The translations under genes were made by a program, and so were the position numbers. A stretch of DNA of 64,000 nucleotides from a virus. The notes beneath the pieces were generated by a model. That model worked only from the letters and a program-made list of their open reading frames with translations. It did no database searches and had not been told where the DNA came from. This document shows, one piece after another, positions 1 to 64,000 of the stretch (the first letter of the stretch is position 1; every line of letters starts with the position of its first letter). The DNA lies in the IMG/VR virus record IMGVR_UViG_3300025101_002824, positions 32,001 to 96,000 of that record; one strand, written 5' to 3'.

Positions 1-488
1 CTATTTTCTATAGATTCTATTACACTTATCAATTTGGTAGACTTTATAGTAGATATTGGCATGATGTCTAAGTAATCTATTGTATTATCAGTTGAAATCA
101 TTTTTAAATCTGAATCAACTTTAAAACACTTTACTTTAAAAGAGCATGCGTACTTACTATAATCACCATAAGTTGATGTATCTACTATCTGACCCAAATA
201 TAAATACTCATTATTATATTTATAACATAAGCCTTTATCATATAATACATCATGATCACCTAATTCTTTTATTCTCCAATCTTTATAAAGTTTATAGAAA
301 ATAAAATCATATTGATTATATAATTGTACTTTAGGATTCTTAATGCTTAAATGTAAAAATGTATTTATTTGAGCGTCACTCCAGGCCAACATGCTATTAG
401 TAATAAATGATTTAACATCATCTGATAAATCTTTATTTATAACATGCTGACTGAGTAACTCTGAAATTAATTTATTATTAATTTCCAT
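1..488 (-). CDS. Hypothetical protein, partial (>=162 aa, runs off the left edge)
   Basis: Translated by hand. The ATG at 488 overlaps the TGA of the upstream ORF (TGATG). MEINNKLISELLSQHV... stays open to base 1. Absent from the ORF track because it has no stop. Confidence 0.75.
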   Translation of the reverse strand, partial: MEINNKLISELLSQHVINKDLSDDVKSFITNSMLAWSDAQINTFLHLSIKNPKVQLYNQYDFIFYKLYKDWRIKELGDHDVLYDKGLCYKYNNEYLYLGQIVDTSTYGDYSKYACSFKVKCFKVDSDLKMISTDNTIDYLDIMPISTIKSTKLISVIESIEN

Positions 489-814
489 CAAACAAGTATG
501 TATTTATGAATTTTCTCAACTTCCTCTATAATCTCATCACTTAATTCATCACTGATGTCTTTGTGAAAGATTAGTTTTTTAAGAAGTTGTAGACAACTCA
601 TAAGTTTACTATTAGATAATTGAACTTGTCCTTCTATATCCACCATAGCTTCAACTTGTTTACAAATTCTTTTTTCTAACGAGCTAATTAACCTAGGTAA
701 TTGTAACTCTTTATCACTAATGTAACCTTTAACTAACTTATCATGTAACTCAGTCATAGGTTTTATAGATGGAGGTACGTTCTCATCATCTATAAATTTA
801 AAATCTTCTGTCAT
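488..814 (-). CDS. Hypothetical phage protein (108 aa)
   Basis: ORF overlapping both neighbours in a tightly coupled minus-strand operon; no motif recognised. Confidence 0.7.
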   Translation of the reverse strand: MTEDFKFIDDENVPPSIKPMTELHDKLVKGYISDKELQLPRLISSLEKRICKQVEAMVDIEGQVQLSNSKLMSCLQLLKKLIFHKDISDELSDEIIEEVEKIHKYILV

Positions 815-1383
815 ATATTTAATTCTTTAATTGGGATTATTACTGATCCGTTTTCTTTAGAAACAGAATCATACTTATTACTTGTTATTTTAAATGCTAT
901 TACTGGGAAATAAGTCTTAACATATTCTCTTATACCTTTTAGTTTGGATCTATAAGTTTTAATGTTATTTATCATCTCCCAGTTATTTTGAAATGATACA
1001 CCTTTTATTGATTTAATATCAATCATATAATCTATTGAACCCCATGCAGTAAATCTTACTGAGGCATCAGCATTATCTAATTTTATATTATTAATAGAAA
1101 TTACATCAATATCAGCAGGTAAATGACTATTTTTAAAATTATCTTGTAACCATTTTACTGATGAACTGCTGCCAATACTATACTCTATATCTGTATAAAA
1201 CTTTTTGGTATGATATACTTGTCTTATAAAAGAGTTATATATAGAAGTTAAATACATAATTTGATTATCATCTACATACAGGTTAGTAACATTACCTTTA
1301 TATAAGTTCTTATTATTTATTATTCTTTTCATAAAAATATAATTGTCATTAGTACAATAATAAACAGAACATACATAATACAT
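811..1383 (-). CDS. Hypothetical phage protein (true start may be downstream, MKRII)
   Basis: 190-aa ORF with a 4-nt overlap with the next gene; no motif recognised. Confidence 0.7.
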   Translation of the reverse strand: MYYVCSVYYCTNDNYIFMKRIINNKNLYKGNVTNLYVDDNQIMYLTSIYNSFIRQVYHTKKFYTDIEYSIGSSSSVKWLQDNFKNSHLPADIDVISINNIKLDNADASVRFTAWGSIDYMIDIKSIKGVSFQNNWEMINNIKTYRSKLKGIREYVKTYFPVIAFKITSNKYDSVSKENGSVIIPIKELNI

Positions 1384-1431
1384 ATTGCAGGTATTATATA
1401 TGCTCTGAATTTATGTACAAGGTGCATAAAC

Positions 1432-1857
1432 TTATTCATGGACTTCATCATAATCTAATAACGATACAGATCTTAACCATTTTTCTACGCCTTGTTTATC
1501 AAGACCACCTACTACATCATCAGTTAATGTTGTGTCATAACAAACACCATTTTTATCCATGATGGCTATTTCATACTGATCTACATCTCCTATTGAGTAT
1601 AAACCATTAATAATAGATACATAAAATCCATTATCAAAATCAACATACGCTCTTGCAATACGCTGTAACGGATACATATCTTCTTCACGAGTAACATATA
1701 CTAATGTCCACTTAAGATCATCAAAGTTAAATACATTCTTATGTTCTTGTAAGCTATACTCTTCTTCATACTCTTGTCCTATATCTTTGATAGAGTATCC
1801 AAATGCTATAGGTAATGTCTTGTGATGTGCTCTTACATCTTCTGCTTTTTTTCTCAT
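1432..1857 (-). CDS. Hypothetical phage protein (141 aa from MRKKAEDV)
   Basis: The track starts this ORF at 1956, but that extension reaches the hairpin-rich region. The ATG at 1857 has the A-rich ...ATTATG context typical of this genome. Confidence 0.65.
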   Translation of the reverse strand: MRKKAEDVRAHHKTLPIAFGYSIKDIGQEYEEEYSLQEHKNVFNFDDLKWTLVYVTREEDMYPLQRIARAYVDFDNGFYVSIINGLYSIGDVDQYEIAIMDKNGVCYDTTLTDDVVGGLDKQGVEKWLRSVSLLDYDEVHE

Positions 1858-2172
1858 AATACTTTTGTGTGTTAAGGTTTTAATTTTTAATACTGCGGTT
1901 ATACATATGCTCATCCTATAGAGAGAGAAGAGACAAATAGTATAGGATAGCATCATAAGAGTAATAGCAGACAGTTTGTGCTACTACTACTCTCATGATA
2001 GCTATGTTATTTATTATGTGCTATAATATTGCACTGGTGGGAATATGTGGAGAAATATGGGAAATAAGATGTCTCACACAGTTTTTTGCACACACAACAC
2101 TTTTTTTTGTGTACAAATGTGCAAATGTCACCGTCATGACAGGTAAGTATACATGATAGTGATTACTTTACA

Positions 2173-2202
2173 AGAAAGAAAGCACACACGTGCTAACTTT
2201 CT
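2173..2202 (-). terminator. Probable intrinsic terminator of gene 2209-2625
   Basis: Minus strand reads AGCAC-GTGT-GTGCT followed by TTCTTTCTT, a few nt after the stop codon. Confidence 0.5.
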
Positions 2203-2208
2203 ACTTAC

Positions 2209-2625
2209 TTACGCCTTTGGTAAGCTTGCCCAGTAACAGTTAGTAACAGGCTTGCCTGTCTTAACATTAATTACTGGTCTAGCGTCCACTAGTGTGCCAT
2301 CCTCTTGTTCTTTAACAACAACGTCTAGTGTAAAGGTGTCACCAACTTTAGGCAAGTCTGCCGCTTTGTGTTTACTCACGTCCATTGGTACGAAGTAGTT
2401 AACACCAAAGTTTGGTAGTGCACTATAGCCTCTGGCTTTTAGTTTACCAAACTGCATAGTTGTGTCACCTTGATTAACTTTGCCGTTAAGCTTGTTATCA
2501 CGGAGTTTATTAACTCTGTCCACGTCTGCTTTGCTGACTGGGTTAGAACAAAAGATTACGGCTTTCTTTGATTTAGCCACTGATTTGAAGTGTAGTTCTC
2601 TCTGAACTGTCATAGTTTTTTCCAT
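2209..2625 (-). CDS. Hypothetical basic protein (138 aa), first gene of the leftward unit
   Basis: Clean ORF with an A-rich start context; more G/C-ending codons than its neighbours. Confidence 0.8.
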   Translation of the reverse strand: MEKTMTVQRELHFKSVAKSKKAVIFCSNPVSKADVDRVNKLRDNKLNGKVNQGDTTMQFGKLKARGYSALPNFGVNYFVPMDVSKHKAADLPKVGDTFTLDVVVKEQEDGTLVDARPVINVKTGKPVTNCYWASLPKA

Positions 2626-2812
2626 TTTGTCTATTTGTTTTTAGGAAATTAGTAACAACCTTGCTCCCCCATTTCATAACGGGGGTACACAAGGTCCAGG
2701 AGAAAGTAGGGGAGCCGCAGTGTAGGACCCAACTAAATTGCCATGCACACAATTTTTGTAATTACTGGATGTGCCATAATGTGTAGGGGGTTTGCTAGGA
2801 TTATTTTTTTTA

Positions 2813-2832
2813 TTTTTGTATATTGTAGTATA
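2813..2832 (+). promoter_or_regulatory. Putative phage late-promoter motif (TTTGTATATT class)
   Basis: TTTTTGTATATTGTAGTATA just upstream of ATG 2844; the same core precedes genes at 20926, 27239, 33344, 36400 and 48528. Confidence 0.5.
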
Positions 2833-2843
2833 CTATATTTATT

Positions 2844-5800
2844 ATGGCGAGAAAACTCAAAAAATTAGCAAAAGCGCAAAAGGGTTATGTTGGTGAAGTA
2901 GAAGATGGAACATTTATGTTAAATCCAGATGTAGCTTATACTTCTAGCAGAGGTGTTCCTGGTGGTAAACCGCAATATCAAGCAGTAATTTATTATGATC
3001 CTAGAGATCCAGAAGGTTACTTTTCAAGTGACCTAGAAAGAATGACTCCTGAGTTAAACGAGAGATATGGAGTTGGTAATTGGATTGCAAGACCATTACC
3101 TAATGTAGCTCTTAGTGATACTTATCAAACTATTGCTGATGAAAATGAAGCAAATTCGTATTTAAAACAAACAAGAAAAAAAAGAGAAGAGATACGAAAA
3201 CAATTTGGTGACTTAGAGCTAGATTTATATAAAAGAAAAGAAGGTTTAGAGGGTTATAATGAAGCTGACTATGATCCAGAATCTAAAGAAATTATTGAAT
3301 TACAAAATAAACTAAGAAGATTAGGAAAAGAAGAAGAGGAGTTAATGAAAACATTATCACCATTAACATATTCGGATCAAGACCATTTCTATAACGTTAA
3401 TAAAGGAGAATTTAAATTATTAGATGACGCATTATTTGAAAGCAAAGATCATTTAAACTATATATTAAATGAAATAAAACTAGCAGAACTAGAAGAACAA
3501 GAACAACAATATATAAGTCCTGTTGATGCAACAAATAAATATTTTCAAGATATAAAAAACTTAAGCCCTACTGGTGATATTATTATAATGCAACATGGTA
3601 CAAGTAAAGTTGGACCAATAATGTATGGTGAACAAGAAAGAAAACATTTTGGTTATGATCAAACACCTGGTCTTACAGATACATTTGCTGAAGTAATTAA
3701 TGAAACTTTTGATGATGCTTCTGGTATTACATGTTATATGGGTGTATGCAAAAAAAGTGATGCTGGTCAAAGATTAGCTGATGAAACTAATATGAAAGTA
3801 AATGTTGCTAGTGGTAATCAATGGTCAGGTTATCAAACAAATTTTGGAGATACATTTATAGATAGATTTTTTGGTACTGGATCTGAGAGACCAGATGTTA
3901 ATTACGGAGCACTATACGGATATGATACTTATGATGGATCAGGTGCAATAGCTAATAAAAATTATGGAGGTGATATAGATTATGGTATTACACCAAATGC
4001 ATCAGATACATTTTCTGGATATAGTAATCAAACTGCACCTCCAGTAGAAATTATATCAGATGCTGATTATGCAGCTCAACAAAGGCAAGATTTAATAAAT
4101 CAATCTGTTGCTTCAAACCAAAATCAAGGCGTTATATATAGTAAAAATCAACAGAATTTAGATAGACTTAAAAAAAGTAATTCGTTAGTAGCTCTCTATT
4201 CAGGACTTAAAGATACATATGATGCTTTAACAGATGATGGTAAGTACGGGGGATCTTTACCTAAACTTCAACCAGGGGGTAAAGCAGGTTTATTAAAATA
4301 CGGTATAAATGCTCTTAAATATACACCTAAAAAAATTAGACCGGATTTACTTAAATTAATTAGAACTAATAATCCTAATTTAGATCTTAGAGGAATAAAT
4401 CAAACTTTTGATTTTAATCCTCAACTTATAGGAGTTAATGAGCTAAACTTAAAAGGAATTGATTTTGGAAATCTTACAGATTATGAAAAGGCTGTAATAT
4501 CAAATATAAATCAACCTGATTTTCAACCTGTAGGTAATTTTGCTGATCTTGCAAAAAATTATTCACAATTTAATGTTGATAAAAATTTTGCTATAGATGC
4601 AGCTAACATGGCTGTAGACTTAAAAGAAATAAATCCTAAGTTTTATATAGAGTTACTTACAAAAGGAAAACCTTCTTCTTTTATGAATGAGATATTTGCT
4701 GATCCTAGAATTCCTATTTTTAATGCAAGGAATCCTGTAATTGGAAATCAAGAAATAGATTGGGATAATAGACATGCTACCAAACTTAGAGATAATTTTA
4801 CTAATGAGTTTGAAAAAAATCTAAGGTCATATGGTAAATATGGATTTTATGCTAGCGGTGTTCCATTACAAGGTGCTACTTCATTTCAAAGATTAACTAG
4901 CAATCCTAAAAATAGATTTAACAATTTTAGCTTTAAGACTAAACCTTATGGAGAAAATGTAAGTTATGTACAAGAACCTTCATACCAATATATAGATATA
5001 AATACTCCTGTAGCTGATTATGTTGTAAATGCTGGTTTAATGAATGTTGATCCAATTACAAATTTAGCTACTTTTAGAGGACGTGGTGAAATGGCTAATC
5101 AACATAATTTTTTATTAGGTCGTACCAATAGTCCATCATTAATTTTATCAGGTGATGAAGGATTTGCAAATACATCTGGAGGTAATACAATAAGAAAAAA
5201 TATAGCAGGAATAAGTACTCCAGGTCGTGGAAAGAATGTACTTGATATAAATGCTCAAATAGCACCACTTCTAACAGAAAAATTTAGTCTAAATACTCCT
5301 TTTGAAGGAACTTTTATGAAATTTCCAAGAATTCAAACTTATAGAAGAAAAACAGATGGTAGTATGCCACGTAAAAGTTTTATAAGTGATTACCTTGGAC
5401 GTGAGTTTGAACTTAGTGACTGGGATTATAAAGCATTTGTAGAAGATCCTAACATGCCTCTTCTTGAACGTAATCTAACAAGAGAAGAATTTAATTTATT
5501 AGATCCATTTAAAAAACGTCAATATTTTGATGAGCAAGGAATTTTATTTGATCCACTTGAAAGTTTATATAAAAAAGAAGGAGGAGCATTAGCAAAAGCA
5601 CAAAAAGGTAAAATTGTTACAAGGTTGGCAGATAACTTTTTTAGTGGTTTTAATAATATGATTACTAAAAAACCTTTTTTACCTGTTAAGCAGTTTGATA
5701 AATTTTTATTAAAGAATTTTAATAAAGGTGAGGCAATGTTTATTGAAAACACATTAAAAAATAATCCTAGCCTTATATCTAATAACCAAATAGATTTATC

Positions 5801-8800
5801 TAAACTAAAAGAACAAAGTTTTTCAGATTTAGCAGTAACAAATCATGCATTTCAACCTCTATTAAATAATTTAGATGCTCGTATGATAGATGGTACACAA
5901 GGTTTTAGATCTAAATGGACCGGTATGGAAAGTTCTGATGGAGCAGATTTTGGATTATATAGATACCCAGATCTTTTACCTTCACAATTTAGTTACTTAC
6001 CAGGAGGCTTTACAGAATTTAAAGGAACTAGAATTACACCTACAAATTATTCTGTTTCTATGCCAAATTTATTAAAAAAACCATATTTAGATAGTCATCA
6101 TGATGGATTACATATATTAGATCCATTAGCTATGGGATGGGTAAGAGGATTTGTAGATGCTGAAAACCCAGGGTTATTTATACTTAAAGAATTACAGACA
6201 GATATAAATAAAGATCCTATGTTTGATTTTTTAAGTAATAAAAATCGTTCTGAATTATTAAAAATAAAACCTCAAGTTGAAAAAAGAAATGATAAATATT
6301 TTAGCAATTTAAATGATATAAATAATAAAATAAATAATATTCAACAAAGAAAAAATGAAATATTTGGACTAGATGAATTTGCTGATGAATATAATGCTTT
6401 AGATATACAACAACAAGAATTAGCAAGACTAGCTCAAACTGGTGAAAATCTTTACCCAACATCTAGAAGAATTATGGATAATTCTGATCTTAATTTAGAG
6501 AGTTTAATTCCAATGTCTAGAATAGGGTCTAAACCATATTACAGATTTGAAAATGAAACATTAAACTTTTTACAAAATTCAGGATTTAATAAAATTGTAA
6601 TACCAAATGCTACAAGTATAAGTAATATACAAGGATGGAATGCTATGGATGGTTTAACAAAAAGTCAAAAAGGTACATTAGGTTATTATAGCAACTTACA
6701 AAAAAATCCACAATTAATAAATACAGGTAATACATATGATTTAGATAATTATAGTGGTACTATATTTGATTTACAACGTAAATCTTATAATCCATTTAAA
6801 GAGTATGGTGGACAAACTGAAGGTTATGCTTTAGATGATACACCTGATGATATAAAATATAAAACAGGTGGTCAAACATTTACTATAAAAAAAGCTCAAA
6901 AAGGAAATGCAGAAGTTACTTTTAAAGATGAATATGAACAATTTGAAAACTTTATACAAGAAGAAGAAACAAGTTGGGATTATGTAAAAAATAAAGATTC
7001 AGCAGTATTAAAACCTGATGGCAAAACATATTATAAAGTATATGAAGATGGTAAGTTTTACCCATATTATCATCAAAATTCAAATGGTACATATGAATCA
7101 GAAGCTACAATAGGTTTTGGTAGAAAAGGAGCAGATATTTTTGATACATATAAATCAGGATTATCATTAGAAGATGCTGAATTATTTAGAAAAGAAGATA
7201 TAGATAACGCATTAAGAAAAACTAAAATTTTTATTGATGCTAATTATGGAGAAACTGCATATGATAATTTACCTGCTAGAACTAAATTTATGCTTGCAGA
7301 TTATACATATAATCTTGGTAAATTAAGTAAATATCCAAAATTTGCTGATGCTATTATGACTAATAATATTGATAAAGCATTAGCAGAATATATTAGAAAT
7401 GATGAAAAAGGTGGTTCACCATTAGCTAGAAATGAAGGATATTTAAATATGTATTTACAACCATGGATAAATAATATAAATGAAGAAGAATTAAAAAGAC
7501 AAGAAGCTAATTTAAAAATGATTCAAGAATTACAAAATCAAACTGTAATTCCAGCAGATAATACTATGATTGGTACAAATCCATTTGGTGGTTTTAAAGA
7601 TGGGGGTGAACTTTTTAAAGCTCAACCAGGTACAGAAGTTAATCTGGCTGAAACATATAAATATATACCATCAGAATTTCTTAATGTGCCAGAAGGAGAG
7701 TTTACATTTGATTATAAAAATAAAGATGGTAATGTAGAAACTAGAACAGGTGTTTATAATCCACAATGGTTTGAACAAGGGTTTGAAGATTCAGATGCTT
7801 ATAATGCTTTAAGTGATGATGAAAAAATAACCTTTGCTAATAATCCATATATAAATAATGAAGGTGATATGGTTCATCCTCTATTGTGGAATAAAGAAAC
7901 TTTAGAAAAAGAAAATAAAAAAAGATTTCTTCATGGATTATATCAAAAAATGTATACCAAACAAGATGATGGTAGTTACATTTTAAATCCAGAATATGAA
8001 ACTGCGCTAGGTGATGCTAGGTATCTTACTACAACAGATGTTCCATATTCAGAAATTCTAGATGATGGGGCATTTTCTAGTACATTAGCTGCTGATCCAA
8101 ATAATACAAGTTGGTATAGAGAATTAAAACCAGAGATTTTTACTGATGGTAAAACAACGACAGGATACACATGGGATAAAGATAGTCAAGAGTTTGTACG
8201 TACATCAAATATGACATATAAAGATTTGGTAAAACAGTACAAATACATTAAAAATATGCCTGGAATGGAAGGCATTTCTAAAAAAGAATATAAAAACAGA
8301 TTACAACAAGGAGATATATATTGGCCTCAACTTCAAAGTCCAGCACAAGAAGCACAGTTTCAAGAGCAATATAAATCAATAATGAATCCAATTAAAAAGG
8401 AAGATGTACAATTACAAAAAGATTTTTATGATAATGCTATAAGTGGAGATTTATATAAACAAAAATTAATTAATCAAGGTTATGAGAATGTTGATGAAAT
8501 TATAGACATGAGAAAAGATGCTTTAGCTAATTCTAAAGTAATGTATGATGCAGATTCTAATTCTTACAGAGATGAGGCTTATGATGATGATCCTAATTTA
8601 ATTAAAAAAATTCTTGATAAAGTAACTTTTTTAAATGATCAGTATAAAGATTCAGGTATAGATTATAATTATAAAGATGTATTTTTTGCAAATCCTTATT
8701 ATACAAGAATAGGTGAAGAAAGAACAGAAGCAGATCTAAATTATGACAGCAGAAAAATAAGAAATGAAGCTGAACCAAATATATTTACTGATGATCAATT

Positions 8801-11057
8801 TCAAGCTATAATACAATCACAATATGGTCACCTAGATGTTCCAGCATTTAGAGAGCTTAGAAATAAATTAATGAGAGGTGAAACAGGCAGTAGAGCTTAT
8901 ACATCAGGATCAAGACAAGGAGATGTTGTATTAGATCCAAGACAAATTCAAGGTTTAAATATAGATATGGGTTTTGAAGGAACTCCTGCTGAATTAAAAT
9001 CACAATTAGAAGCAACATTAGCCCATGAGCTTGGTCATCAAATGGGTTCAAGTAAGTATATTAAAGATTTTAATTTAAATGATGCTGATTATAATTATAT
9101 ACAAAGTAAAATGAATGTTTCTGATGATGCAAATTCTCATGATAAATCTGTATATGAAAGAAAAGCAGATTTAGAAGCTTTAAGATATGATATGTATAAA
9201 ACTATAGGATTTAATTATGGTACAGATGTTTTAACTCCTGAAATACTTGAACAATATAAACAATACATTAAAAATAATCCTAATCCTAATTTACCAACTG
9301 AAAGAATGTTTCAGTTTTTTAATGATCAAGATATTATAGATATTAATAATACTGTAGCACAAAATTATGAAATAGGTGATGATATTGGTGATCCAATGAG
9401 TGTTAAGTATGGAGGTTCATTACCAAAAGCACAAATGTATAACTCTGAAACGCCAAGCTTTGGTGAAATAGCATTAGCATTAGAAAGACAAAAAAGATTA
9501 TATGAACCTTACGGTGGTTATGAGAATTTTGTTAAAATGGATGATTTTAATAGGTATCAAGGATATTTAAAAGATGGTGATATAGAATCTGCTAATCTTT
9601 TATTTCCACAATTTGCTAATATGAGTTTTGGTGATTATTATGGTCAAACTAGAGATAATTTAACTGCAGCACAAAATACACAAAATCCATATCTTCGTTC
9701 TAATCTTACAAATAAAGATGCAAATAATTTTGAGTTTACATATAAAGGTAAACCATATCATCCATATTCATATGAAGAAGTAGCTACTCCTCAATTTACA
9801 GAAGTAATGCAATTTTTAGATGAAGAAATAAAAAAATATGATGGAACTCAAGAAAATAGTAATATATTTCAAAATAGAGGAGACTTATTAAAATATATTA
9901 ATGAACAATTTCCAGAAGGATCAAAAGAAAGAGCATATATAAATTATAATAAATCTGTTCAAGACGGAATTAATTCAATGGTTTCAGGTTATGATCAAAA
10001 TTTACCATATGTACCAGAAGGATTTGATTTTGATAAAGATTATAATTATGAAAATATTAATATTGATTTTAATAATAATAATTTAAATAATCCTTATATA
10101 AATAATCTTAATACTCTTCCGCCAGATAATACAAGAGTAGTTACAAATCAAGTTAATTTTAATGATATACAAAAACTAAATAATAATCGTTCAAATCAAA
10201 CATTTATAAGTCAAGATAATAGAACTATTGGAGAAAGACAACGGGCTGCAGAATATACAGAAGCATATAAACAACATGAAGAACGGATGAAAAAAGGTAT
10301 AGCACCTAATATGATGTGGTTATATTCAACTGCACCAGCTTTTCAAGGTGCAGGTGGATATGAAAGAGCTGTAGAAGATTATAATTATAATCCAATTAAT
10401 GCATGGTCACCAATAGAAATTGCAGCTAGTACAGTTTTACCTTTTAAAGGTTATAATACAGTTATGTCTACACCTTTAAATGTAGTAAAAAATATACCAG
10501 GCAGAATAAAAAATGTAATTAAAGGTACAAGAGGAAGTGTACCATCAACAACAGTTAGAGGTAGTTCTATTAATCCTGTTACAGGCAGATCTTTAACATT
10601 TGGAGATTTAGCTAATGTAGGATGGGGTACTAATGCTGCAGTAAATACATTTCCTAATGCAATTAGTAATTTTCAAGAAGGTGATATTACTTCAGGTTTA
10701 GCAAATACTGCATTTGGAACATTTGAGTTAACTGGAGTACCTAGTAGTTTACTAAGAGGTTATAAAACATTACCTAATGCTGCAAAAGTATTTGGAAGTG
10801 GAAATATAGTTCCAACAACTGCTAGTGGATTACTTAATAAATATCCTAATTTAAAATATAATGAAAATATAGGAATGTTTAATACTGTTGGTAATAATCC
10901 TAATTTAAGAACATTTACAGGTATAAACCCACAATTTAATAAATCCTATGATAATATTATAGGACCAAGTATTGGACAATTACCATTATTTAAACCACAT
11001 CCATTTTATAAAGGACCTACACAATCACAATTTAGATCAATATTAAGGAACCAATAA
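2844..11057 (+). CDS. 2737-aa modular (polyvalent) putative virion cargo protein: His/Cys protease-like, T4-lysozyme-like and HExxH zincin modules separated by GG..KAQ linkers
   Basis: IIIMQHG...CYMGVC (3594/3747); ELQTD (6189); ATIGFG...LADYTYNLG...DKALAE (from 7107); LAHELGH...YERKAD (9024); six linker copies. Confidence 0.8.
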   Translation: MARKLKKLAKAQKGYVGEVEDGTFMLNPDVAYTSSRGVPGGKPQYQAVIYYDPRDPEGYFSSDLERMTPELNERYGVGNWIARPLPNVALSDTYQTIADENEANSYLKQTRKKREEIRKQFGDLELDLYKRKEGLEGYNEADYDPESKEIIELQNKLRRLGKEEEELMKTLSPLTYSDQDHFYNVNKGEFKLLDDALFESKDHLNYILNEIKLAELEEQEQQYISPVDATNKYFQDIKNLSPTGDIIIMQHGTSKVGPIMYGEQERKHFGYDQTPGLTDTFAEVINETFDDASGITCYMGVCKKSDAGQRLADETNMKVNVASGNQWSGYQTNFGDTFIDRFFGTGSERPDVNYGALYGYDTYDGSGAIANKNYGGDIDYGITPNASDTFSGYSNQTAPPVEIISDADYAAQQRQDLINQSVASNQNQGVIYSKNQQNLDRLKKSNSLVALYSGLKDTYDALTDDGKYGGSLPKLQPGGKAGLLKYGINALKYTPKKIRPDLLKLIRTNNPNLDLRGINQTFDFNPQLIGVNELNLKGIDFGNLTDYEKAVISNINQPDFQPVGNFADLAKNYSQFNVDKNFAIDAANMAVDLKEINPKFYIELLTKGKPSSFMNEIFADPRIPIFNARNPVIGNQEIDWDNRHATKLRDNFTNEFEKNLRSYGKYGFYASGVPLQGATSFQRLTSNPKNRFNNFSFKTKPYGENVSYVQEPSYQYIDINTPVADYVVNAGLMNVDPITNLATFRGRGEMANQHNFLLGRTNSPSLILSGDEGFANTSGGNTIRKNIAGISTPGRGKNVLDINAQIAPLLTEKFSLNTPFEGTFMKFPRIQTYRRKTDGSMPRKSFISDYLGREFELSDWDYKAFVEDPNMPLLERNLTREEFNLLDPFKKRQYFDEQGILFDPLESLYKKEGGALAKAQKGKIVTRLADNFFSGFNNMITKKPFLPVKQFDKFLLKNFNKGEAMFIENTLKNNPSLISNNQIDLSKLKEQSFSDLAVTNHAFQPLLNNLDARMIDGTQGFRSKWTGMESSDGADFGLYRYPDLLPSQFSYLPGGFTEFKGTRITPTNYSVSMPNLLKKPYLDSHHDGLHILDPLAMGWVRGFVDAENPGLFILKELQTDINKDPMFDFLSNKNRSELLKIKPQVEKRNDKYFSNLNDINNKINNIQQRKNEIFGLDEFADEYNALDIQQQELARLAQTGENLYPTSRRIMDNSDLNLESLIPMSRIGSKPYYRFENETLNFLQNSGFNKIVIPNATSISNIQGWNAMDGLTKSQKGTLGYYSNLQKNPQLINTGNTYDLDNYSGTIFDLQRKSYNPFKEYGGQTEGYALDDTPDDIKYKTGGQTFTIKKAQKGNAEVTFKDEYEQFENFIQEEETSWDYVKNKDSAVLKPDGKTYYKVYEDGKFYPYYHQNSNGTYESEATIGFGRKGADIFDTYKSGLSLEDAELFRKEDIDNALRKTKIFIDANYGETAYDNLPARTKFMLADYTYNLGKLSKYPKFADAIMTNNIDKALAEYIRNDEKGGSPLARNEGYLNMYLQPWINNINEEELKRQEANLKMIQELQNQTVIPADNTMIGTNPFGGFKDGGELFKAQPGTEVNLAETYKYIPSEFLNVPEGEFTFDYKNKDGNVETRTGVYNPQWFEQGFEDSDAYNALSDDEKITFANNPYINNEGDMVHPLLWNKETLEKENKKRFLHGLYQKMYTKQDDGSYILNPEYETALGDARYLTTTDVPYSEILDDGAFSSTLAADPNNTSWYRELKPEIFTDGKTTTGYTWDKDSQEFVRTSNMTYKDLVKQYKYIKNMPGMEGISKKEYKNRLQQGDIYWPQLQSPAQEAQFQEQYKSIMNPIKKEDVQLQKDFYDNAISGDLYKQKLINQGYENVDEIIDMRKDALANSKVMYDADSNSYRDEAYDDDPNLIKKILDKVTFLNDQYKDSGIDYNYKDVFFANPYYTRIGEERTEADLNYDSRKIRNEAEPNIFTDDQFQAIIQSQYGHLDVPAFRELRNKLMRGETGSRAYTSGSRQGDVVLDPRQIQGLNIDMGFEGTPAELKSQLEATLAHELGHQMGSSKYIKDFNLNDADYNYIQSKMNVSDDANSHDKSVYERKADLEALRYDMYKTIGFNYGTDVLTPEILEQYKQYIKNNPNPNLPTERMFQFFNDQDIIDINNTVAQNYEIGDDIGDPMSVKYGGSLPKAQMYNSETPSFGEIALALERQKRLYEPYGGYENFVKMDDFNRYQGYLKDGDIESANLLFPQFANMSFGDYYGQTRDNLTAAQNTQNPYLRSNLTNKDANNFEFTYKGKPYHPYSYEEVATPQFTEVMQFLDEEIKKYDGTQENSNIFQNRGDLLKYINEQFPEGSKERAYINYNKSVQDGINSMVSGYDQNLPYVPEGFDFDKDYNYENINIDFNNNNLNNPYINNLNTLPPDNTRVVTNQVNFNDIQKLNNNRSNQTFISQDNRTIGERQRAAEYTEAYKQHEERMKKGIAPNMMWLYSTAPAFQGAGGYERAVEDYNYNPINAWSPIEIAASTVLPFKGYNTVMSTPLNVVKNIPGRIKNVIKGTRGSVPSTTVRGSSINPVTGRSLTFGDLANVGWGTNAAVNTFPNAISNFQEGDITSGLANTAFGTFELTGVPSSLLRGYKTLPNAAKVFGSGNIVPTTASGLLNKYPNLKYNENIGMFNTVGNNPNLRTFTGINPQFNKSYDNIIGPSIGQLPLFKPHPFYKGPTQSQFRSILRNQ

Positions 11058-11074
11058 AATAATTTTATAATCAC

Positions 11075-11106
11075 TTGCAAGTTATATAAAAAAGTTTATA
11101 ACTTTG
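11075..11106 (+). promoter_or_regulatory. Bacteroidota sigma70-type promoter (-33 TTG / -7 TAnnTTTG)
   Basis: TTG at 11075-11077, 21-nt spacer, TAACTTTG at 11099-11106, upstream of ORF 11127 and phoH. Confidence 0.6.
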
Positions 11107-11126
11107 CAACCAAAAACATTAATAAG

Positions 11127-11414
11127 ATGAGTTTTAGTTACGAAGAATATAGCAAAATGACAGAAATGGAACAATTAAAAAATGAAGAAAAGTTCATATA
11201 TCATGCATTTACTAATTCGTATTACCTTCTTATAGGAGGGAAAAAACTTGAAGATGTTGTTAATGTAGAAAAATTAGAATCATTTATATTTATGCATGAT
11301 ATTACAGATACTCCTACTAAGGATGATGTACAAAATCTTATAGATTATTTTGCTGAAAGAGATGATTTTGAAAAATGTATTAAACTTAGAGATAAGTATA
11401 ATACAAATAAATAA
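11127..11414 (+). CDS. Small protein with a C-terminal UvrB/UvrC (UVR)-like helical motif
   Basis: LIDYFAERDDFEKCIKLRDK resembles the UVR motif E-D-[FY]-E-x-A-x-x-L-R-D. Confidence 0.55.
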   Translation: MSFSYEEYSKMTEMEQLKNEEKFIYHAFTNSYYLLIGGKKLEDVVNVEKLESFIFMHDITDTPTKDDVQNLIDYFAERDDFEKCIKLRDKYNTNK

Positions 11415-11429
11415 TTTTAAACTTTAAAT

Positions 11430-12095
11430 ATGCCAACGGCAAATAAAGCAAAGACTCCTCCAAAAGGAGCAATCAGATTTTCAATTTCACTATCTGATGA
11501 GCAAAAAAAAGCAAAAGCAGAAATTTTAAAAACACCTTATAATTTTATTGTAGGTAGAGCTGGTAGCGGTAAAACATTACTTGCAGTACAAATAGCTTTA
11601 GATCAATTTTTTAAAAGACAATACAATAAAATAATTATAACAAGACCTACTGTTTCTACTGAAGATAATGGGTTTTTACCTGGTTCTGAACGTGAAAAAA
11701 TGGAACCTTGGCTAGTACCAATTAGATCTAATATGAGAAAGGTTTATAACAAACCTCAACTTTTAGATAAAATGGAAAAGGATGAAACTATAGAATTATG
11801 CTCTCTGGCGCATTTTAGAGGCCGTACATTTGATAACTCTATTGTAATAGTAGATGAGTTCCAAAACTTAACTAGAAGTCAATTAGCAATGGCTATTGGA
11901 AGACTAGGTAAAGACTCTAAAATGATTTTTTGTGGTGATTCATATCAAATAGATTTAAAAGATAAGAACTATTCAGCATATCATGATATGTCAAAACTAG
12001 TAAATTCAAAACATGTATTTAAAACTGTATTAGAAGATTCACATAGACATGATGCAATAGAAGAACTACTTGATCTTTTAAACGGTTATCACTAA
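11430..12095 (+). CDS. phoH: PhoH-family ATPase
   Basis: GRAGSGKT Walker A, ITRP, GFLPG, FRGRTF, IVDEFQN, RLG and GDSYQID are the PhoH signature motifs. Confidence 0.95.
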   Translation: MPTANKAKTPPKGAIRFSISLSDEQKKAKAEILKTPYNFIVGRAGSGKTLLAVQIALDQFFKRQYNKIIITRPTVSTEDNGFLPGSEREKMEPWLVPIRSNMRKVYNKPQLLDKMEKDETIELCSLAHFRGRTFDNSIVIVDEFQNLTRSQLAMAIGRLGKDSKMIFCGDSYQIDLKDKNYSAYHDMSKLVNSKHVFKTVLEDSHRHDAIEELLDLLNGYH

Positions 12096-12165
12096 TAAAT
12101 TAAACTTATTTTATTTAATTTTTAAAAAAATTTATAAAAGTAAACCTTTATTGTTTATTTTTTTG

Positions 12166-12173
12166 TATATTTG
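12166..12173 (+). promoter_or_regulatory. Bacteroidota-type -7 element (TATATTTG)
   Basis: Matches TAnnTTTG in intergenic DNA ahead of the operon starting at 12203; preceded by TAAAC-N7-GTTTA palindromes. Confidence 0.5.
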
Positions 12174-12202
12174 TAATGTATATTAACCATAAAAATAAAA
12201 AA

Positions 12203-12472
12203 ATGGCAAAAGAAAAAGTTGAGCTGTCTGAAGAACAAATGGCAGCTAAAAGAGAAGAGTTAACAATCTTCTACAAAGAAAACATTGTGCATTTAAAAGC
12301 ACAATTAGAGTATGAAGAATGTCTAAGAGACATAGAAAAAGCTAGAGCTGAAAGAGTTCAAGCACAAATGTTTTTAGCACAAGCAATGGGAGCTAGTACT
12401 GAAGAATCTAATGATACACCTGATGAAGTACCTGCAAAAAGAACTTTAAAAAAGGTGGCAGATGAAGTATAG
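12203..12472 (+). CDS. Hypothetical coiled-coil protein (likely start MAKEK)
   Basis: The track starts at 12176; the ATG at 12203 has an AAAAAAATG context. Confidence 0.7.
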   Translation: MAKEKVELSEEQMAAKREELTIFYKENIVHLKAQLEYEECLRDIEKARAERVQAQMFLAQAMGASTEESNDTPDEVPAKRTLKKVADEV

Positions 12473-13085
12473 TAGAGAACATATTAAAAGATCTGTAGAA
12501 TCTAAAGGTTATAAATGGTTTGAAAACGGAGATTTCAATGTAAATATTGTAGGTATTAGAAATGCTGAAACAGCTGGAAAAGTTACAAATAAATTTGATG
12601 ATACAATAACTATTTCTTATAAAGAAAATGGAGTTTGGAAATATTATGAATTTGATTGTACTACTGATCCAGGATCACATTACATGGATGCTCCTATAGT
12701 TAAATCAAAAGGTACTGCAATACTAAAAGAAGGGCAGTATAGAGGATCTCATAAAATTAGAAAACACCAAGGTAGATATGAAGCTTTAGGTCAATGTAAA
12801 CCTGTTACTGTATATAGAGATAACAACAGAGATGATGTATATAATCTAAATACAGAAAACTTAGATACAGGTTTGTTTGGTATAAATATTCATAGAGCAA
12901 CTAAATATGCTGGTAAAAAATCAACACAAGTAGATAAGTGGTCTGCTGGTTGTCAGGTTATTGCAGACAATGATGATTGGAGATTTTTCATGAAAGTCAT
13001 GAGAAAAGCAAGAGATACTTGGAGTAACAGTTTCACTTATACTTTACTTAACAGCAATGATATTGTTAAAACATGGCTGTCGTAA
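12462..13085 (+). CDS. YkuD/L,D-transpeptidase-like cysteine enzyme, candidate endolysin or cell-wall hydrolase
   Basis: GINIHRA...WSAGCQV matches the H-x(14-17)-S-x-G-C catalytic motif. Confidence 0.6.
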   Translation: MKYSREHIKRSVESKGYKWFENGDFNVNIVGIRNAETAGKVTNKFDDTITISYKENGVWKYYEFDCTTDPGSHYMDAPIVKSKGTAILKEGQYRGSHKIRKHQGRYEALGQCKPVTVYRDNNRDDVYNLNTENLDTGLFGINIHRATKYAGKKSTQVDKWSAGCQVIADNDDWRFFMKVMRKARDTWSNSFTYTLLNSNDIVKTWLS

Positions 13086-13426
13086 AAAAAGTAGATAAAA
13101 GGATTAGAGTTTCTAAAGATGATATTATAAAATATCAAATAGTTACTTATTGTTTTTTAAATGATATTCAAATAAGTAAAGCTGATTTAGATTGTTTATG
13201 TGAATTAGCAAAACTTAAAACTACAGAATTAAATAAATTTTGTAAAGTAATATCTGAAAAACAAATTTTTAAAAGTGCTCAATCATGCAGAAATGCTATT
13301 CAAAAAGCAAAAAGTAAAGGCTTGATTAAAAAAGACAATAAAAAAATCCTATTATCAGAAAATATTCAGTTGCAAGTTGATGGTACTATTTTATTAGATT
13401 TTAAAATTCTTAGTGTTGAAGAATAA
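13073..13426 (+). CDS. Basic protein, possible winged-helix DNA-binding regulator
   Basis: ISKADLDCLCELA...SAQSCRNAIQKAKSKGLIKK resembles a wHTH recognition helix plus wing. Confidence 0.45.
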   Translation: MAVVKKVDKRIRVSKDDIIKYQIVTYCFLNDIQISKADLDCLCELAKLKTTELNKFCKVISEKQIFKSAQSCRNAIQKAKSKGLIKKDNKKILLSENIQLQVDGTILLDFKILSVEE

Positions 13427-13787
13427 CATAAAACCTAAAACTTATAAAACATTTTATAAGGATATTGCAAAAGAATGTGAAGTACATGAAAATTTGGTAG
13501 AGGAATTTGTTAGATTCTTTTATAACAAAGTAAGACATGAACTAGAAGAATTAAATAATACTAGAGTTCTTTTACCAAATTTAGGTACTTTTATAATAAG
13601 AAAAAATAGATTAGAAAGATCTATAAAAAGACATAAAGATATGTTAGGTAATATGGAAAAAACTACATATTCTGGATATGGTAAACATTTACCAGTAAAA
13701 GAAAAACTTATTAAAATGGAAAAAACATTAGACCGTATAAATATAGAAATAGATAATAAAAAAAATTGGAAAAATGAAACTAGGTAA
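13413..13787 (+). CDS. HU/IHF-like DNA-binding protein
   Basis: KDIAKEC...LVEEFVRFF...RVLLPNLGTFIIRK follows the HU/IHF helix-helix-beta-arm pattern; such genes are typical of crAss-like phages. Confidence 0.6.
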   Translation: MLKNNIKPKTYKTFYKDIAKECEVHENLVEEFVRFFYNKVRHELEELNNTRVLLPNLGTFIIRKNRLERSIKRHKDMLGNMEKTTYSGYGKHLPVKEKLIKMEKTLDRINIEIDNKKNWKNETR

Positions 13788-14094
13788 ATTATTAGGAGCA
13801 ATAAAACATTTAGATCAAGTATATGAAGGTGTTAAAAATAATATTTGGAAAAAAGACTATGTAGAAATTATTGCAGGAGATAGATATAGCATATGTAAAG
13901 AATGTGATTATCTAGATATAAAAGGTAGTCACTGTGCTGCTTCAGGTACTCAACCTTGTTGTGCAAATTGTGGATGTAGTCTTGCTTTTAAAACAAGAGC
14001 ATTATCTTCTTCATGTCCAAGTGGTAAATGGGATGCTATAATGTCAGATCAAGATGAAAAAGCATTAAATGAAATAATGAGTAAAAAGAAATAA
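13774..14094 (+). CDS. Small Cys-rich Zn-binding protein
   Basis: CKEC...CANCGC...CPSGKW. Confidence 0.65.
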   Translation: MKLGKLLGAIKHLDQVYEGVKNNIWKKDYVEIIAGDRYSICKECDYLDIKGSHCAASGTQPCCANCGCSLAFKTRALSSSCPSGKWDAIMSDQDEKALNEIMSKKK

Positions 14095-14096
14095 TT

Positions 14097-14930
14097 ATGG
14101 CAGTAGTTTTTAAAGAAGATGGGCATATATATCAAAGTTTAGATGAAAATTTAGAAAAAGATAAAATAAACTGGACAAGTGTTACTTCTTTTATTGCTAA
14201 GTTTAAACCTAAGTTTGATAAAGAAGCTGTTGCAAAAAAATCTTGTAAGAATAAACGTTCAAAATGGTATGGTCTTAAACCTAAAGAAGTTATAAATATT
14301 TGGGAAAAAGAAAGTCAAAGAGCTATTGATTTAGGTAATTGGTATCATAATCAGAGAGAATCAGATATGCTTGATTTTAAGACTATAGAACGTGAAGGTG
14401 TAGAAATACCTATTATAAAACCAATAGTTGATTCTAATGGTGTTAAAATAGCCCCTAATCAAAAATTAGAACCTGGTGTTTATCCAGAACATTTTGCTTA
14501 TCTAAAATCTGCATGTATTTGTGGTCAAGCAGATTTAGTAGAAATAGTTAACGGAAAAGTAAACATTACAGATTATAAAACAAATAAAGAAATAAAAGAA
14601 AAAGGTTTTGTAAACTGGGAAGGTATAACATCTAAAATGTTTAAACCTTTAACTCATCTTGATGATTGTAATTTAAATCATTATAATATACAATTAAGTT
14701 TATATATGTATATTATCCTTAAGCATAATCCAAAATTAAAACCTGGTAAATTAACAATACAACATGTATCTTTTGAAAAAGAAAAAGATGATAAAAATGG
14801 TTATCCAATAAATAAGTATGATTCTAATGGAGAACCTATTATAAAAGAAATAAAAATGTATAACCTACCATATTTAAAAGATGAAGTAAGAAGTCTAATA
14901 ATGTGGATAAAAGACAACCCATTATGTTAG
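14097..14930 (+). CDS. PD-(D/E)xK (RecB/Cas4-like) nuclease
   Basis: SVTSFI...GNWYH...GQADLV...ITDYKT...HYNIQLSLY. Confidence 0.85.
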   Translation: MAVVFKEDGHIYQSLDENLEKDKINWTSVTSFIAKFKPKFDKEAVAKKSCKNKRSKWYGLKPKEVINIWEKESQRAIDLGNWYHNQRESDMLDFKTIEREGVEIPIIKPIVDSNGVKIAPNQKLEPGVYPEHFAYLKSACICGQADLVEIVNGKVNITDYKTNKEIKEKGFVNWEGITSKMFKPLTHLDDCNLNHYNIQLSLYMYIILKHNPKLKPGKLTIQHVSFEKEKDDKNGYPINKYDSNGEPIIKEIKMYNLPYLKDEVRSLIMWIKDNPLC

Positions 14931-15442
14931 CTAAATTATTTGATGTACAAAACGGTAAAGTAATACCATCAGAACATTGTTATTCTTTAAAAACATTAAA
15001 AAATATTATGGATAAATATCCAGATACTTATATGCAAGTTTATTTATATATTTTTTATATGACTTGTCCTGATCCAGATATGAATCCATTTTTTAATATG
15101 CCAGAACATGAAAAAGAAGAATTAATTGTAGATGAAATAGGTTTAGAAGAATCTTCTGAAGATGAATCTATTAGAAATGCTGTTAGGTTTTGTGAAGATT
15201 TATATCAAACACCAACATATAGAGCATATAAAGGAATTAAAACAATGCTTGATAGATTAGCAAGATATATGGAAACTACATCTATTGAACACGGTAGAGA
15301 TGGCAACCTAACATCATTAGTAAATACTGCTGCTAAATTTGAACAAATAAGACAATCATTTAAAGGGGCATATAATGATATGAAAGATGAACAAAAAAGT
15401 CAAGTACGTGGAGGACAAGGCTTGGCTTATGATCAAATGTAA
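14924..15442 (+). CDS. Conserved protein upstream of terminase, candidate small terminase subunit
   Basis: Position, size and helical content only; likely start MLAKL at 14924 (track gives 14903). Confidence 0.4.
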   Translation: MLAKLFDVQNGKVIPSEHCYSLKTLKNIMDKYPDTYMQVYLYIFYMTCPDPDMNPFFNMPEHEKEELIVDEIGLEESSEDESIRNAVRFCEDLYQTPTYRAYKGIKTMLDRLARYMETTSIEHGRDGNLTSLVNTAAKFEQIRQSFKGAYNDMKDEQKSQVRGGQGLAYDQM

Positions 15443-15461
15443 TAACCAAAAATAAAAAAAA

Positions 15462-15737
15462 ATGCAAAAAATTATTCCATTAGGTAACAAAGTATTAATT
15501 AAGTTACATGAAAAAAAAGAAACTTATGGTAACACTGGAATTTATATTCCTGATTCAGTACAAGAAGATCCAATGACAGGAACAGTAATGTCAGTTGGTG
15601 AAGATGTAAAAACAATGAAAGAAGGAGACAATGTTAGAATAAGTGAATTTGGTACTCCAATGAGTATTGAATCAGAAGGTAAAGAATGTTTATTATTTAA
15701 TCAGCAAGATATTGTTGCTAAAGTAGTTGATGTATAA
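15462..15737 (+). CDS. groES: GroES/Cpn10-like co-chaperonin
   Basis: IIPLGNKVLIK, mobile loop TGIYIPD, GTVMSVG, KEGDNV, DIVAKV. Confidence 0.9.
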   Translation: MQKIIPLGNKVLIKLHEKKETYGNTGIYIPDSVQEDPMTGTVMSVGEDVKTMKEGDNVRISEFGTPMSIESEGKECLLFNQQDIVAKVVDV

Positions 15738-17919
15738 GGTTATACCTACATACAAGGACAATAAATGGTCTGAAACAAAATTTGAATCAATAGAGGATTT
15801 TAGATCTTTTATTGATTCTATTTTTAAAGAACCAGGTAAATATAATTTTGATAAAACTGCATTATTATTTAATGAACAAGCAGTTAATTTTAATAAAAAT
15901 GGTTTTTATTGTGATAAACCATTTAGATCTAAAGATTTTATACAATACTGGAATGACCAAAAAAATAAATGTAGAGAAGGTGTAATATATCATAGTAAAA
16001 ATGATACATGGTATATTACACGTGACTATTATATGTGGTTAAACTTTTTACCTATTTTTGATAAAGAAGAAAAAAAATATGGATTTGCTAAAGTAAGAGA
16101 TGCTCAGTATCATATGGCTTTATATGAAATTATGGCTGAAATTAATTATAAACATGTAGCTATTCTTAAAAAACGTCAGATTGCTTCTTCTTATTTTCAT
16201 ATGGCAAAAATTGTTAATCAATATTGGTTTGAAGAAGGATCAATATGTAAAATAGGTGCATCATTAAAAGATTATATTAATGATAAAGGTTCATGGAAAT
16301 TTTTAGATGAATATGCAACATTTCTTAATCAACATACTGCATGGTATAGACCAAACAATCCAGATAAAGTTCTTTTATGGGAACAAAAAATTGAAGTAAG
16401 AGTTAATAACAGAAAAACTCAAAGAGGTCTTAGATCTAAAATACAAGGTGCATCTTTTGAAAAGAATGCAACAACAGGTGTAGGTGGACCTTGTACTTAC
16501 TTCTTTCATGAGGAGGCTGGTATTGCACCAAAGATGGATCAAACGTATGAGTATATTAGACCAGCTATGACATCTGGTATGATAACAACTGGACAATTTA
16601 TTGCTGCAGGTTCAGTGGGTGATCTTGATCAATGTGAACCATTAAAGAAAATGATAATGCAACCTGAAGCCAATGGTATTTTAGGTGTAAAAACAGATCT
16701 TATTGATGATAAAGGTACCATAGGTATTGCTGGGTTATTTATACCAGAACAATGGTCTATGCCTCCTTTTATAGATAAATATGGCAACTCTTTAATTGAG
16801 GCATCTTTAAAAGCTATTTCAACAGAAAGACAAGAATGGAAAGATGAGTTAGATCCTGAACAGTATCAATTACGTATATCTCAAAAACCTACAAACATTG
16901 GAGAAGCATTTGCATATAGAAAAGCTTCTATATTTCCTCAAAGTTTTCTTACTAAACAGTTACAAAGAATAGAACGTAAAGAATATTCTTATGAGTTTAT
17001 TGAATTAGAAAGAGATGAGAAAGGAATTAAACCTATTAAATCAAATAGAGCACCTATATCTGAATTTCCTGTAAATAAAAAAAGAGAAGATAAAGGTGGT
17101 GTTCTTACTGTGTGGGAAAGACCTATAAAAAATCCAGATTTTGGAACTTATTACGCATCTATTGACCCTGTGTCAGAAGGTAAAACAACTACATCAGATT
17201 CTTTATGTAGTATTATTGTATATAAAAATCCTGTAGAAGTAACAAAAGAAACACCAGAAGGATTAGAAACTTTTATAGAAGGAGATAAAATAGTTGCAAC
17301 ATGGTGTGGTAGATATGATGACATAAGTAAAACACATGAACAACTAGAAAGAATTATTGAATGGTATAATGCATGGACTATTGTAGAAAATAATATATCA
17401 TTATTTATTCAATATATGATTTCAAAAAGAAAACAAAAATATTTAGTACCAAAATCACAAATGGTATTTCTTAAAGATCTTGGATCTAATAGTAATGTAT
17501 TTCAAGAATATGGTTGGAAAAATACAGGTACTTTATTTAAAAGTCATCTTATATCATATGCTATAGAATTTATAAGAGAATCAATAGATGAAGAACTTGA
17601 TGATAATGGTGAGGTATTAAATGTAAAGTTTGGTGTAGAAAGAATACCAGATAAAATGTTAATAACAGAAATGTTACAATACTATCCAGGATTAAACGTA
17701 GATAGACTTGTATCATTTGCTGCATTAGTAGCATTTGCAAAGATGCAACAAGCAAATAGAGGGTATGTTAAACGTAAAGAGAGAGATAAATCACTAGAAT
17801 CTTTGGATAATTCACAAAATTTGTATAAATTATCTATGAGACCTTTTAGTAATATAGGAAGGAAAAAAAATAATAACATACTTAAAAAAAGAAGAAATCC
17901 TTTTAAAAATATTAAGTAA
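15727..17919 (+). CDS. terL: Terminase large subunit
   Basis: ILKKRQIASS (Walker A variant), FFHEEAG (Walker B), ASIDPV nuclease Asp, IVENN and NVDR; upstream of the portal. Confidence 0.9.
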   Translation: MMYKVIPTYKDNKWSETKFESIEDFRSFIDSIFKEPGKYNFDKTALLFNEQAVNFNKNGFYCDKPFRSKDFIQYWNDQKNKCREGVIYHSKNDTWYITRDYYMWLNFLPIFDKEEKKYGFAKVRDAQYHMALYEIMAEINYKHVAILKKRQIASSYFHMAKIVNQYWFEEGSICKIGASLKDYINDKGSWKFLDEYATFLNQHTAWYRPNNPDKVLLWEQKIEVRVNNRKTQRGLRSKIQGASFEKNATTGVGGPCTYFFHEEAGIAPKMDQTYEYIRPAMTSGMITTGQFIAAGSVGDLDQCEPLKKMIMQPEANGILGVKTDLIDDKGTIGIAGLFIPEQWSMPPFIDKYGNSLIEASLKAISTERQEWKDELDPEQYQLRISQKPTNIGEAFAYRKASIFPQSFLTKQLQRIERKEYSYEFIELERDEKGIKPIKSNRAPISEFPVNKKREDKGGVLTVWERPIKNPDFGTYYASIDPVSEGKTTTSDSLCSIIVYKNPVEVTKETPEGLETFIEGDKIVATWCGRYDDISKTHEQLERIIEWYNAWTIVENNISLFIQYMISKRKQKYLVPKSQMVFLKDLGSNSNVFQEYGWKNTGTLFKSHLISYAIEFIRESIDEELDDNGEVLNVKFGVERIPDKMLITEMLQYYPGLNVDRLVSFAALVAFAKMQQANRGYVKRKERDKSLESLDNSQNLYKLSMRPFSNIGRKKNNNILKKRRNPFKNIK

Positions 17920-18035
17920 TGTATGATTGGGTAACTACAACAACAATAGATTGGGATTCTCCATATTCCCATATTCAATATATTTATGTATATGATTATG
18001 ATGATGTGGTTTATAATTCAAATGAAGAAAACTAA
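17919..18035 (+). CDS. 38-aa acidic/aromatic micro-ORF (MYDWVTTTTIDWDSPYSH...)
   Basis: Translated by hand. TAATG overlap with the terL stop; ends 3 nt before the portal ATG. Confidence 0.5.
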   Translation: MYDWVTTTTIDWDSPYSHIQYIYVYDYDDVVYNSNEEN

Positions 18036-18038
18036 ATT

Positions 18039-20804
18039 ATGAAAGTATTAAGCGCAATGCAACTAAAAAATGGTGCTAAAGCAGATGGAAGACATGCTTC
18101 AGTATCATTAACACAACCACTACAATTTTTACCTGCTAAAGAAAAAGATGATAAGTGGGCTGCGTGGAATCTAGATTGGTTAGAAAAAAGAGGTCTTGAT
18201 TATCTTAGAGATAATGCAAGAAAAATATTAAAAAATTATAAACTTGCAAAAGGTATAATTGATAAAACAGATTATATTATTGAAGATGATAATGACTATA
18301 CAGATCTTATTAATATATTAACTAAAGAAGATCAAACAGCATTAGAGTTAAAATTTTATCCTATAATACCTAATGTAATTAATGTTCTTGTTGGTGAGTT
18401 TTCAAAAAGATATTCTAAAGTTCAGTTTAGAGCTGTTGATGATACGTCTTATAATGAGATGTTAGAACAAAAAAGAATACAAATAGAAGAATCACTATTA
18501 ACTGATGCAAGAAATCAGTTAATTATGAAAATGGTTCAACAAGGAGCTAATCCTGAATCAGAAGAGTTTCAACAAAATATTGCACCAGAAAAATTAAAAA
18601 CATTACCAGAAATACAAGATTTCTTTTCTAAAGATTATAGAAGTTTAATAGAAGAATGGGCACATCATCAATTAAATGTTGATGAAGAAAGATTTAAAAT
18701 GCAAGAACTTGAAGAAAGAGCATTTAAAGATATGCTTATTTGTGATAGAGAATTTTGGCATTTCCGTATGATGGAAGATGACTATGATGTAGAATTATGG
18801 AATCCAGCATTAACATTTTATCAAAAATCTCCTGACTCAAGATATATATCTGATTCTAATTTTGCAGGTAAATGTGATATGATGAGTGTAGCTGATGTTA
18901 TTGATGTATATGGATATTTAATGACTGAAGATCAACTTACATCATTAGAACGTATTTATCCAGCTGCTAATGCAATTTATTTAGATAATGGTATGCAAAA
19001 TGATGGTTCTTATTATGATGCTACTAGATCTCATGAATGGAATACACAAAGACCAGGTTTAGCATATAGAAAATTAGTTAGTAATAGTGACATGAATGCC
19101 AGTCAATATGGAGGTGATGTTGTACAAGCTATATTATCAGAAGGTGATGATATAATGACATGGGGTGATTATAACATGATGCGTGTTACAACATGTTATT
19201 GGAAGACACAAAGAAAAGTTGGTCATTTAACTAGAATTACAGAAGATGGTGCTTTAATGCAAGAAATAGTTGATGAAACATATAAAGTTACAGATAAACC
19301 TGTATATAATACTAAATTATTTAAACAAAAAACAAAAGAAAATTTAATTCAAGGTGAGCATATTGATTATTTTTGGATTAATGAAGTATGGGGTGGTATT
19401 AAAATTGGACCTAATGGACCTACATCATGGAGAAATGATACATCAGATGAATCTCCAATATATTTAGGTATTAATAAACAAAAGCCAGGAAGAATAGAAT
19501 ATCAATTCAAAGGTGATAATTCTTTATATGGATGTAAACTACCAATAGAAGGAAGAGTATTTTCTGATAGAAATACAAGATCTACATCACTTGTTGATTT
19601 AATGAAACCATATCAAATAGGTTATAATATGGTTAATAATCAAATAGCAGATATACTAGTAGATGAATTAGGTACTGTTATTATGTTTGATCAAAATGCT
19701 TTACCACGACACTCAATGGGTGAAGATTGGGGTAAGAATAATTTAGCAAAAGCTTATGTAGCAATGAAAGATTTTGGTATGATGCCATTAGATACTTCTA
19801 TTACTAATACAGAAAATGCTACTAATTTTAATCATTATCAAACATTAAACTTAGAACAAACAAATAGATTGATGTCAAGAATTCAATTAGCTAATCATTT
19901 TAAAGGTCAAGCATTTGAATCAATAGGTATTAATCCTCAAAGAATGGGAACTCCAATTGCACAACAAACAGCAACAGGTGTTACTCAAGCAATGAATCAA
20001 TCATATTCTCAAACAGAAATGTATTTTACACAGCATTCTGATCACTTAATGCCACGTGTACATCAAATGAGAACTGATTTATCTCAATATTATCATAGTA
20101 CTAATCCTTCTGTTAGATTAAGTTATATTACTTCTGAGGCAGAAAAAGTTAATTTTCAAATTAATGGTACTAAACTTTTACTTAGAGATTTTAATGTATT
20201 TTGTACTACAAAAACAAATCATAGACAAATACTTGATCAATTAAAACAAATGGCTTTAACTAATAATACTACTGGTGCATCTATATATGATCTTGGTAAT
20301 GTTATTAAAGCAACAAGTATAGCAGAAGTTACAGATGTGCTTAAAGATGCTGAGACTAAACAACAAACTCAACAACAGCAGCAAATGCAACAACAGCAAC
20401 AAATGGCTGAACAACAGCAACAAGCTGCAGCACAAGAAGCTGAAGCACAAAGACAGTTCCAAGCACAACAAGATGATAAAGATAGACAAAAAGATATTAC
20501 TGTTGCAGAAATTAGAGCTGCTGGTTATGGATCTATGCAAGATATAAATCAAAATCAACAGAGTGATTTCCAAGATGCAATGGAAGATATACGTAAAAGA
20601 GATGAGTATAGAGAACAAATGAACTTCAAACGTGAGCAAGCAACTACAAAAAATACTTTTGAAAAATCTAAATTACAAATTGAAAGAGAAAAACTTGCTA
20701 CTCAAAGACAAATAGCTGAAAAGAATTTAGCAATTGCACGTGAAAATAAAAACAAATATGATGTAGAAAAAACTACCAAACCATCTAAAAAAGATAAGAA
20801 ATAG
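18039..20804 (+). CDS. Portal protein (crAss-like)
   Basis: 921 aa directly after terL; FYPIIPNVINVLVGE and SLVDLMKPYQIGYN segments; Q-rich coiled-coil C-terminus. Confidence 0.85.
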   Translation: MKVLSAMQLKNGAKADGRHASVSLTQPLQFLPAKEKDDKWAAWNLDWLEKRGLDYLRDNARKILKNYKLAKGIIDKTDYIIEDDNDYTDLINILTKEDQTALELKFYPIIPNVINVLVGEFSKRYSKVQFRAVDDTSYNEMLEQKRIQIEESLLTDARNQLIMKMVQQGANPESEEFQQNIAPEKLKTLPEIQDFFSKDYRSLIEEWAHHQLNVDEERFKMQELEERAFKDMLICDREFWHFRMMEDDYDVELWNPALTFYQKSPDSRYISDSNFAGKCDMMSVADVIDVYGYLMTEDQLTSLERIYPAANAIYLDNGMQNDGSYYDATRSHEWNTQRPGLAYRKLVSNSDMNASQYGGDVVQAILSEGDDIMTWGDYNMMRVTTCYWKTQRKVGHLTRITEDGALMQEIVDETYKVTDKPVYNTKLFKQKTKENLIQGEHIDYFWINEVWGGIKIGPNGPTSWRNDTSDESPIYLGINKQKPGRIEYQFKGDNSLYGCKLPIEGRVFSDRNTRSTSLVDLMKPYQIGYNMVNNQIADILVDELGTVIMFDQNALPRHSMGEDWGKNNLAKAYVAMKDFGMMPLDTSITNTENATNFNHYQTLNLEQTNRLMSRIQLANHFKGQAFESIGINPQRMGTPIAQQTATGVTQAMNQSYSQTEMYFTQHSDHLMPRVHQMRTDLSQYYHSTNPSVRLSYITSEAEKVNFQINGTKLLLRDFNVFCTTKTNHRQILDQLKQMALTNNTTGASIYDLGNVIKATSIAEVTDVLKDAETKQQTQQQQQMQQQQQMAEQQQQAAAQEAEAQRQFQAQQDDKDRQKDITVAEIRAAGYGSMQDINQNQQSDFQDAMEDIRKRDEYREQMNFKREQATTKNTFEKSKLQIEREKLATQRQIAEKNLAIARENKNKYDVEKTTKPSKKDKK

Positions 20805-20872
20805 TATACTTAGCTATATACTACAAAAAATCTTTCTTTTTTTTTAAATTTAAATGGTTTATGGTATAAAAC

Positions 20873-20892
20873 TTTTGTATATTATATATGTA
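20873..20892 (+). promoter_or_regulatory. Putative late-promoter motif
   Basis: TTTTGTATATTATATATGTA upstream of the scaffold/capsid genes. Confidence 0.5.
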
Positions 20893-20925
20893 ATAACCAG
20901 TAAATAATAATAAAACCATATAATT

Positions 20926-22224
20926 ATGTCAGAAAAAATGCAAGAAACGACAACAGTAAAAGAAGTAGATGTAAACTTGGATGAGATCTTTAACGGTGCT
21001 CCAGGAGCAGATTCTGTTGTTACTCCAGAAACAAAAAAACCTAATGTATTTTCAAAACCAGAAAAAGTTGATTTATCATTTTTAGATGGTAAAGAAGAAC
21101 CTAAAGCTGAAGAAATAAAAGAAGATACAAAAGAAGAAATTAAAGTTGAAGCTAAACAAGAAGAAGTTAAGACTGAAGTAAAAGAAACTACTACAGAAGA
21201 AAAAGTTTCTAAAGATGAGGTAGATGAAATACTTAATGAAGGTTTAGATTTAGCTGAAAAAGAAGATGAAAAATCTACAACATCAGGTAGAAGGAGAATG
21301 AGTGATATGACTGATGTCTTCAAAAAAATGATTGAAGATGAACAAATTATTCCTTTTGATGATGATAAAAATTTAGATGATTATACTGCAAAAGATTGGA
21401 AAGAGCTTATCCAAGCTAATATGGATGATAGAGCTAATAAAGTTAGAAAAGAAACACCAAAACAATTTTTTAATAGTTTACCACAAGAATTACAAGTTGC
21501 TGCAAAATATGTAGCTGACGGTGGCACAGATCTTAAAGGATTATTTGGTGCATTAGCTCAAGTAGAACAAGTGCGTGAACTTTCATTAGATAATGAAGAT
21601 GGTCAAGCTCATATTGTTAGAGAATATTTAACAGCTACAGGATATGGAAGTGCAGAAGATATTCAAGAAGAAATAGAAATTTGGAAAGATCTTGGTAAAC
21701 TTGAAAAACAAGCAAGCAAGTTTAAACCAAAATTAGATAAAATGCAAGAGCAAGTTGTAGCAAGAAAATTACAACAACAAGAACAAATGAAAGCTCAACA
21801 ACAAAAAGCATCAGAAAATTATATGGCCAATGTGTATGATACACTTAAAGATGGTAAAGTAGGTGATATGAAAGTTAATAAAAAGACTCAAGCTCTTTTA
21901 TATAACGGATTAGTTAATCCAGCTTACCCATCTATTAATGGCTCACAAACAAACTTATTAGGTCACTTATTAGAAAAGTATCAATTTGTAGAACCAAACT
22001 ATAATTTAGTTACAGAAGCATTATGGCTTTTAGCTGATCCAAAAGGATATAAAGATCAACTTATGTCTAAAGGAACAAATAAAGCAGTTGAACAAACAGT
22101 TAGAAAATTAAAAACTGCTCAGTCAACTAAAAAACATTCTAGCGGTGGAGTAACTTCAAATGAAAAGCCAAGTTCTAACAGACGTACTCTTCCAAGAAGT
22201 TCTAATATATTTAAAAGATTTTAA
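20926..22224 (+). CDS. Acidic scaffold-like protein between portal and capsid
   Basis: E/K-rich low-complexity N-terminus, helical C-terminus, and gene position. Confidence 0.6.
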   Translation: MSEKMQETTTVKEVDVNLDEIFNGAPGADSVVTPETKKPNVFSKPEKVDLSFLDGKEEPKAEEIKEDTKEEIKVEAKQEEVKTEVKETTTEEKVSKDEVDEILNEGLDLAEKEDEKSTTSGRRRMSDMTDVFKKMIEDEQIIPFDDDKNLDDYTAKDWKELIQANMDDRANKVRKETPKQFFNSLPQELQVAAKYVADGGTDLKGLFGALAQVEQVRELSLDNEDGQAHIVREYLTATGYGSAEDIQEEIEIWKDLGKLEKQASKFKPKLDKMQEQVVARKLQQQEQMKAQQQKASENYMANVYDTLKDGKVGDMKVNKKTQALLYNGLVNPAYPSINGSQTNLLGHLLEKYQFVEPNYNLVTEALWLLADPKGYKDQLMSKGTNKAVEQTVRKLKTAQSTKKHSSGGVTSNEKPSSNRRTLPRSSNIFKRF

Positions 22225-22266
22225 CATAGACAACAACAATAATTATTAATTTTAAAAAGTGAAAAA

Positions 22267-23892
22267 ATGGCAACACCGGTTTTAAACAATGGTCTCTTTC
22301 TAAGAGACACGTCTTACCAGGCTAGTTCTCATATTGATTCATATCACTTAACACAAATGCTTGGTGATGCAGAGCCAATGGACATGGGTCCAGTGGAACT
22401 GTGGGCTATGACGCAAAAGGTAGAAATGCCTTTGTATCAAATGGCATCGTTTGGTGGTAAGAACACAATTATGGTGGACAATGCTAGAGGTGAGTACAAA
22501 TGGCAAACACCTGTTTCTCAGTCTCTTCCTATGTCAATGGGCATAAGTGGATTAACTGATGGAGACGGGAAAGATGGTGAACCTTTCAAAATCAGACTTT
22601 CTAAAAGAGAGTTTGGTCATGGGGACATCATTACTTATGATAAGTACAATGGTCTTGAACTTTACATTACTGCAGATGACATTGTCCCTGTAGGAGATGG
22701 ATGGGTTTATACTTGTACTTTAGTTAATAACGCTACTGGCACAGGTATTGAAACAAAATACTTTGCTGCTGGTACTAAATTCTTCAGAAAAGGTTCTGCA
22801 AGGGGTGAATACGGAGAAAGATTCTCTGATATTCAAACAGGAGCAGGATTCAGAGAATTCTACAACTTTGTTGGAGGAGCTGAAGCACACGTACATTATT
22901 CAGTTTCATCACGTGCTGATCTTATGATCAAAGGTGGTATGAATGCTGATGGTACTGTACCTGTAACTGAAATTTGGAGAAACTTTGACAAAAACCTAGA
23001 TCCTTCTTTAGATTCTATTGAGTCAATTGCAGGAGCAATGGGTAAAGATTACATTAAAAAAGCATTTGATAATGGTTCTCTTTCTAGAACGTTCTTAACG
23101 TCTCTTGAAGCAGCACACCTTACTAAAATTGCTAATGACATTGAATGTTATTTAATGTGGGGTCATGGTGGTAGAGTTAGACAAGACGGTCCAGATGACA
23201 TCAGACTTTCTGTTGGTCTTTGGAAGCAGTTAGATAACTCTTTCAAACGTGTATACAACAAATCTGCATTTAGCTTAGATATGTTCAAAAATGAACTATA
23301 TAACTTCTATGCTGGTAAAGTAGAATTTGATGGTCCAGATCCAAAGAGACAATTAGTTGTTCAAACTGGAATTGGAGGTATGCAATTAGTAAATGAAGCT
23401 ATTAGAGTTGAAGCTAATGGAACTTCAGCAGGTTTAGGTGCTGTTACAAACTTAGATAACATTGGTGCTATTACTGGATCTGGTATGGATTTAGGGTATG
23501 GATATGCATACACTAGCTTTATCATTCCTTTCTTAGCTAATGTTAAATTTGTATTGAATCCAGCATTTGATAACTTAAATACTAATGACATTGAAAATCC
23601 ATTAGTAGATGGTCGTCCATTATCTTCTTACAGCTTCATCATCTTTGATGTAACTGATGAAGGAAATGACAACATCTTCTTATTAAAGCTTTCTTGGGAT
23701 AATGCTCTTAAGTGGTTCTACCAAAATGGTACTATGGACTACATGGGAAGAACTCAAGGATTTGCTTCTTCAGGACACTTCAATGGTTATCGTGTAATGA
23801 TGACACAAACCATGCCTTCTGTTTGGGTAAAAGACCCAACTAAGGTATTAAAGATTGTTATGAGAAACCCAGTAACTGGAGGATCATTCTAA
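22267..23892 (+). CDS. Major capsid protein (crAss-like HK97 fold)
   Basis: 541 aa in the portal-scaffold-MCP position; bias to TTC/AAC/TAC codons suggests high expression; followed by a terminator. Confidence 0.85.
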   Translation: MATPVLNNGLFLRDTSYQASSHIDSYHLTQMLGDAEPMDMGPVELWAMTQKVEMPLYQMASFGGKNTIMVDNARGEYKWQTPVSQSLPMSMGISGLTDGDGKDGEPFKIRLSKREFGHGDIITYDKYNGLELYITADDIVPVGDGWVYTCTLVNNATGTGIETKYFAAGTKFFRKGSARGEYGERFSDIQTGAGFREFYNFVGGAEAHVHYSVSSRADLMIKGGMNADGTVPVTEIWRNFDKNLDPSLDSIESIAGAMGKDYIKKAFDNGSLSRTFLTSLEAAHLTKIANDIECYLMWGHGGRVRQDGPDDIRLSVGLWKQLDNSFKRVYNKSAFSLDMFKNELYNFYAGKVEFDGPDPKRQLVVQTGIGGMQLVNEAIRVEANGTSAGLGAVTNLDNIGAITGSGMDLGYGYAYTSFIIPFLANVKFVLNPAFDNLNTNDIENPLVDGRPLSSYSFIIFDVTDEGNDNIFLLKLSWDNALKWFYQNGTMDYMGRTQGFASSGHFNGYRVMMTQTMPSVWVKDPTKVLKIVMRNPVTGGSF

Positions 23893-23912
23893 TCAATATA
23901 TATTATGAAATG

Positions 23913-23945
23913 AGGGGGAGCCAAGTGCTCCTCCCTATTTCTTTT
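23913..23945 (+). terminator. Intrinsic terminator after the MCP gene
   Basis: AGGGGGAGC-CAAGT-GCTCCTCCCT followed by ATTTCTTTT. Confidence 0.75.
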
Positions 23946-23979
23946 AAACCAAAATTAAAAACTGATTAAAACTATTAAA

Positions 23980-24993
23980 ATGGAAAATGTAACTATTACA
24001 GAAAAAACTAACGCTGTTAAAGACAGCACAATTGCTATTAGACCATTTTTTAATCCTGATATAGAAAATATGGGATTAGAAAAATATAATATGACATTGT
24101 ATGAAGGAGCTTTTCATAGTGAAAGTATTATATGTCTAGAAAGAAATGGAATACTAAGATATGTAACTGGTCTTAATGAATTTGCACCAGAAATAAAAAC
24201 ACTACCAGCAGATGAAAAAGCTGCAAAAGTAAAACAAATAAGAAAGCACGTTGTAGAATTAGAAAAAGAATTAGCAGCTAATGTTATTAGTGAAAATGAT
24301 CCAGAATTCTGGAGTAAAGTTCAAGTAGTTAGACCTGATAACAAAGCTTTTTGGAATAAAATAACAATTAAAGTAGGTAATGATCCTGTATTTATTGATC
24401 CTAAAGTTGATCCATATGATAGAATAAAACTTTTAGCTATTGAAGCAGGTGGATTTTCTTTAGTTGCTCCAAATTTAGAAACTGCAAAAAGAATTGGTAA
24501 ATATAAATTTTATTTAGATAAAGTAAAAGAAACTGCAGGAACAAGAACTAAAGATGCTAAAATTAGAAATAAAGCTCTTGGTATTTTAAGTGATTTATAT
24601 GATGAAGATAAAAATAAACTTATGCATATGATAAAATTGTTTACTTATAATAGTTCTCAGTTTACTGAATCAACTCCATTAGATATATTATATGAAGAAG
24701 CAGATTCTTATATTAATGGAGATGGAAGAGAATCAGATGTTAATTTAGCAGCTAAAAACTTTATTGATGCATCTAGAATGGATATGGAAGATTTAAGAAT
24801 TAACTCTATGGTTAAAGATGCTTTAGCTTTAAATATTTTAACTACAAGATCTGATGGTTATATACATCATAAAAAGACAAGTAGTAAAATAGCTACTACT
24901 AGACCTGGAGTTGTAGAATTTTTAAAGAATCCTGTTAATGATGAAATGTTAATGGATATTAAAAAACAAGTTGAATTAGTATTAGCTACATAA
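23980..24993 (+). CDS. Conserved crAss-like protein downstream of MCP
   Basis: Gene order only; function not recognisable. Confidence 0.55.
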   Translation: MENVTITEKTNAVKDSTIAIRPFFNPDIENMGLEKYNMTLYEGAFHSESIICLERNGILRYVTGLNEFAPEIKTLPADEKAAKVKQIRKHVVELEKELAANVISENDPEFWSKVQVVRPDNKAFWNKITIKVGNDPVFIDPKVDPYDRIKLLAIEAGGFSLVAPNLETAKRIGKYKFYLDKVKETAGTRTKDAKIRNKALGILSDLYDEDKNKLMHMIKLFTYNSSQFTESTPLDILYEEADSYINGDGRESDVNLAAKNFIDASRMDMEDLRINSMVKDALALNILTTRSDGYIHHKKTSSKIATTRPGVVEFLKNPVNDEMLMDIKKQVELVLAT

Positions 24994-24996
24994 AAA

Positions 24997-25701
24997 ATGA
25001 ATATTACTACACTACAAATAAAATTTAGACAAAGGCTTAACAAGCTTGCAAGTAATGACTATGATAATATAGAATGTTGGCAAATTGTTGAATCTTTTAA
25101 TAAAGCTCAAATTGAATGGTGTAGAAAACAACTTCATGGTACAAATGCATATAGAGAAGGAGATGAAGCATCTAAAAGACGTATTGATGATCTTCAGATC
25201 CTTCTTACTACGCAACCTGTAACTGGTTCAATACAAGATGATTATCTTCTAGGAACTAATTTTCCAAATAATTATTTAGAATTTAAAAGGGTTGACACAG
25301 ACGCAACAACAGAATGCTGTAAAAAAGATCCTAGATCAATGACAGTTTATTTAGCTGAAGAAGCTAATGTTGATGTAATAATGCGTGATCCTTTAAAAAG
25401 ACCTGATTTTGAATGGGGTGAAACATTTTGCACATTAGCAAATAATACAATAAGGATATACAAAAGAGAATTTGATATTGTAAATCCTAGAATAACTTTT
25501 TATAGAAAACCTAGAAATATACAAATAGCAGGTTGTTCTGATCCATATTTAAATGTAATCTCTGCAGCAGATGTAGAGCCTGAATTTAAAGATGATATAG
25601 TTGAATTAATTATTGATGAAGCTTGTACAATTGTTGCAGGTGATATTAATGATGCAAACAATTATATAAGAGGATCACAATCAGCAGAAAAAAATAATTA
25701 A
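24997..25701 (+). CDS. Head-tail ring/adaptor protein
   Basis: FNKAQ...RIDDLQILL...FYRKP...EFKDDIVELIIDEA pattern and position in the structural block. Confidence 0.6.
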   Translation: MNITTLQIKFRQRLNKLASNDYDNIECWQIVESFNKAQIEWCRKQLHGTNAYREGDEASKRRIDDLQILLTTQPVTGSIQDDYLLGTNFPNNYLEFKRVDTDATTECCKKDPRSMTVYLAEEANVDVIMRDPLKRPDFEWGETFCTLANNTIRIYKREFDIVNPRITFYRKPRNIQIAGCSDPYLNVISAADVEPEFKDDIVELIIDEACTIVAGDINDANNYIRGSQSAEKNN

Positions 25702-25703
25702 TT

Positions 25704-25811
25704 ATGAAAGCAAAGAAACCTAAAACAGCAAAAGTAATGGCTAAGTCAGTATATAAAAAAGGCGGTAGCACAAAAAAGAAGAAAAAAGTTAGTAAAAAGA
25801 AAAAATATTAA
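25704..25811 (+). CDS. 35-aa Lys-rich peptide (MKAKKPKTAKVMAKSVYKKGGSTKKKKKVSKKKKY)
   Basis: Translated by hand; ATTATG start 2 nt after the previous stop; too short for the ORF track. Confidence 0.65.
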   Translation: MKAKKPKTAKVMAKSVYKKGGSTKKKKKVSKKKKY

Positions 25812-25929
25812 GTATATTAATATAGAAGGGATAAGAGTTTAGGTTTGGGTACTTTTATCTTGGATTTAACAAACCCATTCTTTTTGTTATAAAAAAAGCC
25901 CTCTGAGTAAAGTAGGAGGCATTATAAAA

Positions 25930-27111
25930 ATGGCGTATTTTAATCATGCTTACGTTAAAGGTATGTTAGCTACAGGTATAGAAGACCTGAAAGATCAAGC
26001 TACTACAGCCCTTGGCGCAGCAGAACTTGGTTTAGTTAATGCTGGGACCTACCAAACAGTAGTTTTCCCAACATCTGCATCAGCAGCAGCTATACCTGCT
26101 GAATTTATGTTAGTTCTTGGTAACTATAACCAAACAGACACACTTGGTAATAACCCTGCAAGAGGTGGTTATGCTGAGTCAATCAAAACAAAAGTTATTA
26201 AAAAAAATTATGTAAGAGCTCTTTGGAGTGCACCTTGTGTTACTACAGCTGCTGAATACATTGAAATTGAAATTCCTGATGGATGTTTCAAATGTGATGG
26301 ATCTACAGCTGATCAAAATCAATTAAGACTTGATATTAAAGGTGATGAAGCATTACGTTTCTTAAACAGATTTTCTTATGCTGTTTTAGATTACAGAGAG
26401 TGTTGTGCAAGTGGTACTGATGTTCCTGGTGCAACTGTTGTAACTGCATGGGTAGATAGAATTAATAAAGATCCTTTATTAAATCCATTTATGACTGCTT
26501 CAGCTGTAGCTGGTGGTTCTGGTAATAACAAGTTAAAGTTAGTTATTGACTATACTGCAACTTTCTTTGACAACTGTTCTTATGATACAAGAGATCATTA
26601 TGGAGTTGCTCCATTAAGAGTTTCTGCATCTCCAGTAGATGATGATGGTAATGCATGTACAAACACATGTATGACTGCTGCTGTATCTGGTGTAGCTGTT
26701 TCTAACTTTGGTGAAAAGGAAGCATTTGCAATTGCTGTTAAGAAAGAAACTACAGGAGAACAAGTTATTGAATATCTTATTCTTGATGGTAGATACAGAC
26801 AAGATGGTGGTTGGAATCAAGGTAATAAAGATTCTGCTAGAATTAGAGAAATTCAACACGGAGATGAATTACTTAAATGTGGTGCTGCTTTAGTTGATAG
26901 AAGTGCATTCTACAAAGTTTATTACATACAACATACAGTGCCTAGATTTAACAATCCAACTGGAGTATTTGATAATGATCAATATTTATATAAAATATTT
27001 GTTCCTTGTTTAAGTGGAGCAGATCCTCATCCAAATATTGCAAAAATGGAACACTTAATGGGTTCTATAGCTGCTGCAAGTGGTGTAACATACACTGAGT
27101 ATGCTGTATAA
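25930..27111 (+). CDS. Abundant structural protein (capsid auxiliary/decoration candidate)
   Basis: Ala/Gly-rich 393 aa with its own 5' leader and terminator. Confidence 0.55.
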   Translation: MAYFNHAYVKGMLATGIEDLKDQATTALGAAELGLVNAGTYQTVVFPTSASAAAIPAEFMLVLGNYNQTDTLGNNPARGGYAESIKTKVIKKNYVRALWSAPCVTTAAEYIEIEIPDGCFKCDGSTADQNQLRLDIKGDEALRFLNRFSYAVLDYRECCASGTDVPGATVVTAWVDRINKDPLLNPFMTASAVAGGSGNNKLKLVIDYTATFFDNCSYDTRDHYGVAPLRVSASPVDDDGNACTNTCMTAAVSGVAVSNFGEKEAFAIAVKKETTGEQVIEYLILDGRYRQDGGWNQGNKDSARIREIQHGDELLKCGAALVDRSAFYKVYYIQHTVPRFNNPTGVFDNDQYLYKIFVPCLSGADPHPNIAKMEHLMGSIAAASGVTYTEYAV

Positions 27112-27134
27112 TTAATATTTAGTTAGTATTTATT

Positions 27135-27172
27135 AAAAAGGGCAGGTGAAATATTCCTGCTCTTTTTTTTTT
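27135..27172 (+). terminator. Intrinsic terminator (possibly bidirectional)
   Basis: AAAAAGGGCAGG-N9-CCTGCTC followed by a long T run. Confidence 0.8.
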
Positions 27173-27187
27173 CTTTTTATTAATTAA

Positions 27188-27209
27188 TTTTGTATATTAT
27201 TAATAGATA
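27188..27209 (+). promoter_or_regulatory. Putative late-promoter motif
   Basis: TTTTGTATATTATTAATAGATA right after the terminator and before ORF 27239. Confidence 0.55.
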
Positions 27210-27238
27210 CTCTTTGTATTTAAGACTAAAATAAAATT

Positions 27239-27784
27239 ATGGCAGCTAAACACATATTAAGCTTAGAAGTTTTACCTGTATCAAATCCTGAAGTACTCAG
27301 TATTAAAGATACTAGTACATATGCAAAAAATATAAAAATAGATTGTCCTGAATTATTAGTTACAGTTCCAGGATTTAATAGACCTGCACTTATTAAAGTA
27401 ACAGAAGGATTTGATCTAACAATTAATGCTTGTGCATTAAATGTACAAACAAAAAACTGTAATAATACAAGAGTTATTATACCAGATGGATTATATATTA
27501 TAAGGTATCAAGTTAGTCCTCATGACAAAGCTTATGTAGAGTATAATCATTTAAGAATCACAAACATAATGAATCAATACTATGATAAAATGTGTTTACT
27601 TGATATAACTCCTTGTGAGCCATCATATGATAGAAAAAAATTACTTGATCAATTAAGTGATATAAAAGTATATATAGATGCTGCAAAAGCTAAAGTAGAA
27701 TATGCAGCTAATCCCCAGGCAGGCTTAGAGTTATTTAATTTTGCAAAAAAGAAATTAGATAAAATAACTTGTCCAACATGTTAA
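27239..27784 (+). CDS. Structural protein (beta-rich, tail hub/fibre-associated candidate)
   Basis: IPDGLYIIRY beta pattern, Cys pairs and position. Confidence 0.5.
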   Translation: MAAKHILSLEVLPVSNPEVLSIKDTSTYAKNIKIDCPELLVTVPGFNRPALIKVTEGFDLTINACALNVQTKNCNNTRVIIPDGLYIIRYQVSPHDKAYVEYNHLRITNIMNQYYDKMCLLDITPCEPSYDRKKLLDQLSDIKVYIDAAKAKVEYAANPQAGLELFNFAKKKLDKITCPTC

Positions 27785-27802
27785 CCAATAAACCAAATAA
27801 AT

Positions 27803-27943
27803 ATGGCAGCAAATTGTACACATTGTAAACGAGCAATAGGATGCGGATGTCAACAAACAACTGCATCTGATGGAAAAATTGTTTGCAAAACCTGTGAAAA
27901 AGCTTATGAAGCAGCATTAGAAGCAGGATTAGTTAAAAAATAA
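27803..27943 (+). CDS. 46-aa Zn-finger-like peptide (MAANCTHCKRAIGCGCQQ...VCKTCEK)
   Basis: Translated by hand; CxxC, CGC and CxxC; fills the gap between neighbours. Confidence 0.65.
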   Translation: MAANCTHCKRAIGCGCQQTTASDGKIVCKTCEKAYEAALEAGLVKK

Positions 27944-27945
27944 GG

Positions 27946-30900
27946 ATGGAATCAAATTGTAATAAAAAAGATACTACTATACAAAAAATCCAGACTGAAC
28001 GTGGATTTGCTGATGAGATATTTAAAAAATATAGATATGAAAGATATGGTGTAGGTACTTGTTGTGGTTCCAATCTTCCTTCTTATATAAAAGATAAATA
28101 CCTTTGTGATTTTCAAGATTCTAAAGTTACACAATATGATTCTATAAAAACTGTAGTAACAAAATATGATCCTCCAGCAACTGGTGCTAAAGATGATGCT
28201 AATAGACCTGGATGGGTTGATGCAGCTTGTGGTATGGCACAAGGTGATATAGAAGTTTATTTTTATTATGATGCAACATCATTAGGTTTAACACAAGTAC
28301 AAGCTGCTTATAATGCAGCTAAAGATTGGATTGAAGTAGTAAAAGCTGAAGCAAATCAACCAGGAGATCCTGATTCATGTAATGGCGGCATAAGTGCAAG
28401 TGTAAAAGATTATCATACAACAGTATTTGGAGAAAGATGGCTTGATTGGGCTACATCATCAATGACTGGTATGTTTCAAAATTCAGGAAGTTGTGGTGGT
28501 AATGCTACTATAGATGTAAATGGTGTTCCATGTGCATCAAACAGTGCTGTAACAGGAACACCTGTAAATGTTGATGCAAATCCTAACAGAAACTTTGGTA
28601 CTAACGATTGTAATAGTGCTGCAGATTCAGTATTTCCATGGTCTGTAAATAATACTAATAAATTTTGGGCTATATTAAAATGGGCTCAAAGTAATGGTGT
28701 AATTATGCATAATGGTGGACCGGCAGGTGTTGATGTAACAGCATCAGTATTACCTGTAGCTCAAGGAGGTAACGGAGGAACTGATACTAGTGGTGGAGTT
28801 TTTGCTGGTGTTACTTCAATAGGTATGCCTCCTATTGCAAGCAAACAAAACTTATTAGTTGTAACATTTTTAGATGAAGCTACTTCAACCACTCATCATC
28901 AACCATATCATGGTAAAGGTGATCCAGCAACTTGGAATAATGCTACAGATGGATCAGGAACTGTAACTCCTTGTTGGGCAGCAGATCATACACAATTCAT
29001 TCAAACAAGAAATATTTGGATGGCTGGAATGGCAGATAGAAAATCTGATTTTTATATGTATCCATCTGCACCATCTAATCCTGGACCAGCACATCATCCT
29101 TTACCATTACATGTATTAGGAGCTATTACATCAGGTGATAAAACTCCAGCTGATGGTACATTAACTACAGCACCATTTAATACATTAGGACCATTAACAC
29201 CAATTCAAACATCTAATCCATATTTTGCTCAAGGATATGGTGCATTAGATCAACATGGATGGGGAACAAATGTATTTGAAGGAGTATTTCAAGCTGAAAC
29301 TTTTCAAAATGATTTAGATGCATTTGTAGATTTAGAAAATTGTAATGACTCAGAATGTTTTCTATTTGTTGTAAAAGACCAAAATGGTAATCCTATTAGT
29401 TGTCATCCAATAACAATAAATGGTGGCGTTGTTGGAGAAACAAATGAAAATGGATTTTTAAGATGGTGTGTAAATAATGCATCAGTTAACACAAGACACA
29501 TATTAGATTTATGTACATGTTTAACTACTACAGGTGGATGTAAATCTCAAAAGGTTTCTATGACCATAACAGATAAATGTAAATTTACTGCATGTGATGT
29601 AACACCTTTTCAAGCATGTGAAGAACCAGCTGAAACAACATCTTCTGGTAATTTATTAAAAGGTTGTACTGATCCTAATGCAGATAATTATAATCCAAAC
29701 GCAACTGTAGATGATGGATCATGTAAGTTTTGTGAATCTTTTACTATAACAACAGGAAGTATAGGTGATGCTACAGAAAATAATGACACTCCTCCTGTAT
29801 GTCAAAATGATGGTTTTATAAATATTATAGTAGCAGGAGGAACGCCACCATATACATTCCAATGGACTGGACCAAGTGGATATACAGCAACTACACAAAA
29901 TATAACAGGTATATGTGGAGGTGTATATAATGTTTTTGTTACAGATAGTGCTACTAATCCATGTACAGAAGCTGCATCTTTCTTTATTGATCAACCACAA
30001 TCAAGAATTTATGGTTGTATGGATGCTACTGCTTGTAATTATAATTCTTCTGCTACACATAGTGATAATTCATGTTTATTCTCTGGTTGTACTGATTCTT
30101 CTGCAACTAATTATGATCCTACTGCAACAGCAGATTGTAATTGTAATCCACCATCATCTCCTTTGTATCAAAATGATGTAGGTTGGGATAGCTGTTGTAC
30201 AGCATGTGTAGATGGATGTATGGATCCAAATGCAAACAATTTTAATTCTGCTGCTACTTGTGATGATGGTTCCTGTACATATAATTATTCATGTATTCAA
30301 ACAGGAAGTCCTGGATTTAATAGTTGTGATGGATATACAAATATAGGTACATTTTCAAATTCATCTCAAGCTTTAAACTTTTATACTGATCCAGCAAATG
30401 GATTTACACATTTACCAATAAATTCTATTGTGCATTCATTAACTGGTGTTGCACCTCAACCAGGACAATGTGTTGATGCAAATGGTAATATAATAAAATT
30501 TAATGGCGGAATATTCTTTACTATGAGTGATATAGCTGGTACATCATGTCCTCATGATGATTGGCCTCTTTCATGGACAGCTGCTGGTTTACTTCCAGAT
30601 GCAAATAGTACTACACAAAGAACATTTATTACAGAAAGTTGGGATGATGTTTTAAATTATCTTCAAGATACACTTGCTCAAGGTCAACAGTATGTTGATT
30701 GGTCAAATAGTTTTATAACTTCATTTAATAGTTTAACATATCAAGATATAGCTACTATTCTTCAAGCATCACAAGGTACATTATACACTGGACCAGGTCA
30801 ACCTGCATTACAGAATCTTCTTTATCCTGAATGTCAATATAGAAGAATTTTACCATCATCTGCTGCTGGTCCATGTACTTGTCTTGGAACAACTCAAACA

Positions 30901-33294
30901 TGTACTTGTACTGAAATGACAGATGGTACAGGTATTTATCCAACTATACAAGATTGTCAAAATAGTCCAACAGAATGCTGTAATACAAGTATAGGACCTA
31001 AATTTGTTTGTGTACCAGGAAATATAACAAATAGTTGTAGTAATAAAACATTAGCATCACCTAATGTTATTAGCCTTACTCCTAATTTAAATGATAATTT
31101 AGCTCAAGAATGGACATCTTCAAATATTTATTGGCCTGTAGTTCCTGTAGATGGATTCTATTTTAAAATAGATAATAATGCAGGAGGTAGTTGTTTTGCA
31201 TTAATAAATGAAGCGCAAGCTTATATAACAAAACTTTCAGTTGATTTTGATGATCCACAACCTGTAATACAACCACAATCATATACTATACAAACTGGTG
31301 GTGACTCATGGGCAATAGTTCAAAATGCTCTATTTAATGCTGGTTATAATGGTACTACATATCCTGATTTATCAAACGCTGATTGGAATACTGCTAAAAT
31401 AATAACTGCTCAAAGTCAACCAGGAGCTTGGTCATTTAGAGCTTTTATGTCTTTATGTAATTGTACTAATGATGGTAATTGTGATTGTATTGAAGATCAA
31501 ACAGGACAGTATAATGATTATGCAAGCTGTATTCAAGATTGTTGTGATAGTCAATTAACATATGGTTGTACTGATCCAAACGCAATAAACTATGATCCTA
31601 ATGTTCAAATTGATGATTCTACATGTTTATACTGTGATGATTTAAATGCTCAAGGTGTACCAACACCTATTCATGATGCTACTTTTACTGATTATGTAGA
31701 TCCTACACCTTCTAATGCATCAAACGGTTCAGTATTAGTTAATTTTGCTGTATCAGTAAATACAGGTACTAATTTAAATGTTTTAGTATATGATTCTCAA
31801 GCTAATCTTGTTCAAACTAATTTAATTCCTGGTGGTGCTACAAGTTATCTTATTACAGGATTACCAACAGACAATTATACAATAGTTTTAGAATGGATAA
31901 AGACTGTTGGAGGAAGTACAATAATCATGTGTTCAGAAAATTATTCAATATTTATTGGAAATCCAGGTGGAGCATTATTATGGGAATGTGTACCAAATTA
32001 TGGTAATCCTACAATAGATGTAATGAGTCCTCCTTTGGCTGGATATAATATTGCAGCACAACCAAATTCAACTTTATATAATGCACAAGGTGCTTATACA
32101 CAAGTAGGAGCTACACCTTATTTAACTGTTGCAGCAAGAGATTGGACAAAAAATCCTGATTCTTATGGTTTACCTTTAAGTTTAAGACAACCATGGGGTT
32201 ATCAAATTGATGGTCCATTTGGCTCAGCTGATTGTGTAGATAATCTATCAGGAGGTATACAATTTGCAATTGTTAAATTTGATATATCAGATAGTAGTTT
32301 TAATACTTTATTTGAAATGACTACTACAAATAACAATACATGGAATGATTTAACAAGTTTTGTATCAGGTTTAGTTAACAATCCAGGTTTAGTAAATGCA
32401 AATTATGAAGATATTGAAATTGCACTTGCTGCTGCTGGAAATGGTGATACTATTACAGTTTCAGCACAAAAACCAATAAATTGTGGAGATTGTGAGTGTA
32501 TAGAAACACATAGTGGTATATATACAACAGAAGCTGCTTGTAACTCAGCATGTTGTATATCAGGTTGTACAGATCCAGCTGCTGATAACTACAATCCAAA
32601 TGCAAATTTAGAAAATGGATCATGTGTTTATTGTAGTGGATTTGATGCATTATTAAGTAATGCAGATCCTACAATTCCAACTGGAAATAGCGGAAGTTGG
32701 AATGCAGGAAATATTAATGTAAACAATGGGCAGATATTAGCATCAGGTATAGGTGGTTCTGGTCAATATGCTGTTAATGTTTATTATGAAGGTTATAATG
32801 GAAATGCAGAAGTAAATCCAATATCATTATATCCAGGATTTTATAAAGTAGTACTATTTGATATAGTTACTCAATGTACTAGAATAAAGTTTACGCAATT
32901 AGAACCATTAAGTGATAAGTGTCGTACAACTGGTACTCCATGGTATCCTACTGCAGCAAGTTCATTTAGTGCAAGTGGACAATGGAATGAGCTGACTAGT
33001 AAAATGGGTGCAGGTAATCTTTCAGTTAATCCTAATGCACATCCTAATACCAACGTTTGGCCAAGATCTTTATCTAGTATTTATGTAACAAATTTAAATC
33101 ATACAGGTGGAGCAACTTATACAGTAAGACTTTATAATAATGCTACTGGTGCAAATGTTGTAACTTTACCAAATGTATCTGGTTTAGTACAAATAAATGC
33201 TTTAGTACAAGGAACATCATATACACTTGAAGTTAGTAATGGCACAGGTGCCTGTGATTTAATTGGACATGTGTTTACATTTGATGCTTTATAA
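27946..33294 (+). CDS. 1782-aa Cys-rich fibre/adhesin-like protein with GC[TM]D repeats and SprB-like repeats
   Basis: Six GC[TM]DxxAxNY repeats; DGFINIIVAGGTPPYTFQW...GVYNVFVTDS (SprB-like); Ig/FN3-like C-terminus. Confidence 0.7.
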   Translation: MESNCNKKDTTIQKIQTERGFADEIFKKYRYERYGVGTCCGSNLPSYIKDKYLCDFQDSKVTQYDSIKTVVTKYDPPATGAKDDANRPGWVDAACGMAQGDIEVYFYYDATSLGLTQVQAAYNAAKDWIEVVKAEANQPGDPDSCNGGISASVKDYHTTVFGERWLDWATSSMTGMFQNSGSCGGNATIDVNGVPCASNSAVTGTPVNVDANPNRNFGTNDCNSAADSVFPWSVNNTNKFWAILKWAQSNGVIMHNGGPAGVDVTASVLPVAQGGNGGTDTSGGVFAGVTSIGMPPIASKQNLLVVTFLDEATSTTHHQPYHGKGDPATWNNATDGSGTVTPCWAADHTQFIQTRNIWMAGMADRKSDFYMYPSAPSNPGPAHHPLPLHVLGAITSGDKTPADGTLTTAPFNTLGPLTPIQTSNPYFAQGYGALDQHGWGTNVFEGVFQAETFQNDLDAFVDLENCNDSECFLFVVKDQNGNPISCHPITINGGVVGETNENGFLRWCVNNASVNTRHILDLCTCLTTTGGCKSQKVSMTITDKCKFTACDVTPFQACEEPAETTSSGNLLKGCTDPNADNYNPNATVDDGSCKFCESFTITTGSIGDATENNDTPPVCQNDGFINIIVAGGTPPYTFQWTGPSGYTATTQNITGICGGVYNVFVTDSATNPCTEAASFFIDQPQSRIYGCMDATACNYNSSATHSDNSCLFSGCTDSSATNYDPTATADCNCNPPSSPLYQNDVGWDSCCTACVDGCMDPNANNFNSAATCDDGSCTYNYSCIQTGSPGFNSCDGYTNIGTFSNSSQALNFYTDPANGFTHLPINSIVHSLTGVAPQPGQCVDANGNIIKFNGGIFFTMSDIAGTSCPHDDWPLSWTAAGLLPDANSTTQRTFITESWDDVLNYLQDTLAQGQQYVDWSNSFITSFNSLTYQDIATILQASQGTLYTGPGQPALQNLLYPECQYRRILPSSAAGPCTCLGTTQTCTCTEMTDGTGIYPTIQDCQNSPTECCNTSIGPKFVCVPGNITNSCSNKTLASPNVISLTPNLNDNLAQEWTSSNIYWPVVPVDGFYFKIDNNAGGSCFALINEAQAYITKLSVDFDDPQPVIQPQSYTIQTGGDSWAIVQNALFNAGYNGTTYPDLSNADWNTAKIITAQSQPGAWSFRAFMSLCNCTNDGNCDCIEDQTGQYNDYASCIQDCCDSQLTYGCTDPNAINYDPNVQIDDSTCLYCDDLNAQGVPTPIHDATFTDYVDPTPSNASNGSVLVNFAVSVNTGTNLNVLVYDSQANLVQTNLIPGGATSYLITGLPTDNYTIVLEWIKTVGGSTIIMCSENYSIFIGNPGGALLWECVPNYGNPTIDVMSPPLAGYNIAAQPNSTLYNAQGAYTQVGATPYLTVAARDWTKNPDSYGLPLSLRQPWGYQIDGPFGSADCVDNLSGGIQFAIVKFDISDSSFNTLFEMTTTNNNTWNDLTSFVSGLVNNPGLVNANYEDIEIALAAAGNGDTITVSAQKPINCGDCECIETHSGIYTTEAACNSACCISGCTDPAADNYNPNANLENGSCVYCSGFDALLSNADPTIPTGNSGSWNAGNINVNNGQILASGIGGSGQYAVNVYYEGYNGNAEVNPISLYPGFYKVVLFDIVTQCTRIKFTQLEPLSDKCRTTGTPWYPTAASSFSASGQWNELTSKMGAGNLSVNPNAHPNTNVWPRSLSSIYVTNLNHTGGATYTVRLYNNATGANVVTLPNVSGLVQINALVQGTSYTLEVSNGTGACDLIGHVFTFDAL

Positions 33295-33314
33295 ATAGGG
33301 AAAATAAAAAATAA

Positions 33315-33337
33315 TTTGTATATTATTAATGTAGAAT
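33315..33337 (+). promoter_or_regulatory. Putative late-promoter motif
   Basis: GTATATTATTAATGTAGAAT (33318-33337) is identical to 48490-48509. Confidence 0.6.
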
Positions 33338-33343
33338 AAAGAT

Positions 33344-34474
33344 ATGATACCAACGAATTCAAATAATCCAACTAATTGTGATCCTATATCATCTAACTGT
33401 GTAGTTTGGCAAGGACCAGATATTCCATGTGGAAATATATGTACAGGAGATACTATTAGTGATGTTGTTGCAGCATTATGTACTGAACTTCAACTACTTC
33501 AAACTTTAATAGAAAATGGTGGCGGATCATCATTTAATATTGCTAATATTAATCAATCAGAATTAATAGGAACACCTGCTACAAATTTAGAAGAGTTGAT
33601 TCAATTAATGATTGATAATATTATTATCAATTCAGGTAATAGTCCAGGTCCAGGAACAGGAGGAGATTTTGATTGTGCAGAGGTAATGAAATGTGCTGTT
33701 ACAACTCCAGCATGTTTTAGAGAGTTAACTGGATTTTCTAGTGGTGGTAATTTAAATGATTGGATTACAACTGTATCTCAACACCTATGTGATTTAGGAA
33801 CTGTAACCTCAACACAACAATCATTAACAACTACATTAGCAGCTAGAGTATCAAATTTAGAACAACAACCTACTGGAGATCCAAATCCAAGAGTATATTC
33901 TAGTGGTGTTACTACAAAAGGTGTACTTACTCCTATAGAAACAGTTGTTCAAGCATTGGATTCTCAATTTATTACTTTAAGAAATACAACTGGTGATCCA
34001 GCAAATATTTCTACTGGTATTAATACACAACCAAAAGATTTAACAACTCCAAGAAGTACTGAAGGATATAGTGGTGTAATAAAAACAAGTCCAGCAACAA
34101 GTGGAGATGCTCAATATAATACTTGGTTAGCAATAGATGATTTAAGAAAAGCAGTAAAAGATATACAAGATAATTGTTGTGCAAACATTCAATTACAAAG
34201 AATGAATGGTATAAATAGTTTATATGCAAATGGTACTACATGTGCAACTGCATTATCAGCTGCAACAGCAAATACAGGTTGTTTAGATATTTGGAATACA
34301 ACAGGGGTACAATGGGATACTACAGTTAAAGCTTATAGTAATCCATATAATCCAGGACCAAATACAGAACTTGCACATAATCAATATTATGCATTATGTG
34401 GAGGTGCTGCAATAGCAAGATATAGTAGAACATCACCGCATTGGAATAATATAACAACTAATTGTGGAGGTTAA
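33344..34474 (+). CDS. Cys-containing tail fibre/structural protein
   Basis: CDPISSNCVVWQGPDIPC N-terminus and short coiled-coil segments. Confidence 0.55.
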   Translation: MIPTNSNNPTNCDPISSNCVVWQGPDIPCGNICTGDTISDVVAALCTELQLLQTLIENGGGSSFNIANINQSELIGTPATNLEELIQLMIDNIIINSGNSPGPGTGGDFDCAEVMKCAVTTPACFRELTGFSSGGNLNDWITTVSQHLCDLGTVTSTQQSLTTTLAARVSNLEQQPTGDPNPRVYSSGVTTKGVLTPIETVVQALDSQFITLRNTTGDPANISTGINTQPKDLTTPRSTEGYSGVIKTSPATSGDAQYNTWLAIDDLRKAVKDIQDNCCANIQLQRMNGINSLYANGTTCATALSAATANTGCLDIWNTTGVQWDTTVKAYSNPYNPGPNTELAHNQYYALCGGAAIARYSRTSPHWNNITTNCGG

Positions 34475-34495
34475 TAATTAATAAATAATAAAAAA

Positions 34496-35038
34496 ATGGC
34501 TTGTAATAATTGTAATGATACTTCTACTGATTGTAGTAATTTAGCATGCGGATGTGCTGATACATCACAAACTATGCCGTGTACATATACTGATTGTAGA
34601 AAAGACGGTGCTGAATCTTGTGATGAAGTAACATGTGCAGCATGTGTATCATATTGTGCAGATACCTTTGAAGCTTCATTAGGAAGTACAATTTTACAAG
34701 TTGCTAAAGGAGAAAGATTAGATAGAATTTTACAAAGAATGGTTTTATTTTTGACTAATGCAACATGTGTTGCAACTGCTCCTCAATTAGTTTCTTTAGG
34801 TACAATTACAAGTAATACAATAATGGTAGAGTGGTCAGGTGTACCAAATGGCGCAACAGTAGATGTACAATTTAAACTTCCTACATCTCAAGGATGGACT
34901 ACAGCTGCAACTGGACTTGGAACTTCAGTAACAGCTCATACTGTAACAAATTTAGCAGCTCAAAATGTTTATCAATTTAGAGTTCTTAATGGTTCTTGTT
35001 CATCAGTAATAGTAACTGGTGTAACATTACCTATATAA
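34496..35038 (+). CDS. Cys-rich protein with a C-terminal fibronectin type III domain
   Basis: ITSNTIMVEWSG...W...HTVTNLAAQNVYQFRV matches FN3. Confidence 0.7.
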   Translation: MACNNCNDTSTDCSNLACGCADTSQTMPCTYTDCRKDGAESCDEVTCAACVSYCADTFEASLGSTILQVAKGERLDRILQRMVLFLTNATCVATAPQLVSLGTITSNTIMVEWSGVPNGATVDVQFKLPTSQGWTTAATGLGTSVTAHTVTNLAAQNVYQFRVLNGSCSSVIVTGVTLPI

Positions 35039-35089
35039 TACAACAAGAAAGTGAGGGTTTTATATTGGTTTTCCTAAACTTAATTGTCT

Positions 35090-35122
35090 GAGGCCTGGGG
35101 TTAACACCGGGCCTCTTTTTTT
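35090..35122 (+). terminator. Intrinsic terminator
   Basis: GAGGCCTGG-N8-CCGGGCCTC followed by TTTTTTT. Confidence 0.85.
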
Positions 35123-35143
35123 ATATACATACAGAAATTTTTA

Positions 35144-35151
35144 TATATTTG
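35144..35151 (+). promoter_or_regulatory. Bacteroidota-type -7 element (TATATTTG)
   Basis: TAnnTTTG between the terminator and the phosphoesterase start. Confidence 0.55.
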
Positions 35152-35171
35152 CAAACAAAACTTAATAATTT

Positions 35172-36353
35172 ATGGAATCATTTATAGACAAAATTAAAGG
35201 ATCATTTAAATGGAAAAAAACATCAGACTATTGTGCTGATAAATTAGGAATAACTGTTGAAGATTATGAAGTATTAAAATCTTGGGTTAAATCTACAGAA
35301 TTAATAGAAAACAGTAATTCATCATATGAGTATAATTTAGAAAAAGGTGAAGCAAAAATGGAGACAATAAGTTCTTCTGAACCAAAGTCACCTGAAGAAA
35401 TAATTAAAATGTTAAACATTGATACTACTCAATGGAAACTTTCAAGTTATTGGAATAAACAAATGGGTGATCATTGGCGTGTATCTGCAATGGTTACTAA
35501 AATAAAAGATAATGAAGTTGATAATATAGCTGAATTATTAAAAGAGTTTAAGCCTAAAAAATTTAAGCCAGTAAAAAGAATTAAAACTCCAGGTAAAGTA
35601 AAAACAGCTGGAGTTTTGTCTTTACAAGATATACATTTTGGTAAAGAAGGAAATGAAACAATTGATAAATGTTTTGAAGAAACAATTATTGATTTAGTTG
35701 AAAGAGCTACAAGTGCTCATCATTTAGAAAAAATATACTACGTAGTAGGAGGGGATCTTATAAACATGGATACATGGAGTGGTAGTACTACTAGTGGTAC
35801 ACCATTAGATAACTGTATGACTGCTACAGAAGCTTACATGCAGGCTTTTAATGCTATACAATGGAGTATAAATTATATTAAACAATTTTGTGATACTTTA
35901 CAAGTAGTATATATACCAGGTAATCATGATAGACTTTCCTCTTTTCATTTAGCACATGGTCTATCTAAATGTTTTGATGATGCAAATATTGAATGGGATG
36001 TAGTTTATCTTGAGAGAAAAGTATTTACATATGGAGATAACTTTTTTGCATTTGAACATGGTGATGTAAATACTAAAAATTCTTTAATGTTATACTCTAT
36101 GGAATATCCAAGAGAATGGGGTAAGACATTATTTAGAACCTTATACACAGGACATTATCATCATAAGAAAAAAATAGAATACATAACAGCTCATGAAAAT
36201 ACAGGTTTTATGTTAAAAATATTACCAAGTTTATCAAGAACTGATTATTATCATTATCATAATAAATTTGTTGGATCTAGAAGATCTGGGGTACTATCTA
36301 TACATAGTCCTAACAAAGGAGAAATATGTGAGTTAACATATTCTCCTGAATAA
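35172..36353 (+). CDS. Calcineurin-like metallophosphoesterase
   Basis: DIHFG, GGDL, GNHD, HGD and GHYH: all five family motifs. Confidence 0.9.
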   Translation: MESFIDKIKGSFKWKKTSDYCADKLGITVEDYEVLKSWVKSTELIENSNSSYEYNLEKGEAKMETISSSEPKSPEEIIKMLNIDTTQWKLSSYWNKQMGDHWRVSAMVTKIKDNEVDNIAELLKEFKPKKFKPVKRIKTPGKVKTAGVLSLQDIHFGKEGNETIDKCFEETIIDLVERATSAHHLEKIYYVVGGDLINMDTWSGSTTSGTPLDNCMTATEAYMQAFNAIQWSINYIKQFCDTLQVVYIPGNHDRLSSFHLAHGLSKCFDDANIEWDVVYLERKVFTYGDNFFAFEHGDVNTKNSLMLYSMEYPREWGKTLFRTLYTGHYHHKKKIEYITAHENTGFMLKILPSLSRTDYYHYHNKFVGSRRSGVLSIHSPNKGEICELTYSPE

Positions 36354-36399
36354 CTTTTATTTATCCCTATTTTTTTGTAAATTATATACGTAAGTAGAT

Positions 36400-36921
36400 A
36401 TGATTAGTAACTTTAAGAAACCTGATTTAAGTAAACCTAGATATAGAGAAAAGGTTTTAAGTTTATTAAACTCTGAGACATTTGAAAAATTTAAAGAAAA
36501 ATATCCAATGTACTCTTCAGTTAGTAATGCTAAATTAAATAAAGTTATAAAATCATTCAACGGTAAAATTTGGGATGGTGTAATTAATAATAGAAATGGT
36601 ATAGAACTACCTGAGTCATTAGGTTATCTTTTTATTGGTTCTTGCCCTCCCACTAAAAAAGTTAATATAGATTATGCATTATCTAAACAATATGGTAAGG
36701 TAATACAAAATAAGAATTGGGAAACAAATGGAAACATTGGAAAAATATTTTACACTAACTACTCTCCTAAGTATAAATTTAAAACTAGAGAGTTATGGCA
36801 ATTTAATGCTGTAAGACAATTTAAAAGGTCTGTAGCATCTATATATCCAAAGCAGTGGCAAAAGTATATTTCTGTTCCTAATAAGTTTAGAGTTGCTGAT
36901 ATGTATAAAAAAGATAAATAA
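36400..36921 (+). CDS. Second HU/IHF-like basic protein
   Basis: KVIKSFNGKIWD...GIELPESLGYLFI; lies before the tail ring genes, as in crAss-like phages. Confidence 0.5.
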   Translation: MISNFKKPDLSKPRYREKVLSLLNSETFEKFKEKYPMYSSVSNAKLNKVIKSFNGKIWDGVINNRNGIELPESLGYLFIGSCPPTKKVNIDYALSKQYGKVIQNKNWETNGNIGKIFYTNYSPKYKFKTRELWQFNAVRQFKRSVASIYPKQWQKYISVPNKFRVADMYKKDK

Positions 36922-36923
36922 TT

Positions 36924-37595
36924 ATGACAACAATAGGTGAAGCAATATCTAGAATACGTGGGCAAATAAAAGCAGGAAATCAAGATGCTTTTACAACTGA
37001 TAGATATATATACAGTTTAATAAAAAAGTACGCTCAACTATTTATGCGTAGACAAGATAATGCTAACAAACTTATGAAGTTTAATAGTGTTTGGCAACAA
37101 CTTAAATATGTAAAATTAATTGAAGTAGATAAAATAGAAGCTCAATGTGTTGGAATAGCAAGTGGATGTACTATAAAAAGAACTGAAAAAAAATTACCTA
37201 CATTTATGCAAGGTTATTGGGGACCGTTAATTAGAACAGTAAGTTCAATAGATGGAGGTATAGAAGTACAAGCTACTCAGCCAGGAACTTATGCTTCAAT
37301 GTCTAAAACAAAAACTTTTAAATATAATAATACAAAATACTTTTGGTTCTTAGATGGTTATTTGTATTTACCTAATGTTGCATGGGATGCTATAAAATTA
37401 GAAGGTGTTTTTGAAGAAGATATAGCAAAGTGGACATGTGAAACAGATGATGATTGTGTTCCTAGATATTTACAAAATCTTTATATACCTGAATTTTTGT
37501 TTTCTGAAATAGAAAATCAATTGTTGAATACTGCTTTTAATACAATGAAAGTTCCATCAGAAGATGGTAATAATAATAAAAATCCAAATAGATAA
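36924..37595 (+). CDS. Tail ring/tubular protein
   Basis: YFWFLDGYLY...IKLEGVFE pattern and gene order. Confidence 0.6.
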   Translation: MTTIGEAISRIRGQIKAGNQDAFTTDRYIYSLIKKYAQLFMRRQDNANKLMKFNSVWQQLKYVKLIEVDKIEAQCVGIASGCTIKRTEKKLPTFMQGYWGPLIRTVSSIDGGIEVQATQPGTYASMSKTKTFKYNNTKYFWFLDGYLYLPNVAWDAIKLEGVFEEDIAKWTCETDDDCVPRYLQNLYIPEFLFSEIENQLLNTAFNTMKVPSEDGNNNKNPNR

Positions 37596-38497
37596 TGAGC
37601 GTATCACATAAATATAGAACATTTGATGAACTTTTAGAATCAGTTAAAGTAGACTTTGCAACGTATGATCTAGAAGGAATGATAGAACCACAACAATTAA
37701 TTAAAGTTGCTATAAGAGTAAACTATGATTTAGGTTTAAGAATTAATAGAACTGATAACTGCATTGTTGATATAGAAAATAATAAAGGACAACTTCCATC
37801 AAATTTTAAAACATTAAATTTTGCTGCAATTTGCGGTAAGTATAGAGTAAATACAACTCAACCATCTGGAACAACTACTGAGACACAACCAGCAACATAT
37901 ACTCCAGAACCTGGATATACTGCACCATGTGAAGATGGACAAACATGTAAAGATGTATGTATTGTTAAACCATGTGAAAGAGATAGCTCTAAAGATTATA
38001 TGATAATTCAAAGAGTTGGACCATCTACATTTAGAGAATTTAGCACATTTATACCTTTAAGAATTACTGATACATCTAGTGCATATTGTACTACTGAGTG
38101 TCCTAACTTAGGTGTAACAGCTGTAGATTTTGCAGAACTTAAAGATGGTTTTATACTTACTAATTTTAAATCAGGTAAAGTATATTTAAGTTACCAAGCA
38201 ACATTAGAAGATGATGGAGGTAATCTTTTAACTCTTGATCATCCTTATTGTAATGAATATTATGAATATGCATTAAAATCAAGAATATTAGAAAACATGA
38301 TGTTTGCTGGAGAAAATGTTGCTAATCAATCTTCAATGATTGAACAAAGATTACGTGCTGCTAGAAATAATGCTTTAGGTTTTGTTAATACTCCAAACTT
38401 TGAAGAGTATAGAAAAATATGGGAAGTTAATAGAAAAGCACAGTACAATAAATATTATGATATGTTTTCAAGTTTTGCTACTAATAGAAGAAACTAA
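37595..38497 (+). CDS. Tail ring protein
   Basis: TNFKSGKVYLSY...LDHPY...YALK pattern; immediately before the muzzle gene. Confidence 0.6.
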   Translation: MSVSHKYRTFDELLESVKVDFATYDLEGMIEPQQLIKVAIRVNYDLGLRINRTDNCIVDIENNKGQLPSNFKTLNFAAICGKYRVNTTQPSGTTTETQPATYTPEPGYTAPCEDGQTCKDVCIVKPCERDSSKDYMIIQRVGPSTFREFSTFIPLRITDTSSAYCTTECPNLGVTAVDFAELKDGFILTNFKSGKVYLSYQATLEDDGGNLLTLDHPYCNEYYEYALKSRILENMMFAGENVANQSSMIEQRLRAARNNALGFVNTPNFEEYRKIWEVNRKAQYNKYYDMFSSFATNRRN

Positions 38498-38499
38498 AA

Positions 38500-41400
38500 A
38501 TGGCTAAAAAGCAGCAAAAAAATACAGGTGGGAAAAAAACTCCTAAACGTCAAAATACTGACATAGTAAATACTAATGCCTTTATTAAAGGTATGAATAA
38601 AGATACTGATAGTGGATATTTTGATAAACAAAGTTGGTATCATGCACGTAATTTAATAAATAATTCTGTTGATGGTGATTTAGGTGTAGTTGGTAATGAA
38701 CCAGCAAATTTAAGATGTGCAAAGATTCCTTATACTGTTATAGGAGGTATTCATTTATATGGAGACCAGTGGGTAATATACTCAACTAATGATATATTAA
38801 GTGAAATAGGTTTATTTGACGACAGTGAATGTAAATACACTACATTAGTAAATGATGATTGTCTTAATTTTAATAAAGATAATTTAATTATAGGAGCTGC
38901 TAAAGAAAATTTTGATTGCACATGGCAAGTATATTGGGATGATGGTTTAAATCCATCCAGAACATTAAATATTGATAATATACCATATGTGCAAATAGTT
39001 GATCCAAATACACCAGCTGGATCTACATGTATAAATTATATTAATGCTGAACCATTAATGTTAGATTGTGAAAGAATTAGATTAGCTCCATTAATTGATA
39101 TACCATGTATTAAATTAGAAAAAGCAGATCAAGGAGGATTATTAGAAAATGGTAGTTATCAAGTATATGCAGCATATTGTATAAATGAAAAACCTGTTAC
39201 AGATTATTTAGGTATTTCAAATATACAACCAATTTGGTCAAGAGAAGATACACAAGGATCACTTACAATAGAACTTTCTAATTTAGATACTGAATTTGAT
39301 CAATTACAAATTGTTGTTAGATCTAGAATAAAAGGTCAAGCTACTAATACAGTATTAGGTTTATATAGCACAGAAACAAAATCAATAAATATTGATTATA
39401 TAAATGCTGAATTACCAAAAGTATTATCAAGCACATTACAAAGAAGAATTCCTACATATGAAAAATCTGAAGGAATGTTTGTTGTTAATGATTATTTAAT
39501 AAGATCACAACCTACAGAACAATTTGATTTTAACTATCAACCTTTAGCTAATAATATCCAAACATACTGGACTTCTACACAATATCCTTCTAATTATTAT
39601 AGAGAAGGTGGTAACAAACCTACACTATTAAGAGATGAGCAATATGCTTTTTTTATAAGATTTATATATAATACAGGAGAAAAATCAGCATCATATCATA
39701 TACCTGGACGTGCTCCAACAGCTGCTGATGAATTACCTATTGGAGGTGCTGGTAATAATTTTGATAACTCACCAACATGGAGAGCAGGTAATACTGCATC
39801 TTCTCAACCTGGAAATCCTTTTGTAGCTTCATTACTTGGAACTAATACAGATGATGGTGGAACTATTATTGATGGAGGTCTAATGGGATTTTGGGAATCT
39901 ACAGAAGTTTATTCACCTACTGACCCAACTAGATATGGTAATCTTTGTGGTCAACCTATAAGACATCATAAAATTCCTGATGAAACTGTTCCTGGTATAG
40001 GGACTACATTAACAGGAGCTGGTGAAACCATTCATGTTATAGGTGCTGCTTTTGATAATATAGCACCTCCTGTTGATAATGATGGTAATGTAATACCTAA
40101 CATTATTGGATATGAAATATTAGTAGGTAGCCGAGCAGGTAATAGATCTATACTTGCTAAAGGTATTATGAAACACATGTTTAGGTTTAGAAGAACTCAA
40201 AATGATGGTATACGTAATGCTCAAGGATCACCAGATAATTTTGCTTCAGGAACAGGTTTAATGCCTAATTATCCTTTTAATGATTTAAGAGCAGATCCTT
40301 ATTTAATTGGTAGAGATAGTAATAGTATTAGCCAATTGCCTTGGTATGCACAATTTGGAACAGCACCAGAAGAAAATTGGCACAGAGGAAATACAAATCA
40401 AGCTGATGGTTTAGAATTTAATACTGTTGATGCACGGACATTTACTTTTCATTCACCAGAATTAAATTTCTCTAGATTATATTTAAATCCAACTACAGTA
40501 AAAATTTATAAAACAGTAAGTGGAATTGTTTTAGGAAGATTTAAAAAATCAGAAGAACATCCTAGAATGAAGTTATTAAAAAATAGAGCAGCAACTGTAG
40601 CAGCATTAGTTGGTGTAGGTTATGCTTTAGCAGAAATGCGTGGTAAAAGAAATTATAAGATTGATACCATGCAATCTACGTCTATTGGTGAATTTGGTGC
40701 ACATGCTTTAGGATCTGGTTCACATATGTCACCTTTTGTTGGTCCTGGTACAGGACTTGCTGCTGCAAATGTAGGTGCATCATCAGCAAGTATTTGGCTT
40801 GGAGCTGCAGCAGATGTAGGTTTTAATACTTTAGTTGATATAGGCGCTATATTTGGTGCTGGTAAAGTAGTTCGTCAAGTAGGTACACCTATTTATCAAC
40901 AAGTTGAAGTTGCGTCTACAGCTGCAGCAGCTGGACATATTGGTCCAAAAAGATCTATTCAATATATGGGTAGTGATTTTTCTTCTATTCCTTCATTAAT
41001 GTCTATTGCAATAGGTATTATTTCATTTTTAAATTATGTTGCAGTTGGTGGTGATAAAATTATTGATTTAATATTGAATCTTATAGGGTTTCAAAACTAT
41101 GCAATGAAATATATATCTCATGGATATTATCAAAATGAAACTCCATTTTTAGGTACACAATTTAGACAATCTGTAGATAGAGCAAGATATATTAAAAGTG
41201 CTATACAATCATTTGATGGTCAAGATGTAATATACAATAACCTTAGACCTTCTACTGTTGTATTTAAAGTGGCTAATCCATGGGGAGATTCTTTACCAGG
41301 AATTAATGGAGGGCCTATTGATAACACTAAATTTACAATTGGTGCAGGAGCAAATGGATGTGCAGGTAATGGTAATAATAGTATGAGTTGGTATAATCCA

Positions 41401-44400
41401 GGAGAGGAAGTAGAATCAACTGCAGTTGCACATTATATGTCATTTAAAACTTTAATGGATAATCAATATGGTCAGTTAGATAGTATTATTCAACTTACTA
41501 CACAAAATTGTTTTTATTTTAGAACACAACAAAATGTTGATCCTGATGGTAATATTCTTCCAATAATTTCACAAGATAGATTTAGTACTGATACAGTATA
41601 TGCGGGTGATTCATATATATGTAGATATACAGAAAAATCAATTATGCCATTCTTCTTTGACTTTTTAAAAGAAGGAAGAGATGGTATACCATTTGATTAT
41701 TCTAAATATGCAAATGTACCATTTCCTAGATTTTGGATGAATTCAGAAAAATTCCGTATGGATCAATTTGTAAGACCAATAACAAGTTTAAGGTTTAGAT
41801 GGAATGGAACTGAAGCTTTACCTTCTGGGTATTATAATATGGATTGTCCAGAAAATGGTGGTTATTGTGCACCTCAAGGTGTTTTTCAACCAGGTACAAT
41901 TGGTACAGGATTAGGTGCAAATTTTGGTGAAGGAGGAGCTGCTGGTTCAACACAACAAGATGGATCTTCTGCTGGTTCTGGTGCTATAAATCAAAATCAA
42001 ACTGGTTTTACACAAAGTTCAGCTGTAGGTGGTGCAGCTTGGGATGATCCTAATGATGATTGGAATCTAGAAAACAGTATGGCAGCATATAATAATAGGT
42101 TTCAAGTTATAAATATTAGTGGTAATGGTAATGGAGGTTCAGATATACCATATAATATTAACATGGGTAGTAATAGTGAAAGATGGTCAATAATTGGAGC
42201 AGGACAAGATGTTATAACAATAACACCTGCAGCTGGTGTACTAAATCCAGTCCCTACAAATCCAGCAAATCCGCCTGGACCAGCTTTAGCTGCAGCCGTA
42301 GAAACTACACCTAATTTTAATATAACCATAGAAGATCATAGTTACAGTGTACCTTTAGATTCTCCTGGTAATGGACCTTCTATTACTAAACAATGTGGTT
42401 GTGATTTTGTTAGTTTTGTTAGAGAAGATACAGATGATAGTACATTTACTCCTAGTTTATTTAGTGATTTTGGAACAGCAACAGCAAGATTAATTTGGGA
42501 TTGGTCATCTGGTACATTTATAGGTATGACAAATGTAGCAACTGGTTTTTATGCTTCTAATGACCCTACAATAACTGCAGGTGGTACAGGAAATCCAAGT
42601 GATGTTTTAACAAGTTCTGCAAATTTTACATTTCAAAGTGGACTTCTGACTAATCAAGTACAAGATGGTTTTCCATTTGTTTGTAACAATACAGCAATAA
42701 TGGGTCAAGGTGCATTTCAATTTCCTAATGCTCAAGCTACTCCAGGAGGTGCTAATGATATAAGTGCTGCTAATCAAAGAAATGGTGTACAAGCTGGTGG
42801 ACCAGGTGATCCTCAAGCTCTTGCTGATAATGCCGAACAAGCAGCACAAGATTCAGTATTTGTAACAGGTAATCAACCAGGAGCTGTAGGTGCTGGTGGT
42901 ACTGCTACTGGGGGATTATTTGTAATTAAAACAGGATATATGTATACCCATAATTGCGGTATAAATGATTTCTGGGTTGAATCTTCAATGAATCTAGCTT
43001 ATAGAGATTATGAAGATGTAGCAAGAAAACAACATTATGATGATGAAAATTTTACTGATCTTGTAGAATTATTTCATGCTAAAATTGTAAATTTAGATAA
43101 TTATTATTTTTATGATAGATCAACATCAGTTGATAAATTTTGGGGTTCATCATGGGGACGTATACAACCAAGTTATTATGATCCATTAATTGCAGAAAAC
43201 TGTTTTATTAAATATCCAAAAAGATTATTATACTCAGTTCCAGCTACAGGATTTAAAGATAAAGCAACGCTTTCAAATAAAAATGATGCAAAACAAGATT
43301 TTTGGAGAGTGTATCTTACAGAAAACTTTAGAGATTTTAAAGCAAAAGTTACAACAATAAAACCTATTAATGAGACAGGAGCTTTAATATTCTTTCCAAC
43401 AATGTCTCCTAAAATGTTCCAAGGACAAGATAGATTACAACTATCTAATACAAAACTTACAATTGGTGATGGAGGATTATTTAGTCAAGCTTTTCAAAAT
43501 ATAACAAACTCTGATGTATCACACGAGTATGGATCATGTGAAAGTGCAAGAAGTGTATTAAATACTCCTTTTGGTATTTTCTTTGTATCTCAAGCACAAG
43601 GTAAGATTTTTCAATATAGACCAGGTGGTGGTTTAACACCAATATCAGATCAAGGTATGAAATGGTGGATGAATAAATTTTTACCATCTAAGCTATTAGA
43701 ATACTTTCCTTTAATAGAAGATTGTCCTGAAGCAGTAGACAATCCTGTAAATGGTGCAGGTATACAAACTGTATATGATCCTAATAATGACATAGTATAT
43801 TTCTGTAAAAAAGATTTTATACCATTACCGCAATTTCAAGATAATGATTGTATAGAATATATACCTTGTGAAGGTTTTGTTTATAATGCAACAAATTGTG
43901 AAGGTTTACCACAAGTACCTTCATGTCCTGAAGGATATACATTAATACAAGATCCTGTAACAGGGCAAGATGTTTGTCAATTATTATATACTGAAGAACC
44001 AATTATATTAGCTACAGAACAATTTAATTATGGTGCAGGTATTGCTATTGGTACTGACTTAGGATTTGGTAATAATGGAACAGCAAGATATGGTGTAGAT
44101 TGGCCTATTGTAATTGATGATGTATTTACTGATGGAATGCCTACTAACCAAGCTGATCCAAATACATGGCATTATATAACAGATAATGGATCAAATGCAT
44201 GGTGGAGAAATGCAAATCCAACTAATGGAACAAATGGTATTATTAACAGATTAATGAGAGGAGCTGCTGGTACACCAGGGGGACAATTTGCACAAGCAGA
44301 ATTTCAAATTAATATTCCTACTGCTAAAACTGTACATATTTTATTAGCAGCTGATAATGCGTTTGCATTAGATTTAGATACTGGAACAGGATATACAAAT

Positions 44401-46920
44401 TTTGTAACACCTGTTGATGCAACTATATTTGGTGCTGTAACTCAGGGTGGTGGTATATGGAATCCTCAAGCAGTTCCAGGAGGAAATTTTGCATGGTTAT
44501 CAGGTGATGCAGTTGATGCATCTCAATATTCAAAAGCTTGGATATATAAATTAGATTTACCATCAGGATGTACAAAATTTAGAATGACAGGTACTAACAA
44601 TGGTGCTGGTTTTGCAGGTCTTGCTGCTGCTGTTATTGATGTTAATGATTATCAAGATATACAAGATGCTACATCATGGGAATCTTTACCTAAATTATGG
44701 GATTCTGAAACTTATGATTTTATTGTTCCTGGAACTACTACTGATTTTAGATGTCCTCCAAACTTTACAATATTTACTGACGGTACAGATGGTAGTACAG
44801 AAGAGTGTCCAGTATGTAGAGAAGATATAATAATATATAATTGTGATTGTATGACAGATCCAACATCTAATATACCAGGTGTATTAATAGGAACATGTCC
44901 AGATGCATTTGGTAATGCTGGATCATCTTATTGTCAATACGAAGGATATGCTGATGTTGAAATGATTGATCAAACTTATCCTATAGAAGTATTAGATACT
45001 AATTACTTTAAAGATATATCTTGGACTATTAGTTATGATCCAAAAACTAAAGCATGGTTATCTTTCCATGATTGGCATCCTAAGTTAGCATTTAATAGTA
45101 TAAGACATTTCTTAACTACTAATACTGAAATGACAGAAGTTCCTCAATGTCCAGATGGATATACATGGAATGGTACAAGATGTTGTTTATCATTACATCA
45201 TGAAGAGTTAGCAGAAGTTAATGTAACTGAATTTTTATCTACAGTTGAAAGTACACCAGCAACTGTACAAGCATTTTCTGAAACAATGGATATTGTTATT
45301 GTAATAGATTTTTCAACATCTATGAGAAACAATGGTGGAATTGGAGCAGCAATGCAATTTGTATCAACATTTGTAAGCGGTATGGCTCCAGGTATGTTAG
45401 GAGGTCCATATGCAGGTCAAGTAAGAATAGGACATGGTAGATGGGGTAGTGGTTCTGCATCTGCGTCTCCTCCAGGAGATCCTGCACAAATAGTAGGTTT
45501 AACTGATGATCCAGCTATAGCTGGTGGAAGTCTTACTGCTACTAATACTCCAATAGGTCAAACACAATATTGGCCACAAAGTGGAACAACCTTTAATGAT
45601 GGTATAGATCTTGCTAATACTATGCTTACAGGAAGTACAGCTCAACAAAAAATTGTTATATTTGTTACTGATGCAGGTAGTGCTCCAAATAATCCAACAA
45701 ATTTAGCAAATGCTACACAATTAATAGCATTATTTGTTGATAATGCAACTAGTGCAAATAATTGTAGTACTACTACTGGTTATGGTGATGATCTTGGACC
45801 TTTAATTACAGATACAGGTTTACCATCAAATCCGGCATATGATGTTGTAAGATGCGCAAATGTTGGAACTCTTCCAAGAAACGTATATCATATAGGGTCA
45901 GGTATTGATCCTGGTGAAGAAGGACATGCAGCTTCAGTTGCACAAGATTTAGTTCAATCTTTTACACAATGTACATGTACACAAGGAATAATTGATACAA
46001 GTCCTCTTAATCCTCCATGTTTACCTTTACCATCACCTCCACCACAATGTATAACTTGTTCTTGTCCTCCAGGATTTACTTTAATTGGTACTTGTGATAA
46101 TTCACAAAATCCACCAATATGTAGAAAAATGGATTGTGAATGTACAAGTCCTTTATTTAATCCAGATGAAGACTTAACAATAAGTGGAGAATGTGATGAT
46201 ATTGTACAATATTTTAATCCATTAACTGGAACAGGTAATCCAACTTATGTAAATACTAATCCTTTATTTTGTATATATGATTATGAAGATTGTGTACCTG
46301 CTAATTATGAATTAGGATTCTTTTGGAAACATAATATTAGAACTGATTTATTTAATAATTATTATGATAAAAATTATCCTTGGGAAGTAGATATAATTGA
46401 AACTACTGGTCAGCAAGTTACTACATTAAGAAGTATAGAATATCAAATGGAAGCTTATTTATATCAAAATGAAGGTAAAGATAGATTCCATGATTTAGAT
46501 TATAATTTTGATGAAGCTGTTATTTATAATTCAGAACAAGTATCAGGATTATTAGAATTAGAATTAGAACCAAAAAATAATGTTCAATTGTCAATGTTAT
46601 ATCCTATTGTTGGACCTAACAGTATAAGAACATTGTTTAGTAAAGTTGAACAAAAATATAGATTTAATCAATTTTTTGATATTACTGCTGACAGAGGAGA
46701 GTTTACAGCAGCAACTAATACAATTTGGGAAACAGATTGGGATGGATATGTTAGAACATTAAACCCAGCTAATTTAAATTATAATAAAGCACAACATCAA
46801 AGAAAGAAATTTAGACATTACTTTAATCATGTGCTATTAAGAAAATCAGATGAAGCTGCTACAACTAGAAAGATGTTATTAAAATTAGAGAATACTAAAT
46901 TAAATGTATCATTTAGATAA
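38500..46920 (+). CDS. Muzzle/tail stabilisation protein (P22 gp10-like) with large insertions including a VWA domain
   Basis: FIKGMNKD N-terminus, EYGSCES, ISDQGMKWW and WTISYDPKTKAWLSFHDW core motifs; DIVIVIDFSTSM MIDAS motif at 45307. Confidence 0.75.
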   Translation: MAKKQQKNTGGKKTPKRQNTDIVNTNAFIKGMNKDTDSGYFDKQSWYHARNLINNSVDGDLGVVGNEPANLRCAKIPYTVIGGIHLYGDQWVIYSTNDILSEIGLFDDSECKYTTLVNDDCLNFNKDNLIIGAAKENFDCTWQVYWDDGLNPSRTLNIDNIPYVQIVDPNTPAGSTCINYINAEPLMLDCERIRLAPLIDIPCIKLEKADQGGLLENGSYQVYAAYCINEKPVTDYLGISNIQPIWSREDTQGSLTIELSNLDTEFDQLQIVVRSRIKGQATNTVLGLYSTETKSINIDYINAELPKVLSSTLQRRIPTYEKSEGMFVVNDYLIRSQPTEQFDFNYQPLANNIQTYWTSTQYPSNYYREGGNKPTLLRDEQYAFFIRFIYNTGEKSASYHIPGRAPTAADELPIGGAGNNFDNSPTWRAGNTASSQPGNPFVASLLGTNTDDGGTIIDGGLMGFWESTEVYSPTDPTRYGNLCGQPIRHHKIPDETVPGIGTTLTGAGETIHVIGAAFDNIAPPVDNDGNVIPNIIGYEILVGSRAGNRSILAKGIMKHMFRFRRTQNDGIRNAQGSPDNFASGTGLMPNYPFNDLRADPYLIGRDSNSISQLPWYAQFGTAPEENWHRGNTNQADGLEFNTVDARTFTFHSPELNFSRLYLNPTTVKIYKTVSGIVLGRFKKSEEHPRMKLLKNRAATVAALVGVGYALAEMRGKRNYKIDTMQSTSIGEFGAHALGSGSHMSPFVGPGTGLAAANVGASSASIWLGAAADVGFNTLVDIGAIFGAGKVVRQVGTPIYQQVEVASTAAAAGHIGPKRSIQYMGSDFSSIPSLMSIAIGIISFLNYVAVGGDKIIDLILNLIGFQNYAMKYISHGYYQNETPFLGTQFRQSVDRARYIKSAIQSFDGQDVIYNNLRPSTVVFKVANPWGDSLPGINGGPIDNTKFTIGAGANGCAGNGNNSMSWYNPGEEVESTAVAHYMSFKTLMDNQYGQLDSIIQLTTQNCFYFRTQQNVDPDGNILPIISQDRFSTDTVYAGDSYICRYTEKSIMPFFFDFLKEGRDGIPFDYSKYANVPFPRFWMNSEKFRMDQFVRPITSLRFRWNGTEALPSGYYNMDCPENGGYCAPQGVFQPGTIGTGLGANFGEGGAAGSTQQDGSSAGSGAINQNQTGFTQSSAVGGAAWDDPNDDWNLENSMAAYNNRFQVINISGNGNGGSDIPYNINMGSNSERWSIIGAGQDVITITPAAGVLNPVPTNPANPPGPALAAAVETTPNFNITIEDHSYSVPLDSPGNGPSITKQCGCDFVSFVREDTDDSTFTPSLFSDFGTATARLIWDWSSGTFIGMTNVATGFYASNDPTITAGGTGNPSDVLTSSANFTFQSGLLTNQVQDGFPFVCNNTAIMGQGAFQFPNAQATPGGANDISAANQRNGVQAGGPGDPQALADNAEQAAQDSVFVTGNQPGAVGAGGTATGGLFVIKTGYMYTHNCGINDFWVESSMNLAYRDYEDVARKQHYDDENFTDLVELFHAKIVNLDNYYFYDRSTSVDKFWGSSWGRIQPSYYDPLIAENCFIKYPKRLLYSVPATGFKDKATLSNKNDAKQDFWRVYLTENFRDFKAKVTTIKPINETGALIFFPTMSPKMFQGQDRLQLSNTKLTIGDGGLFSQAFQNITNSDVSHEYGSCESARSVLNTPFGIFFVSQAQGKIFQYRPGGGLTPISDQGMKWWMNKFLPSKLLEYFPLIEDCPEAVDNPVNGAGIQTVYDPNNDIVYFCKKDFIPLPQFQDNDCIEYIPCEGFVYNATNCEGLPQVPSCPEGYTLIQDPVTGQDVCQLLYTEEPIILATEQFNYGAGIAIGTDLGFGNNGTARYGVDWPIVIDDVFTDGMPTNQADPNTWHYITDNGSNAWWRNANPTNGTNGIINRLMRGAAGTPGGQFAQAEFQINIPTAKTVHILLAADNAFALDLDTGTGYTNFVTPVDATIFGAVTQGGGIWNPQAVPGGNFAWLSGDAVDASQYSKAWIYKLDLPSGCTKFRMTGTNNGAGFAGLAAAVIDVNDYQDIQDATSWESLPKLWDSETYDFIVPGTTTDFRCPPNFTIFTDGTDGSTEECPVCREDIIIYNCDCMTDPTSNIPGVLIGTCPDAFGNAGSSYCQYEGYADVEMIDQTYPIEVLDTNYFKDISWTISYDPKTKAWLSFHDWHPKLAFNSIRHFLTTNTEMTEVPQCPDGYTWNGTRCCLSLHHEELAEVNVTEFLSTVESTPATVQAFSETMDIVIVIDFSTSMRNNGGIGAAMQFVSTFVSGMAPGMLGGPYAGQVRIGHGRWGSGSASASPPGDPAQIVGLTDDPAIAGGSLTATNTPIGQTQYWPQSGTTFNDGIDLANTMLTGSTAQQKIVIFVTDAGSAPNNPTNLANATQLIALFVDNATSANNCSTTTGYGDDLGPLITDTGLPSNPAYDVVRCANVGTLPRNVYHIGSGIDPGEEGHAASVAQDLVQSFTQCTCTQGIIDTSPLNPPCLPLPSPPPQCITCSCPPGFTLIGTCDNSQNPPICRKMDCECTSPLFNPDEDLTISGECDDIVQYFNPLTGTGNPTYVNTNPLFCIYDYEDCVPANYELGFFWKHNIRTDLFNNYYDKNYPWEVDIIETTGQQVTTLRSIEYQMEAYLYQNEGKDRFHDLDYNFDEAVIYNSEQVSGLLELELEPKNNVQLSMLYPIVGPNSIRTLFSKVEQKYRFNQFFDITADRGEFTAATNTIWETDWDGYVRTLNPANLNYNKAQHQRKKFRHYFNHVLLRKSDEAATTRKMLLKLENTKLNVSFR

Positions 46921-48461
46921 TGAAATATAGCAAGGACGGATATAAAAGAAATAGCAAGGATAAGAATAATCCTTATAATATAATACCATCAGGTAATATA
47001 ACTATGGAGGATGTAGATTTTCCTGTACTTGGTATGGATAACTTAGGTAATAGTAAAGTTATGATGCCAGGTGCTAATTATACATTTCCTGGCAATTCTG
47101 TTTTTGAAATACCAATGTTTTCTAATGGTGGACCTAAAAAAAATAAATATGGTCTTACATATAATCTTTTAAAAAGTTATATTGATAGAGGAAAATTAAA
47201 TTATGGTCTTATAAAACAACATCCTAGATTACTTATTCCTAGTACTATAAGAAATCAATATGATTTATATAAGTATATGAATACTGCAGATATGCGTGGT
47301 ATTACTGGTAGAAATCTTATAGACAATGTTACAATACCTATTCAAAAAGGCAGTAGTTTAATTCAGCATAGAGGTTTAAAAAATTCTTCTGAAATAGATG
47401 AATCTATGGAAAAGATATTAGCAGATTATACAATTAATTCTGCTCCTTTTAAATTTAGTTCATTTGATGGAAAATCAGGATATGTGCCTCAAGGTGGTTT
47501 TCCAATGGTAAATACAGGAGATACTAGACCTTTTTTTATACAAGATGATTCATATGCAAAACTATTAGATGACTATTTAAAAAATAATAATATTAGTTGG
47601 AAAAGTTTAGATAGAGATAAACCTATAGAATTAAATAGAGCATTTGGAACATTTGATGTTACAAGTTCTTCTGGCGGAAGTTTACAAGATTATATAGATA
47701 GATTAAAATCAGGAGAAGTTTTTAGTTTAGGAGATATAACATCTTGGTCAATTGGTAAACCTTTACCACAATTTGGTAGTCAGAGATTTTTAATTAAAAA
47801 TTTTCCAACTAATAGAAATGCGTTTGTAAATAGACCTGATTTAAATAAATTTTTAACTAGAAATCAAAAACAATCATTTGTTGAAACAGAATTATTATTA
47901 CCAAGTGATACAAAATTTAAAGTAACTAATTTAATTAAAAAGTCACCAAGACAGCCTCTTGAATATAAAAAAGATAGCAAAGGTTTAATTTATGATCCAG
48001 TACCACAATGGGGAACAGATATTGAATTAGAAGTACAAAAAAAAGGTGGTGAAAAAAAATCTAAATATGTTAAATCTCCTTTTACAAAAGGAAAATTATC
48101 TTTAGCAAATACAGATGGTTTAATAAATAAAATGATTAATCAGGGTATTTTTAAATCTGAATTTGCAATGGGAGGACAGTTAAAATTAAATAATGGATAT
48201 ACAGTAAAAAAACATTTTGATAAATTAAAAGACATACCTTATATATCATATACAAAACAACCTGATATAGAAGGAAGAGTATACTATGATTCAGATAGCA
48301 CAGATGTTTTAGATGATTTTAACATTATAGATGTTGAATCAAATTTAATTAAAAAACAAAGAAAACATAAAAGAACTAAAGATATAATATTAAAATATAA
48401 AAACGGAAATAATCTTACACAAACAGAAAAAGCACATTTAAACTCATTAGGGTTATTGTAG
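46920..48461 (+). CDS. Putative virion protein with an R-S-E ADP-ribosyltransferase domain
   Basis: LNRAFG (R 47637), ITSWS (S 47742), ETELLLP...FKV (E-x-E 47883-47891); TAATG-coupled to the muzzle gene. Confidence 0.65.
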   Translation: MKYSKDGYKRNSKDKNNPYNIIPSGNITMEDVDFPVLGMDNLGNSKVMMPGANYTFPGNSVFEIPMFSNGGPKKNKYGLTYNLLKSYIDRGKLNYGLIKQHPRLLIPSTIRNQYDLYKYMNTADMRGITGRNLIDNVTIPIQKGSSLIQHRGLKNSSEIDESMEKILADYTINSAPFKFSSFDGKSGYVPQGGFPMVNTGDTRPFFIQDDSYAKLLDDYLKNNNISWKSLDRDKPIELNRAFGTFDVTSSSGGSLQDYIDRLKSGEVFSLGDITSWSIGKPLPQFGSQRFLIKNFPTNRNAFVNRPDLNKFLTRNQKQSFVETELLLPSDTKFKVTNLIKKSPRQPLEYKKDSKGLIYDPVPQWGTDIELEVQKKGGEKKSKYVKSPFTKGKLSLANTDGLINKMINQGIFKSEFAMGGQLKLNNGYTVKKHFDKLKDIPYISYTKQPDIEGRVYYDSDSTDVLDDFNIIDVESNLIKKQRKHKRTKDIILKYKNGNNLTQTEKAHLNSLGLL

Positions 48462-48483
48462 TAAAATTAGTTAAATTGCTTTA

Positions 48484-48509
48484 TTTTTAGTATATTATTA
48501 ATGTAGAAT
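48484..48509 (+). promoter_or_regulatory. Putative late-promoter motif
   Basis: TTTTTAGTATATTATTAATGTAGAAT; 20-nt identity with 33318-33337. Confidence 0.6.
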
Positions 48510-48527
48510 GGTGTCCATATAACAATT

Positions 48528-51491
48528 ATGAAAAGAAATAAAAAAAATAATCAAAAACAAACTTTTGACGTTTATCCAATGTTATCTGATTATCAATATG
48601 TTACAGGTATACCTATGATGCAAAATGGATCTGAATTTTTTAGCTATGATGACTACATGACTGATTTAGTATTGGCAAATACTGGTACAGAAACACCTAC
48701 ACCTTTTATTCCTAAATATAACATAGATAATAATTATACTCAAACAGGTGATATAGAATATGGTATACCAAAGTCAATAAGTACAGCTAATCCATTATTA
48801 AATCTTGCTAGTAGTTTAACTAAATTTAAAAATCTTGGTACAGATTTTAAAAATGCACTTGGAAATATAAATCCTAGAACAGGTTTACCTTTTAAAAAAT
48901 CTGACTTTGCAAGAACTACACTTACTAATACAACAGATGAAAATGTAATATTAGATGGAGAGGGTTTTAAAAATTTATATGATAAATCAGGAAATATAAA
49001 TCAAGATGCAAATACTGCTGAAAATTTGTTTATGACTCAAGATGAAGCTAAACAAAAATACTTTAATACATTAGCAAAACAACATTCAGAAACATATCTT
49101 GATAATGATGGAAATTCATTATTAAGTAAACAAGTAATGAATGATGATGGAACTATTTCTTATGCTGATATTACAAAACCTAATCCTAACTATGATCCTT
49201 CAAAACCAGAAGGACCTGGTAATGAAAAAACTATAACAGTCCCTTTTACAGATGCTGATAAAACTGCAGGTGATATAGCACAAGAAAATGTAAAAGATAT
49301 TAATGTACAAAGTTTGTTATATAACGATGACTTAACTGAAGTTACTAAATTATCAAGAGTAACAAATACAGGTGAAAAAGAAATAGCAGATTATGATGCA
49401 GATAAAATAGCAACAGAAGGAACATATAATTTTAATGTGCAAGAAAATATTGGTCAAGATCCAATTGATGATAGATATTTAATGGCTGGAGGAAGTTTTC
49501 CAAGAAATAATCTTTCTGCTTTTGTATATGGAGGAGAAGAAATACCTGAAGCACAGTTTGGAAAAAGTAATTTTAGAAACTATACATTAAGAGATCCTAA
49601 TTTTACTATAGGAACTAAAACTATAGCTCCAATAAACAGAATAACAAGAAACTTACCATTTGGTGCTGTTGATAAAGGTGTTCAACAAGGATACGGATTT
49701 AATGCTAATATACCTCTTGTTTCAAGTCAATTACTTAAAACACCAACTTCACAATTAGTTGGTAATATAAATATAGGCACAAATGCATATAGAACACCAG
49801 GTAGTGAAAGATATGCTACAAAATATGTAGATTCAGATATGGACATTATGATGGAAAATGCACCTTTACATTTACAAAATGTACAATCTGCATATGGTGC
49901 ATATCAAGATTATTCTGCTCCTTATATGACTAATGTAGGTCAACGTATTGGTATTGGTGGTGATTATACTTATTCACCAAGAGGGCTTGGTAGAGATCTT
50001 GCTATTGATTTAGGTGCTGATCTTGGATTAAATTATAGTAGAGGTGAGCTTGGCTCTGACTTTGCATATGTAGATAAATTTGAAAATTTTCATGGTTTAG
50101 AAAATGATGCAGCTATAAATATTTTTGACTCAGTAACACCTGAAATTGAAGGTAATTTATTTGGAGTTGATGCAGGAGCATACGCAGGTTTAAGAAATCA
50201 AAATACAGGACTTTCAGGAGGTATATATGGTAATTATGGTACAATGAGAACAATAAATCCAGGTATGCGTTTAGGTTTTAAAGGTAATATACCATTAATT
50301 AGAGGAAAGGGTAATATGCGTGGATTTAATATTTCAGCTAGTCCAGATATAAGTTATGATTTTCAATCAAACACACCTAGATATGGTTTTGGAATTAGTG
50401 CAGGATTTGAAGATGGAGGAGAAAATTTACAAAAATATCAAGGTGATGTAGGTCCAAGTGAAACAAATAAAGAGACATATATATTTAATGGTCAACAAGT
50501 TACTGAAGAAGAGTTTAATAGATTATCTAAAGAAAGTCAAAATGATTTTAATGAATTTAGAAATAATACTAATTCTGAAAGACAAAATTTTATGAACCAA
50601 ACACCATTTACCTCTTCACAAAATAATGAAGGGGTTGGTTCAGGCCCTACTAATCCAGGTGCTACAACTTCTGGACAATCAGTAAATCCTGTTGTAACTG
50701 CTCCTTCTATGAATGAAATTGCTGGTGGTACTCCATTAGATTTAGATTTACCAACTCCAGATTATATGAATCCTCTTGGAATGAATCAAGAAATACCAAC
50801 TAATCCTAATCAAGTTGATACATATGAAGTAAGTACTGAAGGTACACCTGTTGATAATACTGATATACCAGTTGTAGAACCAGAAGGACCAGCTGCTCCT
50901 GTAGAAATGAGTTTTAGTCAACCTGATCTTACTGATGAGCAAAAGGCTAATATGACTGAAGCAGAAATAAAAGCTTATGAAAGAAAACAAAAATTAGATT
51001 CAGCATATAATGAAGGTAATGCATTTATGAATACAGGTTTTGTAGGAACAGCTAAAAGAGTATTTGGAGAAGCTGCTAAAGCTGCTACAATGGGTGCAGA
51101 TTCAATAAATTATTTTGCAGGCTATGGTGACATGTTAAAAAATGAATTAGAAACAGATAATGAACAAGATGAAATAGGTGATTTTGTTAATCCTATTGAA
51201 GCTAGTAGAGGTGATAAAGGTGATTATGGTGTAAACTCAGGAGCGTATAGAGTTAATAGTTTAGGTTATGGTGATGGACCTAGAGGTCAAATTGCACAAA
51301 TGGGTACAGAAACAAATGGTATGCCTAAGCCAGATTATAGTTCGTTACAACAATTTTTAAATCAAACTATAGTTTCTTATGATCCTAAATTTTTAATGAT
51401 GCAGGCAAAAAATGGTGAAGAGATTATAGATGCAGACATGGAACTAATTAAACAACTAATGGCAGCGGGGGCTGACTTTGAAATAATGTAG
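48528..51491 (+). CDS. Putative cargo protein with an internal outer-membrane beta-barrel-like module
   Basis: Alternating amphipathic strands RIGIGGDYTY, LGADLGLNY, FGVDAGAYAG, LSGGIYGNYG and RYGFGISAGF, flanked by GG linkers. Confidence 0.6.
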   Translation: MKRNKKNNQKQTFDVYPMLSDYQYVTGIPMMQNGSEFFSYDDYMTDLVLANTGTETPTPFIPKYNIDNNYTQTGDIEYGIPKSISTANPLLNLASSLTKFKNLGTDFKNALGNINPRTGLPFKKSDFARTTLTNTTDENVILDGEGFKNLYDKSGNINQDANTAENLFMTQDEAKQKYFNTLAKQHSETYLDNDGNSLLSKQVMNDDGTISYADITKPNPNYDPSKPEGPGNEKTITVPFTDADKTAGDIAQENVKDINVQSLLYNDDLTEVTKLSRVTNTGEKEIADYDADKIATEGTYNFNVQENIGQDPIDDRYLMAGGSFPRNNLSAFVYGGEEIPEAQFGKSNFRNYTLRDPNFTIGTKTIAPINRITRNLPFGAVDKGVQQGYGFNANIPLVSSQLLKTPTSQLVGNINIGTNAYRTPGSERYATKYVDSDMDIMMENAPLHLQNVQSAYGAYQDYSAPYMTNVGQRIGIGGDYTYSPRGLGRDLAIDLGADLGLNYSRGELGSDFAYVDKFENFHGLENDAAINIFDSVTPEIEGNLFGVDAGAYAGLRNQNTGLSGGIYGNYGTMRTINPGMRLGFKGNIPLIRGKGNMRGFNISASPDISYDFQSNTPRYGFGISAGFEDGGENLQKYQGDVGPSETNKETYIFNGQQVTEEEFNRLSKESQNDFNEFRNNTNSERQNFMNQTPFTSSQNNEGVGSGPTNPGATTSGQSVNPVVTAPSMNEIAGGTPLDLDLPTPDYMNPLGMNQEIPTNPNQVDTYEVSTEGTPVDNTDIPVVEPEGPAAPVEMSFSQPDLTDEQKANMTEAEIKAYERKQKLDSAYNEGNAFMNTGFVGTAKRVFGEAAKAATMGADSINYFAGYGDMLKNELETDNEQDEIGDFVNPIEASRGDKGDYGVNSGAYRVNSLGYGDGPRGQIAQMGTETNGMPKPDYSSLQQFLNQTIVSYDPKFLMMQAKNGEEIIDADMELIKQLMAAGADFEIM

Positions 51492-51493
51492 TT

Positions 51494-54400
51494 ATGAAAA
51501 TTAAACTTAAAAATATCCCGGAAGGGTTTGAATTAAAAAATAACAGGCTTGTAAAAAAAATGGCGGCTGGTGGTACTGTAGGTAGCACTTTACAACCTGT
51601 ACCACGTGATGAAGCTAATGTTGAAGCAGAAAAAAATGAAACTGTTTTAACTGATGCTGATCAAGATGGTTTTTATGAATTATATAATATAGGAGGTAAA
51701 AGACATTCACAAGGTGGAACACCTTTAAATTTACCAGAACAATCTTTTATTTTTTCTGATACAAGAAAAATGAAATTTACAAAAGAAGAACTAAAAGAAC
51801 TTGGTGTATCATCATCAAAGAGACTTACCCCTGCTGCAGTCTCTAAAAAATTTCCTATTAATAAATATATGGAAGTTCTTAAAGATCCTAGCTCAGACGA
51901 TATTGCAATTCAAAGTGCTGAGGCTATGATAAAAAAGAATAAAATAAAACTTTCTCAAATTGCTTTTATGCAAGAAAAGAAAAAAGATTTTGAAGAAGGT
52001 TTACCATTAGCTGCATACCCATATCTATTAGAGAATGGTATAGATCCAAAAGAGTTTGAAATGAAGATTGAACAAGCAAAACAATCTGAACAACAAATGG
52101 CTCAAGGTATGCAAGAAGGAATGCCACCACAAGGACAACCATCACCTCAAGAAATGGAACAAATGGCTATGGCTATGCAGCAGCAAGGTCAAGGTATGCC
52201 TCCTCAAGGTATGATGCCACCTGCTCCACAAGGCATGATGCCACCACAAGAAATGATGCCACCAATGCCTCAAATGGGTATGGCTATGGGTGGTATGGAA
52301 TTACGTAATTTTATATATGGTAAAGAAGGTAAAGAAATACCTACTAATAAAGGATTTCAAGCATTACCACCAGCAGCACAAAAAAATATTATTGACAATA
52401 TGCAAAAGGGTGGTCAACCATCAATTATACCAGCAGAAATGATGGAGCAGTATAATGCATGGAGAACACAAAATAGATTAAAAGACATACCTGAAATACA
52501 GATGATGTTTTTAAATACTATGGAAACTGGAGCGCCTATAATGCCTGGTCATTCTGATATGTTTAAGTCTACACCAAATACTACAAATAAAATGGCTGTA
52601 GGAACATTACCTGGTTGGAAAGAAACATTAAAAGGTTTTATTCCTGATGATTATGATTATGTAGTAGATGATCCAATGCAAGGAATGAAAGATTTTATAA
52701 ATTATATAAGTCCATTTGAAGAAGGTGGATCATATAGTGGACCAAAAGGAGAAGCAGCTTATTTAGCTAGAAAAGATGCTGCTATAAAAAAGGCTATGGA
52801 TAAAGAACAAGATGGTGGAGATCCAAATGCAATGAGTCCTGCTGATCAACAAATGCAAGCATTAATTAATGCACAACAACAGTTAGCTCAACAAAGACAA
52901 ATGATCATGATGGCTTATCAGGAAAATCCTGAGCAGTTCTCTAGTCCAGAAGCTCAATCAGGATTAGAAGAAAGACTTATGATTTTAGATCAAAATCTTG
53001 CACAAGTTCAAGCACAATTACAAAAATTATCAGAACAAGAGTTTCTTGCAGAAACAACTATTCCTCTGTCAGAATTTGTAGGAGAAACTAATATTGCTGC
53101 AAAACAAAATATGGGTTATGATTTTTATAATCCTCAATTAATGATGGCTAGAGAAGGAAAAGAGTTACCAGCTTATCAAGAAGGCAATGGTGAGAATTCT
53201 TTTCTTTATGAAGGCACCGATGATATGGGTTATCCAATATCATTAAATCCTTATTTTAGAACATCTCCAACTGGTCAATATATAAATGGTGAAGAAAATC
53301 CTAATTATGATGCAGAATTTGAAAATAAAGTAGATGCAGGTATAGGTGCTCATGAAGGTTATTATAATATTATGAATCAAGATAACTTTAAAGGAGTTAG
53401 AGATGCATGGATAAAAGCATATAAAGATTTAGATGATCCTGCTAAAATAACAGGTAAGTCTGATAAAGAATTATATAAAGCATTTAATGATATGAATATA
53501 TTGTTTAATGCAGCATTTTCATCTGGTGTAAGTTTTAAAGATGGTGATATTACAGCACAATTAAAAAGAAATGCTGAAAAATTAGGAATGCCTGTTCCTG
53601 ATGAAGAATCAATTAAAATGTATCAAGGTATGTATAATGCTTTAGCTACTTTAAAAGAAACAGGTACTGATGAACAAAAAGAATTACTTCAACAAGTTAA
53701 TATAAATTATAGTACTAATACTGGAGGTGCTTATGAAATTGTACCAAATAGTGGTAGATTTGTTTCTAAAATTGATGGTAAAATTGGTGATAACACAAGT
53801 CAACAGTTTGTTTCTGTAACTGATAAACAAGATAATATAGATATAGACTTTGAATGTGATGAAGAAACTAAAAGGCTTAAAATGCAAGAATGCATGGAGC
53901 AAGGTAAAGGTTTTAATGTAAAAGCTTGTGACTGTGAAGAAGAACCAGAAGATACACCTACAGGTGACATCCCACCATATTTAACATTTCCAGGAGATGA
54001 TTTAAAAGTAGGAGCTTTAGCAGCACTTACAATGCAAAGGGATAAAAAGTATGGAAGAAAGCGTAACTATGATCCAATTATGAGAGATCCTGGTTATGTA
54101 GATGATAGAGCTGCAGTAGCTGCACAAACAGCTTTGGCTAATCAAGCTATGGCTGTTTCAAGAGATCCTTCACAGGTTCAAGGTGCAGCACAAGATCAAA
54201 TAGATAAAATTCAAGCTAATAGATATGCTACTAATACTAAAATATTTGATAATACTCAAGCTTATAATGTAGCAGAAATAAATAAATCTAGAGAGTTAAA
54301 TGATAAATATATGTCTGATTATGTAGACATGGTGAATCTTGTAGATCAAAATTATGACAATGTTAAAGGTCAAGATATGATGAATCTTGTTGATGCTGAA

Positions 54401-54829
54401 GTAACTAGAATGGATAACGCTGATAAATTATATGAACTTAATTTAAGAAATCCAAATTATTACTTTGATCCTCAGCAACATAGAACTATATTTCAAAATC
54501 CTGAAGCATTAGAAGCATTTAGAGGTAATCCTAATACACAACCTATAACAGTAGAAGACGCAATTGCATCTTGTAAAAAATCAGGAGTACCAGAAAGTCA
54601 AATAATGCAATGTGTTAAAGTAAAAATGGAATCTGTAAATAATCCAGGAGGTGTTGATTACACAAGAAATGAAATAGCAAATAATAATATAGATGCAAAT
54701 AATCAAAATGATGATAATACAACAACTGGTAGATATGGAGGATCATTTAAATATGGAGGAGCAGTTAGAGAACAAGATTTAATAAACAGTAGAATTAAAT
54801 TAAGAAATTGGATAATGGGTAATGAATAA
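51494..54829 (+). CDS. Putative internal virion/ejection protein with multiple GG linkers and an M/P/Q-rich region
   Basis: NVEAEKNE...GKRHSQGG...FIFSD N-terminal domain; lies before the giant ejection genes. Confidence 0.6.
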   Translation: MKIKLKNIPEGFELKNNRLVKKMAAGGTVGSTLQPVPRDEANVEAEKNETVLTDADQDGFYELYNIGGKRHSQGGTPLNLPEQSFIFSDTRKMKFTKEELKELGVSSSKRLTPAAVSKKFPINKYMEVLKDPSSDDIAIQSAEAMIKKNKIKLSQIAFMQEKKKDFEEGLPLAAYPYLLENGIDPKEFEMKIEQAKQSEQQMAQGMQEGMPPQGQPSPQEMEQMAMAMQQQGQGMPPQGMMPPAPQGMMPPQEMMPPMPQMGMAMGGMELRNFIYGKEGKEIPTNKGFQALPPAAQKNIIDNMQKGGQPSIIPAEMMEQYNAWRTQNRLKDIPEIQMMFLNTMETGAPIMPGHSDMFKSTPNTTNKMAVGTLPGWKETLKGFIPDDYDYVVDDPMQGMKDFINYISPFEEGGSYSGPKGEAAYLARKDAAIKKAMDKEQDGGDPNAMSPADQQMQALINAQQQLAQQRQMIMMAYQENPEQFSSPEAQSGLEERLMILDQNLAQVQAQLQKLSEQEFLAETTIPLSEFVGETNIAAKQNMGYDFYNPQLMMAREGKELPAYQEGNGENSFLYEGTDDMGYPISLNPYFRTSPTGQYINGEENPNYDAEFENKVDAGIGAHEGYYNIMNQDNFKGVRDAWIKAYKDLDDPAKITGKSDKELYKAFNDMNILFNAAFSSGVSFKDGDITAQLKRNAEKLGMPVPDEESIKMYQGMYNALATLKETGTDEQKELLQQVNINYSTNTGGAYEIVPNSGRFVSKIDGKIGDNTSQQFVSVTDKQDNIDIDFECDEETKRLKMQECMEQGKGFNVKACDCEEEPEDTPTGDIPPYLTFPGDDLKVGALAALTMQRDKKYGRKRNYDPIMRDPGYVDDRAAVAAQTALANQAMAVSRDPSQVQGAAQDQIDKIQANRYATNTKIFDNTQAYNVAEINKSRELNDKYMSDYVDMVNLVDQNYDNVKGQDMMNLVDAEVTRMDNADKLYELNLRNPNYYFDPQQHRTIFQNPEALEAFRGNPNTQPITVEDAIASCKKSGVPESQIMQCVKVKMESVNNPGGVDYTRNEIANNNIDANNQNDDNTTTGRYGGSFKYGGAVREQDLINSRIKLRNWIMGNE

Positions 54830-54888
54830 ACTTTAAGAGTTTAATTTAATACTTATTAAAACTTATAAAATTTTAGTATTTTTGTAAT

Positions 54889-57800
54889 ATGGCAACTTAC
54901 TTACCAAATGTAAAAGATTATGTACCTGAATTGAAGGCATATACGCCTGATTTTAAATTTTTGTCTGATGCATTAGATCAAAGACAAGACAGGTATAATA
55001 AAACAACCAAGCAATTAAACAATTTGTATGGTGATGTTGTATATGCTGATTTATCTAGAGAAGATAATCAAGCACTTAGAGATAGTTATGCAAAAAAACT
55101 TGCTCCTAAAATACAACAAATATCAGGGTTAGACTTTTCTTTGGCACAAAATGTACAAGCTGCAAAAGGTTTATTTAAACCATTCTATGAAGATGAAAAA
55201 CTTGTAAGAGATATTGTTTATACAAAGACTTATAAAGATCAAATGGGTTTAGCTAACTCATATAAAAATGCTGCTAGTGATGAACAACGTAAAAGATATT
55301 GGGATGATGGAGTCCAATATATGAATTATATGATGGATGATTTTCAAAATAAATCAAGATCAGAATCTATGAGTGTTCCATTACCACAATATTTTGAAAA
55401 CCCTAATCTGTATGAAAAAGCTATGGAAGTTTTAAATACAGGTGGACCAGATGGTAAAGGTTTTAAATCAACTCAAACATATGTTGATCAAACGGGTCAG
55501 TTTATTGTTACACAAGAAAATGGTATAGCATTATTAAGTAAACCTACAGGAAAACAAATAGCAAACCCTAATTTTGATCCTAATAAAAAAGTATCTACAT
55601 CTAATCCTAAGATGATTGAAGAGATGTATAACCCTGCTGCTAATCTTATAAATGAAACTATAACTGATGATCCTACTATAGTTCAAGGTTATCAAATAAA
55701 AGCATATAATAATGCAAGAAAATTTTATGAAGAAGAAGCTAAAAAATCTGGATTACCTGTAGATCAGTTTAAAAAACAATGGGTACAAATGCAATTAGGT
55801 CAATTTGATGCTGAAAGTAAACAAACTTTAGAAAAAGAAAATGTTGAACTTAATAATACTAGATCTGAATTAGCAAGTTGGGATTCTTATGTTAAAGAAG
55901 CTCCACTTATTGAAGGTTCAGAAGAATATCAAAAATGGTTTTATGCTATGACAAAAGGTGAAACTATTGAACAAGGTATTAATAAACTTGAACAAAAAAG
56001 AAATAATATATTAAATGGTGTTGATTCAGAAGATTTAGATGCACTTTTAAATAGAGGTTATGCAGCATATATTGCAAATACATTAGGTAAAGATATTTTT
56101 ACAGCAGCTAGAGACTATGCTGATCTTACATCACAACATTCATTTGAAGAAAGTAAAATTTATTTAGAAAAACTTAGAGCAAGAAATAATAAAGATCTTG
56201 AACTATTTAAAAGAAGATTAGATTTAGAAGAACAAATTAAAAAAGATTTAGAAGAAATAGAAAGAAATAGCATTAGACCCAATGCTATACCAGGTGATTC
56301 AAGAGAAAATATTACATCTAGAGGAAATCAAATAGAAAGAAATGAAGCTGGTGAATTAAAAGTTCACAAAGAAATAAATACAAGAAAAATACAAACATTA
56401 GCTACTTTTTATAGAGTTATGGCTGATGATTTAAATACTCAAACTAATTTAGATAATATGGCTGGGTATTTACTTACAGATGCTAACAGAGGGACAGGTG
56501 AAGTTAAATCTTCCGGTATATTCTTGCCTAATCAAGCAGGTACAGCTTTACAATTTTATCAATGGGATGAAGCAGTTCAAGCTTTAAATAATAATCCACA
56601 AATTTTAGATTATCATTTTAATAAAATAAAACAAATACAAAATGATCCAGATTTAGCTGCATCATATAAAAAAGAAATAAATAACAATGTTAGATCAACA
56701 GTAGGAGTTTTAATTGATGATATTGATTTAAGAAATGAAAAATTAACTGTTATAAAAGATCTAGAAAGTAAAGTATATAAAAATGTTTTATCAACTATAC
56801 CTGTTGACGATCTTAGAACAGGTTTAGGTCAAGAAAATTTATCTGATTGGAATATAATGTTATTTGATGAGAATGGTTATATGATACCTACAGAAACATT
56901 ATATAAAAATAAAGTTCAAGAAATAGTAACTAATATACAAAATTTAGCTCCTAAATCATTACCAAGTGATGCAGAAATTTATGATCAAATTTTTGATCCA
57001 AAAACTAATAATATTATTACAATAGATCAAGGTATACCAGGAGCTTTATTAACTACTAAAGAAGCACAAGATGCAATGAAATCATTACCAAATGATCCAA
57101 GTAGATTTAATCCACAAATGATAATGAAAGTTATGGGACAAGCTGTAAGAGCTAAAATGCTTAAAGATATAGCTAAAACAGTTAATCAAGATCCTGGTAC
57201 ATTTCTTGTAAGATATTATCAACCAACTAGTGATGGTACATTTAAATTTGGTTATGGTGCTACTGAAGATTTTGCACCATCATATGATACAGATGAGAGT
57301 AGATCTGCTTCTGATCCAAATACATATCCTATGCAAATTGCAAATGAAGTTTTAGAGTATGGTAGTTTTAAACAAATTATAGATAAAGTTAAAAATCAAA
57401 TGGCTGTTGAAATGGATAAAGAAACAGCTATTCCTTTTGAAACTACATTTGATTTTGATTCTTTTTATTATGGTAATCAAACAGATGGTGATATGTCTAT
57501 AGCACCTATTATACCTTTTAGATATGATGCTGGTACTAAAGATAAGTATGTAAATCAACAATTAGATTTATTTTTCTCTGCAATAGATAATATGCCAGAT
57601 AATCAAGTATTTATGACTGAAGGAGATGCTGGTGCAGCATTTAGCATGAAAATTAGTGAAAATGATAGAAGAACTGCTGAATTAGTTTTAAATGAAATTA
57701 GAGCTGATAGAAACTGGAAACCAGGTGGAGGTGCTGAAACCAAAGGTACTCCTGGATATAGAATAGAATATAGTGGTTATGGTGGTGGAGAATCAGCAGA

Positions 57801-58314
57801 TGGCAAGTATGCAATGTATAAATTTATATTAGATGGTGATTATGCTAAAAGAATTGCTAGCAATATAGATGTTAATTTTGGTGATGGTGATATAAAAATA
57901 AAAGATCAAACTATTACAGTATTTTTAAATAAAGAATTATTTAGTAATCCTTTAGATCCAGATAGACAAAATTTTTCTATGATTAAAAGTTTAATAAATG
58001 ATCCAGTAAATCAAGGAACAGCTACATTAGATGTACCTAATGGAGGTCAAATTAAATTTGAAATGCAGAATGGTGTTGTATATCAAAAATATGCAACATA
58101 TAGTTTTGACGGTAAAAATATGGTATTAGGAGATTTTAGTCCTATTCAACCATTAGTTACTACTGATGGTGCTCCAATAACAGAAAGTAATATAGATAGA
58201 TTTTATATAGATCAAAAGAAAAAATTAGAACAATTAGCATCACAAAATTTATTATTACAAAAACAAACTAAACTTGAACAATCACCGTCTGATGAAGATG
58301 ATGAAGAAAACTAA
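54889..58314 (+). CDS. Putative ejection (cargo) protein, 1141 aa
   Basis: Helical protein directly upstream of the giant ORF; gene order resembles crAss-like cargo blocks. Confidence 0.55.
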   Translation: MATYLPNVKDYVPELKAYTPDFKFLSDALDQRQDRYNKTTKQLNNLYGDVVYADLSREDNQALRDSYAKKLAPKIQQISGLDFSLAQNVQAAKGLFKPFYEDEKLVRDIVYTKTYKDQMGLANSYKNAASDEQRKRYWDDGVQYMNYMMDDFQNKSRSESMSVPLPQYFENPNLYEKAMEVLNTGGPDGKGFKSTQTYVDQTGQFIVTQENGIALLSKPTGKQIANPNFDPNKKVSTSNPKMIEEMYNPAANLINETITDDPTIVQGYQIKAYNNARKFYEEEAKKSGLPVDQFKKQWVQMQLGQFDAESKQTLEKENVELNNTRSELASWDSYVKEAPLIEGSEEYQKWFYAMTKGETIEQGINKLEQKRNNILNGVDSEDLDALLNRGYAAYIANTLGKDIFTAARDYADLTSQHSFEESKIYLEKLRARNNKDLELFKRRLDLEEQIKKDLEEIERNSIRPNAIPGDSRENITSRGNQIERNEAGELKVHKEINTRKIQTLATFYRVMADDLNTQTNLDNMAGYLLTDANRGTGEVKSSGIFLPNQAGTALQFYQWDEAVQALNNNPQILDYHFNKIKQIQNDPDLAASYKKEINNNVRSTVGVLIDDIDLRNEKLTVIKDLESKVYKNVLSTIPVDDLRTGLGQENLSDWNIMLFDENGYMIPTETLYKNKVQEIVTNIQNLAPKSLPSDAEIYDQIFDPKTNNIITIDQGIPGALLTTKEAQDAMKSLPNDPSRFNPQMIMKVMGQAVRAKMLKDIAKTVNQDPGTFLVRYYQPTSDGTFKFGYGATEDFAPSYDTDESRSASDPNTYPMQIANEVLEYGSFKQIIDKVKNQMAVEMDKETAIPFETTFDFDSFYYGNQTDGDMSIAPIIPFRYDAGTKDKYVNQQLDLFFSAIDNMPDNQVFMTEGDAGAAFSMKISENDRRTAELVLNEIRADRNWKPGGGAETKGTPGYRIEYSGYGGGESADGKYAMYKFILDGDYAKRIASNIDVNFGDGDIKIKDQTITVFLNKELFSNPLDPDRQNFSMIKSLINDPVNQGTATLDVPNGGQIKFEMQNGVVYQKYATYSFDGKNMVLGDFSPIQPLVTTDGAPITESNIDRFYIDQKKKLEQLASQNLLLQKQTKLEQSPSDEDDEEN

Positions 58315-58322
58315 TATAAAAG

Positions 58323-61300
58323 ATGGCAGAAGAAACTATAAATTTAGATTTTCAACCTAATGTTCCTGACAATTCTAATATTAATGAAGCAGTTGATCAA
58401 ACAGCTTTAAATCAAGGAATTATTACAACGCCAGAGATTACACTTAATCCTCCAACAGGCGGTTATACTCCTACTAGCATACCATCAGTTAATGTTGATT
58501 TTGAAAACATAAGAGATCAATTAATAATTCCTAATTCTGGTGAGCCAATACAAACAACTATTGATCCAACAGTTGTTAGAGGAGCTAATGGTTTAGCTAA
58601 CATGATGAATTCTAATCCTGTTATTATGGATTATCCATATAATATGGATCCAAATTCTAGATTATTTAGATCAGAAAATGTTGTTGATGATCCATTAGGT
58701 CAAACTATTTTAGACTACAATGCTCCAGAATTAAATCAAACTGCTGTTTCTAATCCAATAGAATTACAACCATTAAATTTTGATAAAAAAGCTACAAACT
58801 ATGATAGGTATAATGCACCTGGTTTTAAACATTTATTTAATAAAATAGGATTTCATCCATATGTAGATAATGAAACTGTATATAATGCAAATTCTACATG
58901 GTGGGATGAAAATGCTAGAATGAGAGGTCAATGGGGTAGAATATTTAGTACTGGATTTATGAGTACTTATGATGCAATAGCTGATGCTTTTAATGGCAAT
59001 TATTTATCTGGAGATACAGATGGTGCAGATGTATTTGAAGATGCTATGAGAATAGGTAATTCTTCTAAAAGTGGTATAGGTGCATTTACCAATAATCTTA
59101 TGCTTAACTCAGGATATACTTTTGGTATTCTTGCAAATATTGCTGTAGAAGAACTTGCACTTGCTGGTTTAGAAGCAATAACAGTTGGAGGTGCTACTCC
59201 TATTGTAGCTAGTAGAACAGCATATAATATAGTTAGATTAGGTAAAGCTGCTGATAAATCATTAGATGTACTTAAAGGTGCTAAATCATCTGCAAACCTT
59301 GTAGATAAAGTAGAAGATGCTGCTACAGCTAGATCTTTTTGGCAAAATGCTGGTAGATGGACTATGAATGTTATGACTCCAAATACACTCAAAGCAATAA
59401 AAGAAATAAAGACTACACAAAATACAGCTAAAGCATTATCATTAATGGCTAAGACTGCTAAAACTGCAGGAGGTTTTTATAGAGATGCTAGAATGTTTAA
59501 TCTTGCAATAGCAGAAAGTAAGTTAGAAGCTGGTTTAGTACAGAATAAATTATATAATGATTTATTTCATGAGTATGTAGCAAAATATGGATCTAGACCT
59601 ATGGGTGATGATCTAAAAAAAATAAATAATACAGCGCAAGAAGCAGCATTTACTACATTAATGTGGAATTTTCCTGTTATTTTCTTTTCAAATCAATTTG
59701 TATTAGGTACTGCTCTAAGAGGATTTAGAGGATTATCTGGTGTATTTGGTAAAACTGCTGGATCATTAGGAAATAGAATAATGAGAAAGACAGCAACTAA
59801 AGGTGCAAAAGAAGCTGCTAAAACAGATGTTAAAATATTAAGTAAAAATAGACTTAAAAGAATATACGAAAGAGGATTATATGGTAATTTAAGAAATGCT
59901 GGTGCAAGCTTATTAAGATATTCTTCAGCTAATCTTGCAGAAGGTTTTCAAGAAATAACTCAAGAAGCTATTGCTGTAGGTGCAGAAGATTATTATAAAA
60001 ATCTTTATAGAGATCCTGCAATGGGTGGTCTTGATGCACAAATGGCATCTATATATTCAGGTGCAAAATCACAAATGAGTGGTCAAGGGTTTGAAGTATT
60101 TATGTCAGGATTTTTAATGGGTGGTTTAGTTCAAGGTCCACAAAAACTAGTATTTAATGGATTACCAAATTTGTATAGCAGGTTTGCAACACCAGAAGAA
60201 TTTGCAAAACAAAAAGAACAAGAAGAAGAATATCTAAAAGAAGCTAAACCAATACTAGAGGAAATGTATAATAATCCTCAAGAGTATTTTGATCCTAATA
60301 AGATCAATGCAATGTTTCAAAAAGAAGCTAGTCAGGATATGCTTAACTCTACATATGATGGAGATGTAAGATCATTTTATGACAAAAAAAATGCATTAAT
60401 ATTTAATCATTTATATACAGCAGCATCATTAGGTAAATTAGGAGACTTTGCTCAGTACCTTGAGGATATGTCTAAACTTGATGATCAAATGTTAGCTGAA
60501 GCAATGCCAGATCAAAGTGCAGATGATATTAAATCAGGTAAGACTAGAGAAAGACTTACTGAAATGTCAGAAAAAGCTGATGATATGCGTAAAGCTTTTG
60601 ACAAGCTTAATGAAGAAATTGTAAATCCTTTTGATCCAAATTTATACAAAGAAGGAACAAGAGAACAAAGAGAAGAAGCTATAAGATATGCTGCATTTGA
60701 TCATGCTAGAAAAATGGCAATGTTTGCTAGAGATCAATTTAATAATACTGCAAAAAGAATATCATCTATTTATAATACATTAAGTACAGATCCTATTATT
60801 GCTAAAATGGCAGCTAATGATATTGATGTTCTTACAGATATACAATCATTAATTTCTGAAATAAATTTATTAAAAAATGAAATTGATATAGCAACAAGAC
60901 CAACTGTTGTTACTGAAGAAGTTGAAGATGAAAAAACTGGAGAAAAATCAATAATAGAAAAAGAAGAAATACCAGAATTAAATACAGAAGAGTCAGCAGC
61001 ATTAAAAAGTAAACAAGCAAAATTAATTGCTTTACAAAATATATTTAATGTTATTACTGATCCTGCTAATGTTACTGAAAGAGAAATATTTTCAGATGCT
61101 GAATTAGAAAAAATTGAAGATCTTACTGAGCGTTCTAAAGAAAGAGCTGCACGTGATCAAAGAGTTAAAATTGTTGAAGATTTAAGAAAACAAATTTTAA
61201 GCACTGATGTTAATAGAGATGTAACATTAGAAGCTATTGTTAATATTATATCTGATAAAAATTTAATGAACTCATTTGGTGAGTTTGATGTTGCAAATAG

Positions 61301-64000
61301 AGATAAATTTAAAAAAGTATTTGTTGAATATTTAGATCTATTAGCAAAAGATTTAGGTGATAATATTCAATCAGATAAAATTGATGATTATGTAGATTTA
61401 ATTTTAGATTCTAAATCATTAACTCAAAGACAACAAATTTTAAGCAAAGCTGTAAGAACTATACTAGCTCCTCAAAATCTTGTATCATTAGCAGAAAGAA
61501 TTGAGCCTAGATTTAAAAGAGCATTTGAAGAAAACAAAAGAAATGTAACTCAAAGGCTAAGAGAATATTTAAAAGTTACTAAAACAAATATTTGGTTAAA
61601 TGAATTATCTGCTATAGGAGTATATCCTGATCATGCAGAATTAATTTCATATTTAGAAAAGAACGGACCAATACCAAAAACTTATTATACTGAAAATGGT
61701 TTACTTAATGAAGCTGATTCTCAATGGGAAAAAGCAAACTATATTATTTCTGCTCAAGAAAATTTAACAAAAGAAGATAAACCAAAAGTACAAGAAACAG
61801 AAGATATAGAAGATGATATAGATTATGAAACTAATTTTGTAGATGAAGTAGATGAAACAGATGTAGAAGAAGAAAGACAAAATCAAGAAGGTGATTTATT
61901 TTTAAAACAAAAATATATTGACTATGTTAAACAAAGTTCTGCTTCTAATAAAAAGTATTTACAGTTTAGTGATTGGGTAAACAACAAAGTATCTAAAAAA
62001 GCTAGAAGACAAGCAGTAGCTATAGAAGATATACATCAACAAGTATATAGCCCATTATTTTTAAAAAATAAAAATCTTCCTAACTTTTATGATTGGTTAC
62101 CTACTCAATCTAATAATGAAAAAGTATTAGATATATTATTGTTTAGAAATGTATCTTTTTATGATATTTTACCTAATACAGAATCTAGCCAAACTTTTAA
62201 TGAAAGTACTGTTAAATCTACAGATAAAGTTACAAAACATAAATCAGGATTAAATGTTACTGAAAGATCTACAGTTGATAAAGAAGATGGTAAAACTAAA
62301 AAAGTATATTTTATTACTGATAATAATAATAACCCTATTGATAGTAGTGCATATACATCTAAAAAAGATGCAACATTAGCTAGAAATAAAAAAATTAAAC
62401 AAAAGAAAAAGGCACCTACATTTGATTTTGGTAATCTAAAAGGTTTATCTAAAGGTACTGTCCTTGTTAAAAATGGTGTTTTATATACTGTTGGATCAAC
62501 AAAAGAAATGGTTGATAACTTTGGTAATTTTTATGTTGTTGAATCTTCTAAAGTAGGATCAAGAAAAGCTGAAGATAGAATTATAATAGACAATATAGAA
62601 GATGCTAACACATATAAAGAAGCTAGTCCAGAAAATATTAACTATATAAAAGATGCATCCAAATTAAAAATAGAAGAAGCAGTTAAAGTTAATCCAACTT
62701 ATGATAGAACAATTTCTGATAGGGTAGAGCAAATAGAAGATGGCATAACTAAACAACAAGCATTATTACGTAAGTTAGATCCTGAAAAAATAAAAACACT
62801 TAGATTACGTATTACTGTTGGTCCTAATCAATCTGAATTATCTAGACCAATAGAAGAAAAAGGTTCTTTTCAATTTGGAACTAAAAATGAAAATGTTAAA
62901 ATTAAAAAGAATGCACAATTATTATCTATAGAAATATATGATGAAGAAGGTAGTTATGGATATTTTCAAGGTCCTGAAACAGTTCTTTTTACAGATGGAC
63001 AAGCAAATCCTACACGTATTAGTCCATTTGAATTAACTGAATCTACTGTATTAGATTATTTTGATATACCAAATAAAATGTCTGCAGCTGATGCTTTAAG
63101 TATTGTTCAAAATAATTATGCTGAATCATATGAAATTTATAAAATTTTTAAAGAAGAACTTAAAGGAAGAGATATAATAGAAACTGATTTAACTAATTAT
63201 CCTCAGTTAATGCTTAAACTTTCTGAAGGTTCATTAACCAGAAGTAAATCTAATCCTTTAATTACTTTTGATTCACTTGAAACAATGTTTGTTAGTGAAG
63301 ATACTTCTAATACAATAGATGGAGAAAGACCTTACTTTATAATGGACTATAGTAGAAGGTATGAAAGACCTAAGAACAATAAAGAAAAAATGAAAGTTCA
63401 AGGTGCGCCTATAACTAATATAGATCAGTCAAGTGTTTTATTTGAAAATTTAATGTCAGAAGTTGATGAATTTGAAGCAAACTATGATGTTTTAAATAGA
63501 ATGGGTAAATACATTGCTTTTGTTAAATTATCTAATGGTAAATCTGCATTTGTAGGATTAACTGCTCCTGTCTATAGTCCTGAAAGTTTTAATGAACTTT
63601 TGCTTGAAATGCAAAATGAAGCAACAAGAGTTGCAGAAAAGAATGTTAATAAAGATGGTACTGTAAAAAATAAAACTGCAACAAAAGCATTTAATGAAAA
63701 AATAGCAGATACTATTTATTTAGCAGCTGAACCAGGAATATATATAGAATTAGGTATCTCTAATGTTGGTCAGTTATCTGTTAAATATACTAACATGAAT
63801 TTATCTAAAAGATCTAAAAATAGAGAAGCAAGAGGTTTTATTGGATATGATGAGTTAATGAAATTTAAAGATGTTCAAGAATTAATAAATAGATTAAATG
63901 AATTTGTAAAACCTATATACCCAACTGGGTTTACATTAGAATCTATAAAAACATCTGTACAAAAAGGTGAAAATGATATTGCTATATTAGGAACATTAGA
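58323..64000 (+). CDS. Giant ejection protein / virion RNA polymerase-associated protein, partial (>1890 aa)
   Basis: ATG at 58323 (MAEETINLDF...) and the same frame is open at the window end (...GENDIAILGTL); I spot-checked the interior rather than every codon. Gly/Ala-rich hydrophobic helices lie near the N-terminus. No RNAP catalytic motif seen in this part. Confidence 0.7.
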   Translation, partial: MAEETINLDFQPNVPDNSNINEAVDQTALNQGIITTPEITLNPPTGGYTPTSIPSVNVDFENIRDQLIIPNSGEPIQTTIDPTVVRGANGLANMMNSNPVIMDYPYNMDPNSRLFRSENVVDDPLGQTILDYNAPELNQTAVSNPIELQPLNFDKKATNYDRYNAPGFKHLFNKIGFHPYVDNETVYNANSTWWDENARMRGQWGRIFSTGFMSTYDAIADAFNGNYLSGDTDGADVFEDAMRIGNSSKSGIGAFTNNLMLNSGYTFGILANIAVEELALAGLEAITVGGATPIVASRTAYNIVRLGKAADKSLDVLKGAKSSANLVDKVEDAATARSFWQNAGRWTMNVMTPNTLKAIKEIKTTQNTAKALSLMAKTAKTAGGFYRDARMFNLAIAESKLEAGLVQNKLYNDLFHEYVAKYGSRPMGDDLKKINNTAQEAAFTTLMWNFPVIFFSNQFVLGTALRGFRGLSGVFGKTAGSLGNRIMRKTATKGAKEAAKTDVKILSKNRLKRIYERGLYGNLRNAGASLLRYSSANLAEGFQEITQEAIAVGAEDYYKNLYRDPAMGGLDAQMASIYSGAKSQMSGQGFEVFMSGFLMGGLVQGPQKLVFNGLPNLYSRFATPEEFAKQKEQEEEYLKEAKPILEEMYNNPQEYFDPNKINAMFQKEASQDMLNSTYDGDVRSFYDKKNALIFNHLYTAASLGKLGDFAQYLEDMSKLDDQMLAEAMPDQSADDIKSGKTRERLTEMSEKADDMRKAFDKLNEEIVNPFDPNLYKEGTREQREEAIRYAAFDHARKMAMFARDQFNNTAKRISSIYNTLSTDPIIAKMAANDIDVLTDIQSLISEINLLKNEIDIATRPTVVTEEVEDEKTGEKSIIEKEEIPELNTEESAALKSKQAKLIALQNIFNVITDPANVTEREIFSDAELEKIEDLTERSKERAARDQRVKIVEDLRKQILSTDVNRDVTLEAIVNIISDKNLMNSFGEFDVANRDKFKKVFVEYLDLLAKDLGDNIQSDKIDDYVDLILDSKSLTQRQQILSKAVRTILAPQNLVSLAERIEPRFKRAFEENKRNVTQRLREYLKVTKTNIWLNELSAIGVYPDHAELISYLEKNGPIPKTYYTENGLLNEADSQWEKANYIISAQENLTKEDKPKVQETEDIEDDIDYETNFVDEVDETDVEEERQNQEGDLFLKQKYIDYVKQSSASNKKYLQFSDWVNNKVSKKARRQAVAIEDIHQQVYSPLFLKNKNLPNFYDWLPTQSNNEKVLDILLFRNVSFYDILPNTESSQTFNESTVKSTDKVTKHKSGLNVTERSTVDKEDGKTKKVYFITDNNNNPIDSSAYTSKKDATLARNKKIKQKKKAPTFDFGNLKGLSKGTVLVKNGVLYTVGSTKEMVDNFGNFYVVESSKVGSRKAEDRIIIDNIEDANTYKEASPENINYIKDASKLKIEEAVKVNPTYDRTISDRVEQIEDGITKQQALLRKLDPEKIKTLRLRITVGPNQSELSRPIEEKGSFQFGTKNENVKIKKNAQLLSIEIYDEEGSYGYFQGPETVLFTDGQANPTRISPFELTESTVLDYFDIPNKMSAADALSIVQNNYAESYEIYKIFKEELKGRDIIETDLTNYPQLMLKLSEGSLTRSKSNPLITFDSLETMFVSEDTSNTIDGERPYFIMDYSRRYERPKNNKEKMKVQGAPITNIDQSSVLFENLMSEVDEFEANYDVLNRMGKYIAFVKLSNGKSAFVGLTAPVYSPESFNELLLEMQNEATRVAEKNVNKDGTVKNKTATKAFNEKIADTIYLAAEPGIYIELGISNVGQLSVKYTNMNLSKRSKNREARGFIGYDELMKFKDVQELINRLNEFVKPIYPTGFTLESIKTSVQKGENDIAILGTL

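Follow-up and report, generated by a model that had tools for sequence, protein, structure and literature searches.

The window analysed here, a 64,000-nucleotide stretch covering positions 32,001 to 96,000 of the IMG/VR virus record IMGVR_UViG_3300025101_002824, contains an open reading frame of unusual length (P0001) whose product is interrupted again and again by related short peptides. This raises the question of what kind of protein is assembled in such a way and what the recurring peptide does. The original prediction took the locus for a MARTX-like, cassette-type payload of a crAss-like phage, with a linker that would serve either as a cleavage site or as a capsid-loading signal.

Genome setting and layout of the protein

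The source is a marine crAss-like phage, as had been predicted, with a total genome size of 114,084 bp. The late block led by the P0001 gene includes the terminase, portal, capsid and muzzle genes; P0001 itself is encoded upstream of small genes and the terminase and not directly after the muzzle gene (Table 1). Its frame is open and specifies 2737 aa, which the linkers divide into six units of 449, 427, 394, 224, 587 and 534 aa. Every recognisable domain is confined to a single unit, in the arrangement that had been proposed, with a His/Cys domain in unit 1, an ELQTD block in unit 3, a lysozyme-like stretch in unit 4 and an HELGH sequence in unit 5.

No match to P0001 was found by tblastn in 50,697 phage records, a PHROGs search with the whole protein returned nothing, and Pfam, scanned over the full length at E values up to 1, yielded three sub-threshold matches only and no RTX-type repeat family. 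The homologues of P0001 are all phage or metagenome proteins. Phmmer and profile searches of the PDB with units 1, 2, 3, 4 and 5 produced nothing usable, matches to designed 'Pizza' proteins and to uL29 being artefacts, and the ESM Atlas gave weak leads only for units 1 and 3.

Table 1. Positions in the window of P0001, its linkers and units, and the genes around the muzzle gene
Feature	Coordinates (nt)	Strand	Description
Modular protein ORF (P0001)	2844..11057	+	Opens the long late block on the + strand; 'position A'
L0	2856..2885	+	aa 5-14; LKKLAKAQKG, without GG half; N-terminal tag copy
Unit 1	2886..4232	+	Probable clan-CD, C80-like cysteine protease
L1	4233..4283	+	aa 464-480; DDGKYGGSLPKLQPGG; predicted disordered, pLDDT <50
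Unit 2	4284..5564	+	No known family; exchangeable
L2	5565..5615	+	aa 908-924; LYKKEGGALAKAQKGK
Unit 3	5616..6797	+	Block DSHHDGLHILDP...LKELQTDINKDPMF, strongly conserved among relatives
L3	6798..6911	+	aa 1319-1356; KEYGG...GGQTFTIKKAQKG / KEYGG...YKTGGQTFTIKKAQKG, split or expanded
Unit 4	6912..7583	+	Lysozyme-like; Pfam matches to Pesticin and Phage_lysozyme below threshold; E..ATIGFG block invariant
L4	7584..7640	+	aa 1581-1599; FGGFKDGGELFKAQPGT
Unit 5	7641..9401	+	C-terminal part is a gluzincin module
L5	9402..9452	+	aa 2187-2203; SVKYGGSLPKAQMYN; predicted disordered, not docked on zincin
Unit 6	9453..11054	+	C-terminal module; Asn-rich low-complexity stretch, then Gly/Ala/Thr-rich tail
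Muzzle gene	38500..46920		
First cargo gene after muzzle gene	46920..48461	+	'Position B'; N-terminal domain of ~70 aa (MKYSKDGYKRNSKD..NPYNIIPSGNITM..)
Degenerate linker	49521..49562	+	FVYGGEEIPEAQFG; within cargo ORF 48528-51491
Degenerate linker	50406..50444	+	FEDGGENLQKYQG; within cargo ORF 48528-51491

The linker motif

P0001 carries six copies of a single short motif, and all six linkers that had been proposed are present, a few bases at most from where they had been placed. Over 119 independent (non-redundant) contexts the consensus is [FYK]-[KQR]-x-G-G-x-L-P-K-A-Q-x-G; its 13 positions are informative, 8 residues are invariant across these unrelated contexts, and the flanks carry no information. 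Two of the P0001 linkers have L-A instead of L-P. N-terminal copies lie 4-13 residues from the Met and are missing the GG half, the family N-terminus reading M-x-[RK]-K-L-K-K-L-P-K-A-Q-x-G. The recurrence within P0001 goes beyond chance, since K[AL]Q.G is seen 5 times against 0.096 expected from composition (Poisson P 6e-8) and GG.L.K[AL]Q 4 times against 0.0006 expected. No canonical motif was found elsewhere in six frames of the remaining window or in the remainder of the 114,084-bp genome.

Selection acts on the peptide, because synonymous codons at the motif vary freely, following background usage, and the six P0001 copies are not similar to one another in nucleotide sequence. Models were made of three linkers (L0, L1 and L5); all three are predicted to be disordered and to lack secondary structure (pLDDT below 50), beside confidently predicted domains. 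Judged by its sequence behaviour, the element is a self-contained linear motif.

The modules

Unit 1 has an alpha/beta domain (~aa 43-375) that carries a long helical hairpin insert and includes a conserved His/Cys core at aa 228-346 (nt 3525-3881). Among five diverged members His251 (3594-3596), Cys297 (3732-3734) and Cys302 (3747-3749) are invariant. In the model a strand at 240-249 ends in QH251G and another at 296-300 contains C297; His and Cys are thus 46-51 aa apart and each comes after a beta-strand, as in clan CD, where the spacing is about 40-55. The best structural match is to the putative protease Tce1, which is TcdB/RtxA-CPD-like (Z 9.8, rmsd 3.5 over 155 aligned aa), followed by those to SAVED-CHAT (Z 9.4) and by legumain and C11 (Z 7.3-7.8), although the GluA1 ATD, a non-protease alpha/beta domain, matches equally well and the mean pLDDT of the unit 1 model is 56. 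The ESM Atlas lead, a weak one, was to a C80 cluster (score 0.77), and Pfam Peptidase_C80 gave no match in unit 1. The predicted His/Cys protease is plausible in the light of the fold matches, and the modelled unit is a probable C80/clan-CD-like cysteine protease, the kind that processes MARTX toxins. The domain is rare, with 10 matches among 1.84 billion representatives, and a search that included a positive control found its core in none of 27 other motif-bearing phage records.

The zincin predicted for unit 5 was supported. HELGH lies at aa 2061-2065 (nt 9024-9038), followed by the invariant Glu2105 (9156-9158) and the invariant Arg2114, and a conserved helix, DQDIIDINNTVAQ, directly precedes L5. 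HExxH, Glu and Arg are invariant across the zincin modules, and in each of the ~18 examined a linker or a decayed linker stands 10-25 aa beyond the conserved terminal helix. Relatives match peptidase families in Pfam, namely Peptidase_M91 at 29 bits in L245 (above cut-off), SprT-like at E 0.003 and MPTase-PolyVal at best at E 0.022 (in L010); the P0001 zincin itself matches Reprolysin_3 only (E 0.15), and a Foldseek search with the zincin model gave no match.

The lysozyme proposed for unit 4 came through as a weak likeness: the unit appears weakly lysozyme-like over aa 1440-1508, with matches to Pesticin at E 0.0058-0.036 and to Phage_lysozyme at E 0.008 in 2 of 6 members, all below cut-offs, and a profile search against the PDB was empty. 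The split linker L3 moves together with this unit, homology beginning at aa 1319-1321 in 11 relatives. What had been called an ELQTD domain holds as a strongly conserved block inside unit 3 (at about aa 1115), for which no known family or solved relative was found in the PDB or the ESM Atlas. Unit 2 occurs at other positions in P0005-8, P0013-15, P0023, P0028/29, L030 and L064. Unit 6, in which no strong transmembrane helix was found, is common to P0003/4 (70-78% identity) and is distantly shared with P0011, P0016/17 and P0028. With a CPD-like cysteine protease, a lysozyme-like module and a gluzincin predicted in one chain, P0001 has the multi-domain make-up of a polyvalent protein.

Exchange of modules at the linkers

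The original prediction had suggested examining whether relatives swap units at the linker, and they do: homology breakpoints cluster there, 63 of 104 (or 15 of 31 once duplicates are collapsed) falling within 15 aa of a linker, where chance would give 9.8% (P 5e-8). There are also insertions, deletions and relocations of entire units. Unit 5 is entirely absent from the closest relatives P0003 and P0004 and is found behind a cargo N-terminal domain in P0009 and P0026 (79-88% identity), while a relative of unit 1 occurs in P0031, also headed by that domain; the genomic placement of P0003, P0005 and P0009 was inferred from IMG/VR loci. Single-linkage clustering of the units merged nearly all of them and was dropped. 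Since module homology starts 0-13 aa past a linker and ends 24-100 aa short of the next, the tag acts as the leading end of the module that follows it. On these sequence comparisons, P0001 consists of modules in a row, each exchangeable independently of the others.

The cargo block and the spread of the motif

In this phage the cargo N-terminal domain of the position B gene is followed by a degenerate linker, FSNGGPKKNKYG. Elsewhere the domain heads ~30 motif-bearing cargo ORFs, in addition to P0009, P0026 and P0031 with their copies of units 5 and 1. Loci with the motif number at least 120 in IMG/VR; at least 86 of 120 have crAss-like neighbours, ~45 adjoin muzzle gene homologues, and the motif scarcely occurs outside the cargo genes of crAss-like phages. 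Some linker-bearing proteins unite peptidoglycan modules (LysM, SLT, YkuD) and a SET domain in one chain, and others carry ART-PolyVal; modules of these families would be expected to work in different compartments, which speaks for cutting at the linkers. Both modules and the junction motif are shared by P0001 and proteins of the post-muzzle cargo block. The modules common to P0001 and canonical cargo-block genes support the idea of a virion payload. P0001 would probably be packaged in the virion and ejected into a Bacteroidota host, Flavobacteriia being the candidates.

Among the cellular-genome matches listed, those to the motif are GC-rich, off-frame and due to chance, and none points to a host protein that the motif might mimic. 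Separately, a full-consensus copy occurs in a tape-measure protein (L025) on a contig without crAss markers; it may be convergent.

Possible functions of the linker

We tentatively favour, at somewhat short of an even chance, the reading that the linker is a proteolytic processing site. P0001 would then be a 'polyvalent' payload of six independently folding modules strung together by disordered spacers, and the motif would be a junction code common to cargo proteins throughout this phage group; as each module begins with it, a module could pass from one cargo gene to another without any change in how it is handled. A cargo-borne peptidase, as we infer, would cut in or beside the motif after packaging or after ejection, and the cut would free envelope-directed and cytoplasm-directed modules separately. 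The best candidate for the cutter would be the gluzincin, which always stands directly before a linker; of 27 motif-bearing records, 21 contain a recognisable zincin of either the cargo or the RNA-polymerase-polyprotein type. A plausible cut at the GG hinge would create new N-termini of the form x-LPKAQ-x-G, mimicking the native M-x-RKLKK-LPKAQ-x-G, and the LPKAQxG half may additionally act as a recognition or loading tag, like the capsid-targeting sequence of T4 internal proteins. Self-processing by the MPTase has already been proposed for polyvalent proteins (PMC5512222), as has zincin cleavage for crAss polyproteins (10.1101/2020.03.07.982082).

Several observations nevertheless weigh against processing. 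No peptidase universally accompanies the motif: the unit 1 core is found in 0 of 27 other motif-bearing records and the cargo zincin in 14 of 27 (7 of 16 among records at least 90% complete). The N-terminal copies, close to the Met and without GG, suit a recognition tag better than a cleavage-relevant site, and 13 constrained positions are long for a protease site. Moreover, no such linker is found in the 5150-aa RNA-polymerase polyprotein that this genome encodes, although cutting of that protein too is expected in the literature, and the P0001 gene sits outside the canonical cargo block. A complex prediction for the zincin domain with the L2 peptide scored 0.01 against a mark of 0.32, a result with no bearing on binding.

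Alternatively, the linker may stay uncut and serve as a tag for docking or loading, a reading we regard as possible though doubtful. LPKAQxG would bind a conserved site inside the particle (the portal, the tail-barrel rings, the muzzle or a scaffold) or lead the modules into the ejection channel, the GG would provide flexibility only, and P0001 would stay uncut, like beads on a string, and be ejected N to C. The near-restriction of the motif to cargo genes of crAss-like phages, which share their virion architecture, speaks for a tag, as do the dispensable GG half at N-termini, the behaviour of the tag as head of the downstream module and the failure to find a universal protease in the 27 other motif-bearing records. 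Furthermore, P0001 lies far from the cargo block and is without the cargo N-terminal domain, so that its N-terminal LPKAQxG-type tag is the sole feature it has in common with all cargo proteins. Segments of gp45 in crAss001 are bound to portal, tail barrel and muzzle, with no cleavage reported (PMC10172136). A tag of this kind would, however, leave the strict cis pairing of zincin and linker without explanation, and the full-consensus copy in the tape-measure protein does not suit it either. In addition, the position-B cargo proteins of this phage have decayed linkers only, and a canonical tag is therefore unnecessary for them.

A bolder proposal, which we hold to be rather unlikely, takes the motif for a 'cargo address and release' code, universal in marine Crassvirales, that both loads modules and marks the cut point. 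If it were true, any effector gaining the tag would become an injectable payload, which would explain why modules pass so rampantly, in plug-and-play fashion, from one cargo gene to another.

It is improbable that, in strict analogy to MARTX, the CPD-like domain of unit 1 cuts its own linkers, for example after the invariant Leu or Lys. The clan-CD-like placement of the invariant His251 and Cys297/302, the best fold matches, the weak Atlas lead to C80 and the L-A in two P0001 linkers are all consistent with such an activity, but the domain is rare, the fold match is middling given the equal score of the GluA1 ATD, Leu-Pro is a poor scissile bond for C80 enzymes, and unit 1 may be just another effector. 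Since none of the 27 other motif-bearing records contains it, the unit 1 protease cannot account for the conservation of the motif and is ruled out as the general enzyme for the linker. A passive hinge, or a DNA microhomology that promotes module shuffling, is very improbable: shuffling does occur at the linkers and these are disordered, but in a mere spacer 8 residues would not stay invariant over 119 unrelated contexts, a DNA-level signal is ruled out by the free synonymous sites and the dissimilar nucleotide sequences of the copies, and recombination at these junctions is no more than a by-product.

Relation to known systems

P0001 recalls the polyvalent proteins, giant phage proteins encoded beside virion genes that hold several unrelated enzymatic modules, among them a zincin (MPTase) together with a lysozyme, and for which joint delivery with the DNA and division into units by the zincin have been proposed (Iyer, Burroughs, Anand, de Souza, Aravind 2017; PMC5512222). 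ART-PolyVal, moreover, is present in other linker-bearing proteins. In contrast to the 13-residue motif at each joint here, PMC5512222 reports no conserved inter-domain peptide for polyvalent proteins, the word 'linker' being absent from it, and most P0001 modules match no described polyvalent domain.

The MARTX toxins of Vibrio likewise are arrays of swappable effectors with unstructured linkers, and their C80 cysteine protease domain, which releases the effectors, has a putative counterpart in the His/Cys domain within the P0001 polypeptide. However, P0001 has neither a sequence relation to them nor RTX repeats, it is a phage protein of a Bacteroidota-type virus rather than a secreted toxin, and its CPD-like unit is dispensable in relatives; the predicted likeness to MARTX is a resemblance in design. 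The linkers of MARTX toxins are not known to share a long consensus.

Cargo proteins C1/C2 (gp45, gp46) and the RNA-polymerase proteins of Bacteroides phage crAss001 are also comparable, since that phage too is crAss-like and has cargo genes behind its muzzle gene (Bayfield et al. 2023; PMC10172136). There, short cargo segments dock inside portal and tail, and the cargo is ejected partly unfolded (PMC10172136). The P0001 gene, however, lies at the opposite end of the late block, and no junction motif, modular shuffling or cleavage has been described for crAss001.

Further precedents come from viruses that load or cut proteins at short signals. In T4 internal proteins and Alt, an injected ADP-ribosyltransferase, a short N-terminal peptide loads the protein into the prohead and is also the site of the gp21 prohead protease; the T4 signal (L/I-x-E) is N-terminal only, whereas that of P0001 recurs wherever two modules meet, and the ORFs scanned included no recognisable prohead protease. 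ASFV pp220/pp62 and adenovirus have structural polyproteins that a viral cysteine protease cuts after di-glycine inside the particle. Those viruses and proteases are unrelated, and the P0001 motif extends well past the GG, unlike Gly-Gly-X processing sites. Literature searches for an LPKAQ peptide returned only unrelated papers, with no description in the searchable literature, and searches for proteolysis of crAss cargo returned nothing. By its sequence features P0001 would be a variant of the known polyvalent or cargo proteins, with a conserved junction peptide that appears undescribed in the searchable literature.

Implications for Crassvirales

Crassvirales are among the most abundant phages and inject several megadaltons of protein. 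A portable junction peptide offers a handle on how they choose, pack and release the injected protein, and it defines from sequence alone a payload repertoire of proteases, peptidoglycan enzymes, SET and ART domains and many modules of unknown fold. It also predicts the exact peptides to seek in virion N-terminomics. Should the peptide prove to be an address or release signal, it would be usable for loading foreign proteins into phage particles. For the phages themselves, it indicates that new injected effectors are recruited through recombination at a joint defined at the level of the peptide.

Genomic setting and modules

The virus record (114,084 bp, 30% GC, estimated 99% complete, with the window spanning bases 32001-96000) is crAss-like, as originally predicted, since terminase, portal, major capsid protein and crAss_MUZ genes all lie in the window. 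The gene for P0001, a protein of six units joined by linkers, opens a long late block divergent from a minus-strand block, and the muzzle gene lies ~36 kb downstream of it. The Walker A ORF downstream of P0001 presumably resembles PhoH-like ATPases.

Features of the virus record and their positions
Feature	Window position	Genome position	Remarks
395-aa ORF, minus strand		~20762	11.2 kb before window start; third HExxH motif (LMKHEILHVGFGH)
P0001 gene	2844-11057 (+)		Uninterrupted reading frame, 2737 aa
221-aa ORF	11430-12095		Walker A motif (GRAGSGKT); kept in 9 related loci
crAss-type terminase	15727		Same strand as P0001, downstream
crAss-type portal	18039		Same strand as P0001, downstream
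crAss-type major capsid protein	22267		Same strand as P0001, downstream
DNA-repair exonuclease homologue	35172-36353		PHROG 704, 7.5e-45; within structural/tail gene block
Muzzle gene	38500-46920		Pfam crAss_MUZ match at 1e-28
First gene after muzzle	46920-48461		~70-aa conserved N-terminal domain (MKYSKDGYKRNSKD..NPYNIIPSGNITM..); looser x-x-GG joints
Cargo ORF	48528-51491		Decayed motif versions FVYGGEEIPEAQFG and FEDGGENLQKYQG
ORF	51494		Looser x-x-GG joints
5150-aa ORF, probable fused virion RNA-polymerase polyprotein of the crAss-like type	58323-64000 and beyond	90323 to ~105,770	Runs past window end
Second zincin motif, in the 5150-aa ORF		96836	YHEAFHAV

Units 2, 3 and 6 matched nothing known, and the lysozyme proposed for unit 4 is reflected in lysozyme-like matches that all remain sub-threshold. 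The zincin proposed for unit 5 is borne out by a C-terminal gluzincin whose HExxH, Glu 40 residues later and Arg are invariant in 14 sequences, and family members match Peptidase_M91 (29 bits), SprT-like and MPTase-PolyVal. Unit 1, proposed as His/Cys protease-like, was modelled (mean pLDDT 56, core 60-88) as an alpha/beta domain into which a helical hairpin is inserted. Strand 240-249 ends in QH251G and C297 lies in strand 296-300; H251, C297 and C302 are invariant among diverged members. In structure, unit 1 comes closest to Tce1 (Z 9.8, rmsd 3.5 over 155 aligned aa) and SAVED-CHAT (Z 9.4), followed by legumain and a Bacteroides C11 protease at Z 7.3-7.8; PMC13323088 describes Tce1 as a putative cysteine protease of the TcdB/RtxA-CPD-like type. 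Because a generic alpha/beta domain scores equally high, the predicted CPD-like cysteine protease fold is held with moderate confidence. The unit-1 family is rare, with 10 matches in 1.84 billion representatives.

A conserved junction peptide

All six linkers claimed for P0001 were found. K[AL]Q.G is seen five times against 0.096 expected from protein composition (P 6e-8) and GG.L.K[AL]Q four times against 0.0006, while the canonical motif is absent from all other frames of the window and from the rest of the whole genome. A scan of IMG/VR with the back-translated motif pattern gave at least 120 loci, and at nearly all of those listed the motif lies in frame within a long ORF; among the matches listed, these ORFs span 157-2689 aa with one to four copies at 28-40% GC. 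The same pattern in cellular genomes (596 Gb) returned, among the matches listed, chance-level, single, off-frame occurrences in GC-rich DNA, a few low-GC, phage-like contigs being the exceptions.

Across 119 non-redundant contexts among the matches listed, information is limited to 13 positions, [FYK]-[KQR]-x-G-G-x-L-P-K-A-Q-x-G, and the 17 residues upstream and 25 downstream contribute none, so that this is a short linear motif rather than part of a domain. Synonymous codon choice at the invariant residues matches background usage and the six P0001 copies share no nucleotide similarity, so that selection targets the peptide. In AlphaFold2 models the N-terminal copy L0, L1 and L5 (between units 5 and 6) have pLDDT <50 and no secondary structure, beside confident cores.

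At least 86 of the 120 IMG/VR loci listed have crAss-like neighbours, and motif-bearing genes occupy two places, position A, upstream of small genes and the terminase, where P0001 lies, and position B, directly after the muzzle gene (~45 loci among the matches listed). Position-A proteins, among the matches listed, all begin M-x-[RK]-K-L-K-K-L-P-K-A-Q-x-G, without GG. The motif seems to belong to a broader family, GG-x-[LM]-x-K-[AY]-[QST].

On a 14-kb contig lacking crAss markers, a tape-measure protein (L025:760-3003, plus strand; PHROG 3779 and 24) contains one copy with the full consensus, FRDGGILPKAQGG, ~100 aa before its C-terminus; this copy is either convergent or a sign of the motif working outside crAss-like phages. 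Among L249, P0024, L247 and L250, some cargo proteins stop at or just past a decayed linker (..GGWMDKYQ-stop; ..KKYGGSLPRYKLRRKI-stop), and others finish with a zincin, a GGSLKKYS-type linker and a basic tail of ~40 aa.

Module exchange at the linkers

Relatives of P0001 exchange units at the linkers, and the modular reading of the original prediction was right. They cover the protein blockwise (9-58%): exactly unit 5 is missing from P0003 and P0004 (86-87% identical), P0009 and P0026 hold only unit 5 of its units (79-88% identity), and others combine units 1 and 4 (P0010-12), units 2, 3 and 4 (P0005-8) or units 2 and 4 (P0013-15). Internal homology breakpoints cluster at linkers, 63 of 104 falling within 15 aa of one against 9.8% expected; collapsing duplicates leaves 15 of 31 near a linker (binomial P 5e-8, the events not being phylogenetically independent). 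Since homology begins 0-13 aa past a linker and often stops 24-100 aa short of the next, the tag acts as the start of the module that follows it, with a variable tail before the tag. The label MARTX-like is fair as an analogy of design and does not make P0001 a member of that family; its nearest known counterparts are the polyvalent or cargo proteins of phages.

Possible processing site or tag

We tentatively read the motif as a processing site that possibly doubles as a tag. The best hint that a zincin may act on the linker is their fixed arrangement in cis: in every module (~18 examined) a linker or decayed linker lies 10-25 aa beyond the conserved last zincin helix, (D)DIIW(L)MNN(V/I)A. In a cis model, L5 is predicted to be undocked from the zincin. 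Zincin processing has been proposed for polyvalent proteins (PMC5512222) and for crAss polyproteins (10.1101/2020.03.07.982082). The cargo zincin is present in 14 of 27 motif-bearing records, the second, YHEAFHAV-type zincin is likewise present in 14 of 27, within ORFs of 3400-5200 aa, and either type is found in 21 of 27 at limited search sensitivity.

A docking or loading tag without cleavage is a somewhat less likely alternative. Several points speak against cutting: no peptidase is universal among motif-bearing records, GG is missing from the N-terminal copies, protease sites are usually shorter than this motif, and the 5150-aa RNA-polymerase polyprotein has no LPKAQ-type linker. A hinge or other role takes up the small remainder. 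Self-processing by the CPD-like unit 1 only is improbable, and unit 1 is ruled out as the general linker enzyme because its core is missing from all 27 other motif-bearing records (16 of them at least 90% complete) in a search that recovered its own genome as positive control at 9.6e-62.

Relation to virion cargo

The junction peptide is the new element here, and no description of it was found in the literature that could be searched. The linker profile, run against 5.8 billion proteins, matched only unnamed metagenome proteins, whose precomputed domains include LysM, SLT, PG_binding_1, YkuD and SET; ART-PolyVal occurs at one motif locus. The SET (lysine methyltransferase) domain, to our knowledge unusual in phage cargo, is found in the linker-bearing P0040, P0050, P0052, P0056 and P0062, and P0050 also has LysM and SLT. 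In relatives, ORFs between polyprotein and terminase (L088, L111, L119) encode very basic 250-280-aa proteins with the N-terminus MKTKCMSC.GP, two to four linker copies and a single hydrophobic segment rich in Gly and Ala; no motif-carrying counterpart exists in this window.

In crAss001, the genes immediately behind the muzzle gene encode cargo proteins (PMC10172136). The ~70-aa N-terminal domain of the first gene after the muzzle heads ~30 motif-bearing ORFs elsewhere, among the matches listed, hinting at a role in anchoring or loading that is specific to this position. In P0009 and P0026 this domain is followed by unit 5 of P0001, and in P0031 it heads a protein containing a unit-1 relative, so that position A and the cargo block exchange modules, and on these grounds P0001 is read as a putative payload protein.

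Follow-up and report, generated by a model that had tools for sequence, protein, structure and literature searches.

Crassviruses are among the most abundant phages known, and their breach of the host outer membrane is still a proposal. To our knowledge, such a breach by short-tailed phages is known for helical ejection proteins only (T7 gp14, P22 gp7 and DEV gp73). These three proteins are carried in the virion, lack a Sec signal, and arrive from outside; as infection begins they enter the outer membrane, as has been proposed for some and shown for others. The nonameric channel of DEV gp73 is ~25 Å wide and could thereby admit DNA (PMC10925440). In phage crAss001 (gene order gp44, gp45, gp46, gp47), the post-muzzle genes gp45 and gp46 encode virion cargo proteins (C1 and C2, respectively) that are expected to be ejected first and to form or take part in a trans-envelope channel. 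The authors interpreted gp45 as one chain spanning the tail and the capsid, and described the other cargo proteins as predicted alpha-helical (PMC10172136). In CdiA, a very large protein that is delivered by a neighbouring bacterium, the beta-rich FHA-2 domain comes from outside and stably associates with the target outer membrane, and the downstream chain reaches the periplasm (PMC13625785).

The window analysed here (a single stretch of 64,000 nucleotides of viral DNA) is from a marine crAss-like phage. Its structural genes and the gene of interest, P0001, are as follows.

22267-23892, + strand: capsid gene (Crass_capsid), upstream of P0001 and on the same strand
36924-37595, + strand: tail ring protein 2 (Pfam CrAss_Ring_2, 3.6e-19)
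37595-38497, + strand: tail ring protein 1 (Pfam CrAss_Ring_1, 2.9e-07)
38500-46920, + strand: muzzle protein of 2806 aa (Pfam crAss_MUZ, 1e-28)
46920-48461, + strand: gene of 513 aa without a Pfam family, in a variable slot between the muzzle gene and P0001
48528-51491, + strand: P0001, a modular cargo-type protein with the barrel inside (ORF list, translation and homologues)

The order of Ring 2, Ring 1, muzzle, 513-aa ORF and then P0001, all on one strand, places P0001 in the crassvirus cargo or ejection block, at the position equivalent to that of crAss001 gp45 and gp46. The slot between muzzle and P0001 holds a 1573-aa ORF in a related locus (L003) and a 1358-aa ORF with a PG_binding_1 domain in the analogous block of another (L007). 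By synteny alone, P0001 is probably carried in the virion.

P0001 is a multidomain protein of 987 aa (~110 kDa) with six homologues at 66-85 % identity, all from marine metagenomes including Tara. An exhaustive search of 1.84 billion representatives returned only 27 relatives, while scans of IMG/VR and JGI metagenomes and a word-indexed search returned close relatives only. Pfam and PHROGs gave no match to the whole protein, nor did PDB sequences queried by the family profile (E up to 10) or a tblastn search of 50,697 phage records. Sequence relatives come from metagenomic or virome records only, and each of those with an examined gene context sits in a crAss-like phage block. The features that we distinguish within P0001 are listed below.

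48528-48578, + strand: basic N-terminal leader MKRNKKNNQKQTFDVYP, common to the family (homologue comparison)
48948-49412, + strand: N-terminal domain, residues 141-295, folded in the full-length AF2 model (pLDDT 66-88 as block means)
49527-49562, + strand: upstream linker YGGEEIPEAQFG, residues 334-345 (motif scan)
49599-50408, + strand: outer-membrane-type beta-barrel module, predicted 10-12 strands, residues 358-627 (AF2, VIA and Foldseek)
49794-49928, + strand: long loop 1, residues 423-467, joining strands 4 and 5 on the side away from the chain ends (low pLDDT and short helices in AF2)
50040-50159, + strand: long loop 2, residues 505-544, joining strands 6 and 7 on the loop 1 side (pLDDT <50)
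50379-50408, + strand: last barrel strand RYGFGISAGF, with alternating hydrophobics Y619, F621, I623, A625 and F627
50406-50447, + strand: downstream linker FEDGGENLQKYQGD, residues 627-640, with a conserved GG (motif scan)
51462-51488, + strand: conserved extreme C-terminus AAGADFEIM (family comparison)

The N-terminus of P0001 (MKRNKKNNQKQT...) is basic and hydrophilic, and the protein contains neither a signal peptide nor a transmembrane helix (the highest 19-residue Kyte-Doolittle mean anywhere in it is 0.69), with the barrel beginning only at about residue 358. The absence of a signal peptide reported by the initial annotation is thus confirmed. The same annotation had offered superinfection exclusion as one role for the barrel; this is unlikely, because the protein would have to leave the cell that makes it and has no export signal. 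The leader is kept across the family as MxRKKKNKxxQTFxVYP, barrel-less relatives included, and the extreme C-terminus as AGAD[IF]E[IM]x in every full-length relative, again including the barrel-less ones and the L007 protein. The domain at residues 141-295 is the most widely shared part of the family, and the majority of remote matches in the exhaustive search fall at profile positions 1-300. In fold searches with the full-length model, matches to the barrel took up the listings and masked this domain.

The initial annotation had placed a barrel at 49563-50408 (residues 346-627) from a series of Gly/aromatic strands. All of these strands are real and lie where they were said to, between residues 389 and 627: YGFNANIPL (389-397), LVGNINIG (410-417), RIGIGGDYTY (473-482), IDLGADLGLNY (493-503), FGVDAGAYAG (545-554), LSGGIYGNYG (562-571), LGFKGNIPL (582-590), FNISASPDISY (600-610) and RYGFGISAGF (618-627). 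One face of the predicted strands includes 13 Ile, 11 Leu, 9 Ala, 8 Phe and 7 Tyr, and the other (28 % Gly) 20 Gly, 12 Asn, 7 Ser and 6 Asp, with Glu absent; Tyr and Phe are located at the strand ends. This register is kept in homologues of roughly 36-51 % identity, where 66-82 % of residues on the apolar face and 9-17 % of those on the polar face are hydrophobic. In a crude count of dyad segments over the window's 29 large ORFs, this 282-aa stretch is the densest, with 15 against at most 12 elsewhere. The apolar/polar strand pattern is therefore beyond chance. The module is also the best-conserved part of P0001 among close relatives (78-91 % identity); the C-terminal part is 65-82 % identical, and the N-terminal part 84 % identical in the closest of five full-length relatives and 52-54 % in the other four. 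P0001 contains no Trp; the aromatic girdles of outer membrane proteins (OMPs) often do.

AF2 predicts the module as a closed antiparallel up-and-down barrel of 10-12 strands, as in the OMP fold, rather than a beta-sandwich or a beta-helix, the two outcomes that the initial annotation had named as refuting it. The module model contains eleven strands (residues 358-366, 372-382, 386-404, 408-422, 468-482, 491-504, 545-557, 563-571, 579-592, 600-611 and 616-627), with a pTM of 0.59 and a block-mean pLDDT of ~70-89 across most of them; pLDDT averages 61 over the module (49 to 61 across five models) and 43 over the whole protein. A second run, on the whole protein and with another alignment, put strands at the same places and counted 10 rather than 11. 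Both alignments were shallow (10 and 21 rows, from few independent lineages). We infer from the composition of the two faces that the apolar one points outward. Both long loops face away from the short turns and the chain termini, and indels among homologues are confined to the connections between strands: loop 1 is strongly conserved, being near-unchanged in the 51 %-identical homologue P0013, and is deleted in the clade of P0022, P0023 and P0024, while loop 2 is likewise deleted in that clade and is shortened in P0013.

Structure comparisons agree with this assignment. Against 48,161 PDB chains, the best VIA match of the module is the designed transmembrane barrel TMB10_163 (Z 12.6, rmsd 3.2 Å, 143/143 residues aligned), with Dot/Icm porin I (Z 11.8), OpcA (11.6) and the barrels of AIDA-I, BrkA and NalP (10-11) among further matches; soluble 10-strand barrels follow at Z 9.8 (nitrobindin), 9.7 (Rv2717c) and 9.5 (CpeS), and LolA at 7-7.7. 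With the full-length model, 50 of the 50 matches listed are membrane barrels (BrkA, Z 12.0). Foldseek returned only outer membrane barrels for the module, with E down to 1.4e-5 and TM-scores of 0.2-0.3 by query, and outer membrane barrels again for the full-length model. The ESM Atlas model of the ~36 % identical homologue P0036 falls with the OMP_b-brl, Porin_4, OmpA_membrane and PorP/SprF clusters (TM 0.52-0.71 by query, 0.59-0.62 to OMP_b-brl). A feature search of the Atlas gave values no better than chance (0.75-0.80, for attacin, gloverin, porin and inverse autotransporter). At the level of sequence families, a Pfam hmmscan of the module and of P0013, P0024 and P0023 (E up to 10) found no OMP family, and PF13568 is absent throughout the 114-kb record. 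A blastp comparison found no second barrel in the other large proteins of the window. A dyad-rich stretch of the giant ORF at 2844-11057 was considered as a barrel and rejected as a zincin-like region. That ORF contains the sequence HELGH, an HExxH motif.

Protein contexts of the module number at least four: that of P0001, that of P0022, P0023, P0035 and P0040, that of P0036, and on its own in P0013. The fused forms are flanked by a linker motif, usually of the GGxLPKAQ type. The equivalent of the upstream linker is GGDVLPKAQRGNG in the clade of P0022 and P0023, and that of the downstream linker is KQGGSLPKAQ in the clade of P0022, P0023, P0024 and P0029. From this sequence distribution, the module appears to behave as a linker-bounded cassette. 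A literature search for the motif LPKAQ returned nothing relevant, P0013 was not found in IMG/VR, and the module is absent from the loci fetched alongside P0023. In most relatives that share the termini of P0001 the barrel is absent, with no obvious hydrophobic helix in its place, and it is therefore not essential to the core job of the family. The idea that the barrel stands in for a transmembrane helix is not supported, since a clear one is missing from most barrel-less members too. A Pfam search of ten family members for alternative middle modules returned nothing.

The initial annotation had gone further and read the last strand as a terminal beta-signal that cleavage at the linker would expose. 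In the full form of this model, a cut at the GG linker frees a C-terminal Phe, and host BAM then builds the barrel into the membrane from the periplasm. Part of that description stands: F627 both ends the strand and opens the linker sequence FEDGG (627-631), and the alternating hydrophobics carry a G-x-x-A-x-F pattern with Gly at -6 and Phe at -1. The stand-alone P0013 ends in N-x-G-x-x-Y-x-F (...GLNYTF) followed by KNK only, and the chain termini of the module model lie on the short-turn side, as they do in normal OMPs. The strand is internal, however, with 360 residues after it, and its terminal aromatic is not conserved: the final residue is Leu in three of seven close homologues and throughout the clade of P0022, P0023, P0024 and P0029, and the -6 Gly is replaced by Asn or Ser in the clade of P0022, P0023 and P0024. 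What was called a beta-signal is a generic terminal-strand pattern. In inverse autotransporters of the intimin type the last barrel strand is internal and assembly still occurs, which shows that barrels can do without a free C-terminus. The HELGH motif in the giant ORF would suit a cleavage model, but nothing points to a cut at the linker, and the argument that a near-canonical C-terminus independently supports processing is circular; in crAss001 gp45 the segments between GG tags are read as parts of one continuous chain (PMC10172136). Delivery of CdiA is assisted by SurA and Skp, a point in favour of the model, but BamA gating is dispensable for assembly in the CdiA reconstitution (PMC13625785), and a dependence on BamA is not supported here. 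We consider cleavage followed by BAM assembly improbable.

Two further readings bear on the barrel itself. It might be a soluble or virion-internal closed barrel that never meets a membrane, acting as a docking or packing domain of the capsid or tail, or else binding lipid or LPS with its apolar face inside. The compact portal-bound domain of crAss001 gp45, with its GG-tag borders, offers a parallel (PMC10172136), nitrobindin, Rv2717c, CpeS and LolA do match the module model, no Pfam OMP family matches, and the outward placing of the apolar face derives from composition. Outer membrane barrels nevertheless score above the soluble ones and are the sole class among the Foldseek, listed full-length VIA and Atlas structure matches; a surface with 28 % Gly plus Asn, Ser and Asp and without Glu would be unusual for exposed soluble strands; and Tyr and Phe at strand ends with aliphatics mid-strand fit a membrane belt. 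A soluble barrel is, in our view, unlikely. It is less likely still that the module is not a single-chain barrel at all, with AF2 closing by default some other beta structure, such as one unit of an oligomeric, multi-copy pore or an open sheet of the kind suggested for CdiA FHA-2. Closed-barrel matches came from two AF2 runs and from the Atlas model of P0036, a distant homologue, the match to TMB10_163 covers the whole 143-residue target at 3.2 Å, and five consecutive short-turn hairpins have the look of a single-chain barrel; on the other side stand the shallow alignments, the pTM of 0.59 and mean pLDDT of 49 to 61, the shift in strand count between runs, the Foldseek TM-scores of 0.2-0.3 by query, and the need of DNA for a channel wider than one small barrel.

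The reading that we favour, with a probability of about 0.55, is that the module serves an ejected cargo protein as an anchor or port by inserting into the outer membrane. P0001 would be a cargo (ejection) protein of modular build; inside the virion its chain would probably be extended or partly unfolded, and opening of the muzzle would let it be extruded through the tail. Once released at the host envelope, the autonomous module (residues ~358-627) would fold into a 10-12-strand barrel and enter the host outer membrane, where it may anchor the extruded chain and help to open or buttress the entry port, the GG linkers serving as flexible borders between modules. As modelled, the narrow barrel could hold at most an extended polypeptide, in the manner of an autotransporter, and would be excluded from conducting double-stranded DNA. 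This narrowness weighs against the reading, as do the difficulty of spontaneous insertion across the LPS leaflet, the absence of Trp and of a Pfam OMP match, the matches to soluble barrels, the shallow alignments and the many barrel-less relatives. More tentatively, the module may represent a virion-carried, Sec-independent cassette of the OMP type that is shuffled among cargo proteins and inserts outside-in, either unaided or through hijacked host OMP-assembly factors, to make or anchor a port.

If this is true, the module would give phage ejectosomes their first beta-barrel component and would exemplify outside-in OMP insertion in nature, and it would add a new route of breaching or anchoring in the host outer membrane to those of the known, helical ejection proteins. 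A linker-bounded, OMP-like cassette of ~280 residues without an export signal gives the question of membrane breach a concrete object: can a barrel of the OMP type that arrives unfolded from outside still fold into a membrane, and are BAM, SurA or Skp needed? A natural self-inserting barrel would be of interest to work on membrane-protein folding and nanopores, and its cassette-like spread shows a module-wise assembly of phage cargo proteins. Recent work on CdiA, another outside-in system, suggests a role of host assembly factors (PMC13625785).

Compared with crAss001 C1 (gp45) and C2 (gp46), the gene has the same position, just downstream of the ring and muzzle genes and ahead of large proteins. 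P0001 shares with gp45 a basic N-terminus and aromatic-x-x-GG tags at module borders (in gp45, xxGG tags border the cryo-EM-resolved segments). The two show no detectable sequence homology (hhalign, probability 0.3 %; no gp45 match by blastp), and gp45 has a predicted Gly-rich transmembrane helix (Kyte-Doolittle 1.73, residues 140-158), whereas P0001 has none (0.69) and carries the predicted beta-barrel instead. T7 gp14, P22 gp7 and DEV gp73 are small and rely on hydrophobic alpha-helices, whereas the candidate membrane element of P0001 is a single-chain 10-12-strand beta-barrel too narrow for DNA.

The best structural matches (Z 10-12) are to OpcA and OmpT, with 10 strands, and to BrkA, NalP, EspP, AIDA-I and KdgM/NanC, with 12. 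Like small outer membrane barrels, the module has dyad strands, aromatic strand ends, long loops opposite the short turns and termini, and a last strand of alternating hydrophobics ending in Phe or Leu; unlike them, it has no signal peptide and no Pfam OMP match, and is embedded between ~350 preceding and ~360 following residues. Relative to autotransporter beta-domains, it matches BrkA, NalP, EspP, Hbp and AIDA-I at Z 10-12, with an uncertain strand count (10-12), no Pfam match (PF03797) and no lumen-filling segment predicted with confidence in the full-length AF2 model (mean pLDDT 43). CdiA FHA-2 differs from the module in being predicted as an extended sheet that continues a beta-helix, in its delivery by a neighbouring bacterium and in having no sequence relation to it, but it provides a precedent for a beta domain that enters the outer membrane of its target from outside (PMC13625785).

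The window has a G+C content of about 30% and comprises bases 32001–96000 of a virus record of 114,084 bp that is estimated to be 99% complete. Pfam matches and the ORF list place the 987-residue protein as follows:

22267–23892, + strand, crassvirus major capsid protein (Pfam)
36924–37595, + strand, tail ring protein 2 (Pfam)
37595–38497, + strand, tail ring protein 1 (Pfam)
38500–46920, + strand, muzzle protein, 2806 residues (Pfam)
48528–51491, + strand, ORF of 987 residues with the putative barrel module (ORF list)

The ORFs downstream of the muzzle gene encode, in order, 513, 987 (the barrel protein), 1111, 1141 and more than 1892 residues. In crAss001 the muzzle gene (gp44) is followed by the genes for the cargo proteins gp45 and gp46 and then by those for RNA-polymerase-associated proteins, and gp45, gp46 and these polymerase-associated proteins were all detected in virions by mass spectrometry (PMC10172136). 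Because the post-muzzle genes of crAss001 encode cargo, the 987-residue protein is cargo-type by position, and this synteny makes its delivery with the virion plausible. Its homology to gp45 was not detectable (hhalign probability 0.3%; no blastp match); the two proteins have in common a basic N-terminus and numerous aromatic-x-x-GG tags. The authors of the crAss001 study expect gp45 and gp46 to provide a transmembrane channel, and in their view gp45 is ejected first, partly unfolded and with its N-terminus leading (PMC10172136).

The slot just upstream of the gene for this cargo-type protein is variable. It holds a 513-residue protein here (46920–48461, directly 3' of the muzzle gene; no Pfam match), a 1573-residue protein in a 78%-related phage (L003, 2292–7013), and, in the analogous block of locus L007, a 1358-residue protein with PG_binding_1 and PG_binding_3 domains (4739–8815). 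The slot appears to be a position for exchangeable effectors.

The nine Gly/aromatic peptides quoted in the initial annotation are all present in the 987-residue ORF, at residues 389–627, and the terminal strand RYGFGISAGF (618–627) does close at F627, the first residue of the FEDGG linker. The absence of a signal peptide, also proposed there, was borne out: the N-terminus (MKRNKKNNQKQT...) is hydrophilic and basic, and since the Kyte-Doolittle mean of 19-residue windows peaks at 0.69 across the whole protein, the chain has neither a signal peptide nor a transmembrane helix. It contains no Cys and no Trp.

AlphaFold2 was run on residues 320–636 (10-row alignment) and on the whole protein (21 rows), so that both models rest on shallow alignments. 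The module model (pTM 0.59, mean pLDDT 61; block means of approximately 70–89 for most strands, loops low) contains 11 strands in consecutive hairpins, with long loops (423–467 and 505–544) opposite the chain ends. Foldseek matched it in the PDB to outer-membrane barrels only (FadL, OmpG, PagL, OMPLA, OpcA and a designed transmembrane barrel), with E-values of 1.4e-5 to 1e-3, yet low TM-scores. In a VIA structure alignment against 48,161 representative chains, the best match was TMB10_163 (Z 12.6, rmsd 3.2 Å, 143/143 aligned), followed by Dot/Icm porin I (Z 11.8), OpcA (11.6), the AIDA-I, BrkA, NalP and EstA barrels (10–11), and FapF, KdgM, OmpT and NanC (about 10–11). The whole-protein model is poor overall (mean pLDDT 43) and places ten strands at the positions of the first; all 50 of its VIA matches listed are membrane barrels (BrkA Z 12.0, EspP 11.7, OmpG 11.6, NalP 11.4), and its weaker Foldseek list again holds membrane barrels only. 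Among viral structures, the BFVD matches are proteins from phage records that carry the annotation autotransporter beta-domain, OMP beta-barrel or porin. The ESM Atlas model of P0036, a homolog with a module of ∼36% identity, matched bacterial OMP_b-brl, Porin_4, OmpA_membrane, DUF481 and PorP/SprF clusters over residues 45–262 (TM 0.52–0.71 by query). Neither a beta-sandwich nor a beta-helix, named beforehand as contrary to a barrel, appeared in the AlphaFold2, Foldseek, VIA or Atlas results. A barrel fold is thus supported in silico by two predictors on divergent homologs, and on these models we consider it highly probable.

As to whether such a barrel would be of the membrane type or soluble, the soluble 10-strand barrels nitrobindin, Rv2717c and CpeS scored Z 9.5–9.8 against the module model in the same VIA alignment. 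No OMP sequence family in Pfam matched the module at E up to 10. One register of the predicted strands carries 13 Ile, 11 Leu, 9 Ala, 8 Phe and 7 Tyr, and the other 20 Gly, 12 Asn, 7 Ser, 6 Asp, 4 Thr, 4 Arg, 3 Lys and no Glu; this two-face pattern is retained in P0013 (the stand-alone module) and in the homologs P0023 and P0029. A Gly-rich, Glu-free face lines small outer-membrane barrels; exposed on the outside of a soluble barrel, such a face would, we infer, be unusual. Strands end in Tyr or Phe with aliphatics between (for example F600...Y610, Y619/F621...F627 and L491...Y503), a layout that would fit the aromatic girdle of OMPs, and inter-clade indels are confined to strand connections, the two largest on the loop side. 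From these sequence features we assign a membrane-type barrel a probability of roughly 0.65–0.7. Loop 423–467 (window 49794–49928, between strands 4 and 5; low confidence, short helices predicted) is nearly unchanged in the 51%-identical P0013 and wholly missing in the P0022/23/24 clade; it is possibly a plug or binding surface.

Judged by sequence, the family is tiny (27 proteins among 1.84 billion representatives in an exhaustive profile search) and modular, with the predicted barrel an optional part. The nearest relatives (66–85% identity) come from marine metagenomes, Tara among them. Full-length relatives share a leader (MxRKKKNKxxQTFxVYP), inter-module linkers of the GG-x-LPKAQ-x-G type and an extreme C-terminus (AGAD[IF]E[IM]x). 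The module is carried by the group of the 987-residue protein, by P0022, P0023, P0035 and P0040 behind a different N-terminal part, and by P0036 directly behind a 32-residue leader and linker; P0013 (298 residues) is essentially the module by itself. P0009, P0011, P0016, P0017, P0021, P0031, P0032 and the L007 protein lack it, and barrel-less members (most of the family) have no obvious replacement. In fused forms linkers flank it on both sides, in the window YGGEEIPEAQFG (334–345) and FEDGGENLQKYQGD (627–640). Conservation among close relatives is highest in the module (78–91% identity), compared with 65–82% in the C-terminal part; the N-terminal part reaches 52–54% in four of the five full-length relatives and 84% in the closest.

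Residues 141–295 (window 48948–49412) form a predicted folded N-terminal domain (block-mean pLDDT 66–88), the most widely shared portion of the family, barrel-less members included; it had no family match, and fold searches with the full-length model were filled by barrel matches. All full-length relatives, also those whose remaining sequence is unrelated, retain the extreme C-terminus (window 51462–51488, ...L(I/M)AAGAD(I/F)E(I/M)x); it is a candidate signal for packaging or docking. Near the C-terminus of P0022/23-type proteins, a ∼45-residue segment (P0023 826–871, GGEFKPHMMYDP...EDHLRM...GY.H) recurs in over 70 contigs of IMG/VR (loci L010–L086; 50–80% identity), and is far commoner than any other portion of these proteins. 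The linker motif also occurs in an unrelated 2737-residue protein (ORF 2844–11057, no Pfam family) at the opposite end of the operon, as YGGSLPKLQ (4245–4271) and YGGSLPKAQ (9408–9434), with a zincin-like HExxH motif (HELGH, residue 2061; 9024–9038) about 130 residues upstream of the second linker.

The initial annotation further read the last strand as a BamA-recognized beta-signal exposed by cleavage at the linker. With alternating hydrophobics (Y619, F621, I623, A625, F627) and Gly at −6, this strand is near the OMP consensus; homologs, however, end it in either F or L, and in the P0022/23/24 clade N or S stands in place of the −6 Gly. In P0013 the final strand is a textbook N-x-G-x-x-Y-x-F followed only by KNK (as recorded, on a longest contig of 1685 bp), which supports termination of the module at the last-strand residue. 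Neither a beta-signal nor recognition by BamA found support, and nothing favored cleavage. In crAss001 gp45 (L087, 11988–14516), aromatic-x-x-GG tags have their GG at 209–210 and 427–428, and the segments resolved by cryo-EM (214–245 and 425–552) begin at or just after them, with the next tags (263 and 562) shortly past their ends; the authors read gp45 as a single chain spanning tail and capsid (PMC10172136). This suggests that the tags are borders between modules, or hinges, in a continuous chain. Barrels with an internal last strand, those of inverse autotransporters, also assemble as usual, which means that no free C-terminus is needed.

We class the 987-residue protein as a putative phage cargo or ejection protein with an OMP-type barrel cassette. 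The chain would exit the muzzle unfolded, and the cassette would fold into a small barrel in the outer membrane of the host, anchoring the chain, with flanking modules working on either side of the membrane. A barrel of 10–12 strands would be too narrow for DNA and could hold an extended polypeptide, like autotransporter barrels; several copies round the tail axis could aid port opening. Against this role speak the shallow alignments, the failure of any OMP sequence family to match, and the absence of the module, with no evident substitute, from most of the family. Such a cassette, indicated so far by modeling and synteny, merits experiment.

In podoviruses, the known outer-membrane ejection proteins (T7 gp14, P22 gp7 and DEV gp73) are small and helical, and DEV gp73 assembles into a nonamer whose channel is about 25 Å wide (PMC10925440). 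For the remaining cargo proteins of crAss001 an alpha-helical structure is predicted (PMC10172136), whereas the protein described here carries a predicted beta-barrel element that, if real, would be new among ejection proteins. The closest precedent for a beta domain inserting from the outside is CdiA FHA-2; its assembly into proteoliposomes that contain BamA proceeds without gating by BamA and is assisted by SurA and Skp (PMC13625785).
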